A DNA stretch of 64,000 bases from an uncultured Verrucomicrobiae bacterium (lineage in GTDB: Bacteria; Verrucomicrobiota; Verrucomicrobiia; Chthoniobacterales; Terrimicrobiaceae), in assembly GCA_963706955.1 (NCBI GenBank), contig CAVPOC010000006.1, forward strand, positions 96,001-160,000. Reading direction: 5' to 3'. Both the position numbers and the translations under genes were made by a program. Below, in pieces: positions 1 to 64,000 of this stretch; position 1 is the stretch's first letter, and each line of letters begins with the position of its first letter. The notes under the pieces are model-generated. The model saw nothing but the letters and a program-made list of their open reading frames with translations. It searched no databases and was not told the origin of the DNA.

Positions 1-1341
1 CTCGACACGCCGGGGCATGCTGCGTTTACCGCTATGCGAGCCCGCGGCGCTAACGTCACCGATATTGTCGTGCTCGTGGTGGCCGCTGACGACGGCTTGA
101 TGCCGCAAACGATTGAGGCCATCAACCATGCCAAAGCCGCGAAAGTTCAATTGATGATCGCGATCAACAAGATCGATCTGCCAACCGCGAATATCGATAA
201 GGTTAAGACGCAACTCCAGGAGAGGGGTCTTACGCCGGAGGATTGGGGAGGCGAGATCATTTGCTGTCCCGTGAGCGCCACCAAGGGGACCGGCATTGAC
301 AGTCTTCTCGAGATGATCAGCCTGCAATCTGAGGTGCTCGAGCTGAAATCGGATCCGCGGGCGACACCTCGGTGCACGGTGATTGAAGCCCAACTCGAAC
401 AGGGTCGAGGACCCACCGCGACCGTCATTGTGCGCATGGGCACGTTGCGGGTGGGCGATGCCTTCATCTGCGGTAATTACTGGGGAAAGGTCAAACAGCT
501 TATCAGCGACACCGGAAAGCCGATTAAGGAGGCGGGCCCGGCGACGCCTGTAAAGGTGCTCGGCTTCAGCGGCCTGCCGAATGCGGGAGATGAATTTGTG
601 GTCATGGAAAGCGAGCGTGCGGCGCGAATCCTGAGCGAAGAGAGGCTCTTCGACATTCGCAATAGCAAGCTCGCGGCGCCGCAGCGCGCTACCCTCGAGA
701 ATCTCTTTGCCAATATCGCCGAAGGGCAAAAACCGACCTTGCAAATCGTCCTCAAGGGCGACGTGCAGGGCTCAGTGGAAGCGCTCGTCGGAGCGCTCAA
801 GGAAATTCCCCAGAGCAAGATTACGCTCGATATCATCCATTCGGCGGTCGGGCCGATCACCGAGTCCGATGTTCTCTTGGCGAGCGCCTCAAATGCGGTC
901 ATCATTGGATTCAGCGTCAAGGTGGAGAACAACGCCTCCACCGTCGCAAAGAGAGAGGGCGTTCAGATCAAGCTCTACAGCATCATCTACGAATTGATCG
1001 ACCAGGTGAAGGAAGCAATGGCGGGAATGCTCGAGCCCGAGCTGCGCGAGACGGTCATCGGTCACGCTGAAGTGCGTCAGGTATTCGATCTTTCCAAGGG
1101 CAAGGTGGCGGGGTGCTACGTCAACGATGGTCGGATCAGTCGAAGCGCGCGTGCTCGGGTGCTTCGGAAACGGCAGCCGATTTATGACGGCGGCATTGGG
1201 ACGCTCAGACGTTTCCAAGATGACGTCAAAGAGGTCCGCGCCGGTCTGGAGTGTGGCATCAAGCTGGGTGATTTTTCGGAGTATTTGCCTGACGATATCA
1301 TCGAGTGCTACACGCTTGAGAAGGTCCCGCAGCAGCTTTGA
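1..1341 (+). CDS. infB: Translation initiation factor IF-2 (5' part outside the window)
   Basis: Frame is open from base 1: [58 protein letters not shown] and ECGI motifs. Confidence 0.98.
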
Positions 1342-1363
1342 AATACAACCGCGACGCCCGCGC

Positions 1364-3307
1364 GTGATTTGTCTGGCCCCCCGCTACTCCATTCTTGGGA
1401 TTGCATTTGCCAGCCTCTTGCTTGCGACCCTCGCTTCGAGCCAGGAGAGCGCGCCTCTCCTCGAAAACAGCGGGTTCGTCGAAAACCCGAAACCTACCTG
1501 GGAGACCCAGCGAAAAGCACGAACCTTCGTTCTTGGGATCCCTGCTCCTCGTGGGCAAATCACCGACCGATTCGGAAAGCCCCTGGCCCAAACCCGGCTG
1601 AGCTACAACCTGGCGATTAGCTTTCCCGCGCCGCTCGATTGGCCTGACAGCAAGATTCTCACCTTCGCCAAGCAACAGATTACGCTCGCGAGCGGACTCT
1701 TAAAGCGAGTAGTCCCCATCTCGGACGAGGTAGTTCTCAATCACTATAAGAATCGCGGAGTGCTGCCACTCGACATTGTTGAGGATCTCAGTCCTCAGGA
1801 ACTTGGAGTCGTTCAGCGAGGTGTCACTCCGAACCTAGTTCTGCGGCAGACCTACGTGCGCTTCTATCCAAACGGTCCACTCGCTGGCCATATCGTCGGT
1901 TATACCGGCCGTGAAGCGCCACTCTCGGTGCGACCAATCGAGAACAACGATCTCCTCTTCTCTGATAGCGAGGGCCGGGAAGGTCTCGAGCAGATTTTCG
2001 ACAACGAACTTCGCGGACAAGTCGGTCAACTCCATGTCACTTATGACGCTGGCGGCAATAAGACTTCGGAGCGAATCGCCCGCCCGCCCGTTCCGGGCTA
2101 CAATGTCATTACCACTCTCGACGAAGATCTTCAGCGCATCTGTGAAAACGTGTTGGCGAAGAATTGTAAAAGAGGCGCCTTCGTCATCATGGATCCTAAT
2201 AGCGGCGAGATCCTGGCAATGGCCTCGCAACCAGGCTTCAATCCCAATGAGTTCGTGCCGGTCGTAAAGAAAGAGGTGTTCGATAAATACAGCAATGACG
2301 AGGCTGCGCCGCTCATCCCGCGAGCCTATCGCTCGGCCTACCCGCCTGGCTCAACCTTCAAGGTTGTCGTGGGCTTCGCTGCTCTCGAAAGTGGAAAGGT
2401 CACTCCCGACAACCGCTTCGATTGCCCGACGGCGATCACCATCGGCGATCATACCTTCAAGAACTGGAAGAAAAGCGGGGCGGGGAGCCTCAATTTCGTC
2501 CAGGCGCTTACCCAATCTTGCAACACTTGGTTCTACCAGGTCGCTCTGAAAATTGGAGCTGATCCGATCATCGAATACGCTCATCGTCTTGGCCTCGGAA
2601 AACGGACCGGAATTCCCATCTATGCCGAGAGCGAGGGAAACATTCCTACCGACGAGTATATGATGCGCGTCCACAAACGCGCCATCAAGCGAGGCGACGT
2701 TGCCAACATGGCCATCGGTCAGGGGGACATCTTGATTACGCCTTTGCAGATGACGCAGGCCTTGAGCGTGATTGCTTCCACAGGAAAGTTTCATCAAACG
2801 CGCCTGGTGAAGCAGGTGCAGAGCCTGGACAACAAAGTGGTCGCCGCGTATCCGGATCGCCTCCGAGAGAGCATTCCGGTCTCGACACAGAACGACAAGG
2901 CTCTACGGCGTGCGCTGCAAAACGTCGTCTACGACGGACAGGGGACCGCTCATTCCGCTCAGGTCAAGGGCGTTCGGGTTGCCGGCAAGACGGGCACGGC
3001 TCAATGGGGTCCGGAGGCCAAACAGCGCACCGCCGCATGGTTCGCCGGCTTTGTCCCAGCCGAGAATCCGGAGTACGCCTTTGCCGCTCTCTACGAGGGT
3101 GAACCGAATGATGATTCCGTGCATGGGGGCTCGCATGCAGCTCCTCTGGCGAGAAAAGTATTCCGTGAGGTCTACAAGCTGAAAAAGACGCGCGATAGCA
3201 CAGCTGCGGAGACCCCCGCGCCAGCCGAGGAGAAGGAAGAGAAGGAAGAGAAGCAAGAGAAGGAGGAAGAGGAAGCCCCGCCTCCTGCTCAGGATCAGTC
3301 AAACTAG
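1364..3307 (+). CDS. mrdA: Penicillin-binding protein 2 (class B transpeptidase)
   Basis: N-terminal TM, APRGQITDR, PGSTFK (SxxK), SCN (SxN), KTGTAQ. Probable GTG start at 1364 just after infB. Acidic low-complexity tail. Confidence 0.9.
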   Translation: MICLAPRYSILGIAFASLLLATLASSQESAPLLENSGFVENPKPTWETQRKARTFVLGIPAPRGQITDRFGKPLAQTRLSYNLAISFPAPLDWPDSKILTFAKQQITLASGLLKRVVPISDEVVLNHYKNRGVLPLDIVEDLSPQELGVVQRGVTPNLVLRQTYVRFYPNGPLAGHIVGYTGREAPLSVRPIENNDLLFSDSEGREGLEQIFDNELRGQVGQLHVTYDAGGNKTSERIARPPVPGYNVITTLDEDLQRICENVLAKNCKRGAFVIMDPNSGEILAMASQPGFNPNEFVPVVKKEVFDKYSNDEAAPLIPRAYRSAYPPGSTFKVVVGFAALESGKVTPDNRFDCPTAITIGDHTFKNWKKSGAGSLNFVQALTQSCNTWFYQVALKIGADPIIEYAHRLGLGKRTGIPIYAESEGNIPTDEYMMRVHKRAIKRGDVANMAIGQGDILITPLQMTQALSVIASTGKFHQTRLVKQVQSLDNKVVAAYPDRLRESIPVSTQNDKALRRALQNVVYDGQGTAHSAQVKGVRVAGKTGTAQWGPEAKQRTAAWFAGFVPAENPEYAFAALYEGEPNDDSVHGGSHAAPLARKVFREVYKLKKTRDSTAAETPAPAEEKEEKEEKQEKEEEEAPPPAQDQSN

Positions 3308-3474
3308 AGCGCTCTCGCGCCGTCTCCCGTCAGGGCGCGCCTAGGTAGGCCACCGCCGGAAAGCCTGCCGGACGGTGAAGGCACTGTCGCTACAACGGCC
3401 ATCGACCATGCAACATCGCCGCCCGAGAGCGCGCTCATCTCGGCTCCGGGGGGTAGTTGCGACTTTTCAAAATT

Positions 3475-3828
3475 CTACGCGAAATAGGTATCTTCATGCG
3501 AGTACGCCGGCGCGCAGCAGCAAAGAAAGCGCAGACGTTTGAAGGCGGTGATTTGGTGCCACGCACCTGGCGGGATGAGGATCGCATCACCGGCCAGGAC
3601 CGAACGGGCCTCACCATCAATCTCCATCGTGCCTTCGCCTTCGAGAAGGAAATAAAACTCCTCGCTTAGAATATGGTAATGCCGTTCGGTTGAGCTACCG
3701 GCTGCAACACTGGCTTCGGCGAGGCTTTGATTACGTACCGGCGCATTTGTGCTGTCCAGGATGCTGCGAATCCGGGAACCATCCTTGGTCGTAAAGGGTT
3801 TTTGACTGGATACGTTCAGGACAATCAT
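3475..3828 (-). CDS. Cupin-domain protein
   Basis: HYH...EEFYFLLEGEG and GDAILIPPGAWHQI cupin motifs. Confidence 0.85.
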   Translation of the reverse strand: MIVLNVSSQKPFTTKDGSRIRSILDSTNAPVRNQSLAEASVAAGSSTERHYHILSEEFYFLLEGEGTMEIDGEARSVLAGDAILIPPGAWHQITAFKRLRFLCCCAPAYSHEDTYFA

Positions 3829-3843
3829 CGAGAGTTCGCGCCT

Positions 3844-4656
3844 ATGAAGTTTTACGAAGGTTGCACCGCCTTAATTACCGGAGCTTCGTCCGGATTGGGA
3901 GCGGAATTTGCCCGGCAACTCGCACCCGATGTTCACGCGCTCGTCTTGGTGGCTCGGCGCTTGGAGAGATTGGACGGATTGAAAAGAGAACTCGAGAGCG
4001 CCCATAAGAACTTGACGATCTACATTTACGGTGCCGATCTCGGTATCGAGGATCAGCGTGTCGCCTTCGTCGAGTGGCTCGCTTCGCAAAACCTTAAGGT
4101 CCACTTCCTCATCAACAACGCGGGCTTGGGCGACCAAGGGACATTTGATTCAAGTGATTGGAATAGAATTAGGGCGATGCTCGAGGTGAATATCTCCGCT
4201 CTTACTCACCTCACTCATCTGCTCCTCCCGTCGATGACCTTGAGCGGTCGGGCGGCGATCCTCAATGTCAGCTCGGTGGCTGGCTTTCTTCCCTTGCCGA
4301 GTATCGCCGTTTACGCTGCCACCAAGGCGTATGTCACAAGCTTGTCGGAGGCACTGGCGATCGAACTGCGTCCGAAGGGGATAACCGTCACGGCATTGTG
4401 TCCAGGTCCGGTCGCCACAGAATTTCATTCTGTGGCGCGGCGCCCCGGCGTCGGGACCCCCGAATCCCACGTCGATTCGATGCCGGCCTTCGTGGTCACG
4501 CCGGAGGAGGCGGTGCGGGCGGCCCTGGTGGCAGTTTCTCGCGGCCGCGCGCGTGTGGTGCCGGGGCTCCTCCTCTGCATTGCGATGGGACTGACGGCAG
4601 TCGTGCCTTTCTTCATTACCCGAGAAGTGCTCAGGGCTTTGCGGAAGAAGCTCTGA
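3844..4656 (+). CDS. Short-chain dehydrogenase/reductase
   Basis: TGASSGLG, NNAG, NVSS and YAATK motifs; ATG at 3844. Confidence 0.93.
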   Translation: MKFYEGCTALITGASSGLGAEFARQLAPDVHALVLVARRLERLDGLKRELESAHKNLTIYIYGADLGIEDQRVAFVEWLASQNLKVHFLINNAGLGDQGTFDSSDWNRIRAMLEVNISALTHLTHLLLPSMTLSGRAAILNVSSVAGFLPLPSIAVYAATKAYVTSLSEALAIELRPKGITVTALCPGPVATEFHSVARRPGVGTPESHVDSMPAFVVTPEEAVRAALVAVSRGRARVVPGLLLCIAMGLTAVVPFFITREVLRALRKKL

Positions 4657-4734
4657 ATCCCTGTGGATCATGAATCAGCCATTGACAAGATTGCTGTCGC
4701 TCAAAATGCTTCTGTTGTGAATAAACTCACAAAA

Positions 4735-5736
4735 ATGTCCGGCGTTCGACGGGAAAGTGCGGCGTTCGCTCAGACGCTCGAGCTCATCAATCCGCATCTC
4801 TATTCGGTTGAAGCGAGAATTCGAGAACAGGCGCGCGCATTTGACCCGGCGGTCGAGGGCTATGTGGCGTATCTCTGCGAAAAGGGTGGTAAACGGTTGC
4901 GGCCGGTTCTCGCCCTCTTGGCGGGCGGGGCTTCCGGGCACATTACCTCCGGACACGTCGATCTCGCGGTGATCGTTGAGATGGTTCACATCGCGACTCT
5001 TGTTCATGATGATATTATGGATGGGGCGGAGTTACGGCGTGATCAGCCGACCGCCAATGCCAAATGGGGCAACTCTATCAGTGTTCTGTTGGGAGACTGC
5101 CTCTTCGCTCATGCCTTGCGACTGGCGACAGGTTTCAGCAACAATGCGATCTGCCGGCGCATAGCGGATGCCGCCTCGGACGTTTGCTCGGGCGAGATCA
5201 TTCAAACTCAGCGGCGCTATGATCTCAAACTGAGCACGGCAGACTACTACCGGATCATCGAGATGAAGACAGCCGCGCTCTTTGGTGTCGCCTCCGAGCT
5301 GGGGGCCTTCATCAGCGAAGCCAATCCAGGCGTCATCGGGGCCCTGAAGAATTTCGGTTTGAAGGTTGGCACCGCCTACCAGATCTATGACGATTGCCTG
5401 GATCTGACCGGAAGCGAAGAGGAGACCGGAAAGACGCTTGGCACCGATATCCGCAAAGGAAAGTTTACCCTTCCGGTCCTTCTCACGCTGCAAAATCGAC
5501 AGGGTCTCGACTTAAGTAGACTGCATGACCTGTTGCTACGCGAGGAAGATGTGGATGAGGAACTTCTCGGCGATCTTTTACGCCGAGCGGGTTCGATTGC
5601 CGCCGCAGCTCAGGTCGCTAAGCGGATGCTCCATGAGGCGCGCCAGTCACTTGATGCTGTTCCAGTGAACCGCTACGTGAACGGCCTTCAGGCGATCACC
5701 GATCATCTAATCGGTTTGGTCGATCGGTTGCGCTAG
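4735..5736 (+). CDS. Polyprenyl diphosphate synthase (IspB/HepT-like)
   Basis: GGKRLRP, LVHDDIMD..RR, KT and QIYDDCLD motifs. Start at 4735 or 4663. Confidence 0.92.
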   Translation: MSGVRRESAAFAQTLELINPHLYSVEARIREQARAFDPAVEGYVAYLCEKGGKRLRPVLALLAGGASGHITSGHVDLAVIVEMVHIATLVHDDIMDGAELRRDQPTANAKWGNSISVLLGDCLFAHALRLATGFSNNAICRRIADAASDVCSGEIIQTQRRYDLKLSTADYYRIIEMKTAALFGVASELGAFISEANPGVIGALKNFGLKVGTAYQIYDDCLDLTGSEEETGKTLGTDIRKGKFTLPVLLTLQNRQGLDLSRLHDLLLREEDVDEELLGDLLRRAGSIAAAAQVAKRMLHEARQSLDAVPVNRYVNGLQAITDHLIGLVDRLR

Positions 5737-5785
5737 GGTGAGGCGCGCTTTGAGTCAAGCAGCGCCGCACCAGGAACGCTCTCCC

Positions 5786-6475
5786 ATGCGCATCCGGGAA
5801 ATCCCTCCAAGCGACCGTCCCCGGGAAAAGCTGGCTGCCCATGGAGCCGCCTGCCTCACAGATGCCGAATTGTTAGCGATCTTTCTTCGCACCGGCGTGA
5901 AGGGCAAGAGCGCCATCACGCTCGCCAGCGAGCTGTTGCGGAAAAAGGGATCGTTACGTGCGCTGTCGCGATCATCGGCGGGCGAACTTGCTAAAGCGGC
6001 GCCGGGGATAGGCCCGGCAAAGGCGGCCGAGCTCGCCGCCGCTTTCGAACTCGGCAAGCGCCTGGCCAGGGGAGGGGCCGAGCGACCGGTGCTGGACAGT
6101 GCCGCAGTTATTTACGAGACCTTTGGCGCCGAGCTTCAGGCTCGTGATCGCGAAGTGCTTCGCGTCCTGTTGCTGGACACGAAATTGCGGCTGCTGGCCA
6201 GCGAGGACGTTGCCCTCGGCTCGCTGAACGAATGTATCGCGCACCCTCGTGAAATTTTCCGGCCCGCCATTATGCACTCTGCCTACGCGGCGATTCTTGT
6301 CCACAACCATCCTTCCGGCGATCCTGCCCCGAGCCAGGCCGACAATCGCCTGACGAGGCAGTTGGGTGACGCAGCGAAGCTTCTCCAGATCAATTTTCTT
6401 GATCATATCATCATCGGTCTGCCGGACGGCGGGAGAGTGCCCTACTTCAGCTTTCGCGAAGCAGGCGTGTTATGA
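5786..6475 (+). CDS. radC: RadC family JAB-domain protein
   Basis: RPREKL, GIGPAKA, HPREIF, HNHPSGDP.PS.AD and LDHIII motifs. Confidence 0.93.
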   Translation: MRIREIPPSDRPREKLAAHGAACLTDAELLAIFLRTGVKGKSAITLASELLRKKGSLRALSRSSAGELAKAAPGIGPAKAAELAAAFELGKRLARGGAERPVLDSAAVIYETFGAELQARDREVLRVLLLDTKLRLLASEDVALGSLNECIAHPREIFRPAIMHSAYAAILVHNHPSGDPAPSQADNRLTRQLGDAAKLLQINFLDHIIIGLPDGGRVPYFSFREAGVL

Positions 6476-7275
6476 AGATTCATCCCACCGCCATCGTGGA
6501 CCGCGAAGCGGAATTGTCCGAAGACGTCGAGATCGGCCCGAACGCAATAGTCGGAAAAGGCGTCAGGCTGGGCGCGGGATGCGTCGTTCAGGCCAACGCA
6601 ATTCTGGAAGGCTCGACCATTTTCGGCGCGCAAAACTTCATCGGCTACGGCGCTGTTATCGGGGCGACGCCCCAGGACTTCGCCTTCCGCAAGACGGTGT
6701 CCAGTCAAGTCCGTATCGGAGACGGCAACACGTTTCGGGAATACGTGACGATCCATCGTGGAACGAAGGAGAGCTCCGCCACCGTGGTCGGCAACAATTG
6801 CTATCTAATGGTCGGCACTCATCTTGGACATAATGTCCGACTAGGTGATAACGTGGTCATTGCCAACAACTGCTTGCTCGCAGGTTATGTGGAAGTCGGT
6901 GACAGCGCCGTGCTGGGTGGGGGGACCGTATTTCATCAGTTTCTGCGCATTGGACCGCTCGCGATGGTGCGCGGAGGGACCCGCTTCGGTAAGGATATTC
7001 CCCCATACGTTTCCGCCGACGGCGAGAACTTGCTCTCAGGAGTCAACGCCATCGGATTGCGCCGGGCCGGCTTGCAAGCAGATACCCGCGTGCAAATCAA
7101 ACGAGCCTTTAAGCTCGTCTATTGGAGTGGAATCAATATCTCCCAGGCACTCGAACGCTCCAAATCCATGAGTTGGAGCGCGGAGGCGCAAGTTTTTTTC
7201 GACTTTATCGCCAGCTCGAAACGTGGCGTCTGCGCTGCCAATCGTGTGCCCGAAGTTGAAGATACTCAAGGTTAG
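6472..7275 (+). CDS. lpxA: UDP-N-acetylglucosamine O-acyltransferase
   Basis: IHPTAIV, hexapeptide repeats, PQD, REYVTIHRGT, HQF, N.IGLRR. Confidence 0.93.
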   Translation: MKIHPTAIVDREAELSEDVEIGPNAIVGKGVRLGAGCVVQANAILEGSTIFGAQNFIGYGAVIGATPQDFAFRKTVSSQVRIGDGNTFREYVTIHRGTKESSATVVGNNCYLMVGTHLGHNVRLGDNVVIANNCLLAGYVEVGDSAVLGGGTVFHQFLRIGPLAMVRGGTRFGKDIPPYVSADGENLLSGVNAIGLRRAGLQADTRVQIKRAFKLVYWSGINISQALERSKSMSWSAEAQVFFDFIASSKRGVCAANRVPEVEDTQG

Positions 7276-7413
7276 ACGGAAGTCCATCCCGGCGAGCGAT
7301 ATGCGATGCCTTGTTACTTCTTCCACTGATTCAGTAACGTAGCCCTAATTGCTCGTTCTGGCAGCATCCGCGGAGGCGGAGGCCGTGATGGCGCGTCCGC
7401 CGGGGGATGAAAG

Positions 7414-7474
7414 TTGCAGGGCCGGTGTCCCCACCGGCGAGGATCTCCCGGCGGCGGGGACGCCGCCGCTACAA
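7414..7474. repeat. REP-like inverted doublet (GTAG type)
   Basis: TTGCAGGGCCGGTGTCCCCACCGGCGA...CGGCGGCGGGGACGCCGCCGCTACAA: two head-to-head palindromes with TTG(T/C)AG and CTACAA ends. Confidence 0.65.
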
Positions 7475-7498
7475 TTTTTTCTGAAAAGTCCGATATCT

Positions 7499-7512
7499 TT
7501 GACCCAGGTCAA
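7499..7512 (+). promoter_or_regulatory. Crp/Fnr-family binding site upstream of hmp
   Basis: Palindrome TTGAC-CCAG-GTCAA. A -10-like TAGTCT at 7534-7539 gives class II spacing; RBS AAGGAGG precedes ATG 7575. Confidence 0.8.
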
Positions 7513-7574
7513 GGAGGACCCCGCGCGATTCGCTAGTCTAGAAGTCGAATCGTCACCGTTAACAAGGAGGCAGT

Positions 7575-8801
7575 ATGTTATCGCAGCGGACTATCGACAT
7601 TGTCAAAGCAACGGCTCCGGTCCTCGAGGAGCATGGGGAGACCCTTACTCAGCACTTTTATAAGCGAATGTTCGCGCATAACCCGGAAGTCGCGCCGTTT
7701 TTTAATCCGGCTCACCAACGGGCAGGTTCGCAGCAGAAGGCTCTCGCCGCGGCCATTTGCGCCTACGCGGCGAATATCGAAAATCTAGAAGTGCTGGGCG
7801 GAGCGGTCGAGTTGATTGCCCAGAAACATTCCTCACTGCGCATCTTGCCGGAGCATTATCCGATTGTTGGCGAAAACCTGCTGGCCTCGATCCGCGAAGT
7901 TCTAGGTCCGGCAGCCACGGAACAGGTGATCACCGCATGGGCCGAGGCTTACGGGTTTCTCGCCGAAATTCTTATCGGCCGCGAAAAGCAGATATATTCC
8001 ACGCATGAGCGCGCCCGCAATGGATGGGTGGGATTCAAGCCGTTCCGGGTGGTTCGAACAGTGCCTGAAAGCGAGATCATCACCTCATTTTATTTGCAGC
8101 CTGCGGATGGCGGCGGGATGCCTGTCTTCAAACCTGGCCAGTACATCACCATCCGCATTCCGGACGATCGCGGGACGACAACGATGCGGAATTACAGTCT
8201 TTCCAATCCACCTGGTGAAGAATTCTTTCGCATCAGCGTGAAACGGGAACCAAGAGGTTTTGTGTCCACTTTTCTGCACCGAAGTGCCAACGAAGGTACC
8301 GAGATCGAAACCGGGCCTCCTTGTGGAGAATTTTTCCTCGATCTTACCGAAAAACACGAGCGCCCGCTGATGCTGCTTTCCGCAGGCGTCGGTATTACCC
8401 CGCTGCTTAGCATGTTGTTGGGCGTGCTCAAGACTCAGCCCGAGCGGGAAGTCTTTTTCGTTCATGGTGCATTGAACGGACGAGTGCACGCCTTCCGGGA
8501 TTTCGTTCGCGAACTCGCCGCCAGCCATCCGAACCTTAAGGTCCACTACCGCTACAACGAAGCGACTGCCGAAGACCGTCAGAAGCGATGGCATGATAGT
8601 GAAGGGCTCATCGACGCGGAATTGCTCGAAGATATGCTGCCCGATCGCGACGCTGACTATTATTTTTGCGGTCCGAAGCCCTTTATGGTCGGGATCTTCC
8701 ACAATCTTCTCAAATGGGGCATTCCGGCCTCCCAGGTTCACTTCGAATTCTTTGGGCCGCGACAAGAGCTCGAAACCGGCGAGTCCGAGCCAGAGGAGTA
8801 A
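7575..8801 (+). CDS. hmp: Flavohemoglobin (NO dioxygenase)
   Basis: Globin domain (FYKRMF, IAQKH, HYPIVG) followed by FAD/NAD domains (PGQY, RNYSLS, GVGITP, CGPKPFM, FEFFGP). Confidence 0.97.
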   Translation: MLSQRTIDIVKATAPVLEEHGETLTQHFYKRMFAHNPEVAPFFNPAHQRAGSQQKALAAAICAYAANIENLEVLGGAVELIAQKHSSLRILPEHYPIVGENLLASIREVLGPAATEQVITAWAEAYGFLAEILIGREKQIYSTHERARNGWVGFKPFRVVRTVPESEIITSFYLQPADGGGMPVFKPGQYITIRIPDDRGTTTMRNYSLSNPPGEEFFRISVKREPRGFVSTFLHRSANEGTEIETGPPCGEFFLDLTEKHERPLMLLSAGVGITPLLSMLLGVLKTQPEREVFFVHGALNGRVHAFRDFVRELAASHPNLKVHYRYNEATAEDRQKRWHDSEGLIDAELLEDMLPDRDADYYFCGPKPFMVGIFHNLLKWGIPASQVHFEFFGPRQELETGESEPEE

Positions 8802-8803
8802 AG

Positions 8804-9541
8804 CTATCTTGCGACTAACTCGACCGCCTCGCCTAAGAGTTGGTGCATCGTCAATTCAGCTCGCTGTGGATCGAGCACGAGGATGCCTTTGGAAGTTGTG
8901 CGAATAAGTTGCTTGTCTCGAAACCTGCGCAGCATGCGCGAGAGCGTCTCGCTGGTAATGTTTAACTCGGCTGCGACGATGCGCTTCGGACTTTCAAGTT
9001 CGATCTCGCAGGGATGACTTGAACGCGGAATTGGACAATGCCTCAAGAGCCAATTAAGGCAGCGCGCTTCGGCGTTCTTTAATGTAAGATCATCCAGAAG
9101 GCCGACGATATTCCGCAAATGCCGGCTCATGGAACCGATCATTCGCAACGCGAGTTCGGGTCGCTTGCGCAACAGCGCCACAAATTCTGCCTTTGGAATC
9201 AGAATGACAGCGCTCGGCGCAAGTGCGCGTGCGCTGGCCGGGTAACCATCATCCGAAGCCAGGGCAGCTTCGGCGAAGGAGTCACCGGGATGAAAGACAT
9301 GAAAAATCTGCGCCTTGCCCGCGGCGTTCACGCGATAGATGCTAATAGCTCCGCGTTGCACAACAAAGAAACCCTCACAGGGTTCTCCTTCGCGAAAAAG
9401 GGTTTCCCCTTTGTCAAGGCTGATGACCCTTGAGAACGAGCTGATCTCGGTGATCTCAGGCGATCGTAATCCTTCAAAGATTTGTGAGCGGAGCAGAGAA
9501 TTCTGAACCACAAGATGATCGAGACGAGAAGTCTTCGCCAT
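8804..9541 (-). CDS. Crp/Fnr family regulator (DNR/NnrR/HcpR-like)
   Basis: cNMP-like domain (LFREGE, GDSFAE) and an HTH with ETLSR recognition helix; lacks the N-terminal FNR Cys cluster. Confidence 0.9.
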   Translation of the reverse strand: MAKTSRLDHLVVQNSLLRSQIFEGLRSPEITEISSFSRVISLDKGETLFREGEPCEGFFVVQRGAISIYRVNAAGKAQIFHVFHPGDSFAEAALASDDGYPASARALAPSAVILIPKAEFVALLRKRPELALRMIGSMSRHLRNIVGLLDDLTLKNAEARCLNWLLRHCPIPRSSHPCEIELESPKRIVAAELNITSETLSRMLRRFRDKQLIRTTSKGILVLDPQRAELTMHQLLGEAVELVAR

Positions 9542-9582
9542 GAGAACAGGCTGAATGAAATTAGAGCAAATGTCACGATTGC

Positions 9583-9596
9583 TTGATTTGGATCAA
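9583..9596 (+). promoter_or_regulatory. Consensus FNR box
   Basis: TTGAT-TTGG-ATCAA, a perfect TTGAT-N4-ATCAA, between the divergent regulator and the operon; -10-like TAAGTT at 9619-9624. Confidence 0.88.
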
Positions 9597-9632
9597 GGCT
9601 CAAAGCTCCAAGATTTGTTAAGTTACGCTGCG

Positions 9633-10679
9633 ATGTTTGCCACGTTGAACCTCCGCGCGCTGGCGGTGGCTACCCTGGCCACGTTACTCCTGATTGTGGG
9701 GGTATACGTCGGCTCTCGCAATCTGCAGAACTTCGATGCCGCCCTCGTGCCATACCTCGTTGGCACCCTGTTTGCGGCCTTTGGCATCGTGTATCGCTAT
9801 GTAGTGTGGCTTCAGCGGCCGCCGACGCGACGCTATTTCAGGCGCAGCCTTGAGTTGCTCTTTAGCGGAAAGTTCCTCTCCTACGGCTGGGAACTCCTCA
9901 AACACTTTATCGCGGACTTTCCCTTCCAGCGTTTCATTGCCCACCGAGGTCCACGTCGATTCTGGGGCCACTTTCTGATGTCTTGGGGTTGCATGATCGC
10001 GTTCGCGGTGACGATCCCGCTGACCTTTGGATGGATCCATTTTGGGCTGAAGCAAGGCGGCATCGATACTTATGAGGCGTTCGTCTTCGGCTACGAGGTC
10101 ATGGAGTTTCCGCTCAACAGCTTCATCGCTTACAACATCTTTCACATTTTGGATTGGTGTTCATGGATGGTAATTGCCGGGGTTCTCATCTTCATGCGGC
10201 GCCGCTTGACGGAGCTCGGCCAAATCACCTTGCAGACGTTCGAAGGCGACTGGCTTCCGTTAGTGCTCCTCCTGGCAATTTCGGTCACCGGACTCGGGTT
10301 GACCTGGGACTATGATTTGATGCACGGCAAGTATTACCCGTTTATGGCGGTAACCCATGCGATTACCGTGATCCTTTTTCTTATTTGGATCCCCTTCGGG
10401 AAGTTCTTTCACATTATCCAGCGGCCGGCGCAGCTTGGCATCGCCATCTATCGCAAGGCAGGTGCTGAGGGGCCGCAGGCTGTCTGTCCGCATACCGGGC
10501 AGGAGTTCGCGTCGCAGATGCAGATCAACGATCTCAAGGTGGTGACCAAAGAACTCGGCTTTAACTTCGATCTGGAAAACGGCGGCTCGCATCTTGACTT
10601 GAGCCCGCAGGGCAAGCGCGCAGCGCTGGCAAAGGCGCATCTGGCTGTGCGCAAGGAGGCCGGGCAGTTCTTTGGCTGA
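9633..10679 (+). CDS. NarI-like (nitrate reductase gamma family) heme-b membrane subunit
   Basis: About 6 TM helices. H-X17-H motif [19 protein letters not shown] resembles the NarI TM5 ligand pair; further His in WGHF and IFHI. Start 9633 preferred because 9555 lies upstream of the FNR box. Confidence 0.72.
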
Positions 10680-10699
10680 TCCCGGGAAGCGTTGGCAAT

Positions 10700-12994
10700 A
10701 TGGCAAAACTGCCCACTAGCGACGAAGCTCTGACCAGCCAGTTTGGGCCGCACCTTAACTATCCGCCGCGCGAAGGCTTCCCCGGACGGAACGAACCGGA
10801 CAAGATCGTCGAGACCCATTGCTGTTTCTGCGGGATGCAATGCGGCATCAAGCTTGTGGTCAAGGACAACAAGGTCGTCGGCTTCGAACCTTGGGAAGAG
10901 TTCCCCTTCAACGAGGGACGCCTCTGCCCGAAAGGCGTTCAGCGTTACCTGCAAAACAACCACCCGGACAGGCTGCTTTTCCCGTTGGAGCGGGTCGACG
11001 GTGCCGGCTTCAAGCGCACGAGTTGGGAGCACGCTTTCAAGAGAACGGTGTCTGAAATCCAGCGCATTCAGAGCAAATATGGACCCGATGCCTTTGGAAT
11101 GTTATCGGGTGTCTCCTTAACGAACGAGAAGAGCTACCTCGTCGGCAAGTTTGCCCGAGTGGCTCTCAAGACTCGCAATCTCGACTACAATGGCAGGCTC
11201 TGCATGGTCAGTGCTGGCGCAGGGAACAAGAAAGCCTTTGGTCTGGATCGGGGATCGAACAATTACTCCGACCTCAAACACGCAGAGGTAGTCATGATCT
11301 GCGGTACCAATGTCAGTGAGACGTTTCCAACATTGACGCACTGGCTTTGGCAGGCGCGTGATAATGGCGCGAAGCTTGTCGTCGTCGATCCACGGCTGAC
11401 CCCTATCGCGCGCACGGCCGATTTGCACCTGCCAATCCGGCCAGGCCGCGACTCCGCGCTCTACGGCGCGATGCTGCATCAACTGATCAAGCATGACTGG
11501 CTTGATCACGCGTTCATCGACAACTACACAAGCGGTTTTGAGGAAGCGGCCGCCGCGGTCAAGGATTATGACCTGAACTGGGCCGAAGAGGTCACCGGGA
11601 TCGCGAAGGATAAGATTATGCGTGCTGCCGAATGGTGGGGCCAGGCGAAGACCAGCTTCCTGATGCATGCTCGGGGGATTGAGCACCAAACCAAAGGTGT
11701 CGAGAACGTCAGTGCTTGCATTAATCTGGTCCTTGCGACTGGCCGCCTCGGCAAACCGTATTGTGGTTACGCCACCATTACCGGACAGGGTAATGGTCAA
11801 GGAGGCCGCGAGCACGGACATAAGTGCGACCAACTTCCAGGCAATCGCGACATCGAAAATCCCGACCACCGGCGTTACATCAGCGAAGTCTGGGGTATCG
11901 ACGAGAAGGAGCTGCCAGGGAAAGGGTTGACCGCTTACGAGCTTATGCAGGCAATCCACCAGGGCGAAATTAAGGGACTCATCTCGATTTGCTTCAATCC
12001 GGTTGTTTCGCTTCCCAATAATAACATGATTCGAGAGGCGCTCGAGAAACTAGAATTTTACTGTGCGATAGATTTCTTCCTCAACGAGACTGCGCACTAC
12101 GCTGACATCGTGCTGGCGGGCTCATTGCACGAAGAAGAGGAGGGCACGGTCACCACCGCCGAGGGTCGCGTGACGCGCATTCGGCAGGCCGTCACGCCGC
12201 CGGGAGAGGCGCGCACCGACACCGAGATCATTCTTGAACTGGCCCGACGTCTCGGAGCGGAGAAACATTTTTCCTTTGGCACCTCTGAGGACATCTTCAA
12301 CGAGCTGCGTGTCGCTTCAAAAGGCGGTACCGCCGATTATTTCGGGATCACTTACGAGAAGATTGAGAAGAACATGGGCGTCTTCTGGCCTTGCCCCAGC
12401 CTCGATCATCCAGGCACACCGCGCCTTTGGGAAGACCGCAAATTCAAAACACCCGATGGCAAAGCGCACTTCGTTCCCGTCGCCTACCGCGATCCCGGCG
12501 AGGTGGCCGACGCAGAATTTCCAGTAATCTTGACGACAGGCCGTGTCGTCTCGCAATACCTCAGCGGCACGCAGACGCGTCGCATCGGCAGGCTGGTCGA
12601 CCAGTATCCGGAACCGCTCCTGGAAATTCACCCAAAGCTTGCGGCCCAGTATGGTATTTCCGACCGAGAGTTGGTTCGCGTGGTCTCGCGACGCGCTAGT
12701 GCCGAATTTCCGGCTCAGTTAGTGGAAACGATTCGCGAAGATACGGTTTTTGTTCCGTACCATTGGGCTGGCAAGAAGTCGATCAACCAGCTCACCTCGG
12801 GCCATCTGGACCCAGTTTCGAAAATCCCAGAGTTCAAGGTGAGTGCGGTGCGGTTGGAGCCACTTGGCAAGGAAGCCCCACCACCGAAACAAAGCAGCCT
12901 CCAGCCAAGCGGCGGCTCACCAGCCCATCCGAGTCCAAAGCCCCCGCCGGTTCACGAATTTGCCCGCGCACCCAAAGAGCCCGCTCCTGATTGA
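10700..12994 (+). CDS. Mo-bisPGD oxidoreductase catalytic subunit, Nas/Nap nitrate-reductase-like
   Basis: [4Fe-4S] motif HCCFCGMQC...[13 protein letters not shown] (Cys-Met as in NapA/NasA), [26 protein letters not shown]; no Tat signal. Confidence 0.88.
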
Positions 12995-13026
12995 TCGTCC
13001 AACTTTAACCTCAAACGCAACTGACC

Positions 13027-13593
13027 ATGCTCCTTCAATTCAAGCAGGAAGAAGAGTTCTTCATGGACCCACAGCGTTGCATCGGCTGCCACGCGTGCGA
13101 AATGGCGTGTGCCGAATGCGAAACCAACGGGCAGACGCCGATGGTGAGTGTCGATTACGTCGAGCGTTACCTTTCCCCGCAAACCAGTGTCCAGATCTGC
13201 ATGCATTGCGAAGACCCGGCCTGCGCCAAAGTTTGCCCCGCCGATGCTATTCAGAAAGATGAGTTTGGCATCGTGCATAGCGCCAATACTGCGCGCTGCA
13301 TCTCCTGCTCCAACTGCGTCTATGCATGCCCATTTGGGGTGCCGAAAAAGGCCGAACCGATGCAGCTCATGATCAAGTGCAACATGTGCTACGACCGCAC
13401 CAGCGCCGGCAAGAAACCGATGTGCGCCACCGTCTGCCCGAGCGGGGCGCTTTGGTACGGAACGCGAGAAAAAATGCGTGAATTGCGTCCGAACAGCACC
13501 CCAGTGAATACTTTTCGCTTTGGTAGACAAACCGTAAAAACAAAAGTCAACGTCATGATGCCCAAGGGCAGCAGTGAGCTTGTGGTGGACTGA
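13027..13593 (+). CDS. Four-cluster iron-sulfur electron-transfer subunit (DmsB/NrfC-like)
   Basis: Four Cys groups: [39 protein letters not shown]...CATVC. Confidence 0.92.
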
Positions 13594-13597
13594 TACC

Positions 13598-14125
13598 ATG
13601 AATAAAGATATCGAAGCCCCCCTGCCGTCGCGGCCAGCATGGAACGCCGATTTCCCGATCGACCGTGTCGAAGCGCAGCATGTCTTACGGCGAGAATTCG
13701 CGAAGTATCTTGTCCTCGTGTCTGGCGGGCTCGCTGCCGGCAGCGCATGGGTTGCCGTCCGTGACAAGCTCTTCCCGCATCAGCCCATCACCGGTGAGCA
13801 TCTCATCTGCAAGACACAGGACGTGCCGGTCGGCGGCACACATGCCTTTACGCTTCCGGGGAGCGCAGTGCCGTACATCCTTATCAACCTTGGTAACGAT
13901 GAATGGCGTGCCTTCGAGCAAAAGTGCACCCACCTCTCCTGCGCGGTGTTCTACCAGCCGAAAGAAGGCAAGATCGAATGTCCTTGCCACAACGGCTGGT
14001 TCGACGCGCGGACCGGCGCTCCACTCCAAGGCCCCCCGCAGCGGCCCCTCCCTCAGCTCCAGCTGGAAGTTCGGGGCGACGACATTTTCATTGTGCCATC
14101 GAAGCACGAAGAGCACAGCGCTTAA
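13598..14125 (+). CDS. Rieske [2Fe-2S] protein with twin-arginine/TM N-terminus
   Basis: LRREF followed by a hydrophobic helix; CTHLSC and CPCH boxes; GPP.RPL. Confidence 0.92.
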   Translation: MNKDIEAPLPSRPAWNADFPIDRVEAQHVLRREFAKYLVLVSGGLAAGSAWVAVRDKLFPHQPITGEHLICKTQDVPVGGTHAFTLPGSAVPYILINLGNDEWRAFEQKCTHLSCAVFYQPKEGKIECPCHNGWFDARTGAPLQGPPQRPLPQLQLEVRGDDIFIVPSKHEEHSA

Positions 14126-14131
14126 AGTCGC

Positions 14132-15643
14132 ATGTCTGCTACTCGACAGGCTCTGAGTCAGGTTCACCCGGCAAAGACAAATGTCCTCTCTGCCGGGCTG
14201 ATTTGTGTCCTGATCTTAATTGTCAGCCTCCAGATCTGGCTGCTCAGTGCGAGTTTGAACACTTCGCTTGGAGGGGAGGCTGGTATCGCCTGGCCGGCGT
14301 TTTATGCCTCGGTAGTCTTGTTCTTGGCGAGCCTTGTGGCGCTTAGCTATCTGCCTCTGCCGATTCGATTGCCGGTGGTGATTGAACGCGAGGAGGCGTT
14401 TACCGATGCGGCACTTGCCTGGCGCACGCTTGGGATTAGTGCAGTCTCGCTTGGGCTCGCGTTTGCGGTGTGGTTCATGTGGTCGGCGATCACCGTGAAG
14501 ATCAACGATGCCGGCTTTGGTTTATCCAAGAACCAGCTTTTCTGGCTGACAGCCACTCCGGTCATCCTCGGTTCTCTGCTGCGCATTCCTTATGGTTTGA
14601 TTGTTTCGCGCTTCGGCAGCAGGCGCAGCTATGCCGTCGTAACACTCCTGCTTTTGCTGCCTGCGCTCGGAACCGCCTGGGCGGTCCGAGATCCGAAAAC
14701 TCCGTATGGGATGCTGCTCCTCTGGTCTGCACTGACTGGAATTGCCGGCGCCAACTTCGCCACTTCGATGGCCACGGTCACACTCTGGTTTCCCAAGAAG
14801 CTGCAAGGATCGGCACTTGGCATAAACGGCTTGGGCAACCTCGGAGTGACAGTCGCCCAGTTTACCGTCCCACTGGTTATCGGGTTTTCGCTGGCCGGTA
14901 TGGCTGGGGCTACACCTGACGCAGTCGCGCCTCTCAACCTCGAGAACGCCGCGCTGGTCTGGGTGCCCTTCATCCTGATCTGTACCGCCGCAATCTGGTT
15001 CTGGACGGAAGACTACCCGTCTAAGCCGCAGACGATAGCTTCCCAGCTGGTTGCGGGGAAACGGCTTCACACCTGGGTTCTTTCGCTGCTCTACTTTCTG
15101 ACTTTTGGCTGTTTTGTGGCCATGGGTGCCTCTCTTCCTCTCATTATCAAAGAAGTTTTTGCTTCGGCGCCTGGCGGCGCCCCAAGTCCGTTGCTCTACG
15201 CACCGTGGGCGGCAGCCATCGCCACCCTCATGCGACCGGTCGGAGGCTGGTTGGCGGATAAGTTTGGGGCTGGTCTGATCACAACGATCTCGATCGGCAC
15301 CATGGCAATCGGAGGGTTCAGCCTTTCGGCGTTTCTTCAACCGGACGGTTTCGCAGGATTCTTTGCCGTGGTCCTGGTCATTTGCGCGGCTTCGGGACTT
15401 GGCAACGGCAGCGTCTTCAAGATTATTCCGCTCGTGCTCGCGAAAGAGGCGGGCGCCGCGATTGGCATTGTCAGTTGCATCGGAGCCTTGGGTGGCTTTG
15501 TTCCGCCGCTCTTGCTCGGATGGACGATGGGTGCCTTTGGAAGTCCAGCGTGGGCTTACACTGCGATGGCCTTATTCGCTCTGCTCTGCCTGGCAGTTAA
15601 CGGCTATTTCTATCATCGCAGCAGTTCGCCAACCCACTGTTAG
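14132..15643 (+). CDS. narK: NarK-type nitrate/nitrite MFS transporter with an extra N-terminal two-TM module
   Basis: AFAVW, GSLLRIPYG, GIAGANFA, G.ALGIN.GLGNLG, YFLTFG, RPVGGWLADK, GNGSVFK; about 90 aa N-terminal extension containing LQIWLL. Confidence 0.88.
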   Translation: MSATRQALSQVHPAKTNVLSAGLICVLILIVSLQIWLLSASLNTSLGGEAGIAWPAFYASVVLFLASLVALSYLPLPIRLPVVIEREEAFTDAALAWRTLGISAVSLGLAFAVWFMWSAITVKINDAGFGLSKNQLFWLTATPVILGSLLRIPYGLIVSRFGSRRSYAVVTLLLLLPALGTAWAVRDPKTPYGMLLLWSALTGIAGANFATSMATVTLWFPKKLQGSALGINGLGNLGVTVAQFTVPLVIGFSLAGMAGATPDAVAPLNLENAALVWVPFILICTAAIWFWTEDYPSKPQTIASQLVAGKRLHTWVLSLLYFLTFGCFVAMGASLPLIIKEVFASAPGGAPSPLLYAPWAAAIATLMRPVGGWLADKFGAGLITTISIGTMAIGGFSLSAFLQPDGFAGFFAVVLVICAASGLGNGSVFKIIPLVLAKEAGAAIGIVSCIGALGGFVPPLLLGWTMGAFGSPAWAYTAMALFALLCLAVNGYFYHRSSSPTHC

Positions 15644-15689
15644 AAAAAGCGGCCAACATCCCGACCGGTTCTCGTAGCCCAGATGACCA

Positions 15690-15995
15690 ATGGATTTGTC
15701 GACTAACTATCTCGGCATGAAGCTGCGCACGCCGCTCGTGGCTTCGGCTTCACCTTTATCTCGCAATGTTGACGACGTGAAACGTCTGGAGGAGGCCGGA
15801 GCTGCGGCCGTCGTCTTTCACTCCGTCTTCGCGGAACAACTGCAGTCCAGCGCCAAAGCTGCAGACTTCAGAGTGGACCCCGAACTTTATCTCAACCACA
15901 TCGCACAAGCAAAGGAGAGCGTAAGCATCCCGGTCATTGGTAGCGTGAATGCCGCAGCCCCCGGCAGCTGGGTCGGCTATGTTCGACGGGCGCGC
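15690..15995 (+). pseudogene. Truncated dihydroorotate-dehydrogenase-like protein (N-terminal ~100 aa)
   Basis: MDLSTNYLGMKLRTPLVASASPL..AGAAAVV.HS..IPVIGSVN. Similarity stops where a palindromic repeat begins; the family is normally ~300+ aa. Confidence 0.75.
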
Positions 15996-16009
15996 CTCCA
16001 GGGCCAGTG

Positions 16010-16385
16010 TTGGGCAACGCCCAAGGTGCCGAGCACGCAGAACAGCAGGAGCGCTGAAGGCGCGATTCATCCAACGTCGTCTTTCGACAATGGACCACCG
16101 TGTCCTGATCGCGGGAGGGATCCCAGGACTGGTTTGCGAACGATCGTTGCTTCTATGGGCAGCGCGTTTTTGTAGGGCGAGCGAGTTCGATGCGCTTCTT
16201 GTTTGCTTGGAACACAGCCCAAGACAGCGGCGACCGGCCGCAAACTTGACTACGAGTTTGAGGAAGCTCATGTCGGGGGAGCTACGTCTGTGAATCGCGC
16301 TTTCAACGCTGATTATTTGAGTGCGTGTTGCCTTGGCGTTGCCCAAGGTTAGCTAATAAGACCGCGCCCTTGGCGCTGAAACATA
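16010..16385. repeat. Composite inverted-repeat element (REPIN/MITE-like), copy 1
   Basis: Left arm TTGGGCAACGCCCAAGG (16010) and AGCGCTGAAGGCGCGATTCA (16050). Right arm TGAATCGCGCTTTCAACGCT (16291), CCTTGGCGTTGCCCAA (16331) and CGCGCCCTTGGCGCTG. Confidence 0.75.
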
Positions 16386-16455
16386 CGTCGAGCCGCTGTG
16401 ACTTCTCCTTGTCCTCATTCGTCGCACGTAGCCATCCCACGCCTTCGAGTAGAAC

Positions 16456-17673
16456 TCAGGACCCGGCGTTATTCGGCTTCGGCGATCTCCCAATCGAGGC
16501 GGCAGCATAGACATCCTTGACGCTTACGCCAGCGCTATTGGCGACTTCAAGGCATGACGAATATTCAGGAACCGTCTGGACAAGTTCGTCGCCGAGAAAA
16601 CCAAGCTTGACGCGGACCGTCCCGTAGGGCGTCTCGCGTTGATGGAATTCGCGCCTGAGCTTCACGCGTTGAGCACGATGCATGCGCACGCCGAAAGCCG
16701 TCGTTTCGGTGAGAAGGATCTGGGCGATTTCGGAGCTCTTCTCGTTCGGGCAAAGCACCGTGACGACAAACCCAGGTCGATTCTTCTTCATTTGCGCTGG
16801 TGTGAAAAAGACATCCAGCGCCCCGGCTGCAAAGAGTCGCTCCATAGCCGCACCTGCCAGTTCCGGGCTGAAGTCGTCTAGGTTCGTCTCGATTTGGGTG
16901 ATTTCGTCGTTTTCGGTGGCAACTATGTCCTGGCACTCGCCCAGGATGGCGCGAAGGACGTTTGGTCGTTTCGCGACGTCCCGAGTGCCTAGCCCGTAGC
17001 CAATCTTGTCGATCTTCATTTGGGCCATCGGACCGAAAGAGGAGCAGAACTCCGCCAGCAATGCTGCTCCGGTCGGGGTAATCAACTCGTCAGGCTCGTC
17101 AATTTGACCGATCGGTACACCCAAGAGAATTTCGAGAGTCGCAGGAGCCGGCACCGGAAGCTTGCCGTGAGCGCAACTCAAGGTGCCGGAGCCATCGACC
17201 AAAGCAGAGGCAAGGAGCGATTCAATTCCAAGCGCTTCGATGCCGGCGCAGGCGGCGACGATGTCCGCGATAGAATCCAAGGCGCCGACTTCGTGAAAAG
17301 TCACATTCTCGGCGGGAACGCCGTGGATCTTCCCTTCCGCAATCGCCATCCGTTGGAAAACGGCAACGCTCTTTGTTTTGACGAAACGGCTGAGATCGCT
17401 GTCTTCGATGAGGCTGCGAATTTCCGAGAAGCTCCGTCCGTGCTCATGTGCGTGCTGGACCTGACCGGAATGGTCGTGAGTGTGCACGTCGAATTTCCAA
17501 CCGGCGACACCTTGGCGGATACCTCGAGAAAAATGAAGGTGGACGCCTTCCGACAGGCCAAGGGCCGTGATCGCACTCTGGAAAGTGCTTTCCTCCACTC
17601 CGAGATCCCGCAGTGCGCCGACCATCATGTCGCCGCTGATGCCCGAAAAGCAGTCTAGGTAGAGAGTGCGCAT
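16456..17673 (-). CDS. larC: Nickel pincer cofactor biosynthesis protein LarC
   Basis: YLDCFSGISGDM, His-rich loop, FHEVGALDSIADI, HGKLPVPAPAT, TPTGAA, ETNLDD, MKKNRPG, PEY. Confidence 0.95.
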   Translation of the reverse strand: MRTLYLDCFSGISGDMMVGALRDLGVEESTFQSAITALGLSEGVHLHFSRGIRQGVAGWKFDVHTHDHSGQVQHAHEHGRSFSEIRSLIEDSDLSRFVKTKSVAVFQRMAIAEGKIHGVPAENVTFHEVGALDSIADIVAACAGIEALGIESLLASALVDGSGTLSCAHGKLPVPAPATLEILLGVPIGQIDEPDELITPTGAALLAEFCSSFGPMAQMKIDKIGYGLGTRDVAKRPNVLRAILGECQDIVATENDEITQIETNLDDFSPELAGAAMERLFAAGALDVFFTPAQMKKNRPGFVVTVLCPNEKSSEIAQILLTETTAFGVRMHRAQRVKLRREFHQRETPYGTVRVKLGFLGDELVQTVPEYSSCLEVANSAGVSVKDVYAAASIGRSPKPNNAGS

Positions 17674-17857
17674 AAGTCGCCAAGTCGAGAAGTTGCCCTG
17701 CGAGCCAACGATTGCCTGGAGCTAACGAAGCCTCGCCTTAAGCCGAAGTAAAGAAGGCAGGTCCAGGACGAAATGCCGGTTATCGAACCGCGGTTTCTGC
17801 GCTCCTCCAATCTTCACACCTTGCGGACGCCTTACTTCACGTGCCCCCAGGTGCATG

Positions 17858-18298
17858 CTAGAACCCTTGATTTCGGGCGAGCTTTTCAAGCTCGACCTGA
17901 AAGTCCATGACGTCCTGCTGACTTGGGCGATATCCGGGGGTGCTCGGATTAAGTCCCAAGCGACCGGTCTGATCGAGGTACCACTCGGCAGTCTGTCCAT
18001 CGGAGAACGTGGCGCGTCCGCTGACCATTGCGCCGGGACGAGTGATCTGGTCGATGGTCACGGCGACTTTGCCGCTGGCGGGGGCTGCAGCCTTGTCTGG
18101 TGGTGGCAGCGGTGGTGGCTCGATTGGGCGTTCGGGTTCCTTGAGCGCAAGCTTGAGGTCATCAGCGAGCAGGCGAGTCTCGAGATATGTCAAAGAAATC
18201 TGAAACTCTTCCTTAAGGCGTTTCTGTATGTCGGGGAGGCTGGCACCCTGCTCGATCCACTTGGAAATGGCAGCTCTTTGGTCTTCGGTAAGGCTCAT
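17858..18298 (-). CDS. Hypothetical protein (146 aa)
   Basis: Clean ORF with a helical N-domain, Pro-rich linker and beta-rich C-domain; TACGTT -10-like hexamer 8 nt upstream of the ATG. Confidence 0.7.
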   Translation of the reverse strand: MSLTEDQRAAISKWIEQGASLPDIQKRLKEEFQISLTYLETRLLADDLKLALKEPERPIEPPPLPPPDKAAAPASGKVAVTIDQITRPGAMVSGRATFSDGQTAEWYLDQTGRLGLNPSTPGYRPSQQDVMDFQVELEKLARNQGF

Positions 18299-18372
18299 GA
18301 GAATTGAACGTATCGTCCCAGAGAACTCGAATTAGTCAAAGACAAGGCGGGTGATGACTCGAAAATCCGCGC

Positions 18373-18648
18373 CTAACCTCCGGCGATCGCGGGAACGATA
18401 CTGATTTCGTCACCTTCCTTAACGGCGGTATTCTTGTCGTCGAGGAAGCGAATATCCTCGTCGTTGAGGAAGATGTTAACGAAGCGGCGAATGTTGCCTT
18501 GTTCGTCACAAATGCGCTCGGCCAGGCCGGGATAGGACTTCTCAAGGCTCACGAGAATCTCGGAGATTGTGTGGCCGTCGGCAGGGACGACCTCTTCTTC
18601 TCGGGTAAGTTTGCGGAGCGGTGTAGGGATACGAACGGATGTGGACAT
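18373..18648 (-). CDS. MoaD/ThiS/CysO family sulfur-carrier protein
   Basis: VRIPTPLRK, RRFVNIFLNDEDIRFL, C-terminal PAIAGG. Confidence 0.93.
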   Translation of the reverse strand: MSTSVRIPTPLRKLTREEEVVPADGHTISEILVSLEKSYPGLAERICDEQGNIRRFVNIFLNDEDIRFLDDKNTAVKEGDEISIVPAIAGG

Positions 18649-18652
18649 GACT

Positions 18653-19936
18653 TTAATTTGTGATGGTTGCTAAGGCGGGCTGAACGCGTTCAATCTCGTT
18701 GGCAACGAGCGCTTCAAATTCGCGGAGACTCGGTTTGATGAGGCGAGGTTCCCCGCAGCGGCCTTGCACGGCTTCCTGAGTCTTCAAGCCGTGCCCGGTG
18801 ATACAGAGCACGATGCTTTCGTCGCGTGGGATTCGGCCGGACTGAATCAGCTTTCTGGCGCACGCGACGGTCACACCGCCGGCAGTCTCAGCAAAGATGC
18901 CGGCTGTTTCCGCCAACAGGCGGATGCCGGAAACGACCTCGTCATCGCTGACGTCCTCTGCGTGGCCGCCCGTTTCTTTCATTGTGCGAATAGCGTAGTA
19001 ACCATCCGCAGGAGTTCCAATGGCGAGGGATTTCACGATGGTTTGGGGGTTCGGCACCGGCTTGACGATTTCGATGCCTTTCTTCATTGCCTCACTGATC
19101 GGCGAACATCCGCTTGCCTGCGCGCCGTGGATGGAGAACGGCTCTTCCTCCAGGATGCCGGTGTGAATAAATTCCTTGTAAGCCTTATGAATTTTCGTGA
19201 GCAACGATCCGCTCGCCATCGGCACCACGGTGTGGCGGGGAAGCTTCCATCCCAGTTGCTCCGCGATCTCGAAGCCCATGCTCTTTGAGCCCTCGGCATA
19301 ATAAGGGCGCAGGTTGACGTTAACGAAACCCCATCCGTACTTGCCGGCAATTTCTGAGCAAAGCCGGTTGACTTGGTCGTAGGCCCCGTGGATTCCAATC
19401 ACGTTGGTGCCATAGACGAGAGAGCCCAAGACCTTACTCTGCTCAAGATCCGCCGGGATCAGAACGTAGCTGCGCAGACCTGCGGCCGCCGCGTTGGCGG
19501 CAACTGCGTTCGCAAGATTGCCGGTGGAAGCGCAGGCCACCACGGAAAAGCCGAGTTCCCGAGCGCGACTCAGAGCCACCGAAACGACCCGGTCTTTGAA
19601 GGATAGCGTCGGGTAGTTGACGGTGTCGTTCTTGATGTAGAGCTCGGAGACACCGAGAGCCTTGGCAAGCCGGTCGCTCTTGATCAGAGGCGTAAACCCC
19701 ACCATTTCGCCCACAGTAGGAACTCCATCGATAGGCAGCAGCTCGCGATAGCGCCACATGCTCTGCGGGCGCGCTGCAAAGATCTCTCGACTGATCTTTT
19801 GGCGAATCGCCTCGTAATCGTAGGCCGCCTCTAGAGGTCCAAAGTCATACTCGCAGATATGAAGGGCCTCCTTCGGATAGAGGCGTCCGCATTCACGGCA
19901 TTTGAGGTTGGAAAAGAAAGGACGGTCTTCGTTCAT
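18653..19936 (-). CDS. Threonine-synthase-family PLP enzyme, probably acting in sulfur amino acid synthesis
   Basis: CRECG..C N-terminus, PTLSFKDR (PLP Lys), ASTGNLA, EGSK, ITGHGLK; GGAGG RBS upstream of the start at 19936. Confidence 0.9.
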   Translation of the reverse strand: MNEDRPFFSNLKCRECGRLYPKEALHICEYDFGPLEAAYDYEAIRQKISREIFAARPQSMWRYRELLPIDGVPTVGEMVGFTPLIKSDRLAKALGVSELYIKNDTVNYPTLSFKDRVVSVALSRARELGFSVVACASTGNLANAVAANAAAAGLRSYVLIPADLEQSKVLGSLVYGTNVIGIHGAYDQVNRLCSEIAGKYGWGFVNVNLRPYYAEGSKSMGFEIAEQLGWKLPRHTVVPMASGSLLTKIHKAYKEFIHTGILEEEPFSIHGAQASGCSPISEAMKKGIEIVKPVPNPQTIVKSLAIGTPADGYYAIRTMKETGGHAEDVSDDEVVSGIRLLAETAGIFAETAGGVTVACARKLIQSGRIPRDESIVLCITGHGLKTQEAVQGRCGEPRLIKPSLREFEALVANEIERVQPALATITN

Positions 19937-20002
19937 GATTGGCCTCCGCTCGAGAGTGAGGGGAGGTGAGGACGGGACCAATCGCCGAGACTCGGCGGTC
20001 AC

Positions 20003-20131
20003 ATCTCATCTGCCCCCGACGCCTTCGCGTCGAAGCTGGATTTGGCACCTGGTCCCCCGTTCGCTGTTCGGCGGGCCGGGGCGGTTGCCGTGGCTTCATT
20101 GGGCCAGTCCCTCTGCCACTCTCGATAAGAT
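20003..20131 (-). ncRNA. SAM-I (S-box) riboswitch
   Basis: Minus strand reads CTTATCGAGAGTGGCAGAGGGACTGGCCCAATGAAGCCACGGCAACC...GGTGCCAAATCC...AGATGAGA, matching the SAM-I core elements. Confidence 0.95.
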
Positions 20132-20749
20132 TGCCCAAAACATTGCGGGCAGACTCCGCTGCGTCAAGAGATTTTCGACTGGCGCGCGCACCACTGGTGA
20201 GCAGGCAGTCCCTCCTCCTGCCACAAAGTCGGAAGAGAAGGCCCCGAATTCGCGCCGGCTGGGAGGGGACGATGTTCAGATTTGCACCGATTCCCACAGA
20301 TAAGAAAGGCCCCGATCTAGAAGGACGCAGGGTCGAGTGTCAGAGAGAATTTATTCTCCCCTCATCGCCTATGTCGGAACACCTTGGGCAACTCTATTTG
20401 AGACGCTCCGCTAAACAGTAAGATCGTTGTCGGACTCTAGGGGGCGCCCCGAGCTATGACTGAAAGGCGAGGCGCGAGGCCGCGATTCGAGAGCCATGAT
20501 TGTGATACTTTCCGCGACGCTCTCCACCAGCTCTCAGTTGATGTTGATGGCCCCCCTAGCGGTCATGATGATCTGCATAACGCGAACAATACCCAGGCCC
20601 CCCACCCAAGCGGCGGGAAACTCCCGGAAGGGTCGATTTCGGGCTGGAGAGAGAAGCTTACCGCAATCTGTGCTTGCGCACAAAGGTAGCTAACGCAATG
20701 AGCCAGGACATGCGGTCCCTTGATCTGGTCAACAGAGCGTGGAGAGGAC

Positions 20750-21244
20750 CTATTTCGCGGCCGCCGCGACGTTAATCACGGAAGTTGCAAGGTCGGTGAG
20801 CTTTTTATCGGTATCCGCCTCTTCGGTAAATGTCGTCTGAAGTAATTGCGCCCCTTTCTTATCACCGAGCAACTCGGCGTAGGTTCGCGCACAGCCGTAA
20901 CCAGCCATCTCGTAGTGTTCGACTCGTTGAGCGGCGGAAATAAGCCCGGCATCACGCACTTCCTCATCCGCTTCTTCCTCAATCATCTCTGCGCCTTCCT
21001 TGAGCAGGCCTTCCATACCTTTGCACTTGGGGCCGCGCGTCGTCTGACTATGGCTGCCCAGAATCCTCTCCAAACGAGCCGCATGTTCTTTGGTTTGCTG
21101 GAGATGCTGCTTGAAGCCGGCGGCGAGTTTCTCGTTGCTGGCCGCTTTGGCCATTTTGGGCAAAGCCGCAATGATCTGTTTCTCCGCGCTGTAGAGATCC
21201 TTCAGCTCGTGAACGTAAAGGTCTTTGAGTGTCTTAAGTTCCAT
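20750..21244 (-). CDS. Ferritin-like DUF892 (YciE/YciF) stress protein
   Basis: ELKDLYSAEKQ, HL.QT..H..RL, CKGMEGL, AAQRVEHYEMAGYG, EE..TDKKL. Confidence 0.92.
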   Translation of the reverse strand: MELKTLKDLYVHELKDLYSAEKQIIAALPKMAKAASNEKLAAGFKQHLQQTKEHAARLERILGSHSQTTRGPKCKGMEGLLKEGAEMIEEEADEEVRDAGLISAAQRVEHYEMAGYGCARTYAELLGDKKGAQLLQTTFTEEADTDKKLTDLATSVINVAAAAK

Positions 21245-21584
21245 ATTCTGTTTGGTGTCAATTGTAGTTTCGAATGACTCGGGACGAATCCAGCAGTGGA
21301 ATCGAAATTCGCCTCCCCTTTGGCCGGTCGGATCATTCAAATTTCGTCAGCCCGAGAATGGGCGAGGTGCGCCTTCCCATCGGGAGGAACCTCGAACGCA
21401 CATTGCCGAGTCCGTACCATGCCCATGGCCGAGGCACTCCCTGCAGTCCGACTTTGTGAGAAGGGGACGGGGCGGCAAGGCCTAGACGGTCGTGACTGCC
21501 TCCTAATCATCGGACTGCCTTTTAGTGATTCCCGGCTGCCTTCGCTTGCAAAAGTCGCCACGGCGGCTATGTATTTTCTCCCTC

Positions 21585-21656
21585 GCATCGCTAGCTCAAT
21601 GGTAGAGCAGGAGACTCTTAATCTCTTGGTTGTAGGTTCGAGTCCTACGCGATGCA
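21585..21656 (+). tRNA. tRNA-Lys(CTT)
   Basis: Cloverleaf: acceptor GCATCGC/GCGATGC, D-arm GCTC/GAGC, anticodon loop CTCTTAA, T-arm GTAGG-TTCGAGT-CCTAC; CCA not encoded. Confidence 0.96.
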
Positions 21657-21857
21657 CGATCGCAAGTCAGGGACTTACACAGAATACGCAATCTCGTGGA
21701 TTGTGAGTTTCCACGTGCTTGCCACTTTAAGTCAACCCCGTAAACAGTCTTCTCAGAGCCGACAGTTGAACATTCCCGGTAATACCCGAGAACGGCGCGG
21801 GCAGGCTGAAAGAGAGTTGTTACTCGCCGAGAAGCAGCTTCCGCTTTAGTCAATCCT

Positions 21858-21875
21858 TCTTAGCAAAATCTTAAC
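21858..21875 (+). promoter_or_regulatory. Candidate KdpE (OmpR-type) direct-repeat site
   Basis: TCTTAGC-AAAA-TCTTAAC with an 11-bp period, about 55 bp upstream of kdpA. Confidence 0.4.
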
Positions 21876-21931
21876 GCGATCGACGGATGTCTTAATTATC
21901 GGGCGTGGCGCTGGGAAACTAAACTCGTGGC

Positions 21932-23604
21932 ATGTCTTCACGGGATTTCGTTCAGCTCGGCCTCTATCTGTTCGCGCTGGTTGTTGCGACGCCGATACTT
22001 GGCGCGTTCATGGCACAGGCGCTTCAGGGTGGGCCGACACTGCTTTCGCGGCTCTTGCGTCCAATGGAAAGAGCGATCTATCGGGGGGCCGGAGTGGATG
22101 AAACACGCGCGATGCGGTGGACGGAGTATTGTCTGGCGCTGTTAGCCTTCAACGCGGTCGGCTTCGCGTTCCTCTTTATCCTTCAGCTTATCCAAGGGTG
22201 GCTGCCGCTAAATCCGGCAAGGCTCGGCAATGTGCCGGTGTCCACTCGCGTTCAACACGGCCGTCAGCTTCATGACTAACACGAACTGGCAAGCGTATTC
22301 GGGGGAGGCGACGATGAGCTACCTTATGCAGATGCTCGGCCTCACGGTGCAGAATTTCGTGAGTGCGGCGACGGGCATCGCTGCCATGCTCGCTCTCACA
22401 CGCGCGCTCGTCGGTCGCTCCGCGAATGCGCTCGGCAATTTCTGGGCTGATCTGACACGCAGCACACTCTATGTGCTCCTGCCTCTCTCGCTCGTTTTCG
22501 CCGTCGTGCTGGTGAGCCAAGGAGTCGTGCAGACCTTCGCCAGTTACGCGCAGGCGACAACGCTGGAAGGAGCGACGCAACAAATCCCGCTCGGCCCGGC
22601 AGCCTCGCAGATTGCGATCAAGCAGCTCGGGACTAACGGCGGCGGTTTCTTCGGCGTGAATAGCGCGCACCCGTTTGAAAATCCCACGCCCCTCTCGAAC
22701 TTCCTCGAAGTGCTCGCGATCTTGCTGATTCCGGCGGCGCTGACTTACACCTATGGGACGATGGTCGGGGACCGTCGCCAGGGTTGGGTGCTCTTCGGAA
22801 CGATGATGGCGCTTTTTCTCGCGGGGTTTGCCGTCACGTGGTGGGGCGAAATCTCCGCAGGCACGCTCGAGGGAAAAGAGATGCGCTTCGGCGTCTTCAA
22901 CAGCGCGCTTTGGGCAACTGCAACGACGGACGCTTCCAATGGTTCGATTAACGCGATGCACGACAGCTTTTCGCCGCTCGGCGGCATGGTGCCGATGCTC
23001 AACATCATGCTCGGCGAGGTGATCTTCGGTGGCGTCGGCGCCGGCATGTACGGCATGCTGATGTTCGTCATCCTCACCGTCTTCATCGCGGGACTAATGG
23101 TCGGACGCACGCCGGAATACCTCGGCAAGAAGATCGAGGCGCCAGAGATTCGCTGGGCGGTAATCGCGGTGCTGTTGCCTTGCGCTTTAATTCTCGCTCG
23201 GATCGGCGGTCGCATGCGTGCTGCCCAATGCCCTGGCATCGCTCAACAACAACGGGCCACATGGATTGAGCGAGATTCTCTATGCCTTCGCATCGGCTGC
23301 GGGAAACAACGGCAGTGCCTTCGCCGGGCTTAACGCCAACACGAACTTCTATAACTACGTGCTCGGAGTCGTGATGCTGCTGGGACGCTTTGGTGTCATC
23401 ATCCCGGCGCTCGCGATCGCGGGAAGTCTGGCGCCGAAGAAGATTGCGCCGGTGACTGCGGGAACATTCCCAACCGATGGCGCCACCTTCGCTTGCTTGC
23501 TGATGGCAGTGATTCTGATCATCGGGGCGCTGACGTTCTTTCCGGCACTCAGCCTCGGCCCGATCGCTGAGCATCTGCTAATGCAGCAAGGACGGATGTT
23601 TTGA
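21932..23604 (+). pseudogene. kdpA: K+-transporting ATPase subunit A (2 apparent frameshifts, possibly sequencing error)
   Basis: [58 protein letters not shown] spread over three frames; extra bases near 22241 and 23196. Confidence 0.92.
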
Positions 23605-23613
23605 CCCAACTTC

Positions 23614-25694
23614 ATGAATCCAAAAGTCTCATCATTGCTCGAGCCGACGCTCTTGCGAACAGCCATGGTCGAGAGCGTCAAGAAACTCGATCCGCGCGTT
23701 CAATGGCGAAATCCGGTGATGTTCGTAGTGCTGATCGGCGCAGTCCTCACGACTCTGACATCTGTTTCACGAATTCACGCTTTTCACATCGCAAATTACG
23801 CTCTGGCTTTGGTTCACGTTGCTCTTTGCAAACTTTGCTGAGGCAATGGCCGAAGGCCGCGGCAAGGCGCACGCGGATACGTTGCGCAAGATGCGCACGA
23901 AAACCGTTGCCCGGCGGCTGCGCAATGGCGACGAGGAAAAGGTCGTGGCGAGCGAGTTGCGACGCGGAGACTTGGTGGTTTGTGAAGCAGGCGATATTAT
24001 TCCTGCTGATGGTGACGTGATCGAAGGCATCGCCAGCGTCGATGAAGCAGCGATGACTGGCGAGTCTGCTCCGGTGATCCGCGAGAGCGGCGGGGATCGC
24101 AGTGCGGTCACTGGCGGAACGCGCGTTTTGAGCGACCGAATTGTCGTCCGCGTGACTTCCGAGCGAGGCCAGTCGTTTCTCGATCGCATGATTCTAATGA
24201 TCGAGGGGGCGGTGCGGCAGAAGACACCTAACGAGATCGCGCTCGGTATCTTGCTCGTAAGCCTGACGGTTCTATTCATCCTCACGGTCGCTACGTTGCC
24301 GCTGTTCGCGCGCTACAGCGAGAAGGCCGCCTCGCAGCCTGGCGTCGTGAACACATCGATTCCCGTGCTCGTGTCGCTATTGGTTTGTTTGATTCCTACG
24401 ACTATCGGCGCGCTCTTAAGCGCGATTGGTATCAGTGGCATCGACCGCATGATGCGGCGAAACGTGCTCGCCACAAGTGGACGCGCAGTCGAGGCGGCTG
24501 GTGACATCGACGTGCTGTTGCTGGATAAAACCGGCACAATCACACTCGGAAATCGCCAGGCGAGTGCGTTCCTCCCTGCGCCGGGCGTGAATGAAAAAGC
24601 TCTTGCCGTGGCGGCGCATCTAGCCTCACTCGCCGATGAAACACCCGAGGGTCGTTCCATCGTCGTGCTGGCAAAGGAAAAGTTCGGCCTTCGCGCGAAA
24701 GAAATCGGCGAAATGCACGCGCACCTGGTGCCCTTTACGGCGCAGACACGCATGAGCGGCGTGGACATTCCCGGTCATGACGGCCAGCCCATGAACTTGC
24801 TGCGCAAGGGCGCATTCACCGAGGTTCGAGCCTGCGGTCAGAATCCAAGGGCGGCAGCTTCCCGCAAGAGGTCGAGGTTACTGTGAACGCGATTTCGCAC
24901 GCCGGGGGCACACCGCTGGTGGTTGCCGACGCTCGGCAGGTGCTTGGGGTCATTCACCTGAAGGATATAGTCAAGGGAGGGATTCGAGGAGCGCTTCATG
25001 CAACTGAGTAAAATGGGGATCCGCACGGTGATGATCACCGGCGATAATCCGCAAGACTGCAGCGGCAATTGCGGCTGAGGCTGGCGTGGACGATTTCATG
25101 GCACAGGCGACGCCCGAGGACAAACTCACGCGCATCCGCAAAGAACAAGCGGAAGGCCGACTCGTCGCGATGGCTGGCGATGGCACCAACGATGCGCCTG
25201 CGCTCGCGCAAGCCGACGTCGGTCTGGCGATGAACACCGGAACGCAAGCCGCGCGCGAGGCCGGCAATATGGTCGACCTGGAGAGCAATCCGACGAAGCT
25301 CATCGAAATCGTCGAGATTGGGAAGCAGTTGCTGATGACGCGCGGCTCGCTGACTACCTTCTCCATCGCCAATGATGTCGCGAAATACTTCGCAATCCTT
25401 CCGGCGATGTTCGCTGCGCTCTATGCGACACAAGGTCAGCGCGGGCCGCTTGCGGCGCTTGACATCATGCGGCTCCACTCCCCTGAGAGCGCGATCCTGA
25501 GCGCCGTTATCTTCAATGCGCTCATCATTGTCGCACTCATTCCACTCGCGCTCAGAGGCGTGCGTTATCGCGCCCTCGGTGCCGCGGCCATTCTCCAACG
25601 CAACGTCTTAATTTACGGCCTGGGTGGACTCATCGCACCATTTGTCGGCATCAAGCTGATCGATCTAATACTGACCGCTCTTCGGCTCGCATAA
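23614..25694 (+). pseudogene. kdpB: K+-transporting ATPase subunit B (~5 apparent frameshifts, possibly sequencing error)
   Basis: [41 protein letters not shown]; extra bases near 23770, 24835, 24840, 24986 and 25052. Confidence 0.92.
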
Positions 25695-25697
25695 TCC

Positions 25698-26259
25698 ATG
25701 AAAATTGCTTTCCAATCTTTGCGAATCTTCGCGGTGCTCACGGTTCTAACGGGCGTCTCTATCCGCTCGCCGTCACGGGTATCAGTTGGATCTGTTTTCG
25801 CGATAAGGCGAACGGCAGCCTGGTCACACGGGATGGCAAGACAATCGGTTCATCGCTGCTGGCGCAAAAGTTCGAGAGCGACCGAGTACTTCTGGCCGCG
25901 ACCTTCCGCGGTTGACTTCGCGACCGTTGCCTCCGGAGCCAGCAATCTCGGACTTACGAGCGCAAAGCTGAACGAACAAGTCGCGGAGCGTGCGGCTAAG
26001 CTGCGCGAGGCACATCATCTTTCTGCCGATGCACGCCTCGCTCTCGACATGATCTACACTTCGGGGAGCGGACTCGACCCACACATTTCGCCCGAAGCCG
26101 CGCGCTCGCAGGTGGCCCGCGTAGCGAAAGCAAGAAATCTTGATGAAAACCGAGTGACCGAGTTGCTAGATCGTTCGACCGAAGGTCCGCAGCTCACCGT
26201 CCTGGGTGAACCCCGCGTGAACGTGCTGAAGCTGAACCTCGATGCTGGATGCCATGTGA
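25698..26259 (+). pseudogene. kdpC: K+-transporting ATPase subunit C (~3 apparent frameshifts, possibly sequencing error)
   Basis: YFWPRPSA, SGASNL, SGSGLDPHISP, GEPRVNVLKLN; indels near 25757, 25880 and 26241. Confidence 0.88.
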
Positions 26260-26271
26260 TAAGTTCCTGTC

Positions 26272-28953
26272 GTGCCGAACGAGCCGAAGAGACCTGATCC
26301 CGATAAGCTTCTCGCCGCCATCAAGTCGGGTGAGGCGCGCGCGAAGCGAGGGACTCTACGCATCTTTTTCGGCATGGCACCGGGAGTGGGCAAAACCTAC
26401 GCCATGCTGCGGGCGGCAAAGCAGCGGCTTGCCGAAGGTGTAGATGTGGTCGCCGGCGTCATTGAAACCCATGGTCGCGCCGAGACTGAAGCGCTTTTGT
26501 TCGATTTCCCTCAGATTCCGCGACAGAAGGTGGAGTATCGTGGCATTGAGTTGAGTGAATTCGATCTCGATGCAGTGCTCGAGCGCAAGCCGCGGCTGAC
26601 GCTCGTGGATGAGCTGGCTCATACGAATGCGCCCGGTAGCCGGCATCCGAAACGCTACCAGGACGTGCTCGAACTTCTCGATGCCGGAATCGACGTTTAC
26701 ACGACGCTCAACGTGCAGCACGTCGATAGTCGCGCCGATATCGTGGCACAAATCAGCGGCACGATTGTGCGCGAGACGGTGCCGGATTCCGTTCTCGATG
26801 CTGCTGAGGTCGAGCTGGTGGACCTCACGCCAGACCACCTGTTGAAGCGCCTGGCCGAGGGGAAGGTCTACCTCGGTGATCGCGCCGTTGCCGCTGCGGA
26901 AAACTTTTTCAAGCCAGGGAACCTAACCGCGTTACGGGAAATGGCCTTGCGGTTTACCGCCGAACGGGTGAATCACGAGCTCCGCGATTTCATGCGCTCG
27001 CGCCAGATTGTCGGGCCGTGGAAAGCTGGCGAGCGCCTCTTGGTTGCGGTGAGTTCCAGTCCTTACTCCGAGCCGCTCATTCGCTGGACGCGCCGAGCGG
27101 CGGCGGGCCTCGATTCGCCGTGGATTGCCGTGCACGTTGAATCCACCAAGTCGCTTTCCGATGAGGAAAAAACCCGTCTCACCCGAAACCTGTCACTGGC
27201 ACGTGAACTCGGCGGGGAAGTGATCGCCACAACCGGTGAAGATATTGTCGAAGCGCTCTTGCGCATCGCGCGACAGAACAACGTCACGCAAATCGTGCTC
27301 GGGAAATCATTTCGGCCCCCTTTTTTCGATTTCATCCGCGGCGGCTCGCTAGTCGATCGGGTCATCCGCAAAAGCGGCAACATCGACGTTTACGTCGTTC
27401 GTGCAGAAACCGAGGAGAGAACGGCGACGCGTTTCCGGCAGACACCGACCTTTGCCCCCGCCCGCGAATACTTGATTGCAGTCGGTGGCGTCGCTTTGCT
27501 CACCCTAGCATGTTCATTTCTTACACCGATTACCGGCTACTGGGCCATCTCGCTTATCTACCTGACGGCTGTGTTGCTGGCGGGCCTCATTCTCAGCCGC
27601 GGACCCGTATTGGTCGTGGCAGGCCTAAGTGCATTGCTCTGGGACTTCCTCTTCATCCCGCCGCTCTTCACGTTCTACATCGGCAAGGCGCAAGATGCGC
27701 TGATGTTCGTCATGTATTTCGTCGTCGCGCTTGTGGTAGGGCATCTCACAGGGAGGCTGAAAGCGCGCGAGCAAACCGAACGCCGCCGCGAGCAGCGAGC
27801 AACCGCACTCTATCAAGTCGTCCGCGCGCTAGCCGCGGCGCCGTCGCTGGATAACGCCTTCGTCGCCGCGGCACGCCAGATCAACGATCTGCTGACCGCG
27901 AAATCGACGGTGCTCTTCGACCCGGCGCTCTTTGATCCGGACAGTGGAAGCTCAGAGCTAATCCCGTATCCGCTGAGTCTCGCGGCGATGTCGGAAAAGG
28001 AGAAAGGTGTGGCCACCTGGTGCTACTTGAACGGCCAGCCAGCAGGCCGTTTGACCGACACGTTGCGCGAAGCGGACGCCCTCTATCTTCCGATCAAACG
28101 GCTTAAAGACACCGTCGGCGTCCTCCGCGTGGAGCTACCTGAAGACGCTGGGCTTTCCTTCGCGGAACGTCAGCTTCTCGAGGCCTTTGCTGATCAGCTC
28201 GCCGAAGTGATCGAACGCGAGCGACTGATCCAAGTCGCACATCGCGCGCAGCTAACCGCGGAAGCCGAGCGGCTCCGTAAAACTCTGCTCGACTGCGTAT
28301 CGCACGAGCTGAAGACCCCGATTGCCGCGGTCACCGCAGCCAGCGAGAGCCTCCTGCGCGAAGTGCCGCTCGCCATGCAGCAGGAACTCGCGCGCGAAGT
28401 CCAGCAAGGTGCCAAACGGCTCAATCGGGTGGTTAATCACCTTCTCGACATGACGCGCATTGAGAGCGGCGTGCTCAAGCCAAAACTGGAGTGGTGCGAA
28501 GTGCGCGAGCTGCTGCAATCCGCACAGGAGACAGAGCGCGATGCGCTCGCCGGACGCGAGGTGGCGATCAGCGTCCCGGTGACTACGCCGCTAATATTAG
28601 TCGATGTTTCATTGATCGAGCAAGCTGTCGGGAAGCTTCTCGTAAATGCCGCCAGCTATAGCCCGGCCGGGACACCCATTGAGGTCACCGCAAACTTCGA
28701 CGGCAGCGACCTTCGCATTTCCGTGAGCGACCAAGGCGCGGGTCTGCAGCCTGGAGACGAACAACGGGTCTTTGAGAAGTTCTATCGTGGTGATGGTGCG
28801 CGGGCGGGTGGACTTGGCTTGGGCCTCTCGATCGCGCGTGGCTTTGTTGAGGCACATGGCGGCAAGATCATCTCGGAAAATCGACCGGAAGGCGGCGCCT
28901 GCTTCACGATCTCTGTGCCCGTGGCAACCTCCCGTTTAGATCGAACTGCATGA
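26272..28953 (+). CDS. kdpD: Sensor histidine kinase KdpD
   Basis: GMAPGVGKTYAML, VDELAHTN, USP domain, 4 TM, SHELKTP H-box, GLGLGLSI; intact 893 aa. Confidence 0.96.
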   Translation: MPNEPKRPDPDKLLAAIKSGEARAKRGTLRIFFGMAPGVGKTYAMLRAAKQRLAEGVDVVAGVIETHGRAETEALLFDFPQIPRQKVEYRGIELSEFDLDAVLERKPRLTLVDELAHTNAPGSRHPKRYQDVLELLDAGIDVYTTLNVQHVDSRADIVAQISGTIVRETVPDSVLDAAEVELVDLTPDHLLKRLAEGKVYLGDRAVAAAENFFKPGNLTALREMALRFTAERVNHELRDFMRSRQIVGPWKAGERLLVAVSSSPYSEPLIRWTRRAAAGLDSPWIAVHVESTKSLSDEEKTRLTRNLSLARELGGEVIATTGEDIVEALLRIARQNNVTQIVLGKSFRPPFFDFIRGGSLVDRVIRKSGNIDVYVVRAETEERTATRFRQTPTFAPAREYLIAVGGVALLTLACSFLTPITGYWAISLIYLTAVLLAGLILSRGPVLVVAGLSALLWDFLFIPPLFTFYIGKAQDALMFVMYFVVALVVGHLTGRLKAREQTERRREQRATALYQVVRALAAAPSLDNAFVAAARQINDLLTAKSTVLFDPALFDPDSGSSELIPYPLSLAAMSEKEKGVATWCYLNGQPAGRLTDTLREADALYLPIKRLKDTVGVLRVELPEDAGLSFAERQLLEAFADQLAEVIERERLIQVAHRAQLTAEAERLRKTLLDCVSHELKTPIAAVTAASESLLREVPLAMQQELAREVQQGAKRLNRVVNHLLDMTRIESGVLKPKLEWCEVRELLQSAQETERDALAGREVAISVPVTTPLILVDVSLIEQAVGKLLVNAASYSPAGTPIEVTANFDGSDLRISVSDQGAGLQPGDEQRVFEKFYRGDGARAGGLGLGLSIARGFVEAHGGKIISENRPEGGACFTISVPVATSRLDRTA

Positions 28954-29639
28954 AAACTGGCCCTGTCGCCCTGATCATCGATGACGAAAAACAGATTCGC
29001 CGCCTCGTCAGATTTGCCTTGGAAAGCGAGCGCTACCAAGTCTTCGACGCGGAGAGCGCAGAGCAAGGACTGACCGAAGCCGTCTATCGCCGGCCGGATG
29101 TTGTCGTCCTCGATCTTGGACTACCTGACATGGACGGCGTCGAGGTGCTGCGCCGTCTCCGGGAATGGAGCCAAGCCCCGGTGCTGATTCTGTCCGTTCG
29201 CGATGACCCTGACGAGAAGGTCGCCGCACTCGATGCTGGCGCCGACGACTACGTTACAAAGCCGTTTAACACCGCCGAGTTGCTCGCGCGGCTGCGTGTT
29301 ATCCAGCGTCGCTCACTTGCCGAGTCCGGCGAACCAATCTTCGAATGCGGAGGCCTTCGCGTCGACCTGGCCGCGCGCCGGGTCACGTTTGACGGCGCCG
29401 AGGTCAAACTGACTGCGACCGAGTATGGGCTCCTCCGAACCCTGGTGCAGCACGCTGGAAAAGTGGTCACGCACAAGCAGCTCCTGCGATCGGTATGGGG
29501 CGAGAAAGCCGAAAACCAGGCACAGTACCTCCGCGTTCATATCACGCACGTGCGGCAGAAAATCGAACCTGACAGCGCTCATCCACGCCTCATCAAGACT
29601 GAGACCGGCATCGGTTATCGACTCAGTCTTGAGATGTGA
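28950..29639 (+). CDS. kdpE: Response regulator KdpE
   Basis: LDLGLPDMDG, GADDYVTKPF, YLRVHI, TETGIGYRL; overlaps the kdpD stop codon. Confidence 0.95.
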   Translation: MKTGPVALIIDDEKQIRRLVRFALESERYQVFDAESAEQGLTEAVYRRPDVVVLDLGLPDMDGVEVLRRLREWSQAPVLILSVRDDPDEKVAALDAGADDYVTKPFNTAELLARLRVIQRRSLAESGEPIFECGGLRVDLAARRVTFDGAEVKLTATEYGLLRTLVQHAGKVVTHKQLLRSVWGEKAENQAQYLRVHITHVRQKIEPDSAHPRLIKTETGIGYRLSLEM

Positions 29640-29692
29640 GGCGAACGCTGCGCGGCTTCTGCCATTCATGTTTGGTATTAATTTTACCTCCA

Positions 29693-29766
29693 ATGAAGTC
29701 CACCCACGGACTCCCTGTGGTCGCATTGGAGCTCTTGGGATCATGTATGGCGACATTGGCGCCTAA
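29693..29766 (+). pseudogene. kup: Remnant of a KUP/HAK potassium transporter N-terminus
   Basis: IGALGIMYGDIG then A-stop, resembling the KUP signature LGALGVVYGDIGTSPLY; an upstream ATG lies in another frame. Confidence 0.6.
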
Positions 29767-30054
29767 GTTCGAGCCATCACGCGCGAAGGCCCGCAGAATT
29801 TTTCAAGCCACCTAATAACTGCACCATTGGAGGCAGGGCAGGTCGAAATCAATTAGAAAATAGAATCCTGCTTGAAGATTATCTAAGAGGGCTCCTAGAG
29901 CTAGTTTGTCCACGGCTGATGTGGATGCGCTGAGGCCAAAGCTTGTGCGAGTGGAGCGAAGATGTGGTCGGGTTCGCCAAGATTACTAGCGGGACAAGCC
30001 GGTCAGAATTAGCTATGGAAAACAGACCATGGGCAGTTCAATCCAAAGCCAGAG

Positions 30055-31728
30055 ATGAGCTGGCTGGAGACGATAGAAAAGACCAACGTGGTCGCGCACG
30101 CAGTTTTGGTGCTGTGTGTAGTCTCGATTGCCGGGTTCGCCATCGCTGCGATCAAGATTCGCGGGATTGGGCTGGGTAGCGCCGGTGTGCTTTTTGCAGG
30201 GCTGCTCTTCGGTCATTTTGGATGGCACATCCAACATGAGGTGCTCGACTTTGCGCGTGAATTTGGGCTGATCCTTTTCGTCTTTACAATCGGCTTGCAG
30301 ATCGGCCCCGGTTTCTTCGCATCCTTGCAGCGGCAGGGCTTGGCTTTGAATATTTGCGCCGCGGCAATCGTCATCGGAGGAGCTGGCCTGGCGGCTCTTA
30401 CGGTGCCGCTTCTCGGCAACAGTTCCTTCGAGGCGGCTGGTTTGTTTTCGGGAGCCACCACCAACACTCCTTCCCTTGGGGCTGCGCAGGAGGCGATCTC
30501 GGCCGTACCCTCCGCGACGAGCGAGGATAGAGCGCTGCCGGCATTGGCGTACGCGGTCGCTTACCCGGGCGGGGTCTTCGGAATTATCGCCAGCGTGATT
30601 TTGTTGGGAAAGATCTTCCGAGTGAAGGAAGACGCCGAGTTGGAGGCATTCGAGACCGAGAGACGCAGTCAGATTGTCCCGCTGCACCGGCGAGCGCTCG
30701 AGATTACCAACACAAATCTCGATGGCATCCGGGTCGGAAAAATTCCCGGCGTCCACGGTGAGGGGATTGCCGTCTCCAGACTGAAATCGTCGAGCGAAGA
30801 TGAAATCCGGCTTGCCACCGACGAGGCTGTCGTGCGCGTCGGGGACATCTTGCTTGCTGTCGGCACGGAGGAAGCACTGGACAGCTTTCAACAGATCGTT
30901 GGGACGATCTCCAATGTCGATCTGATGCAAACTCCGGCGCGCATGGAATTTCGGCATCTTCTGGTGACGCGCAAGGAAGTGCTCGGAAAATCGCTGCGTC
31001 AACTGGCCTTGAGCACGCTCTGTGGGGTCGTGGTGACGCGCGTGCTACGAGGCGGCGTGGAGATCACCGCTCGTGCGGACTTCCGCGTCGAGTTTGGGGA
31101 TACTCTGCATGTGGTCGGCGATGCCGAAGGACTGGATGAGGCCGCAGCCCTCGTCGGCAACTCGAGAAAAGAGCTGACCCAAACCCACTTTCTGCCCGTG
31201 TTTGCCGGCATCGGCCTCGGTGTCGTTGCGGGCCTCATTCCGATTGCCATGCCGGGCCTGCCTGTGCCGGTGCGGCTTGGGCTCGCCGGAGGTCCCTTGG
31301 TGGCGGCGATCTTGCTAAGCTGGTTGGGCCGGATCGGTCGGGTTGTCTGGTACATGTCCTCGGGCGCGAATCTCGCTTTAAGAGAACTTGGCATTGTGCT
31401 CTTTCTCGCCTGCGTCGGGCTGAAGGCGGGATCGCGCTTCATGGAGACACTGCTAAGCCAGGACGGTCCCCTCTGGCTCCTGGCGGGCTTATCCATCACC
31501 GTCGTTCCACTGCTGGTTGTGGGTATCGTGGCGCGGGTTCTGCTCAAGATGAACTTTGTCGTTCTCAGCGGTCTGATCGCCGGAAGCATGACCGATCCTC
31601 CTGCGCTCGCGTTCGCCAACACCCTTATGAAGAGCGATGCGCCTTCGGTTTCCTATGCGGCGGTATATCCGCTGACCATGCTCCTGCGCATTCTTTGCGC
31701 GCAATTTCTCGTCCTGCTCTTTGTCTAG
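30055..31728 (+). CDS. AspT/YidE/YbjL family transporter with two TrkA-C (RCK_C) domains
   Basis: GVLFAGL, EFGLILFVFTIGLQIGPGFF, GATTNTPSLGA, AGGPL, GSMTDPPAL, YAAVYPL. Confidence 0.92.
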   Translation: MSWLETIEKTNVVAHAVLVLCVVSIAGFAIAAIKIRGIGLGSAGVLFAGLLFGHFGWHIQHEVLDFAREFGLILFVFTIGLQIGPGFFASLQRQGLALNICAAAIVIGGAGLAALTVPLLGNSSFEAAGLFSGATTNTPSLGAAQEAISAVPSATSEDRALPALAYAVAYPGGVFGIIASVILLGKIFRVKEDAELEAFETERRSQIVPLHRRALEITNTNLDGIRVGKIPGVHGEGIAVSRLKSSSEDEIRLATDEAVVRVGDILLAVGTEEALDSFQQIVGTISNVDLMQTPARMEFRHLLVTRKEVLGKSLRQLALSTLCGVVVTRVLRGGVEITARADFRVEFGDTLHVVGDAEGLDEAAALVGNSRKELTQTHFLPVFAGIGLGVVAGLIPIAMPGLPVPVRLGLAGGPLVAAILLSWLGRIGRVVWYMSSGANLALRELGIVLFLACVGLKAGSRFMETLLSQDGPLWLLAGLSITVVPLLVVGIVARVLLKMNFVVLSGLIAGSMTDPPALAFANTLMKSDAPSVSYAAVYPLTMLLRILCAQFLVLLFV

Positions 31729-31754
31729 CTCGGGGCAAAAAGAATCCAACCTGG

Positions 31755-31982
31755 GCCTGGGGCAAACACCCCAGGAAATGGCGTCCACATGTGAGTAGCG
31801 CTGAAAGCGTGATTCAGGCATGAGGAACATCACCGGGCCGCGTTTCCGGAAGAGAAGTATCGCCGCAAGGCAGCCTCGAGAAAGCGAAGATACATTTGAA
31901 TCGCACTTTCAGCGCTAGGTGCGAGAGATGTGGATTTCTCTGGCGGTGCTCGAGGCTAATATGATTCGCGCCCTTGGCGCTG
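31755..31982. repeat. Composite inverted-repeat element (REPIN/MITE-like), copy 2
   Basis: GCCTGGGGCAAACACCCCAGG, AGCGCTGAAAGCGTGATTCA (31797), TGAATCGCACTTTCAGCGCT (31897), GCTAATATGATTCGCGCCCTTGGCGCTG; same motifs as 16010-16385. Confidence 0.75.
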
Positions 31983-32472
31983 GAGGGCTGCGGGGCCGGA
32001 GAGAGTCTTCGTGTCGGTCAAGCGGTGGGTCAGAGTGCTTTCGATGTTAACTTGATTTGGCGCGCCCACGCGCGGTGGCGCGGTCGTCCCGGGAGACGAG
32101 CATTTCCACATATGAGTGGCGCTGAAAGTCAATGCAAAGGGCAAACTTTCTCTGCTTCCATCGGGAGGCGCGCCACGCGTAGGCGCTGGCACCGTCGCCG
32201 CTAAATCCTGAATGCGTCTTAGCAGGGCTGCAACGGGGTTTTTCGCAAAAGCGGCGAGCAATGGTTGCAGATCCTTTCCGGGCGGGCGATGAGTCTTGCC
32301 CATGATCGGCGCATCCATTAGTTAGGCCGAGCTGCTGATGACTGCCCGTTTTCTTTTTCCAAATCCGCGCCACGCGAATGTCTCAGTGTCCGCTCGCGCC
32401 CGAACCAGGGCAAGCGGCCAACATTCGCGAGAGACGGGCTGTGCCGGAGCGTAAACCGTATCGCACGATCCT

Positions 32473-33408
32473 ATGGAATGGTATTGGTGGGTAATTTTTT
32501 TGCTGATCGTCGCCGTCCTCCTGGCGATGGATCTGGGACTCTTCCAGCGGAAAGCGCACGAGGTAAAGCTTTCCGAGGCGGTCCAATCCACTTCCCTACG
32601 TGTTGCCCTGGGGTTGCTTTTCTGCCTCGGAATTTACCTCGGATGGATTGGCGGTTACGACACCCGGGACGCGGCTTCACAAGCTGGCTTGGAATTTCTC
32701 ACCGGCTATCTGGTTGAGATAGCGCTGAGCATCGACAACGTTTTCGTCTTCGCCCTGGTTTTTCAGTATTTCCGTGTTCCCCCGATGTATCAACATCGCG
32801 TTCTTTTTTGGGGCATTCTAGGAGCGTTGATTATGCGTGCGATCTTGATCTTCGCCGGAATCGCACTGATCGAGAGGTTCCACTGGGTGATCTACATATT
32901 CGCCATCGTCTTGATCTATGGCGGCATCAAGATGATTCGCCATGACATCGAGCAAACCGATCCCACCAAAAATCCCGTCCTGAAGCTGTTTCAACGGCTT
33001 GTTCCGATTACACCGAAACTCCACGGCCACCATTTTTTTGTGAAGGAAGATGGCCGCTGGATGGCAACTCCGCTGTGCGTCGTGCTGGTGGCGATCGAAA
33101 CGACGGATCTAATTTTTGCGGTGGACTCGATTCCCGCGGTGCTAGCGGTGACCCGCGATCCCTTCGTAGTCTTTACATCCAATGTTTTCGCGATCCTTGG
33201 CCTGCGCGCGATGTACTTTGCCCTCGCTGGAATCCTGAAGCTTTTCAAATTTCTCCACTACGGCCTCTCGGCCATCTTGGTTTTCATCGGAGTTAAGATG
33301 CTTCTCTCAGACACACCGTATTCCATCGGAACTGTCCAGTCGTTGGTCGTCGTCTTTGCACTCCTAGTCGTATCGGTCTCGGCCTCGCTCATTGTTCGCA
33401 AAGAGTAG
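32473..33408 (+). CDS. TerC/Alx family membrane protein
   Basis: GYLVEIALSIDNVFVF, QHRVLFWGILGA, ETTDLIFAVDSIPA, SNVFAILGLRAMYF. Confidence 0.94.
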   Translation: MEWYWWVIFLLIVAVLLAMDLGLFQRKAHEVKLSEAVQSTSLRVALGLLFCLGIYLGWIGGYDTRDAASQAGLEFLTGYLVEIALSIDNVFVFALVFQYFRVPPMYQHRVLFWGILGALIMRAILIFAGIALIERFHWVIYIFAIVLIYGGIKMIRHDIEQTDPTKNPVLKLFQRLVPITPKLHGHHFFVKEDGRWMATPLCVVLVAIETTDLIFAVDSIPAVLAVTRDPFVVFTSNVFAILGLRAMYFALAGILKLFKFLHYGLSAILVFIGVKMLLSDTPYSIGTVQSLVVVFALLVVSVSASLIVRKE

Positions 33409-33472
33409 TCGAAGTGGCGCAAGAGATGGGCAGGCTTGACCGCTGGGGGTCAGACCGCGAGGATGCGCCACC

Positions 33473-34240
33473 TTGAGCGTCCCGTCTCTCGTTCAACTTC
33501 GTTGGGATCTGGCTTTTCTGGCCGACAACCAAACCGTGCGCTCGAAACGTTTTGGTATCCCACGGGAGGCCAAGTCTGTGCGCTATCCGATTCGCTTACT
33601 TCGCTATTGGTTCGGGTATCATTTGCTCCGTGAGGAAGCGGAACGAAGATCCAGAGCGCTCGACGTCGCTGAGATTGGCGTCCATAGCGGACAGATGCTG
33701 GAATTTGTCCGATCTGCGCCTGCCGAAGTGCCCTTGCGGAAGTGGACGGCAGTTGATGCAGTGATGCTGTGGGAAAAGCTGCGCAAGGCGGGCTACGACG
33801 ACTTTTTTGAGGCGAATCTCGAAAATCCCTCCTTTGCGCTGCCCGCCGATTACGACGTCGGGGTGCTCTTGCATATCTTGGAACATTTGTTCGAGCCGGA
33901 GGCCGCGCTGCAAAAGGTAGCTCGGCAAATTCGACCGGGAGGTGCAGTGATCGGCGGCTTTCCGGTTGTCCCCGCGGCCTTTGCAAGGTTGCGAGAGCGC
34001 AAAGTCAGAAGAACGGCGGCTCCGATGGGGCACGTCAGCGTTTTCTCGCCGGCTCGCGTCCGGCGAATGGCGAAAGAAAATGGACTGCAGCTTGAGTTCC
34101 TTAGCGGCGCATTTTTTATCAGAAGCAAGGGGAGCCCGCTGGAGAACTTTGCACTGTGGGCACGCTTCAATCTTCTCTGGGGAGCGATTTTTCCAGGATG
34201 GCCGGGTGAGATCTACTGGCTGATGCGAAAGCCGACGTAG
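33473..34240 (+). CDS. Class I SAM-dependent methyltransferase-like protein
   Basis: VAEIGVHSG motif-I variant, YDVGVLLHILEHL, RPGG. Confidence 0.7.
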   Translation: MSVPSLVQLRWDLAFLADNQTVRSKRFGIPREAKSVRYPIRLLRYWFGYHLLREEAERRSRALDVAEIGVHSGQMLEFVRSAPAEVPLRKWTAVDAVMLWEKLRKAGYDDFFEANLENPSFALPADYDVGVLLHILEHLFEPEAALQKVARQIRPGGAVIGGFPVVPAAFARLRERKVRRTAAPMGHVSVFSPARVRRMAKENGLQLEFLSGAFFIRSKGSPLENFALWARFNLLWGAIFPGWPGEIYWLMRKPT

Positions 34241-34274
34241 GACAGATCACGCCGTGACACCATAGCGGGCTTGC

Positions 34275-35636
34275 TTAAAGGGAAATACCTTTGCCTGGCT
34301 CGGGAATGATAACTTCCGTTTCGGGCAGTTCGCGATAAAGCTTGAGTTGAAACCATTCAATGGCGACTCGATCGCCATGCACGAGGATGATTTTCTTTGG
34401 GCGGAGAGCAATCGCGTAGTTGAGCAGACTCTCCCTGCTGGCGTGAGAGCTAAAATTGAATTCTTCGATGCGGCAGCGCAGCTTAACGGGGGGCAACTTG
34501 GTATCAAGAACGACCTCCTCACCAGATTGCGCTGCGCGAATGCGCCCCGCCGGCGATTCGGGGTCCGAATACCCGACGAAGAAGAGGCTTTGGTTCTCAT
34601 CGCTGAGCACACGTCGTGCAAAGATATTGGAAAGTGTGTTTTCCGTCATCATCCCGCTGGAGAGCGCGAAAATGCATTTTCGCCGCGGTGAGATGGTATG
34701 GACCTCGTTTCCCGAGAGAACGTATGGTGCCAGTTCCTGCAGGAGTTGCATTTCGGGGTGGGCGCGCTGCGGGTCACGGGCCATGGCATCATAGAGGCCG
34801 CTGAGCTTGGTGCTGAGACCGCCGATATATATCGGGACCGGTGCGAGTAAACCGCGCAACCGCATTCGCCAAAAGATGGCCAGCAGCTCCTGAGTCTTCC
34901 CCAGGGCAAAGAGGGGAATAGTCACGCTGCCGCCGCGACCGAAGGCTTCGCGGATCGCTCGAAGCAGCCGGTCTTCCTCGCTGGCGCGCGAGTACCCTAC
35001 GGGAGTTTCCGAATCGCCGCGGGTCGTCTCCATGACGAGCACATCGACACTTCCTTCGGGAAAGATGGCCCCACGAATAAGCGTCTGATTCTCGAAGTTC
35101 ACATCTCCCGTGTAAAAAATGGTCTTGCCTTCGGCCCGGATAATCACGCCCGCAGCTCCCAGGATGTGGCCCGAGTGAAAGAATTCGCAGCTCACCTCAT
35201 TGTGACGCTCTCCCCCAAGATCGTAGCGACGACCGGTGGCGCAGGGTTGCCAGGTCTGCCGGGAAAATTCCACGCCACGGTGAGTGAACAGCGGGTAGTT
35301 CGGAATGTCGCGCTCCTCCTTTTGTCTAAGCATCACATTGACGGAGTTGTGCAGCATGACGTCGGCGATGCGGGTGGTTGGTTCCGTCATGAGCACCTTG
35401 GCGTGGGTTTCACGTCGGGTCAGATAGGGGAGTGTGCCGACATGATCCTGATGGGCGTGGGTAACAATGATCCAGTCGACTTTCTGGTCGGGAATTAACT
35501 GGAAATTCGGTGTCGCGGTCAGCCCCTCCTTCTTCGGGTGCATGCCGCTATCCAGAATGATCGACTTCCCTTTCGTTCGCAGAAGGTAGCAATTCGCCCC
35601 GATCTCAACGTCCCTCGTCAGATTCCAAAACTCCAT
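34275..35636 (-). CDS. Metallo-beta-lactamase/beta-CASP RNase family protein
   Basis: EIGANC, LDSGM, THAHQDH, GHILG, YTGD, METT, SSHA, VHGD. Confidence 0.9.
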   Translation of the reverse strand: MEFWNLTRDVEIGANCYLLRTKGKSIILDSGMHPKKEGLTATPNFQLIPDQKVDWIIVTHAHQDHVGTLPYLTRRETHAKVLMTEPTTRIADVMLHNSVNVMLRQKEERDIPNYPLFTHRGVEFSRQTWQPCATGRRYDLGGERHNEVSCEFFHSGHILGAAGVIIRAEGKTIFYTGDVNFENQTLIRGAIFPEGSVDVLVMETTRGDSETPVGYSRASEEDRLLRAIREAFGRGGSVTIPLFALGKTQELLAIFWRMRLRGLLAPVPIYIGGLSTKLSGLYDAMARDPQRAHPEMQLLQELAPYVLSGNEVHTISPRRKCIFALSSGMMTENTLSNIFARRVLSDENQSLFFVGYSDPESPAGRIRAAQSGEEVVLDTKLPPVKLRCRIEEFNFSSHASRESLLNYAIALRPKKIILVHGDRVAIEWFQLKLYRELPETEVIIPEPGKGISL

Positions 35637-35818
35637 CTACTTCACGCTATAATGCGGAGAAAATAAACTCAGGGAATGGAAAATTCATCTTTTCCGCACT
35701 TTCGCGCGGGAGAGGGTCACGAGGCGGACGGGTTCCCGGCGGTTAGGACCGTCCGCGTGGCCCGTTTTAGCGGCCTTGATTGGGGTGCCCACCGCGGCTA
35801 TCTTGGCGGTCTTTTCTC

Positions 35819-37399
35819 ATGAGCACAAAGCCAGTCACTCTCTACGACACGACTCTGCGTGACGGGACGCAGGGCACCGGAATTTCGTTCTCGGTGCTCG
35901 ACAAGATTCGTGTTGCCGAGAAGCTAGATGCCTTCGGAATCGACTATATCGAAGGCGGCTGGCCTGGCTCGAATCCAAAGGATGCCGCCTTTTTCGAGCA
36001 GGCCGCGGAGCGCGAGTGGGCGCATGCAAAGATCGCCGCCTTCGGAATGACGCGTCGCGGTCGCATGAAGGTGGAAGAGGATTCTCAGGTTGAGATGCTG
36101 CTGGCCGCCAGGACGCCCGTGGTTACGATTGTTGGAAAGACCTGGCCCCTGCATGTCGCCGAGGTATTTGGCGTCAGCCTCGAGGAAAATTTAGCCATGA
36201 TTGGCGATACCGTCCGGTTCCTCAAAGAGCACGGAAAAGAAGTCTTTTACGACGCCGAACATTTCTTCGACAGCTTTCGCGAGAATCCCGAGTATTCGTT
36301 GGCAACCATCCAGGCGGCCCATGAGGCCGGTGCCGATTTGATCGTGCTTTGCGATACCAATGGCGGGTCTCTGCCCGATTTTTTGGGAGAAGCAACCGGA
36401 AGAGCAGTGTCGCATTTGAATTCGCCGGTGGGGATCCACACCCACAACGATGGGGGATTAGGTGTGGCCAATGCGCTCGTCGCGATCAAAGCAGGAGCGG
36501 TCCAGGTTCAAGGCACCATGAATGGATATGGCGAGCGCGTCGGCAATTGCAATCTGACTACTTTGATTCCGACTCTACAGCTGAAACTAGGGATGAACGT
36601 GATCCCCGACATGAGCATGCTGCGCGAGGTCGCCGTGTTTGTTGACGAGTTGGCCAATGTGCCTCACGACATTCGCGCACCTTATGTGGGCGTGGCCGCG
36701 TTTACCCACAAGGGCGGACTGCACGTTCATGCGGTTCAAAAACTGGCGCGCACCTACGAACATGTTGATCCCACCCTGGTCGGCAATAGACAGACGATCG
36801 TTGTCTCGGATATGTCCGGCCAAACCAACATTCTCATGAAGGCGCGTGATTTCGGTCTCGAGCTCGACAAAGGCTCACCGGAGGTCGGACGGATCCTGCA
36901 GCAGATCAAGGATGCCGAGGCGCAAGGTTACGAATATGAGGCCGCGGAGGGATCCTTCGAGCTCCTCGTGCGCAAGGCACTCGGCAGGTACCAACCGCTC
37001 TTCGAGCTGAAGGAATATCACTGCCACTACCGTTACACGGGGCGGGGCGGTTCGGACCCCTGCGAAGCCACCGTCAAATTGCTGGTCGGCGGCGTTCACG
37101 AATACACCGTCGCCGAGGGAGATGGACCCGTAAATGCCCTCGACGCGGCTTTGAGGAAGGCACTGAAACCCTTCTACGACTGGACCGATGAGGTTCGGCT
37201 GGTTGACTACAAGGTGCGAATCGTTGACAGCGCGCGAGGAACGGCCGCCCGCACACGGGTTTTGATTGTCTCGACCGATGGACGCGATACCTGGGGCACA
37301 GTGGGAGTGTCGGACAACATCATCGAAGCGAGTTGGCGCGCGCTCGTCGACAGTTTCGAACTCCACGCATTAAGAGATCTGGAGAAGGCTGGCTCCTAA
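35819..37399 (+). CDS. cimA: Citramalate synthase (LeuA/CimA family)
   Basis: YDTTLRDGTQG, IEGGWPGSNPKD, DAEHFFD, HTHND, GERVGN, HKGGLH, GDGPVNALD, WGTVGVS.NIIEASW. Confidence 0.92.
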   Translation: MSTKPVTLYDTTLRDGTQGTGISFSVLDKIRVAEKLDAFGIDYIEGGWPGSNPKDAAFFEQAAEREWAHAKIAAFGMTRRGRMKVEEDSQVEMLLAARTPVVTIVGKTWPLHVAEVFGVSLEENLAMIGDTVRFLKEHGKEVFYDAEHFFDSFRENPEYSLATIQAAHEAGADLIVLCDTNGGSLPDFLGEATGRAVSHLNSPVGIHTHNDGGLGVANALVAIKAGAVQVQGTMNGYGERVGNCNLTTLIPTLQLKLGMNVIPDMSMLREVAVFVDELANVPHDIRAPYVGVAAFTHKGGLHVHAVQKLARTYEHVDPTLVGNRQTIVVSDMSGQTNILMKARDFGLELDKGSPEVGRILQQIKDAEAQGYEYEAAEGSFELLVRKALGRYQPLFELKEYHCHYRYTGRGGSDPCEATVKLLVGGVHEYTVAEGDGPVNALDAALRKALKPFYDWTDEVRLVDYKVRIVDSARGTAARTRVLIVSTDGRDTWGTVGVSDNIIEASWRALVDSFELHALRDLEKAGS

Positions 37400-37498
37400 G
37401 TTGTCGCGGAAGTGGACTCGAGAGAGCCGTGCGGCCATTGCTGCTGCTGCGCCTTGGTGCCTTCCGATCGCTGACGCGAAGCAGCACATTGAGAAAAT

Positions 37499-37564
37499 TT
37501 GTAGAGGCGCTTGTGCCAAGCGCCAGTAGATTTCGCTGGGCGCTTGACACAAGTGCCCCTACAA
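37499..37564. repeat. REP-like inverted doublet (GTAG type)
   Basis: TTGTAGAGGCGCTTGTGCCAAGCGCC...GGCGCTTGACACAAGTGCCCCTACAA. Confidence 0.75.
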
Positions 37565-37639
37565 CGATTTCGGGTTACCAGTTTGTTGTCCTGCTATACC
37601 TCGTGGGACGATCGACAGGAGAACAGGAGGAAGCAAATT

Positions 37640-37930
37640 ATGTATGCAAGCGTCCGACGATACGATGGTGTGACCGATGTCCGTGAGGCAATTCGGCGCG
37701 TGAATGAAGGCTTTATTCAGATCGTTAGCGAGATTCCCGGCTTTGCCGCTTACTACTGGATCGATGCTGGAGACGGCGTAATGATCTCAGTGAGCGTGTT
37801 TCAGGATCGAGCAAGCGCTGATCAGTCCAACGCCAGGGCTGCGGACTACGTGCGAGAGAATCTCACCGCGGTCCTCCCAAATCGACCCCAGATCACAGCC
37901 GGAGAAGTTGTCGCGCATACGGCGAGATAG
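37640..37930 (+). CDS. Small ABM-like (dimeric alpha+beta barrel) protein, 96 aa
   Basis: AGGAGG RBS; MYASVRRY...IPGFAAYYWI...SVSVF...GEVVA pattern. Confidence 0.75.
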   Translation: MYASVRRYDGVTDVREAIRRVNEGFIQIVSEIPGFAAYYWIDAGDGVMISVSVFQDRASADQSNARAADYVRENLTAVLPNRPQITAGEVVAHTAR

Positions 37931-38076
37931 GTTTGTTTTTCAGGAAATTTCGTAGTGGCTGATCTCATCCGCGCGCTGCCGCGCCGGAGTTGGTGCCGGA
38001 TTGCCTTGCTGCTTTCGGCAGTTTCGGACTCGAGGTGGGCCTAAGGCGATGCCGATTTTTGGCGAGTGTTCATCGA

Positions 38077-39111
38077 GTGTTTGAGCAACTCTCTCGTTGT
38101 AGACTTGCCGGCTTCCTACTCCTGGCACTATTACTTTCCGGCTGCGTAAACCATCATCTCATCCACTCGCGTCGACCGCCTCCAGGTGCGGATCGCTGGA
38201 GCGAGTTGGTAACAAGCAGGACCCTGCGCATGCGTCTGGAATGGGTGCGGCCGGCGAAGCGCGGTCCACTGCCGGTGGTAATTGTCCACCCCGAGGCGGG
38301 ACACCGCGCTGTCGATATGCGCGGAATCCTCAACGACCTGGCGGGGGCAGGGTATCTCGCGGTTGGGGTCGATTATCAGCGCCGGAAAGGTTCTCGCTGG
38401 CGGCAGAGTCTGTTTCCGTGGCAAGATCCGGAGGACCCCAAACGGGTGATGGATCGGGTTCGCGCCTATCCGAATGTGGATCCCGAACGTATCGGCCTCC
38501 TCGGCTTCTCGCAGGGTGGCGTATTTAGCCTGCTCATCGCCGCCTACGAAGGAGGCGCGGCCGCGGTGGTTGCCTATTACCCGGTAACCGACTTCGAACG
38601 CTGGTTGGACGCGCCGGGCGCAGGGCTTGGGCGGCGACTTGTCTTTGGGTTGATCCGTATCGGATTTCGTCGAGCCAGTGGCGCGCGAAGCGACCAAGAG
38701 CTGCAAACTCTCCTGCGGCGGGCGTCACCGTTTTGGCAGGCCAAGTCAATTAGAGCTCCCGTCCTTCTCGTGCACGGCGACAGCGACGGCTCGGCCGATA
38801 TCGAGGAATCGCGTCAACTGGCGCGACGCTTGGCCGAGCTCAAGCGTCCTGTCGAGCTTCTTGTGATCCGCGGCGGCGGCCACGTCTTCAACTTTCGCGA
38901 CCCTACTCAAGCTGACCTCGCCTGGACTGCGACCCTTCGCTTCCTCGACCGCTATTTGCGGTCTGGGCGATCTTCCCTTTTGCGCAGTAGCAGATCATCG
39001 GGCACACCATGTCGCTCCCTGGCTGAAGTTCGACCTACAAATCGCTTCGGCGCAGGTGGTGGCGAGCCCGCGCGCGCATCTCCCGTAAAACAGACTCAGC
39101 TCGTGTGGTGA
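38077..39111 (+). CDS. Alpha/beta hydrolase lipoprotein (dienelactone hydrolase/S9-like)
   Basis: LLSGC lipobox, GFSQGG nucleophile elbow, LVHGDSD, GGHVF; start uncertain. Confidence 0.8.
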   Translation: MFEQLSRCRLAGFLLLALLLSGCVNHHLIHSRRPPPGADRWSELVTSRTLRMRLEWVRPAKRGPLPVVIVHPEAGHRAVDMRGILNDLAGAGYLAVGVDYQRRKGSRWRQSLFPWQDPEDPKRVMDRVRAYPNVDPERIGLLGFSQGGVFSLLIAAYEGGAAAVVAYYPVTDFERWLDAPGAGLGRRLVFGLIRIGFRRASGARSDQELQTLLRRASPFWQAKSIRAPVLLVHGDSDGSADIEESRQLARRLAELKRPVELLVIRGGGHVFNFRDPTQADLAWTATLRFLDRYLRSGRSSLLRSSRSSGTPCRSLAEVRPTNRFGAGGGEPARASPVKQTQLVW

Positions 39112-39584
39112 TCTTCTCCTCGGAGGGACAATTCGCGGCGCAAGCCCTCCTCGCCACGTGCCATGGCCCATCGATGGTTCCAACGGAAGAGCGGCTTAAA
39201 AAGAAAGGAAAGATATCTTAGCAACGGCTTCTCGGCCCGCAAACGCCAGTCAAAGGATATCTTCAAGTCGTTGGCGCGTTCCGTGAGTGTCCAGATGCCA
39301 CGTCCCACGAAATCACCGGTTGCTTCAATGGTGAAACCGTGGGGGCGGCGGGTTCGAACAATTCGCGCATTCCACCGGAGCCGGTAAGGTAGTTTGCCAC
39401 GCGTTACGAGTCGATAGCTTTGGCCAAGCCCGTCTTTTTCGGCAGAGTTCAATGGCGTTACGGCGAGGTAAACATCAGGCCACCAGCGAAGATAACCGGG
39501 CACATCCGTCAGAACTTCATAAGCGTTTTCGGGCGTGCCTTTGACCCGCCAGTGACTCAGAAACACGTAGTCGTTCGCTGGCAC
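39096..39584 (-). CDS. SRPBCC/polyketide cyclase family protein
   Basis: Y.F...WRV, RWWP, LPYRLRW, GDFVGRGIW, FRWNHRWAM..GE.GL. Confidence 0.82.
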   Translation of the reverse strand: MPANDYVFLSHWRVKGTPENAYEVLTDVPGYLRWWPDVYLAVTPLNSAEKDGLGQSYRLVTRGKLPYRLRWNARIVRTRRPHGFTIEATGDFVGRGIWTLTERANDLKISFDWRLRAEKPLLRYLSFLFKPLFRWNHRWAMARGEEGLRRELSLRGEDHHTS

Positions 39585-39615
39585 AGTGCGGGTCGAGGCT
39601 AAGGAAGGGTTGCGA

Positions 39616-40941
39616 CTAGCCGATTTGGCCGGTTTGCCCTAGAGCGTCTTCGCGATAAAATCGTGCGTAGAACTCCGGATCGAGCCGATGGGCTTGGAAC
39701 GCGAGCACGGTCCTGAAAGGACCTCCGCAAACTGGAAACCGCCCGTAGCGCTCATGCAGGTAGCGGCAGTAGGCGATTGTTGCCTCGATGGCCTTCGAAG
39801 AGTACGAGGGAATCCCAGCCTGAACCGCCGCACCATCGCGCCAGCCGGTCACTGCGCCGCCATCACGAAACGTTCCGCGGCCCTCCGCATACTTGTAGTC
39901 AAGGAAGGCGAGCACCGCCTCTTCCATGTCCCGATAGTAGGGTGGGCAAAATGGCTTCAGCAGCACGTTGTCGTTGTGTTCGAGTCCGATAGGCGTAGGG
40001 ACCTGAATGTCCGGCGATCCGCCCGACCCCAGACCGATGAGCTTTTGGAAGGAGATGTTTTCTGAGCGAAATCCTAAGGCAAGTGGCCAGATGAACGGAT
40101 GCGCGGCAAAGTGGGGAAAGCCTCCGAGCCCCAGGGCGGCACACATCAAGCCGAGGTTTTGATGGATGGCGCCTTGCTCGATGGCAACGAATTCACAGAT
40201 CCAAGTCTCGATAAAGCTCACCGTCAGCAAGCGTCCGGCTGCCGGATCATCGTGAAGGGATCCGCCTACGCTGCGGGCAAACTGCGCCACGCCCGCCGGC
40301 TGGTGTGCATTGCGGTCGTCCAGCACAAACATCGCGAAATCTTCGTCGAAGACAGAAAGCATTACGTTGATGTAAAGGGCCGTTAGCTCGGCGACAGGTA
40401 GGAAGTAGGTCGTGCCAGGAACATTCGCCATCCACTTGTTGAATGGAGCCACGAACGGCACTTGACAGGGGACATTCAAGCGGTGATCCGCGATCTCGAT
40501 GCGTGCTTTTTGGTAGAGCGGCACGAGTTCCTTTTTCCTGGCTGCCTCGATAAGCTCGGGAACCTCCTGGCGCGCGTAATCCTGTGGTCGCTTGAGCATC
40601 CAGGTGCCGGAATCGTTGAAGACGAAGACAGCACAATCGTGCATGGCGTCACCACTGGCGATCGTTCGGCCGATGAAATGCGTCATTATATTTCCACCAC
40701 TCGACTCGGGGGTGGTGGAACGCCCGTAGGGCAGTTCAGCGAGGGCGTAGCCAGTCACCCCGCAGGCGGCGAAGGCCAATGCAGCTTCCTGGTCCTCGGT
40801 GAGCGGATTCGGCGCGTGCTGACTTCGAAAGGCGAGTGGGCCAGTTGGCAGATTCATGCCCTGCGCGAAACGCCGCGACCTGCGGGCAAGCATTGCATCG
40901 ATGAGCAAGACGTCGTCTGGAGTGTTTGGTGGCGTCTCCAT
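39616..40941 (-). CDS. Uncharacterised protein, possible nitroreductase-like fold (441 aa)
   Basis: N-terminal RRSRRF and E.GAIHQNLGLMCAALGLGG, reminiscent of FMN-binding nitroreductase/SagB motifs. Confidence 0.55.
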   Translation of the reverse strand: METPPNTPDDVLLIDAMLARRSRRFAQGMNLPTGPLAFRSQHAPNPLTEDQEAALAFAACGVTGYALAELPYGRSTTPESSGGNIMTHFIGRTIASGDAMHDCAVFVFNDSGTWMLKRPQDYARQEVPELIEAARKKELVPLYQKARIEIADHRLNVPCQVPFVAPFNKWMANVPGTTYFLPVAELTALYINVMLSVFDEDFAMFVLDDRNAHQPAGVAQFARSVGGSLHDDPAAGRLLTVSFIETWICEFVAIEQGAIHQNLGLMCAALGLGGFPHFAAHPFIWPLALGFRSENISFQKLIGLGSGGSPDIQVPTPIGLEHNDNVLLKPFCPPYYRDMEEAVLAFLDYKYAEGRGTFRDGGAVTGWRDGAAVQAGIPSYSSKAIEATIAYCRYLHERYGRFPVCGGPFRTVLAFQAHRLDPEFYARFYREDALGQTGQIG

Positions 40942-40960
40942 GGAACAAGCGCTCGCTATC

Positions 40961-41689
40961 TCATCTCTTCAATTTGGCCCCGCCCTCGAGAGGGAAGCTC
41001 CGAAATTCGCTTTGACTAACGGATTCTGCCTCTTCGTAATCCAGGTGCCGCGGTTCGCCCCCGGGCTTTCGTTCGGCGTAATATGCCCTCCAAGTGCGAC
41101 GGGCAACTCGCGTGGTAATCGCCGTGACCGCCAGGGTGGCCGCAAGCCCAAGCCCGTAGAACGCCCAGGTAACTGGATCATGCGGTGTAACTCCGGCACT
41201 CGTGCGCAATGCTTTCCCGACCATCGCGCCCACGTAGGTGTAAGCCGCGCTCGGAGGAAGAAACCCGACAAATGATGCAACGGTGAATCTCCAAAAGGAA
41301 ATTTGAATAAGTCCCGCGGCGTAGCTGACCAGACTGTGAGGAATGATCGGCGACATCCGACTAATCAGAATCATCCGCCAGCCTTCCGAGGAGACTGCTT
41401 TGTCCAATGCCCGGAATTTCGCATTCTGACCGATCCTTTTCTGCATCCAATTTCTGGCCAGATAGCGACTGGTGATAAAATTTACCGCGGCGCCGACGGT
41501 GGAACTAACGGTCACCAGGGCGGTGCTGAACCAAAAACCATACACGGCGCCAGCGCCGATCGTCAGGATCGAACCCGGTAGAAAAAACACGCACGTGAGC
41601 GTGTAAAGGAAAATGAACCAGCCAGCGCCAACCCACCCACTCTGCGCGATCCACTCCATCGAGTGGTGAAGGAACTCGGAGAGGTTCAT
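40961..41689 (-). CDS. TVP38/TMEM64 (DedA/VTT) family membrane protein
   Basis: FLPGSILTIGAGAVYG, RMSPIIP, SYAAGL, GFLP. Confidence 0.88.
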   Translation of the reverse strand: MNLSEFLHHSMEWIAQSGWVGAGWFIFLYTLTCVFFLPGSILTIGAGAVYGFWFSTALVTVSSTVGAAVNFITSRYLARNWMQKRIGQNAKFRALDKAVSSEGWRMILISRMSPIIPHSLVSYAAGLIQISFWRFTVASFVGFLPPSAAYTYVGAMVGKALRTSAGVTPHDPVTWAFYGLGLAATLAVTAITTRVARRTWRAYYAERKPGGEPRHLDYEEAESVSQSEFRSFPLEGGAKLKR

Positions 41690-42075
41690 TTCTACGGACG
41701 GGCGCAGCGCAGCAAATTATCTTCGCTCAAAAGCTCCGCCCACGAAACCAAAGAGTTCGCGAATCTTTTCCAAGTAGTTCGAACGAGTGAGACCTGGCAG
41801 GGTATGCCGATTGGATCGAGCGCGTGCATATCACACGTCTAGCGAATGCTCTGGGCATTCGATAGCGCAAAATGGCTGAGCAATTTGGCACGCGGATTTC
41901 TCGTGATCGCGCTTGCGTAGCGCTCTCCTCGGAATTCGCGTCTCCGCAAATTTCGTCATTCGCCGATGTAACGGGCCGTGTCCCGGCCAGCGCGCGCCTA
42001 GGTGGGTCCACCGCAGAGACGCCTCGACGTGAGGACACGGTCGCTATCGATCCGCGAATCCTATCCGCCGAAAGC

Positions 42076-42103
42076 AAAAGGGCGGACTGGTGGTCCGCCC
42101 TTT
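42076..42103 (-). terminator. Intrinsic terminator after rplQ (possibly bidirectional)
   Basis: GGGCGGAC-TGGTG-GTCCGCCC hairpin flanked by A and T runs. Confidence 0.8.
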
Positions 42104-42122
42104 CGGTAGGTGTTCGGGGACC

Positions 42123-42590
42123 CTATTTCTTTGGAGACTTTTCCTCCTCTGAGCCTGAAGACTTGGCTGCTTTCTTGGAGGTCTTGGTATCTGTGTCTGA
42201 GGCTGTTTGATCGCCCGCATTAAGGTCGACCCATTCGATAAAGGCCATTAGTGCGGAGTCGCTCGACCGCGGCCCAAGTTTGACAACGCGGGTGTAGCCA
42301 CCATTTCGCGTGGCGCTGCGAGGAGCGATTTCAGCGAAGAGCTTCCCCACTGCCTTGACGGTGCGAGTGCTGTTATTGTGAAGCAACGCCAGGGCACGTC
42401 TGCGCGCATGCAGTCCGCCGCGTTTGGCCAAGGTTACCATTTTCTCGGCCAGCGGGCGAACCGCCTTGGCTTTGGCCAGGGTGGTGGTGATTCGTCCATG
42501 CTCAATCAGGCTGCAGGTTTGGTTAGCCAGCATGGCATTTCGGTGTTCGGCAGTGCGACCCAGTTTAACTGTTTTGCGGCGATGGCGCAT
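42123..42590 (-). CDS. rplQ: 50S ribosomal protein L17
   Basis: MRHRRK..KLGRT..HR.AM, ITTT.AKAK, R.GGYTRVVKLG.R; charged C-terminal tail. Confidence 0.97.
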   Translation of the reverse strand: MRHRRKTVKLGRTAEHRNAMLANQTCSLIEHGRITTTLAKAKAVRPLAEKMVTLAKRGGLHARRRALALLHNNSTRTVKAVGKLFAEIAPRSATRNGGYTRVVKLGPRSSDSALMAFIEWVDLNAGDQTASDTDTKTSKKAAKSSGSEEEKSPKK

Positions 42591-42597
42591 GATGGAC

Positions 42598-43602
42598 TTA
42601 CTTAATTTCGCCCGCCGGGTCGACGAGGCCGGTTTCGAACTTCATTCCAAGACCCAAACCGAGCTGCTGCAGCTTATCCTTTATTTCGTTAAGGGACTTC
42701 TTTCCAAAATTGCGGTACTTGAGCATTTCGGCTTCTGTCTTCATCGCAAGCTGGCCGACGGTGGTGATGTTGGCGTTGTTGAGACAATTGGCCGCGCGCA
42801 CGGAGAGTTCGATCTCGTTCACGCTCATGTTCAAGAGCTTCTTGAGCCTGGTGTTTTCCTGACTAACCTCCTCTGGCGTCTCGTCGAATTCGACCTTATT
42901 GTCGTCGTAACCGACGAAAACATCCAAGTGATGCCGAAGGATGGCCGAGGCCTGAAGAAGCGCCTCGTCCGGGGTGATGCGACCGTCGGTCCACACATCG
43001 AGGATCAACTTGTCATAATCGGTCCGCTGTCCAACACGTGTATTCTCGACCGCATATTTTACCCGGGTCACTGGCGAGAAAATGGAGTCAATCGCGATCA
43101 CTCCGATTGGCTGGTCGAGGTGCTTATTCTCGTCACCGGAGGCAAAACCGCGTCCGACCTTGATCTCGAGCTCGACGTCAAACTTTTGTTTTTTGTCGAG
43201 CGTGCAGATGTGCTGATCGGGGTTGACGACCTCGACTCCCTGCGAGCATTGAATATCGGCGGCGGTTATCACACCCTCTTTCGTTATCGAGATGGTCGCG
43301 GTGCGAGCTTCGTGATCGGGCGCCTTAAATTTTACCTTCTTGAGGTTCAGGATGATATCGACGACGTCTTCGACCACCCCAGGCAGGCTGGTAAATTCGT
43401 GCGGCGCTCCTTCGATGCGCACAGAGGTAATGGCAGCCCCTTCCAGCGAGGAGAGCAGGACGCGGCGCAGGGAATTTCCCAAGGTGTGGCCGTAGCCGGC
43501 CTCAAACGGCTCTGCGATGAATTTTGCGTAAATGTCGGTAGCCGAGACCTCATCCTTAACGAGGGTCTTCGGCATCTCGAATCTTCCGAGACGAACTGGC
43601 AT
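42598..43602 (-). CDS. rpoA: RNA polymerase alpha subunit
   Basis: EPFEAGYGHTLGNSLRRVLLSS, DSIFSPV, TDYDKL, ELSVRAANCL, NFGKKSLNEI. Confidence 0.98.
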   Translation of the reverse strand: MPVRLGRFEMPKTLVKDEVSATDIYAKFIAEPFEAGYGHTLGNSLRRVLLSSLEGAAITSVRIEGAPHEFTSLPGVVEDVVDIILNLKKVKFKAPDHEARTATISITKEGVITAADIQCSQGVEVVNPDQHICTLDKKQKFDVELEIKVGRGFASGDENKHLDQPIGVIAIDSIFSPVTRVKYAVENTRVGQRTDYDKLILDVWTDGRITPDEALLQASAILRHHLDVFVGYDDNKVEFDETPEEVSQENTRLKKLLNMSVNEIELSVRAANCLNNANITTVGQLAMKTEAEMLKYRNFGKKSLNEIKDKLQQLGLGLGMKFETGLVDPAGEIK

Positions 43603-43741
43603 GTTTTTAAAATCTATTCGCCGGGTTTCCCTGGGCGCTCACTAGCGCAGCGTCGAAGACGTGCGCTCCAGGACCAACGGCGCGGTTAATCAAGCGCGGG
43701 TGAGCACCAGTAGCGCCTCTCCTCGCAATGTCAAGGTGAAA

Positions 43742-45706
43742 TCAGGCGGAAGCCCGGGCGCTGGCATCAGCCTTTACTTCCTTCCAGAGCCGTTCAAGTG
43801 AGTCCGTCACACGCTTTTTGGTAGCTTTCAGGTCGTCCGTGGAGATGGTCTTCCCGTCGGAAAGCGGCTCGGCAGCAAACATATAATACTTGATTTTTGG
43901 TTCGGTTCCGGAAGGCCGCACCGCGATGCGCCTGTTGTCAGCCAGCGTGATCATGAGCATCGCTTCAGGGGGAATTCGATCGCCCTCGGAATCATGAATG
44001 GTTTCCGTGGCGAAGTTGGTCGTCGAACTGACCGCGGCCCCATCGATCGCCGTGGGAGGCTTGGAGGCGTACGAATCGACGAGTTTCTTGATCTGCGCGG
44101 CTCCTTCCGCTCCTTCCATCGTTAGGGATTCGCCGCGCTCAAGGTAGAAGCCAAACTCCGAAAAGATGCGATCGAGAAGACCCACCAGCGTGGTCCCCTG
44201 GGATTTGGCATAAGCCGCGACCTCGGAAATCATCACTGCTGCGCTGTTGCCGTCTTTGTCGCGCACGAAGTCTGAACCACTATAGCCGTAGCTTTCCTCA
44301 CCCCCAAACACATAGAGAGAGGAATGCTGCAACCGCAGCTTGCGGGTGACGTCTTCTGACAATTCGGCGTAGTTATTCCGAAGCTCGGCAGGAATTTTCT
44401 CCTCGTACTTGCGCAGTTTCTCTCCGATGTACTTGAATCCCGTGAGCGTCTCGACGCAGCGGATGCCGGACTTTTCGGCGATGGCCTTTTGCAGGTCCGT
44501 GGTGACAAAAGTCTTGATGATGACCCCGTGCGACTTGTTGTCGTCGTTGAGTATGCCCTTTTCAAAATGCTTCATCGCCCGATACCACGCGATCAGAGAA
44601 CCGATCTGATTTCCGGTGAGGAGCGTCATTTTGCCGGCGGTGTCCCTGACGGCGATCCCCATTCGATCGCAGTCCGGGTCGGTCGCGATCACGAGGTCGG
44701 CGCCGCTTTCGTCCGCGAGCTTCATAGCCATCGTTAGAGCCTCGGCATTTTCTGGATTTGGCGATTTCACGGTAGGGAACCGGCCGTCTGGCACGTCTTG
44801 TTCGGGAACGGTCTGACAGTGGAAACCAAGGCGATCGAGCATCGGCTTAATGATCACCCCTCCGACACCATGGAGCGCGCTGAAGACCACCTTAAAGGAG
44901 CCTTGGGCCCGGATTAGCTCTGGATCGAGCGGCAGGGTGGCTAAGCGCTTCATGTAGGCTTCGTCGATCTCGGAACCCATTGCGATCACCTTTCCTTGCT
45001 CGGAAGCAGGGACCGGTGTGTAGACATCGCTCTCTACCGCATTGACTTTTTGGATGATTCCCGAGGCATAGGGCTCAACCACTTGACCGCCGTCTTCAAA
45101 GTAAACCTTATAGCCGTTGTACTCCGGTGGGTTATGGCTTGCGGTTATGTTGATTCCAGCCTGTGACTTTGTGTGACGCACCGAAAAGGAAAGCTCCGGA
45201 GTTGAGCGGGGCCCCTCGAAAAGGTATGCGTTGCATCCATTTTCGGTGATAACTTTGGCGGCAAGTTCAGCAAATTCGCGCGAGAAGAAGCGAGTGTCGT
45301 GGCAGATGCAAATAGACGGCTTTCCGCTGCGTCGCTCTTTGGCAAAATACTCCTTTACATAGGCGACCAACCCCTGAGTTGCGCGGCTGATGTTATAGTA
45401 GTTCATCGCATTGGTGCCCGCGCACGGAAACTCCGGGCGCCCAAGAGCCTGCGGAGTGCCTTTTTCTGCTTTGGTCACCGCGGGACTGATGGTCTTGCCA
45501 CGGAGACCGCCGGTTCCAAACGCCAGCGTCCGGAAGAACCTGTTATCCAGCTCCTTCCAATTACCGGTCTCAACGAGCTCGGCGATGGAAGCCTCGCTGA
45601 TCGGCGATGTCGTCTTGGCGAGAAAGGGGAGTAGATTTTTAGCGGAGGATTCGAGAAGTTGTCCGCCTGAGGCGGCTGCCTGGATTTTTGCGGTGAGGTC
45701 GCTCAT
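43742..45706 (-). CDS. Phosphoglucomutase/phosphomannomutase
   Basis: FGTGGLRG, TASHNP, DPDCDR, GEESYG, RPSGTEPKIK. Confidence 0.95.
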   Translation of the reverse strand: MSDLTAKIQAAASGGQLLESSAKNLLPFLAKTTSPISEASIAELVETGNWKELDNRFFRTLAFGTGGLRGKTISPAVTKAEKGTPQALGRPEFPCAGTNAMNYYNISRATQGLVAYVKEYFAKERRSGKPSICICHDTRFFSREFAELAAKVITENGCNAYLFEGPRSTPELSFSVRHTKSQAGINITASHNPPEYNGYKVYFEDGGQVVEPYASGIIQKVNAVESDVYTPVPASEQGKVIAMGSEIDEAYMKRLATLPLDPELIRAQGSFKVVFSALHGVGGVIIKPMLDRLGFHCQTVPEQDVPDGRFPTVKSPNPENAEALTMAMKLADESGADLVIATDPDCDRMGIAVRDTAGKMTLLTGNQIGSLIAWYRAMKHFEKGILNDDNKSHGVIIKTFVTTDLQKAIAEKSGIRCVETLTGFKYIGEKLRKYEEKIPAELRNNYAELSEDVTRKLRLQHSSLYVFGGEESYGYSGSDFVRDKDGNSAAVMISEVAAYAKSQGTTLVGLLDRIFSEFGFYLERGESLTMEGAEGAAQIKKLVDSYASKPPTAIDGAAVSSTTNFATETIHDSEGDRIPPEAMLMITLADNRRIAVRPSGTEPKIKYYMFAAEPLSDGKTISTDDLKATKKRVTDSLERLWKEVKADASARASA

Positions 45707-45860
45707 GAGATCAGGGGAGTTTGATCTTCGGCATAGCATTCGCACAGCCGACTGCAAAGTTCATTTCGATATCTCTTGCGCTCGAGCTTCGGCGTCCAAA
45801 CAGTTTCGCTCACCATCAATTGACAGGCGCGGATTCCCATTTAGCGTCCAAGCCAATAAG

Positions 45861-47045
45861 ATGTCTCAAGAACTGAAATCGGAGCGAATTCGCTTTGTCT
45901 CTCACGCGCCCGGGCACTGGCCGGACGTGCCGATCGAGAAGTGGAATGACTGGAAGTGGCAGTTAAAAAATCGGGTCTCCTCTCTCGCCAAGCTGGAGCA
46001 GTTGATGCCCCTGACAGCGTCCGAACGCGCTGGCGCCCTGCTCGCCGGGAGCAAGCTTTCGCTCTCGATTACGCCGCACTTCTTCAACTTGATCGACGTG
46101 GAGAACACCGAGTGTCCGATTCGACGGCAGGTTGTCCCGCGAATGGAGGAGGGGTATACTGCACCGTGGGAAATGGCCGATCCCTGTGGGGAAGATAGCC
46201 ACATGCCGGTGCCAGGCTTGGTCCATCGCTACCCGGACCGAGTTCTCTTCCTGGTGACAGACCGTTGCGCTTCGTATTGCCGCTATTGCACCCGCAGCCG
46301 AGTGGTCAGCGGCGCCGGGGAGCAAGAGCTGCACACAAACTTTGACGAGGCCTTCGCGTATCTCGAGAAGCACACCGAGGTGCGTGACGTGCTCTTCTCC
46401 GGTGGCGATGCCTTGCTTTTCTCGGACGACAAGCTTGAGGAACTGTTGCGTCGTGTTCGGGCGATTTCGCACATTGAGTTCGTCCGGATTGGGACGCGGG
46501 TGCCCATCTTTTTACCGCAACGCATCACGGCGGAGCTCTGCCAGATGCTGCAGAGATACCATCCGCTCTGGATGAGCGTGCACGTCAATCATCCGCGTGA
46601 GTTGACCCTTGAAGTGCGCGAAGCACTTGGCCGCCTGGCTGATCATGGAATTCCCTTGGGCAACCAGAGTGTGCTGCTGGCGGGAGTCAACGATGATGTC
46701 GCGACGATGCGCCAGCTTGTCCATAAGCTGCTCCTCTGCCGCGTCCGTCCGTATTACCTCTACCAATGCGATCTGATCAAGGGCTCATCCCACCTGAGGA
46801 CAAGTGTGGCCAAAGGTATTGAAATCATTGAGGGATTACGTGGCCACACCTCTGGATACGCAATTCCTCAATACGTCATTGATGCGCCGGGTGGTGGCGG
46901 GAAGGTCCCGATAAATCCGGGCTACGTCCTGTATCACGACGCTGAGAAAGTCGTGATCCGCAACTTCGAAGGCAAAGTCTTTGAATACCCGGAGCTGCCG
47001 GCTCCGGTGACAGACCACCACCAGACCGAACTCTGTTCGAGCTGA
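45861..47045 (+). CDS. KamA family radical SAM protein (lysine 2,3-aminomutase-like)
   Basis: WNDWKWQLKN, HRYPDR, CASYCRYCTR, SGGD, NQSVLL.GVND, DAPGGGGKVP. Confidence 0.92.
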   Translation: MSQELKSERIRFVSHAPGHWPDVPIEKWNDWKWQLKNRVSSLAKLEQLMPLTASERAGALLAGSKLSLSITPHFFNLIDVENTECPIRRQVVPRMEEGYTAPWEMADPCGEDSHMPVPGLVHRYPDRVLFLVTDRCASYCRYCTRSRVVSGAGEQELHTNFDEAFAYLEKHTEVRDVLFSGGDALLFSDDKLEELLRRVRAISHIEFVRIGTRVPIFLPQRITAELCQMLQRYHPLWMSVHVNHPRELTLEVREALGRLADHGIPLGNQSVLLAGVNDDVATMRQLVHKLLLCRVRPYYLYQCDLIKGSSHLRTSVAKGIEIIEGLRGHTSGYAIPQYVIDAPGGGGKVPINPGYVLYHDAEKVVIRNFEGKVFEYPELPAPVTDHHQTELCSS

Positions 47046-47085
47046 TATTCCGCCTAGAAAAGCGAAGGTGCCCGGACGCCGGATG

Positions 47086-47736
47086 TCATCGTAATGCGGC
47101 GATCTCCCCCGCCACGTCGTTTGCCCGGAAGATGGATGTTCCCGCAACCATGACATTAGCGCCGGCTTCGCGCGACGCGCGGGCGGTGGCAACATTGATT
47201 CCTCCATCTACTTCAATGTGGTAGTGCAGCTTATGGGCGGCCCGCCAATCCGCACCGGCGCGAACCTTATCCAAAGCCTCGGAAATGAAGGCCTGCCCGC
47301 CAAAGCCCGGATTCACCGTCAGGATGAGCAGCACATCGATAAGGTCAAGAAAGGGTCGCGCCTTTTCGAAAGGGGTGGGTGGGCTGACGGCGAGTCCCGC
47401 TTTGCAGCCTGCCGAGCGAATTCGACTGAGGGTCTCGGCGACGTCGTGGTCAGCCTCCACATGAACGGAGATCGAGCTCGCCAGGTTTGTGAATCGCGAG
47501 AAGAACCTGTCCGGTTTCTCGAGCATCAAGTGAACGTCCAGGGGAAGCTCGGTGTGCCGTGAAGCGGCTTCCACAACATCCGGACCGAAAGAAATGTTGT
47601 CGACGAAATGCCCATCCATGACATCGCAATGGATCCAGTCCGCTCCGCCTTCGGTCACGCGCTCGATTTCCTGGCCGAGCCTCGCGAAGTCGGCGGCAAG
47701 AATCGAGGGAGCCACGATGGTGTTAAGGGGTTCCAT
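47086..47736 (-). CDS. rpe: Ribulose-phosphate 3-epimerase
   Basis: APSILAADF, HCDVMDGHFV, DVHLM, VNPGFGGQ, VDGGIN; start at 47736 or 47748. Confidence 0.95.
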   Translation of the reverse strand: MEPLNTIVAPSILAADFARLGQEIERVTEGGADWIHCDVMDGHFVDNISFGPDVVEAASRHTELPLDVHLMLEKPDRFFSRFTNLASSISVHVEADHDVAETLSRIRSAGCKAGLAVSPPTPFEKARPFLDLIDVLLILTVNPGFGGQAFISEALDKVRAGADWRAAHKLHYHIEVDGGINVATARASREAGANVMVAGTSIFRANDVAGEIAALR

Positions 47737-47750
47737 GTGGTATTTCATAG

Positions 47751-49185
<1,435 letters not shown>

Positions 49186-49189
<4 letters not shown>

Positions 49190-51696
49190 GTGTTTTCGCT
49201 GGTCCGCTTTCGCCCGACGCGCACAAATCCGCAGCGTTGTGCCGCGGCGTCGACGAGCTCCGCAACTCGCTTCTTTAACCGATATCCTCGCGCGAAGAGA
49301 AAGCAGACTGCGACCAGATAAGGAATCCAGAGCCACCAATGATTTCCTGGCACGAAGAGTTGACGATAGCCAAGAATGATGAGCACCACGACGTTGATCA
49401 GGAAGGTGGTCGCGACCATTTGTGTGGCGAGCTTAATTCGCGTCAGGCACTTGGGGCCGCCATGATATTCGGTCACGCTACGCAGCTTGATACCCCACCA
49501 AAAGCTGCCATAGACCTGGACATCCCAGTCCTTCCAACCCGTATCGATCGAGTAGTTCCACCCTTCTGATTGAAGTGCCCTGACGATTTCCGGCAGAAGT
49601 CGCTCACGGCCCTCACCATTCTCGGACCAGAAATTTAGCTTCGAGATACTGCCGCGCGTCGGCGTGTAGTTTCGCTCCGGTGAAGCGATAACTGCCGGGG
49701 GCGTGCGCTTGAACTTCAGCCAAGTGAAGTAGCGCGACCAGCCGCGGGCGAGCGGCTGGGCAAGCGCCAGGAAAGCGACCAGCAGGCGCGCGCGGATCGT
49801 ATCATGCTTCGGCTCGAGCTTGGCGTGAATCATGTAGGAAAGCGCGACAAGGAATGTCCCGCCAAACATGAGGTATGGTACAATTCGTAGAAACGGCAGA
49901 GGAATCGAGAGGCCGAAAACAAACAGGGTCAGGGCCACCCATTCGATGCTGCTCAAATAGGCGGCAAGGTCAGACTGAGGGGTCGGATAAATCGACTGAA
50001 AGAGTCCCTGTCCGAAAATCCCATGATAGATGATTGGCCGATTTACCAGCCAGGTGAAACGCGGTGCACCATAGATCTGGCCTTTCCACTTGGCGGTCCC
50101 GGTGGGACCAAAGAAAACAAGATGCTTGAAACGAAGGAGCGATTCCGCTTCTCCGTACCCCTGTTGTTGCCTTCGGAAACCAGGTAGCGTGAACCGTCGG
50201 TAGTGCCAAACGACAGCCGCGGGACTGAAGCCGATGATTTGGCCCTCTTGCTGGAGCCGCCAGCAAAAATCCACATCATCGCCAGCCTTGCGATACTCCG
50301 GATCAAATCCGCCAACTTTCTCGAAAGCCCATTTATAAAACGCCATGTTGCAGCCGGGGATGTGCTCCGCAATGACATCGGACAAGAGCACATGATTGGG
50401 GCCACCGGGCGCAGCAGCGACACAGGCCTGTATCCAGTTCTCGGCGGGAGGTGAGATATTAGGACCGCCAACACCCGCGAAATCTCCGCTCAACAACGTG
50501 CCGACCATAAAGTAAAGCCACTCCGGATCAGCCATACAGTCGCTGTCGGTGTAGGCAATAACTTCGCCTGTGGCGGTTCGGGCACCAACGTTCCGAGCTA
50601 CACTTAGGCCCGAATTTTCCTGCCGGATGTTGACCACCCCGGGATGCCTCGTGGCAATTTGCTGCGTGTGGTCCTCTGATCCATCATCAACAAGAATCAC
50701 TTCGTAATCGGGATATTCCAGATGGTGCAGCGATTCGAGGCATCGATCGAGGGTCTTGGCGCCATTGTATGAACAGACAACCACCGAAACCCTTGGATAG
50801 CGTCGCAGGCTGACCTTCCGAGTCATCGAGCCGTGGTTGGCGAAGAGCTCCTTTACGGTCGAATAGGAGAGCTTGGGGGTCCGATCACGGCCCACCAACC
50901 CGAACGCCCAATCGGTGATCTCCTGGCCACCGCGAAACCACTCGTCAGTCCAGGCATAAATGATCGTCCCTGCCAGACCACCGCGAACAACGCTCTCAAT
51001 GTGCCAGCGCAGCATCTCGGCTTGCTCGTCCTCGGAGTGGCGGATGGTGTCCATACCGAACTCGCCGAGGAGGAGCGGCTTCTCCTCGGCCAGGTTCTGC
51101 AGGCGCGCCAGGTAACTCTCGAAATCAGATTGGCGATGCAGGTAAACGTTGAAAGTCGCGAAATCCGAGTTTTGCGGAAGCAGATATTCGGTGGGAGGAT
51201 AACTCGCGTAAGAAAAAAGCGCGCTATCATCTTCCTCGCGGCCGATGTTGATCAGATTTTCCACGAACTCGGTCACTTGCCGCGGACCTAGCCACCGGAC
51301 CATCGTGCTGGGAATCTCATTTCCTACGAGGTAGCCAAACACGGCGCCATGTCCGGCATTCTGGCGCACGCCCTCGGCGACGGCACGTTCGGCATCGCGG
51401 CGTATTTTGCCATCGTTGAGAAATTCAAGATGTTCGCTCCAGGGGATCGAGATAAGCGCGCGCAGTTGAAATTCTTCGCAGAGGTCGAGAAACCACGTCG
51501 GAGGCACGTAATAAACCCGAATTAAGTTAACCCCGGCTTGAGCCATAAGCAGGAAGTCGCTCCGAGCCTTCTCGGGCGTGCCGAAATGTGCACCTTCGGC
51601 GTCGGGCGCGAACGGACCGTAGGTGACTCCTTTCACAAAGAACTTTTGATCGCGCTCGAAGAAGAACTTCGCGCGAGTGCGCACCCGATGGTTCAC
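49186..51696 (-). CDS. Glycoside hydrolase (clan A TIM barrel)-GT2 glycosyltransferase fusion with C-terminal TM region
   Basis: N-domain VKGVTYGP, IRVY, VGNE, LGEFG, WTDEW; GT2 domain VSVVVCSYN, VDDGS, YTDSDC, GDDVDFCWR. Confidence 0.85.
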
Positions 51697-51802
51697 GGCG
51701 ATACCGCTAGGGGAGTTGATACCACTTGTCCAGTGGGCAAAATAGGCGCGCTGCGGATGATGGAGTTATTTCGGCCGGAGCACGTTCGGTTCGGCGGCCC
51801 AA

Positions 51803-53080
51803 TCACTCGTAACAGGCAGCTCGAACTGCGGCCGCCGCGATGCCAACGCTTTGCTCGATGTCCGCTTCGCTGTGCGCTAGGGAGAGAAATCCAGCTTCAA
51901 ACTGAGACGGCGCGAAATAAACGCCGCCATCAAGGCAGGCATGGAAATACCGGGCGAAGCGCTGTCGGTCGCTGCGAGCGGCTTCTGTAAGGTTGCGAAC
52001 AGGTCCTTCGCAAAAGTAGAGGCAAAACATGGAACCGATCCGATGGAAGGTAATTGGCCGCCCCGCAATAGCGCGGCGGATGCCTTCTTCGAAGTGGGCT
52101 CCCAGTTCTTCCAAACGCGACCACCCGCCTCGCCGAATTAGTTCATTGATCTGCGCGAGGCCAGCCGCCATGGCGACCGGATTTCCTGACAATGTCCCTG
52201 CTTGGTAGACCGGTCCGTCCGGCGAAAGTTGATCCATGATTTCCGCGCGCCCGCCGAATGCGCCGACCGGCAGGCCGCCGCCGATGACTTTGCCGAGCGC
52301 GGTGAGGTCCGGCCTGACATTATAGAGCTCTTGAGCGCCACCGGGGGAGAGGCGAAAGCCGGTCATAACCTCGTCGAAAATGAGAAGTACCCCTTCCAGG
52401 TCGCATTGAGCACGCAATCCTTCGAGAAAACCGGACTCTGGAAGATACAATCCTGCATTGGCTGGAACTGGTTCCAAGATGATTGCTGCCACTTCGCCGT
52501 GGTTGGCTTGAAGGGCCTCTTGAACAGCGCCAAGATCGTTGAACGGAAGGACAATGGTAAGATCTGCGAGTGCCGCGGGAACGCCGGCGCTGTCAGGTCG
52601 ACCATGGGTGAGGGCGCCGCTGCCGGCCTTGACCAGCAGAGAATCGACATGTCCATGGTAGCACCCTTCAAACTTGATGATTTTGTCCCGCTGGGTAAAC
52701 CCTCTTGCCAACCGGAGGCAGCTCATCGTCGCCTCGGTGCCGCTATTGACCATCCGGACCCGTTCGATCGAGGGAACGAGACTACAGATCATCTCCGCCA
52801 TTTTCACCTCGAGCGGATTCGGAATCCCAAAACTCAGACCTCTCGAGGCGGCGCCGCAGACGGCGGCGACCACTGCATCCGGAGCGTGCCCGAGAATGGC
52901 CGGACCCCATGTGCCCACGTAATCGATCAGCTCTCGTCCCTCGATCGTAAAAACCCGTGCTCCCTCCGCTCGAGAGACAAAGAACGGCTCACCACCCACT
53001 CCTCGAAACGCTCGCACCGGTGAGTTCACACCGCCCGGAATGACGCGCATTGCGCTTTGAAAAAGCTCGTGTGAATTCAT
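51803..53080 (-). CDS. hemL: Glutamate-1-semialdehyde 2,1-aminomutase
   Basis: IPGGVNSPVRAF, NSGTEATM, FEGCYHGH, FDEVMTGFR, GKVIGGG, PSQFEAGF. Confidence 0.97.
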   Translation of the reverse strand: MNSHELFQSAMRVIPGGVNSPVRAFRGVGGEPFFVSRAEGARVFTIEGRELIDYVGTWGPAILGHAPDAVVAAVCGAASRGLSFGIPNPLEVKMAEMICSLVPSIERVRMVNSGTEATMSCLRLARGFTQRDKIIKFEGCYHGHVDSLLVKAGSGALTHGRPDSAGVPAALADLTIVLPFNDLGAVQEALQANHGEVAAIILEPVPANAGLYLPESGFLEGLRAQCDLEGVLLIFDEVMTGFRLSPGGAQELYNVRPDLTALGKVIGGGLPVGAFGGRAEIMDQLSPDGPVYQAGTLSGNPVAMAAGLAQINELIRRGGWSRLEELGAHFEEGIRRAIAGRPITFHRIGSMFCLYFCEGPVRNLTEAARSDRQRFARYFHACLDGGVYFAPSQFEAGFLSLAHSEADIEQSVGIAAAAVRAACYE

Positions 53081-53164
53081 CAGCCAGATAAAAGCTTGCC
53101 GGTAGCCGATGCGCAAATGGGAATGATGATCGTCGCGGAGCGGCCCGACTCATCTTCCAGGACA

Positions 53165-53917
53165 ATGAAACAACCGCAGATTGAAGATCGCTTACTCGCG
53201 CGCAAGCGGCCCCAGTCCGGTTCCCTCCTCCGAATGCGCTGGGAGCAGCTGTTGTTTCTACATTGGGCGTGGGATCCCGCCGAAATCCAGAAGACACTTC
53301 CCCGAGGATTGTTTGTTGATACCTTCAACGGCCAAGCCTGGCTGGGCATCGTGCCTTTTTTCATGAGGAGGGTTCATCCCCGGGGATTGCCTTGCATTCG
53401 CTGGTTGTCCGATTTTCTCGAACTGAACGTGCGCACCTACGTTTTCAACAACTCCGGGCGGCCAGGTATTTGGTTTTATTCGCTGGTATGCAATCAGCCC
53501 CTCGCCGTGGAGCTTGCCAAGCTCTGCTTCCATTTGAACTACGTTCACGCGCGCATGCATGCTCAGGTCGATCAAAGTGCAATCTGTACCTATCAGGCGA
53601 AACGACGTCAAATGCCAGAGGCACAGTTTCGCTTCGAGACGAGATCAGGTCCGAAGAGAGAAACTCAACCGGGTTCGCTAGAGTTCTTTTTGGTCGAACG
53701 TTACTTTCTTTATTCAGCTGATCGCAGAAGCCGCCTCTATTACGGGCAAGTTCATCACCGGCCCTATCGCATCGGTCCTGCCCTTGTCGAAAAATGGAGT
53801 TTCAATCCCGCGGCGGCGGACGGATTCTCCGCTCCCGAGCGCGGACCTGACCACGTGGTCGCAGCGGAGGACCTCCAAGTCGAAGCCTGGCCAATCATCC
53901 CTGATCCGGATTCGTAG
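53165..53917 (+). CDS. DUF2071 (YqjF) family protein
   Basis: W..LLFLHW, GIVPFFM, FLELNVRTYV, PGIWFYSL, FLVERY. Confidence 0.85.
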   Translation: MKQPQIEDRLLARKRPQSGSLLRMRWEQLLFLHWAWDPAEIQKTLPRGLFVDTFNGQAWLGIVPFFMRRVHPRGLPCIRWLSDFLELNVRTYVFNNSGRPGIWFYSLVCNQPLAVELAKLCFHLNYVHARMHAQVDQSAICTYQAKRRQMPEAQFRFETRSGPKRETQPGSLEFFLVERYFLYSADRRSRLYYGQVHHRPYRIGPALVEKWSFNPAAADGFSAPERGPDHVVAAEDLQVEAWPIIPDPDS

Positions 53918-53982
53918 CTCTGCACTGAGAGTTCGCTACTTTTGCATTTTAAGCGTTGGGTTTCGCGGTTAGACTCATGTGT

Positions 53983-54369
53983 ATGGTTAAGAAATTGGAT
54001 CACACGCGTTACCGCGTCACCGACCTGGAAAAGACCGTTCACTTCTACAAGGATGTGCTTGGGCTCGAAGAGGTCAGGCGCAGCACCAGTGGACGCGGTT
54101 CGCAGTTGGTTTTTTTTAAAGCGCCGGAGAGCGAGGAGCTCATCGAGATTTGCAAGTATGATGCCAGCGGGCCGGTCCAGGTTGGACCCGATCTGACGCA
54201 TTTGGCGTTTGTCGTGGACGACATCGAGGCGTTCGCGCGCCATTCGTCCGCCCTGGGATACCCGCTGAGCGACGGTCCGCACACGAGCTCAGACGGATCG
54301 GTCATCGCCTTCGTCGACGCTCCTGAGGGCTACGAGGTTGAGCTCCTTCAACGCGGCAAGAGGGTCTAG
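53983..54369 (+). CDS. VOC family protein (lactoylglutathione lyase-like)
   Basis: HTRYRVTDLE..FY..VLG, HLAFVVDD, FVDAPEGYEVEL. Confidence 0.88.
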   Translation: MVKKLDHTRYRVTDLEKTVHFYKDVLGLEEVRRSTSGRGSQLVFFKAPESEELIEICKYDASGPVQVGPDLTHLAFVVDDIEAFARHSSALGYPLSDGPHTSSDGSVIAFVDAPEGYEVELLQRGKRV

Positions 54370-54445
54370 CTTGTTTCCAAGAAAATTCGCGGTGGGTTGT
54401 GCAGGCTGCGGTATTAGAACCGAGCGGAAATTGGCGGGATCTCCT

Positions 54446-54489
54446 AATGGTAGAGGCGGCAACCCAGGCCGCCCGGCCGTCTACCATTT
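54446..54489. repeat. GTAG-type palindrome/hairpin between convergent genes
   Basis: AATGGTAGAGGCGGC...GGCCGTCTACCATT. Confidence 0.5.
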
Positions 54490-54669
54490 CAAAGAACGAA
54501 CAACCCGGCCGCTAATGCCCTGATCGGAGGCATCCCCCATACCTCCGATTATATCCCTGCGACCGGGCTGTTCAATTGTGAGGAACACATCAGCAGAATA
54601 CGTGCCAATCCTCGCGCAAAGAAGCGGTCTAGGATGTTCCATTCTGTTGCTGAGGCACTTGGCGACAAG

Positions 54670-56413
54670 TTACGTAAGCGGGCGCGCACCGAGAGCATCT
54701 CGAATGTTCCAATTTGCGCAGCGAAGTCGATTCCTGGCGTCTGCTTCGCTAAGTCCAAGACGCGTCGCAACGATGCGGGCCGCGCGATCACGCAGTTTCT
54801 TGTTGGAGGGTTGCAAGCAGGTCATGAGGTTGCCCTCGACACGACCGAGTCGAACCATGGTGCAGGAAGAGATTATGTTCAGGGCCACCTTCGTCGCGGT
54901 GCCAGCCTTTAGTCGGGTCGATCCGGAAAGGAGCTCAGGTCCCGTGGGAAGGTCGATCTGGACATCCGCGCGGACGAGATCTCTTTGGCGCAGCGGATTG
55001 CAGGTCAGCAAAATGGTTGCGGCGCCGCTCGCGTGGGCGGCTTCAAGTGCCCCGAGCACAAAGGGTGTTCTTCCACTCGCGCTTATTCCACAAACGACAT
55101 CTCGACCAGTGACGCCCCGTTCCTTGATGGCCAGCGCTGCAGCGACCTCATCATCTTCGGCCCCTTCCACGCTCGCTTGCATCGCCGACATTCCCCCCGC
55201 GATGATAGCTTGAACGCGATCGGGAGGAACTCCAAAGGTCGGAGGCATTTCACTTGCATCGAGCACACCCAATCTTCCACTGGTTCCCGCGCCCACGTAA
55301 AAGAGTCTGCCGCCTCGTTTCAGCGCTTCCGTCGTAACCTCGATTGCCTGGGACAACGGCTCAATGCACGCCGCCAGAGCCTCTTCCACCCATTTTTCCT
55401 CACGGACAAACAACAAGACAAGCTCTCGGATCGGCATCCGGTCGAGGTTCTCCGAACGTTGATTAACTTGCTCCGTGGATGCTTCTCGCAGGGAGCTTTC
55501 AGCGAGATCTGTGGGTTCTTCAGCGATCACCACGGCCGTGTTGACGGCTAGGAAGGCAGCGCCGAGACTCGGGGGTGTTCGGCAGACCGAAACTTGACCG
55601 CCTGGCCATTCCCGCTTGAGGGCCGCGCCGAACATCCGTGCATAGAGAGGTTGATTAATGAAGACACCTCCCATCAGCTGAATAGGAGGTTTCTGGTAGC
55701 CAAGCCTGCGGCAGACAGCAGCAGTCAGACGGGCCAATGCTTCCGACCCCTCTTTCAAGATTTCACCAGCTTCGGCCTCGTGTTCAAAAAGCAATGGCGT
55801 AAGCCGCGCGAGATCATTCTTCTGCGCAGTCTGAGCCCAATTGGTGAGTTCGCGCAGTGTGTTTAGACCCAAAGTGCGAAGAACGTCACGCGCCAGGGCG
55901 GTGATTCGACGTCCCGTGTCAAAGTCGAAAAGTACCACGGCGAAGGGCACGAATCGCCAAGTCGTAGCCGCCGCCGCTGTCGCCAAGCAGATGCCCCCAT
56001 CCCCCCGCGCGATCTTCATTTCCTGAAAAACGGCCGGTGATGGCGGATCCGGTTCCCGCGATGATTGCGATTCCATCTCCTTCGCCAAAGGCAGCGGCAA
56101 ATCCCGATTCCCGATCACCGCCCACTCGAATCGCCGCATTCGGCCACACGGAGGAGCCAATCCTCTTGAGGTGGCGTCGGTCCTGGAGGGTTGCGCATCC
56201 CGCCATAAAAAGCCCTACGCACGAGGCTTCGGTTGGGAGAACGGACAGCAGTCTGCTCAGGTCCTCCGGCGCGAGCAATTTCATGCTTCCTGGGCCGAGG
56301 AGGCCTTTTCTGACGGGAAACAATTCGCCGGATCGCATTTCGCAGAGCGTCCAGTTGGTCTTGGTCGCTCCTCCGTCGATTCCCAGGATAAGTTGCTTTG
56401 AGACGCGGCTCAC
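54670..56413 (-). CDS. murQ: BadF-type amino-sugar kinase fused to N-acetylmuramic acid 6-phosphate etherase (one apparent frameshift)
   Basis: GIDGGATKT, IAGTGS, GGWGHLLGD.GGGY in one frame. Continues after one extra base near 55938 into TEQVN, GAGTSGRLGVLDASE.PPTF, EGAED, GSTRLKAGTATK. Confidence 0.88.
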
Positions 56414-56434
56414 AACTAGATTTCATAATACTTC

Positions 56435-59820
<3,386 letters not shown>

Positions 59821-59830
59821 TGTGCAAAAC

Positions 59831-60283
59831 CTACCGCATCGGCTGCCCTGCCTCGTAGCGGGCGAGTTGCTCGATTCTCCCGGCATGCCGACCGCCCTCG
59901 AAGGTAGACGTCAGCCAGATATCGACGATTCGCAATGCCATCTCAATTGAGATCATGCGCTCTCCGAGCGAGAGCACGTTGGCGTTGTTATGTTGCCGCG
60001 AGAGTGCCGCTGTTTCGTCGTTCCAGCAGAGCCCGCAACGAACGCCCTTTACCTTGTTCGCCGCCATAGCCTCGCCGTTGCCCGATCCGCCGAGAACGAT
60101 GCCCCGCTCTGCTTCGCCTTTGGCGACAGCTTCGGCCGTGGGAATGATCCACAAGGGGTAGTCGGTCGAATCGGCGTTGTGGGTGCCGAAGTCGACGACT
60201 TCATGTCCTTTTTCCTTGAGGTATGCGACGATGCGTTGCTTGTAGTTGAATCCAGCGTGATCCGAGCCAATGGCGATTTTCAT
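59831..60283 (-). CDS. rpiB: Ribose 5-phosphate isomerase B
   Basis: IGSDHAG, DYP, GGSGNGE, ANKVKGVR, HNNANVL, FEGGRH. Confidence 0.95.
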   Translation of the reverse strand: MKIAIGSDHAGFNYKQRIVAYLKEKGHEVVDFGTHNADSTDYPLWIIPTAEAVAKGEAERGIVLGGSGNGEAMAANKVKGVRCGLCWNDETAALSRQHNNANVLSLGERMISIEMALRIVDIWLTSTFEGGRHAGRIEQLARYEAGQPMR

Positions 60284-61245
60284 GCAGGTTGAGCGTGGTG
60301 GGCAAAAGGCGTTTGCGGTTGAAGGTCGAGAGTTCGCAGAAGATCACGGTCCGCGTCGGCGGCAGGGTTGGAAGCGGTAAGAAGTTTGTCGCCGTAGAAG
60401 ATCGAGTTCGCGCCGGCAAAATAGCAAAGTGCCTGGGCCTCGCGCGAGAGGCGATTGCGACCTGCCGACAGGCGCACTTTTGCCTTCGGCAACGCGATGC
60501 GGGTGGTGGCAATGAGCCTGACGAGTTCGAAAGTATCAACTGGTTCACAATGCTCGAGAGGAGTTCCCGGCATCGCGACAAGACAGTTAATGGGAACGCT
60601 CTCCGGCGGCGGGTCGAATGAACAGAGCACCTCGAGCATTCTCACGCGGTCGTCTTCGGTTTCGCCCATGCCGATAATGCCTCCGCAGCAGACACTCATG
60701 CCGGCGCGTTGCACGGCGCCAATGGTATTCAGACGATCTTCGAAGGTGTGCGTGCTGACGATATTGGGATAATAGGCAGGAGAGGTGTCGATATTGTGAT
60801 TGTAAGCGGTAACGCCCGCCTCCTTCAGCTTTTGCGCTTCGGCGTCGCTCAGTTGTCCGAGCGTCACGCAAACCTCCATTCCCAATTTGCTTACCGCTCG
60901 CACGGTCTCGAGCATTTGTTCAAATTTTCGCTCGCCATCGCGCACTCCCCTCCAAGCCGCACCCATGCAAAATCGAGTTGACCCGTTTGCCTTCGCCCGA
61001 TGTGCGTAGGGAAGCACTTCCTCAACGCTCATCAAGCTTTCGCGTTGCAGGCCGGTGCTGTAGCGCGCGCTTTGGGCACAGTAGGCGCAATCCTCGCTGC
61101 ATCCACCTGTCTTGACGCTGAGCAACGTGCAAAGTTGCATCTCGTTTTCCGGCCAGTTCCCAGCGTGAATTCGCCGGCTGTCCTGAAGCAACTCGAAAAG
61201 CGGCCGCCGATAAATTAGCTGAAGCTCAGAGAACGACAATTTCAC
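60280..61245 (-). CDS. bioB: Biotin synthase
   Basis: KTGGCSEDCAYCAQS, RFCMGAAW, YNHNIDTS, ESVPIN, RLSAGR, GANSIF.GDKLLT. Confidence 0.97.
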   Translation of the reverse strand: MKLSFSELQLIYRRPLFELLQDSRRIHAGNWPENEMQLCTLLSVKTGGCSEDCAYCAQSARYSTGLQRESLMSVEEVLPYAHRAKANGSTRFCMGAAWRGVRDGERKFEQMLETVRAVSKLGMEVCVTLGQLSDAEAQKLKEAGVTAYNHNIDTSPAYYPNIVSTHTFEDRLNTIGAVQRAGMSVCCGGIIGMGETEDDRVRMLEVLCSFDPPPESVPINCLVAMPGTPLEHCEPVDTFELVRLIATTRIALPKAKVRLSAGRNRLSREAQALCYFAGANSIFYGDKLLTASNPAADADRDLLRTLDLQPQTPFAHHAQPA

Positions 61246-61281
61246 GCGTGCGTCTTTCTTAACCGCGATGCTACGCGGGCG

Positions 61282-62664
61282 TCAACGTTTCGCGGTGATC
61301 GATTCCACTTCGCCGTCGTGAAAACGGGTTCGCAGCAAAGTTTCCTCCGCAATCGCTTGAGACGAGGTATAGGGTCGGCCGCTGGCATCCATCGTGATGG
61401 TATATCCACGCGTGAGGATCGCTTGCGGGTTGAGCGCATGGAGGACAGCCACCGCCCGATCCAAGCGCGCCTGCCGCGCGATGATCTCGCGGCGGGTCGC
61501 CTCGCGAATCCGTTCGGCAAGGAGTTGGCAACGGAGTCGGCGGTCACCGATTGCCTGGGCAGGCGCTTTTGCAAGCAGACGACTGGCCAGCCGGTCGAAT
61601 CGATTCCGCTCTCGCTCAAGGCGCAGGACGGCACTTCGATTCATTGCCTCGGAGCGACGGTCCAGTGTTTGCAGGAGCTCCAAGAGTCTCCGACCCGGTT
61701 CGCGGAAAAGCGCGGACCTGCGGCTGGCATCCAAGCGCGCTCTGAGCAACTCCAGCCGGCTCGTGCAGGCGCGCCGTAGACGGAAAAAATCTTGCCGCAG
61801 CCGGGCGAGGACCTCCAGTCGATCGGCCGCGAGAATCTCCGCCGCTGCGCTCGGGGTGGGGGCCCGAAGGTCCGCGACGAAATCGGCGATCGTAAAATCA
61901 ATCTCGTGACCAATGGCGCTGAGGACAGGAACCGGTGAGGCCGCAATGGCCCGTGCCACCATCTCCTCATTAAACTCCCAGAGATCTTCGATACTTCCCC
62001 CGCCGCGCGTAATCACAATCACATCCACCGCCGGAAGCCTGCCTCGGCTCCGATCGCCGAACTCCCGAATCGCCCGTGCAATCTCTAAACTGGCGCCGCG
62101 ACCCTGGACGCGGACAGGATTAATGAGGACCTCGATTCCTGGCTGGCGGCGATGAAGGACCTTGAGAAAGTCGCGAATCGCCGCGCCCGTCGGCGAGGTG
62201 ACCAGCCCAAGCCGTCGCGGAAACCGTGGCAGGGGGCGCTTGCGCGCAGGTTCGAAAAGTCCTTCACCAGCCAGCTTGCGCTTTAACGCTTCGAATTTGG
62301 CCTGCAGTGTCCCCGCGCCGCGCGCCTGCACCAGGCGAACGATCATCTGATACTGGCCGCGTGGCTCGTAAACAGAAATCAAACCAAGAACCTGCACGCG
62401 CTGTCCGTCCGCGAGCTGGATCCTGGGCAAGGTGGCTGCGGTCCCACTGAAGAGCACGCAGTGAAGCTGACAGCTATCGTCCTTCAAAGTGAAATACTGA
62501 TGCCCGGACGACTGTCTCCGGAGATTGGAAACTTCTCCTTCCACCCACAGTTCGCCCATTTCCTGCTCAATCAACTCGCGGAGGCGCCTTGTCACCTCTG
62601 TCACGGAGTGAACTTTTGGTTCGGGCGTAGATGCCGTCTGGAAGAGCGCGAGGTCGAGCTGCAT
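61282..62664 (-). CDS. xseA: Exodeoxyribonuclease VII large subunit
   Basis: GEVSN, SGHQYFTLKD, TSPTGAA, RGGGSIEDLW.FN, GHEIDFT..DFVAD.RAPTPS. Confidence 0.96.
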   Translation of the reverse strand: MQLDLALFQTASTPEPKVHSVTEVTRRLRELIEQEMGELWVEGEVSNLRRQSSGHQYFTLKDDSCQLHCVLFSGTAATLPRIQLADGQRVQVLGLISVYEPRGQYQMIVRLVQARGAGTLQAKFEALKRKLAGEGLFEPARKRPLPRFPRRLGLVTSPTGAAIRDFLKVLHRRQPGIEVLINPVRVQGRGASLEIARAIREFGDRSRGRLPAVDVIVITRGGGSIEDLWEFNEEMVARAIAASPVPVLSAIGHEIDFTIADFVADLRAPTPSAAAEILAADRLEVLARLRQDFFRLRRACTSRLELLRARLDASRRSALFREPGRRLLELLQTLDRRSEAMNRSAVLRLERERNRFDRLASRLLAKAPAQAIGDRRLRCQLLAERIREATRREIIARQARLDRAVAVLHALNPQAILTRGYTITMDASGRPYTSSQAIAEETLLRTRFHDGEVESITAKR

Positions 62665-62902
62665 AATAAAAAGACTCAAGCTTCGAGGCGCGCGACTTCG
62701 TGAGCGTTTGGGGCAATCGGATTCATCGCTCGTGTAAGAAAGTGCCGCAAGCCGCCATCGTCAACTCTGAGGCTCGCAGCATTCCCGGCACAGGCATCCT
62801 GCGGATGTTCGGCCGAGCCATTGCACAGCGCCGGACCGCTTGTCAGGATGTATCGTGCAGGGTAAAAAGGAAGTGACGCGATCGCCGCGGCGCTTAAACG
62901 TG

Positions 62903-63412
62903 ATGAACACACTTTCGCAGACCGACGCAAACTCTCTAAATCCTAACGACCGAGCAGAGGTGGTCCGCATGGCGCGGCAACTGCTCAAAGGCAACAATCC
63001 GGGTGTCTTGAGCACGGTCGATGAGAGCGGGATGCCGCAGTCGCGGTGGATGGCGACAATGTCATTCGAGGATTTTCCCAATTTGTATACGTTAACGGCC
63101 GCCAACAGCCGGAAGGTGGCTCAAATTAGAGAGCACCCGATCGTCCAGTGGATGTTCTCGGATCGGGATTTTAGCTTCGTTGTCAATCTCAGCGGCCGGG
63201 CGGAACTTTTTCTGCGCGACGCGGAAACCATGAAACGAGTCTGGGACCAGATCGTCGACAAATCGCGCGCTTATTTCATGAATGCGACCATCGACAGCCC
63301 CGGATTCGTCGTAATTCATACAAAAGTGGAAATGGTCGAGTGCACAATTCCCAAGCGCGTCCTGAGGTTTGTCATCGATCCCCAGGAGTTCGCTGCGGTT
63401 TCCGGCCCATAG
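62903..63412 (+). CDS. Pyridoxamine 5'-phosphate oxidase-like (split-barrel flavin-binding) protein
   Basis: LSTVDESGMPQSRWM, SRKVAQI..HP.V, LSGRA. Confidence 0.75.
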   Translation: MNTLSQTDANSLNPNDRAEVVRMARQLLKGNNPGVLSTVDESGMPQSRWMATMSFEDFPNLYTLTAANSRKVAQIREHPIVQWMFSDRDFSFVVNLSGRAELFLRDAETMKRVWDQIVDKSRAYFMNATIDSPGFVVIHTKVEMVECTIPKRVLRFVIDPQEFAAVSGP

Positions 63413-63424
63413 GTAACCAGTTTC

Positions 63425-64000
63425 TCAGAGAACTGCCGCTGAAATCGAGTAGATCGGAGGAAGATTATCCGCGATCACGCGCCACGAGTCGCCTTGATCG
63501 TTCGATCCAAACAGCTTTCCGGTGTTCGTCCCGAAATATACTCCCGCCGGATCCAGCGAGTCGGTCGCCATGCCCTCGCGATATACTCCCACGTAGGCAT
63601 CCTTTTGCGGCAGACCGTTGTCCAGTGGCTCCCAAGCGTGACCGCCATCTCGACTTCGATAAACGCGCAACTTTCCTCCTGACGGGCACCGAAATTCCGC
63701 GCCTTGCAGCGGGATTACGTAAAGCGTTTCTGGCTGTTGGGGATGAACCGCCAGCGGAAAACCAAAATCGGAGGGCAGCCCTGACGTGATTTCCACCCAA
63801 TCTGCGCCAGCATTCCTGGTCCGGTAGACTCCGCAATGATTCTGCTGGAAGAGAAGCGAACCGTCCTCGCCGGCGAGAAGGAGTTTGTGGACGCACTGGC
63901 CGAATTCTGGAAACTTGTCCGGAAGAAATTCGGCTCGTGTTCCCTTGTTGGCGGGTTGCCACGTTTCCGCGCTGTCCTCGCTCCGGAAAACCCCGACGGC
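63425..64000 (-). CDS. BNR/Asp-box beta-propeller (sialidase-like) protein, 5' part outside the window
   Basis: Asp-box repeats SEDSAETW, TRNAGADW, SRDGGHAW, SNDQGDSW; GQCVHK and QQNHCGVYR; frame is open to the window end. Confidence 0.85.
   Translation of the reverse strand, partial: AVGVFRSEDSAETWQPANKGTRAEFLPDKFPEFGQCVHKLLLAGEDGSLLFQQNHCGVYRTRNAGADWVEITSGLPSDFGFPLAVHPQQPETLYVIPLQGAEFRCPSGGKLRVYRSRDGGHAWEPLDNGLPQKDAYVGVYREGMATDSLDPAGVYFGTNTGKLFGSNDQGDSWRVIADNLPPIYSISAAVL

Follow-up and report, generated by a model that had tools for sequence, protein, structure and literature searches.

What is a nitrate reductase of assimilatory appearance doing in an operon with a membrane anchor, and does it serve respiration or nitrogen assimilation? 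The question is raised by a 64,000-nucleotide stretch of DNA (the window) from an uncultured Verrucomicrobiae bacterium. Five plus-strand open reading frames encode: a membrane anchor with the NarI fold (9633..10679; fold comparison and alignments); a catalytic Mo-bisPGD subunit belonging to the NasC lineage (10700..12994); a DmsB-like four-cluster Fe-S subunit (13027..13593; PF13247, TIGR02951 at 96 bits, and alignment); a Rieske [2Fe-2S] protein with a twin-arginine signal-anchor (13598..14125; PF00355 and motif counts); and, in one frame (14132..15643), the two-helix small subunit DUF6755 (14132..14371; PF20540, E 1.2e-10) followed by a NarK-type nitrate/nitrite transporter domain (14372..15643; TIGR00886, 263 bits, below the cut-off of 312). 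The spacings are 20, 32, 4, and 6 bp. The Met codon at 9633 matches the starts of homologues, and translation could alternatively begin further upstream, at an ATG at 9555.

The analysis confirmed the operon and found it intact. The first-pass annotation, made from the sequence alone, had described five close-packed, co-oriented genes with gaps of 4-32 bp, including DmsB-like and Rieske proteins, and the coordinates and domain matches agree. Its gene list ended in NarK and overlooked DUF6755, the fifth constant member; the conserved core comprises the NarI-fold anchor, NasC-type Mo subunit, four-cluster Fe-S protein, Tat-anchored Rieske, and DUF6755. Domain and family searches of the operon genes also bore out that Nap, Nas, and NarGHJI partners are missing: these genes include no NarJ chaperone and no cytochrome c, none matches the cytochrome b/b6 family, and the operon holds no diaphorase, NirB(D), or NirA partner.

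The catalytic subunit (764 residues, with a Pro-rich C-terminal tail) contains both motifs noted at first pass: C41-x2-C44-x3-C48...C76, for one [4Fe-4S] cluster; and NGRLC168M169, with the Mo ligand Cys168 followed by Met169. Across the family, NGR[LF]CM and TGQGNGQG[GA]RE are kept in 152/152 module loci. The original "Nas/Nap-type" label can be narrowed to the NasC lineage of Bacillus and actinobacteria, since profiles and tree place the protein with neither NapA nor NasA/NarB. It forms a clade with nirB-linked NasC enzymes (support 100/100), shares their active-site motifs, and is 43-48% identical to nirB-linked plasmid examples. It scores 854 bits against the NasC equivalog NF047855, below a cut-off of 1100 that none of 50 module genomes exceeds and that the B. 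subtilis control set exceeds once. Three other identities were rejected: NarG (TIGR01580, 67 bits versus a cut-off of 1084; Cys168 in place of Asp); NapA (TIGR01706, 259 versus 931; a separate tree branch; no twin-arginine leader in the alignment with E. coli NapA); and FdhF-type formate dehydrogenase (Cys-Met rather than Cys/Sec-His; TGQG rather than RGQ; a separate branch), whose His and Arg are missing. The first-pass annotation had counted nesting among nirB-linked assimilatory enzymes as evidence against its membrane-bound reading. At the level of the tree this is partly what emerged, because its nearest relatives outside the module are soluble enzymes linked to nirB, yet the gene set is conserved. 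For module monophyly, the tree test gave a p-AU of 0.32.

The anchor has no Pfam match, is matched weakly by TmcC, QmoC, and HmcE, and in homologues is usually annotated as "MFS transporter." Its best fold match is NarI (Z 11.3, rmsd 4.4, 179 aligned residues), a Z value that helical bundles can attain through a shared arrangement; EtfD matches with Z 10.9 over 229 residues. The protein has the NarI fold plus one additional N-terminal helix; its small C-terminal domain, on the cytoplasmic side, retains here only C285 of the four-Cys motif. Five residues are invariant: H113, Y147, H242, K257, and H260, of which H242, K257, and H260 align with NarI H187, R202, and H205 (hhalign 94%). The four His ligands that hold two b haems in NarI (H56, H66, H187, and H205) are thus incompletely represented: only three histidines are invariant, and all 54 anchors lack a His at positions 119-130, where NarI has H66. 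Possible alternatives for the fourth haem ligand are H136 (34/54), H171 (30/54), and Y147 (54/54). The only complete pair, H113/H260, corresponds to the inner haem and lies on the cytoplasmic side by positive-inside counts. The earlier description, NarI-like and heme-b-type, fits the fold and the inner His pair; to judge by these residues, the anchor is unlikely to hold two bis-His haems as NarI does.

The Fe-S subunit (188 residues) has four 4-Cys motifs, invariant in 9/9 aligned proteins. The Rieske protein combines bc-type features: a twin-arginine anchor, and the disulfide-forming boxes CTHLSC and CPCH; the Ser and Tyr of high-potential Rieskes are missing. Both boxes (CxHxxC and CxCH) occur in 142/142 relatives and RRxF in 114/142, and R31 is invariant in 54/54. 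DUF6755 (residues 15-74), fused to NarK in the window, is a stand-alone gene in most relatives, and it is present in 76/80 genome loci versus 60/80 for NarK. The NarK domain, 37% identical to E. coli NarK, has the MFS fold and two arginines, R151 and R368, that align with E. coli R89 and R305, which we take to be the substrate-binding arginines.

Complex modelling, proposed at first pass, predicted an assembly of anchor, DUF6755, and Rieske. Its score was 0.82, versus 0.26 for the best control, in a set-up (own alignments, haems riding along) unlike that of the calibration, in which 116/157 solved pairs and 2/215 mismatched pairs reached the mark. Across runs at least 90% of contacts agree, and partner pLDDT is at least 77. 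The model supports binding of the Rieske to the anchor; because the anchor also has only three invariant His, this suggests that the Rieske occupies the place of NarI's outer haem. DUF6755, which packs against the Rieske helix in the model, is probably a structural subunit.

The four large genes occur together in 138/160 fetched loci from at least six phyla, much as the first-pass annotation had guessed. Each gene is found in 76-78 of 80 genome loci in recurring order, so the arrangement is more than chance. Within those 80 loci, no diaphorase, NirB, or NirA partner cluster recurs in three or more. Among 201 Flavobacterium genomes, which are related rather than independent, the module is present in 41, and narG and napA in none. 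The nirK gene accompanies the module in 28/41 of these genomes, versus 37/160 of the others; co-occurrence with nirB is stronger (37/41), often on one nitrate island, and nirB has its own fused NasA in 60/61 cases.

Putative regulatory signals adjoin the window copy. The box TTGATTTGGATCAA (9583..9596; TTGAT-N4-ATCAA), the sole perfect match of its type in the window, has its centre 41.5 bp ahead of position 9631, itself preceded by a TG-n-TAAGTT element; this spacing would fit class II promoter geometry. A divergent Crp/Fnr-family regulator gene (8804..9541, minus strand; PF00027 and PF13545) encodes no N-terminal FNR cysteine cluster and has the recognition helix ETLSR; from these motifs, it is presumably Dnr/HcpR-like. 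Beyond it lies hmp, for the NO-detoxifying flavohaemoglobin (7575..8801, plus strand; NF009805, 554 bits, above the cut-off of 432), preceded by 63 bp by an FNR/DNR-type palindrome, TTGAC-N4-GTCAA (7499..7512), and probably co-regulated with the operon. What was first called an FNR box is indeed a perfect FNR-type palindrome; its reader is more likely the adjacent Dnr-type protein, and tblastn found no second Crp/Fnr-type regulator. Relaxed boxes in the window number 3 versus 1.73 expected, not above chance. Similar boxes precede the anchor gene in loci L001, L002, L003, L020, and L022; only 5/19 verrucomicrobial loci have a box upstream, and 5/80 genome loci have a regulator homologue close by. 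The module's neighbours are NO and anoxia genes: YtfE/RIC (11) and Rrf2 (12) among 80 genome loci; and YtfE (12), NnrS (8), and Crp/Dnr (6) among 80 metagenome loci.

The host genome carries a separate nrtCD-cysJ-nirA-nasA-mobA locus on contig C1, along with tatC, one gene for MoCo biosynthesis, and menaquinone genes of the futalosine pathway. Searches of this genome found no nrfA, nirK, or qNor, so nitrate use would end at nitrite. Because a separate assimilatory locus exists, and because the operon adjoins hmp and the Dnr-type gene behind a perfect FNR-type box, its role in this host is most likely dissimilatory. The first-pass "probably dissimilatory" thus stands for the window copy; it does not extend to the family, because one subclade sits inside assimilatory operons.

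Taken together, the evidence is best read much as first proposed, as a nitrate reductase of non-canonical architecture that is bound to the membrane and linked to quinone. Gene content, conservation, motifs, topology, lineage, and co-occurrence are direct results, and Rieske binding has the support of a model; from these we infer the substrate, quinol as donor, the number of haems, the direction of the reaction, how the operon is regulated, and the conservation of energy, as follows. The complex is probably a five-subunit menaquinol:nitrate oxidoreductase, serving here as an electron sink under low-oxygen or nitrosative conditions. NarK would bring nitrate in and carry nitrite out, and the NasC-type subunit would turn nitrate into nitrite in the cytoplasm. 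Menaquinol oxidized in the anchor would supply electrons, handed first to haem b on the cytoplasmic side (H113/H260), then to the four-cluster subunit, and finally, by way of the [4Fe-4S] cluster, to Mo. The Rieske, exported by Tat and tethered by the DUF6755 hairpin together with a helix of its own, would place its head on the anchor's outer face near H242 and Y147, at the position of NarI's second haem, and join in quinol oxidation. Quinol protons would be released outside and protons consumed inside, giving a NarGHI-like redox loop. Hmp would clear NO arising from nitrite, and the Dnr-like regulator would govern operon and hmp through the two boxes.

A bolder version is speculative: a fourth class of prokaryotic nitrate reductase with a novel way of feeding in electrons, in which a single-haem NarI-fold protein, with an exported Rieske replacing the outer haem, forms a Qo-like site that splits menaquinol oxidation. 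One electron would go inward to nitrate and one outward, via the Rieske, to carriers in the periplasm, with NirK, an NO reductase, or an oxidase as candidates. The soluble NasC enzymes known as "assimilatory" might then descend from such a complex by loss of parts, a history compatible with the tree test of module monophyly.

The same complex might instead be a quinol-fed assimilatory enzyme, its nitrite passing to NirA or NirB for biosynthesis. The NasC ancestry and the frequency of nirB in Flavobacterium module genomes favour this, as do 5/80 metagenome loci, all in one 8-row subclade, that adjoin an assimilatory-type nitrite reductase (one adds NirA, CysJ, and cyanase; one adds an ABC nitrate-transporter ATPase); Heylen and Keltjens, moreover, describe a Bacillus bataviensis nasC, Fe-S, and Rieske set as an alternative assimilatory system (PMC3475470). 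Yet a dedicated NasA is already present in the host and in 23/23 NirB-bearing module genomes (22 long fused, 1 fragment), and 7/30 NirB-less module genomes, several of them incomplete, also have no NirA/CysI-type match. An assimilatory role is probable for the one subclade; the window copy falls outside it, amid hmp, the Dnr-like gene, and FNR-type boxes, which makes such a role less likely, indeed improbable, here.

Also improbable, and somewhat more so, is a redox valve without energy conservation, dumping surplus quinol electrons into nitrate or nitrite during fermentation or NO stress. Only the inner haem would be present, as in EtfD, and quinol protons would therefore leave on the cytoplasmic side; EtfD is described as holding one b haem with menaquinone 4-5 Å away (PMC13083937), and downstream denitrification genes were not found in the host genome. 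The invariant outer His242 and the predicted external docking of the Rieske are difficult to reconcile with the lack of a quinol site on the outer side, and nitrate improves anaerobic growth of Flavobacterium columnare ATCC 49512, as reported in PMC5395568. Quite unlikely is another oxyanion (chlorate, selenate, or similar) or nitrite oxidation: the sub-cut-off NF047855 score and a neighbouring TDT/SLAC1 anion channel (9/80 genome and 8/80 metagenome loci) would allow it, against active-site motifs held in common with nirB-linked NasC enzymes and a fused or adjacent NarK. Nitrite oxidation into b haem or menaquinone is, moreover, strongly uphill by redox potentials.

The favoured menaquinol:nitrate oxidoreductase resembles E. 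coli NarGHI with NarK (PDB 1Q16) in its cytoplasm-facing Mo subunit, four-cluster Fe-S subunit, NarI-fold cytochrome b, adjacent NarK, FNR-type box, and, probably, quinol-to-nitrate working mode. It differs in several respects: a Cys-ligated subunit of 764 residues rather than an Asp-ligated NarG of about 1250; the 188-residue DmsB-like protein for NarH; the absence of NarJ and of a His matching NarI H66; and the added Tat-Rieske and DUF6755. NapAB(C/GH) shares the Cys-Met Mo ligand region, one [4Fe-4S] cluster, and a possible respiratory role, but not the Tat-less catalytic subunit, the lack of c-type cytochromes, or the tree branch. Tat-anchored disulfide-type Rieske proteins occur in Rieske/cytochrome b complexes, AioAB, and haloarchaeal pNar, and in AioB and pNar the Rieske is tied to a molybdoenzyme; in contrast, the module has neither a cytochrome b6/bc subunit nor a cytochrome c, and its Rieske and Mo subunit are predicted to lie on opposite sides of the membrane. 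Soluble NasC with NasB/NirB (Bacillus subtilis and actinobacterial) shares catalytic lineage and active-site motifs, but its partner is a diaphorase instead of membrane and Fe-S subunits. EtfD of Mycobacterium smegmatis (PDB 9OJN) likewise has a NarI-like membrane domain, described as holding one bis-His b haem and menaquinone (PMC13083937), followed by a cytoplasmic Fe-S-type domain; unlike the module, it is a single chain that reduces menaquinone from ETF, with no Rieske or Mo subunit.

Two published gene sets seem to be module members by described gene content and order: B. bataviensis nasC-BABA_16877-BABA_16872 (PMC3475470), and F. columnare FCOL_02080-02105, listed as antiporter, "MFS," nitrate reductase, 4Fe-4S, Rieske, and hypothetical (PMC5395568 supplement). 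Their only published labels are "alternative assimilatory" and "soluble cytoplasmic nitrate reductase," with no recognition of the anchor. In the F. columnare supplement, NirB/NirD are given as specific to F. johnsoniae. A second F. columnare strain shows a joint rise (log2 1.9-2.6) of six such genes in a row, equated with the module by name and order rather than by sequence, alongside nirK (4.4) and norB (3.4), according to the supplements of PMC13186806, under starvation rather than anoxia.

A literature search found no published description of the five-protein complex. Wells et al. (2020) restrict NasA/NasC to assimilation and state that no NasC-clade member comes with a membrane anchor or a four-cluster subunit (PMC7331816); the module contradicts the latter rule. 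The enzyme is widespread and unstudied, an assimilatory-looking subunit wired to the membrane, and its probable use is of nitrate under scarce oxygen in bacteria that have neither textbook respiratory nitrate reductase. Gene surveys file it as "assimilatory nitrate reductase catalytic subunit" beside "MFS transporter," and score respiratory nitrate reduction by narG and napA only. The proposed substitution of a Rieske cluster for NarI's outer haem poses a bioenergetic question open to direct test in cultured, genetically accessible strains. The tentative fourth class, if true, would supply the missing first denitrification step in Bacteroidota and other lineages without narG and napA. Should the enzyme prove respiratory, that step would be present in many bacteria of soil and freshwater that are thought not to have it.

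Five co-directional genes on the forward strand encode a membrane anchor (9633-10679), a molybdenum catalytic subunit (10700-12994), an Fe-S protein (13027-13593), a Rieske protein (13598-14125), and a NarK-type transporter (14132-15643), with gaps of 20, 32, 4, and 6 bp, as the first-pass annotation had read them. Family scans also bear out its four-cluster, Rieske, and NarK assignments as a DmsB-like Fe-S protein, a Rieske protein, and an MFS transporter of the NarK type; what it missed is that the first 74 residues of the last ORF are DUF6755. The catalytic subunit scans as a Mo-bisPGD enzyme, with NasC (NF047855) the best match at 854 bits against a cut-off of 1100. The anchor matches TmcC, QmoC, and HmcE weakly and has no Pfam match.

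A scan of genome contigs with the catalytic subunit found at least 576 relatives. In the best 80 of these, the anchor accompanies 78, the Fe-S protein 77, the Rieske protein 77, and DUF6755 76, in identical order; NarK is present in 60. The absences fall on two short contigs and on two loci of Armatimonadota. Metagenomes scanned with the catalytic subunit of Brevibacillus gave 576 matches, and among the best 80 the anchor occurs in 72, the Fe-S protein without an anchor on the contig in seven, and the catalytic gene alone in one. In the two best-80 sets pooled, the four large genes are all present at 138 of 160 loci. These counts define the conserved unit as five proteins, from the anchor to DUF6755, with the transporter usually adjoining or fused. 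In two loci (L196:210-2405 and L204:3651-5942) the NarK and anchor profiles match one reading frame, and anchor homologues of 750-830 residues exist (P0123, P0167, P0183, P0211); here transporter and anchor are fused, much as DUF6755 and NarK are in the window.

The expectation that similar gene sets exist in other phyla holds: besides Verrucomicrobiota, the module occurs in Bacteroidota, Acidobacteriota, and Myxococcota, and in plasmid records of Deinococcus and Brevibacillus. It is unevenly spread (41/201 Flavobacterium genomes, versus an anchor in two of 300 other genomes of the window's own phylum), and the closest catalytic subunits include those of Myxococcota and Acidobacteriota. Together, these distributions suggest that horizontal transfer is the probable cause. 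In two Bacteroidota loci (L012:11865-18181 and L052:13483-18044) the module lies directly beside narG, and the former also encodes a quinol-type NO reductase. The two Armatimonadota loci (L029:597-2789 and L034:3023-5227) encode a module-type catalytic subunit, which nests among module subunits in the tree, with no adjacent partners.

The catalytic subunit has cysteines C41, C44, C48, and C76, the pair Cys168-Met169, and TGQG at the place of the formate dehydrogenase RGQ. The motifs NGR[LF]CM and TGQGNGQG[GA]RE are kept in 152/152 module loci and recur in the soluble, nirB-linked enzymes from Skermanella, Mycobacterium, and Paenibacillus (43-48% identity). A quick tree of 65 rows and a careful one of 30 of those rows group module subunits with these NasC-type enzymes in a single clade (100/100); NapA, fused NasA, and FdhF branch elsewhere. 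The proposed Nas/Nap-type placement is thereby narrowed: the enzyme is indeed set apart from FdhF, but its lineage is that of NasC, neither NapA nor fused NasA. Monophyly of the module relative to soluble NasC gives p-AU 0.32, with just five soluble NasC rows and the careful tree holding 30 of the 65; the soluble enzymes may branch either within the module lineage or next to it. Formate dehydrogenases are the top PDB sequence matches; that identity was rejected, as the His and Arg are missing and the tree branch is separate. The catalytic subunit carries no Tat leader, which places it, by prediction, in the cytoplasm.

The anchor, labelled "MFS transporter" for its family at NCBI, is modelled with six membrane helices (pLDDT 83). 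Among fold matches NarI (Z 11.3) and EtfD (Z 10.9) rank highest, and the NarI-like fold rules that label out; Foldseek alone returned no match at E <= 0.001. In a profile alignment anchor residues H242, K257, and H260 fall on NarI H187, R202, and H205. Across 54 anchors of 29-71% identity H113, H242, H260, K257, Y147, and C285 are invariant, and none has a histidine at the position of NarI H66. Charge counts put H113 and H260 on the cytoplasmic side, and the hairpin 133-163 and loop 226-236 outside. This suggests that the inner haem has both ligands, and that the outer NarI site lacks a canonical pair, which refines the earlier "heme-b-type" reading. H136 occurs in 34 of the 54, H171 in 30, and one or the other in 46. 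Two NarI-type bis-His haems were considered and rejected: H136 is invariant in 22 close anchors, but is present in only 24/44 and 34/54 diverse ones. A single haem, as in EtfD (according to the accessible part of PMC13083937), is the preferred reading over a second haem with an unusual ligand, at about even chances. At the anchor C-terminus (window ~10470-10620), a CxxC...CxxC motif occurs in 59/68 distant anchors and 0/75 from the Bacteroidota/Verrucomicrobiota clade, where the metal site seems to have been lost. Over 52 residues this domain superposes on a portion of the ferredoxin HycF (Z 6.0, rmsd 1.7).

Disulfide-type boxes are present in 142/142 Rieske proteins and RRxF in 114/142; R31 is invariant in 54. 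The Ser and Tyr of bc1 Rieskes, which raise the potential of those proteins, are missing from the module Rieskes, and this fits menaquinol. Modelling of part of the complex (anchor, DUF6755, Rieske, and two haems) gave 0.82 against 0.26 for the best control; in calibration the mark was reached by 116/157 solved and 2/215 mismatched pairs, the present job differs from that calibration, and the haems are unscored. At least 90% of contacts agree among runs, and partner pLDDT is at least 77. The contacts of highest confidence link the anchor, DUF6755, and the Rieske helix. Listed at the interface as well are the cluster-bearing Rieske loops (111-120, 129-133) and anchor residues of the outer side (136-147, 223-239), from which we infer that the Rieske head would sit over the anchor's outer site. 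The genome holds tatC, a MoCo biosynthesis gene, and menaquinone genes.

These features are probably best read as a menaquinol-driven nitrate reductase. NarK would bring nitrate into the cell; electrons would pass from menaquinol to the inner haem b, the four clusters, the [4Fe-4S] cluster, Mo, and nitrate; and the Rieske protein would serve the outer quinol site. The boldest reading, a doubtful one, is a Qo-like bifurcation sending one electron inward to nitrate and one outward to periplasmic acceptors. Judging by its ORF sequences, contig C10 of this genome (~26000-43300) carries a cluster of oxidase genes resembling those of alternative complex III, ccoN, and coxA, whose products are possible periplasmic acceptors for the Rieske protein. 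That the complex is a redox valve with no energy conservation is improbable. Nitrate itself is indicated by the lineage, the motifs, and a NarK that retains both arginines of E. coli NarK; a different substrate is very unlikely.

Quinol-fed assimilation is also unlikely. Among the best 80 of 576 metagenome matches, five loci adjoin genes for assimilatory nitrite reductase; one of the five also has cyanase, and one the ATPase of an ABC nitrate transporter. In Flavobacterium nirB occurs in 37/41 module genomes, often on the same island, which counts against a dissimilatory role. Moreover, the accessible part of Heylen and Keltjens describes the nasC, Fe-S, and Rieske genes of Bacillus bataviensis as an alternative assimilatory system (PMC3475470). 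The nitrite-reductase-linked loci form one subclade, with the window outside it. That subclade (L182, L192, L205, L208, L212), with the module inside assimilatory operons (nirBD, NirA, cyanase, ABC nitrate transporter), is a candidate quinol-fed assimilatory nitrate reductase.

For the window's genome, the probable dissimilatory role first proposed is retained alongside these opposing counts, as a separate assimilatory locus lies on contig C1 (~112800-122700; L084:4865-14643), encoding nrtCD, CysJ-like, NirA, a NasA-type enzyme with RQCM, and mobA. NirB was found in 23 of 50 module genomes (those of 50 of 77 loci), and a second NasA in 23/23 of these; across 201 Flavobacterium genomes nirB is paired with fused NasA in 60/61, with neither narG nor napA found in any of them. 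There, nirK occurs in 28/41 module genomes versus 37/160 others and, when NasA carriers alone are counted, in 26/37 with the module versus 9/23 without (p 0.03, from kin that are not independent). Flavobacterium succinicans LMG 10402, a cultured, non-pathogenic carrier of the module, has a single NasC-family match, no NirB, and no second nitrate reductase. Recurrent module neighbours are MoCo genes, YtfE/RIC, Rrf2, NnrS, hemerythrins, Crp/Dnr, and nirK. Weighing against a dissimilatory role, no nrfA, nirK, or qNor was found in the window's own genome (92.5% complete), so nitrate would go to nitrite only. The sole nirK match, below cut-off, resembles a two-domain multicopper oxidase and was rejected. 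Ahead of nasA, the C1 locus also carries a hydrophobic ORF and a segment like the Fe-S protein DmsB, which may represent a second assimilatory design with a membrane link; frameshifts interrupt several ORFs of the locus.

The operon is preceded by hmp (7575-8801) and, divergently oriented, a gene of the Crp/Fnr family (8804-9541), and the perfect TTGAT-N4-ATCAA box claimed as an FNR site is present (9583-9596), the sole perfect match in the window. A second palindrome lies 63 bp ahead of hmp. The adjacent regulator has no FNR N-terminal cysteine cluster and carries an ETLSR helix, motifs from which we take its type; no second such regulator was found. Given hmp, the two boxes, and this regulator, NO-responsive control of the Dnr type is the likelier reading. 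Against a dissimilatory role, relaxed FNR-box counts in the window are not above chance, and a box precedes the module in only 5/19 verrucomicrobial loci. The promoter scan gave no sigma-70 consensus. Directly 3' of the operon, a short ORF (15690-16175) partially matches dihydroorotate dehydrogenase-like NF005741 (112 versus 303 bits) and is probably a remnant. In the window (22230-24886), kdpA and kdpB show up only as partial ORFs, as do split genes at other loci of the assembly, probably through indel errors; the nitrate reductase operon, by contrast, is intact.

Also in favour of a dissimilatory role, nitrate improves the anaerobic growth of Flavobacterium columnare ATCC 49512, in which, in the accessible text, the authors recognised only a "soluble cytoplasmic" nitrate reductase (PMC5395568). 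Their supplement lists FCOL_02080-02105 as antiporter, major facilitator transporter, nitrate reductase, 4Fe-4S ferredoxin, Rieske, and hypothetical proteins, and NirB/NirD as unique to F. johnsoniae. In the starvation-adapted form of a second strain, six consecutive like genes rise jointly by log2 1.9-2.6, with nirK at 4.4 and norB at 3.4 (PMC13186806 supplements). In both strains the match to the module is by name and order, not sequence; the nearest sequence-level hint is an anchor homologue (P0389) named for Flavobacterium oreochromis. The work of Abdelhamed et al. (2021; J Appl Microbiol 130:1062), reportedly a deletion study of F. columnare denitrification genes, may bear on the function of the module enzyme.

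The module is real and conserved, and apparently uncharacterised so far. The earlier statement that no biochemical characterisation was known agrees with the open-access literature searched, in which no description of the complex was found and DUF6755 appears in 0 papers; nor is the module described in the accessible portions of PMC10100899, PMC6606698, PMC8235139, and PMC13222897. The complex probably works like NarGHI but differs in catalytic subunit, haem ligands, and chaperone; its catalytic subunit belongs to the NasC lineage, whose partners differ; and it does not belong with Nap. This probable variant of membrane-bound nitrate reductase is new, and its electron-input module possibly so. 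In the accessible part of Wells et al. (2020; PMC7331816), members of the NasC clade never have a membrane anchor or a four-cluster subunit, and the role of NasA/NasC is assimilation alone; to that generalisation, as stated there, this operon is a counter-example.
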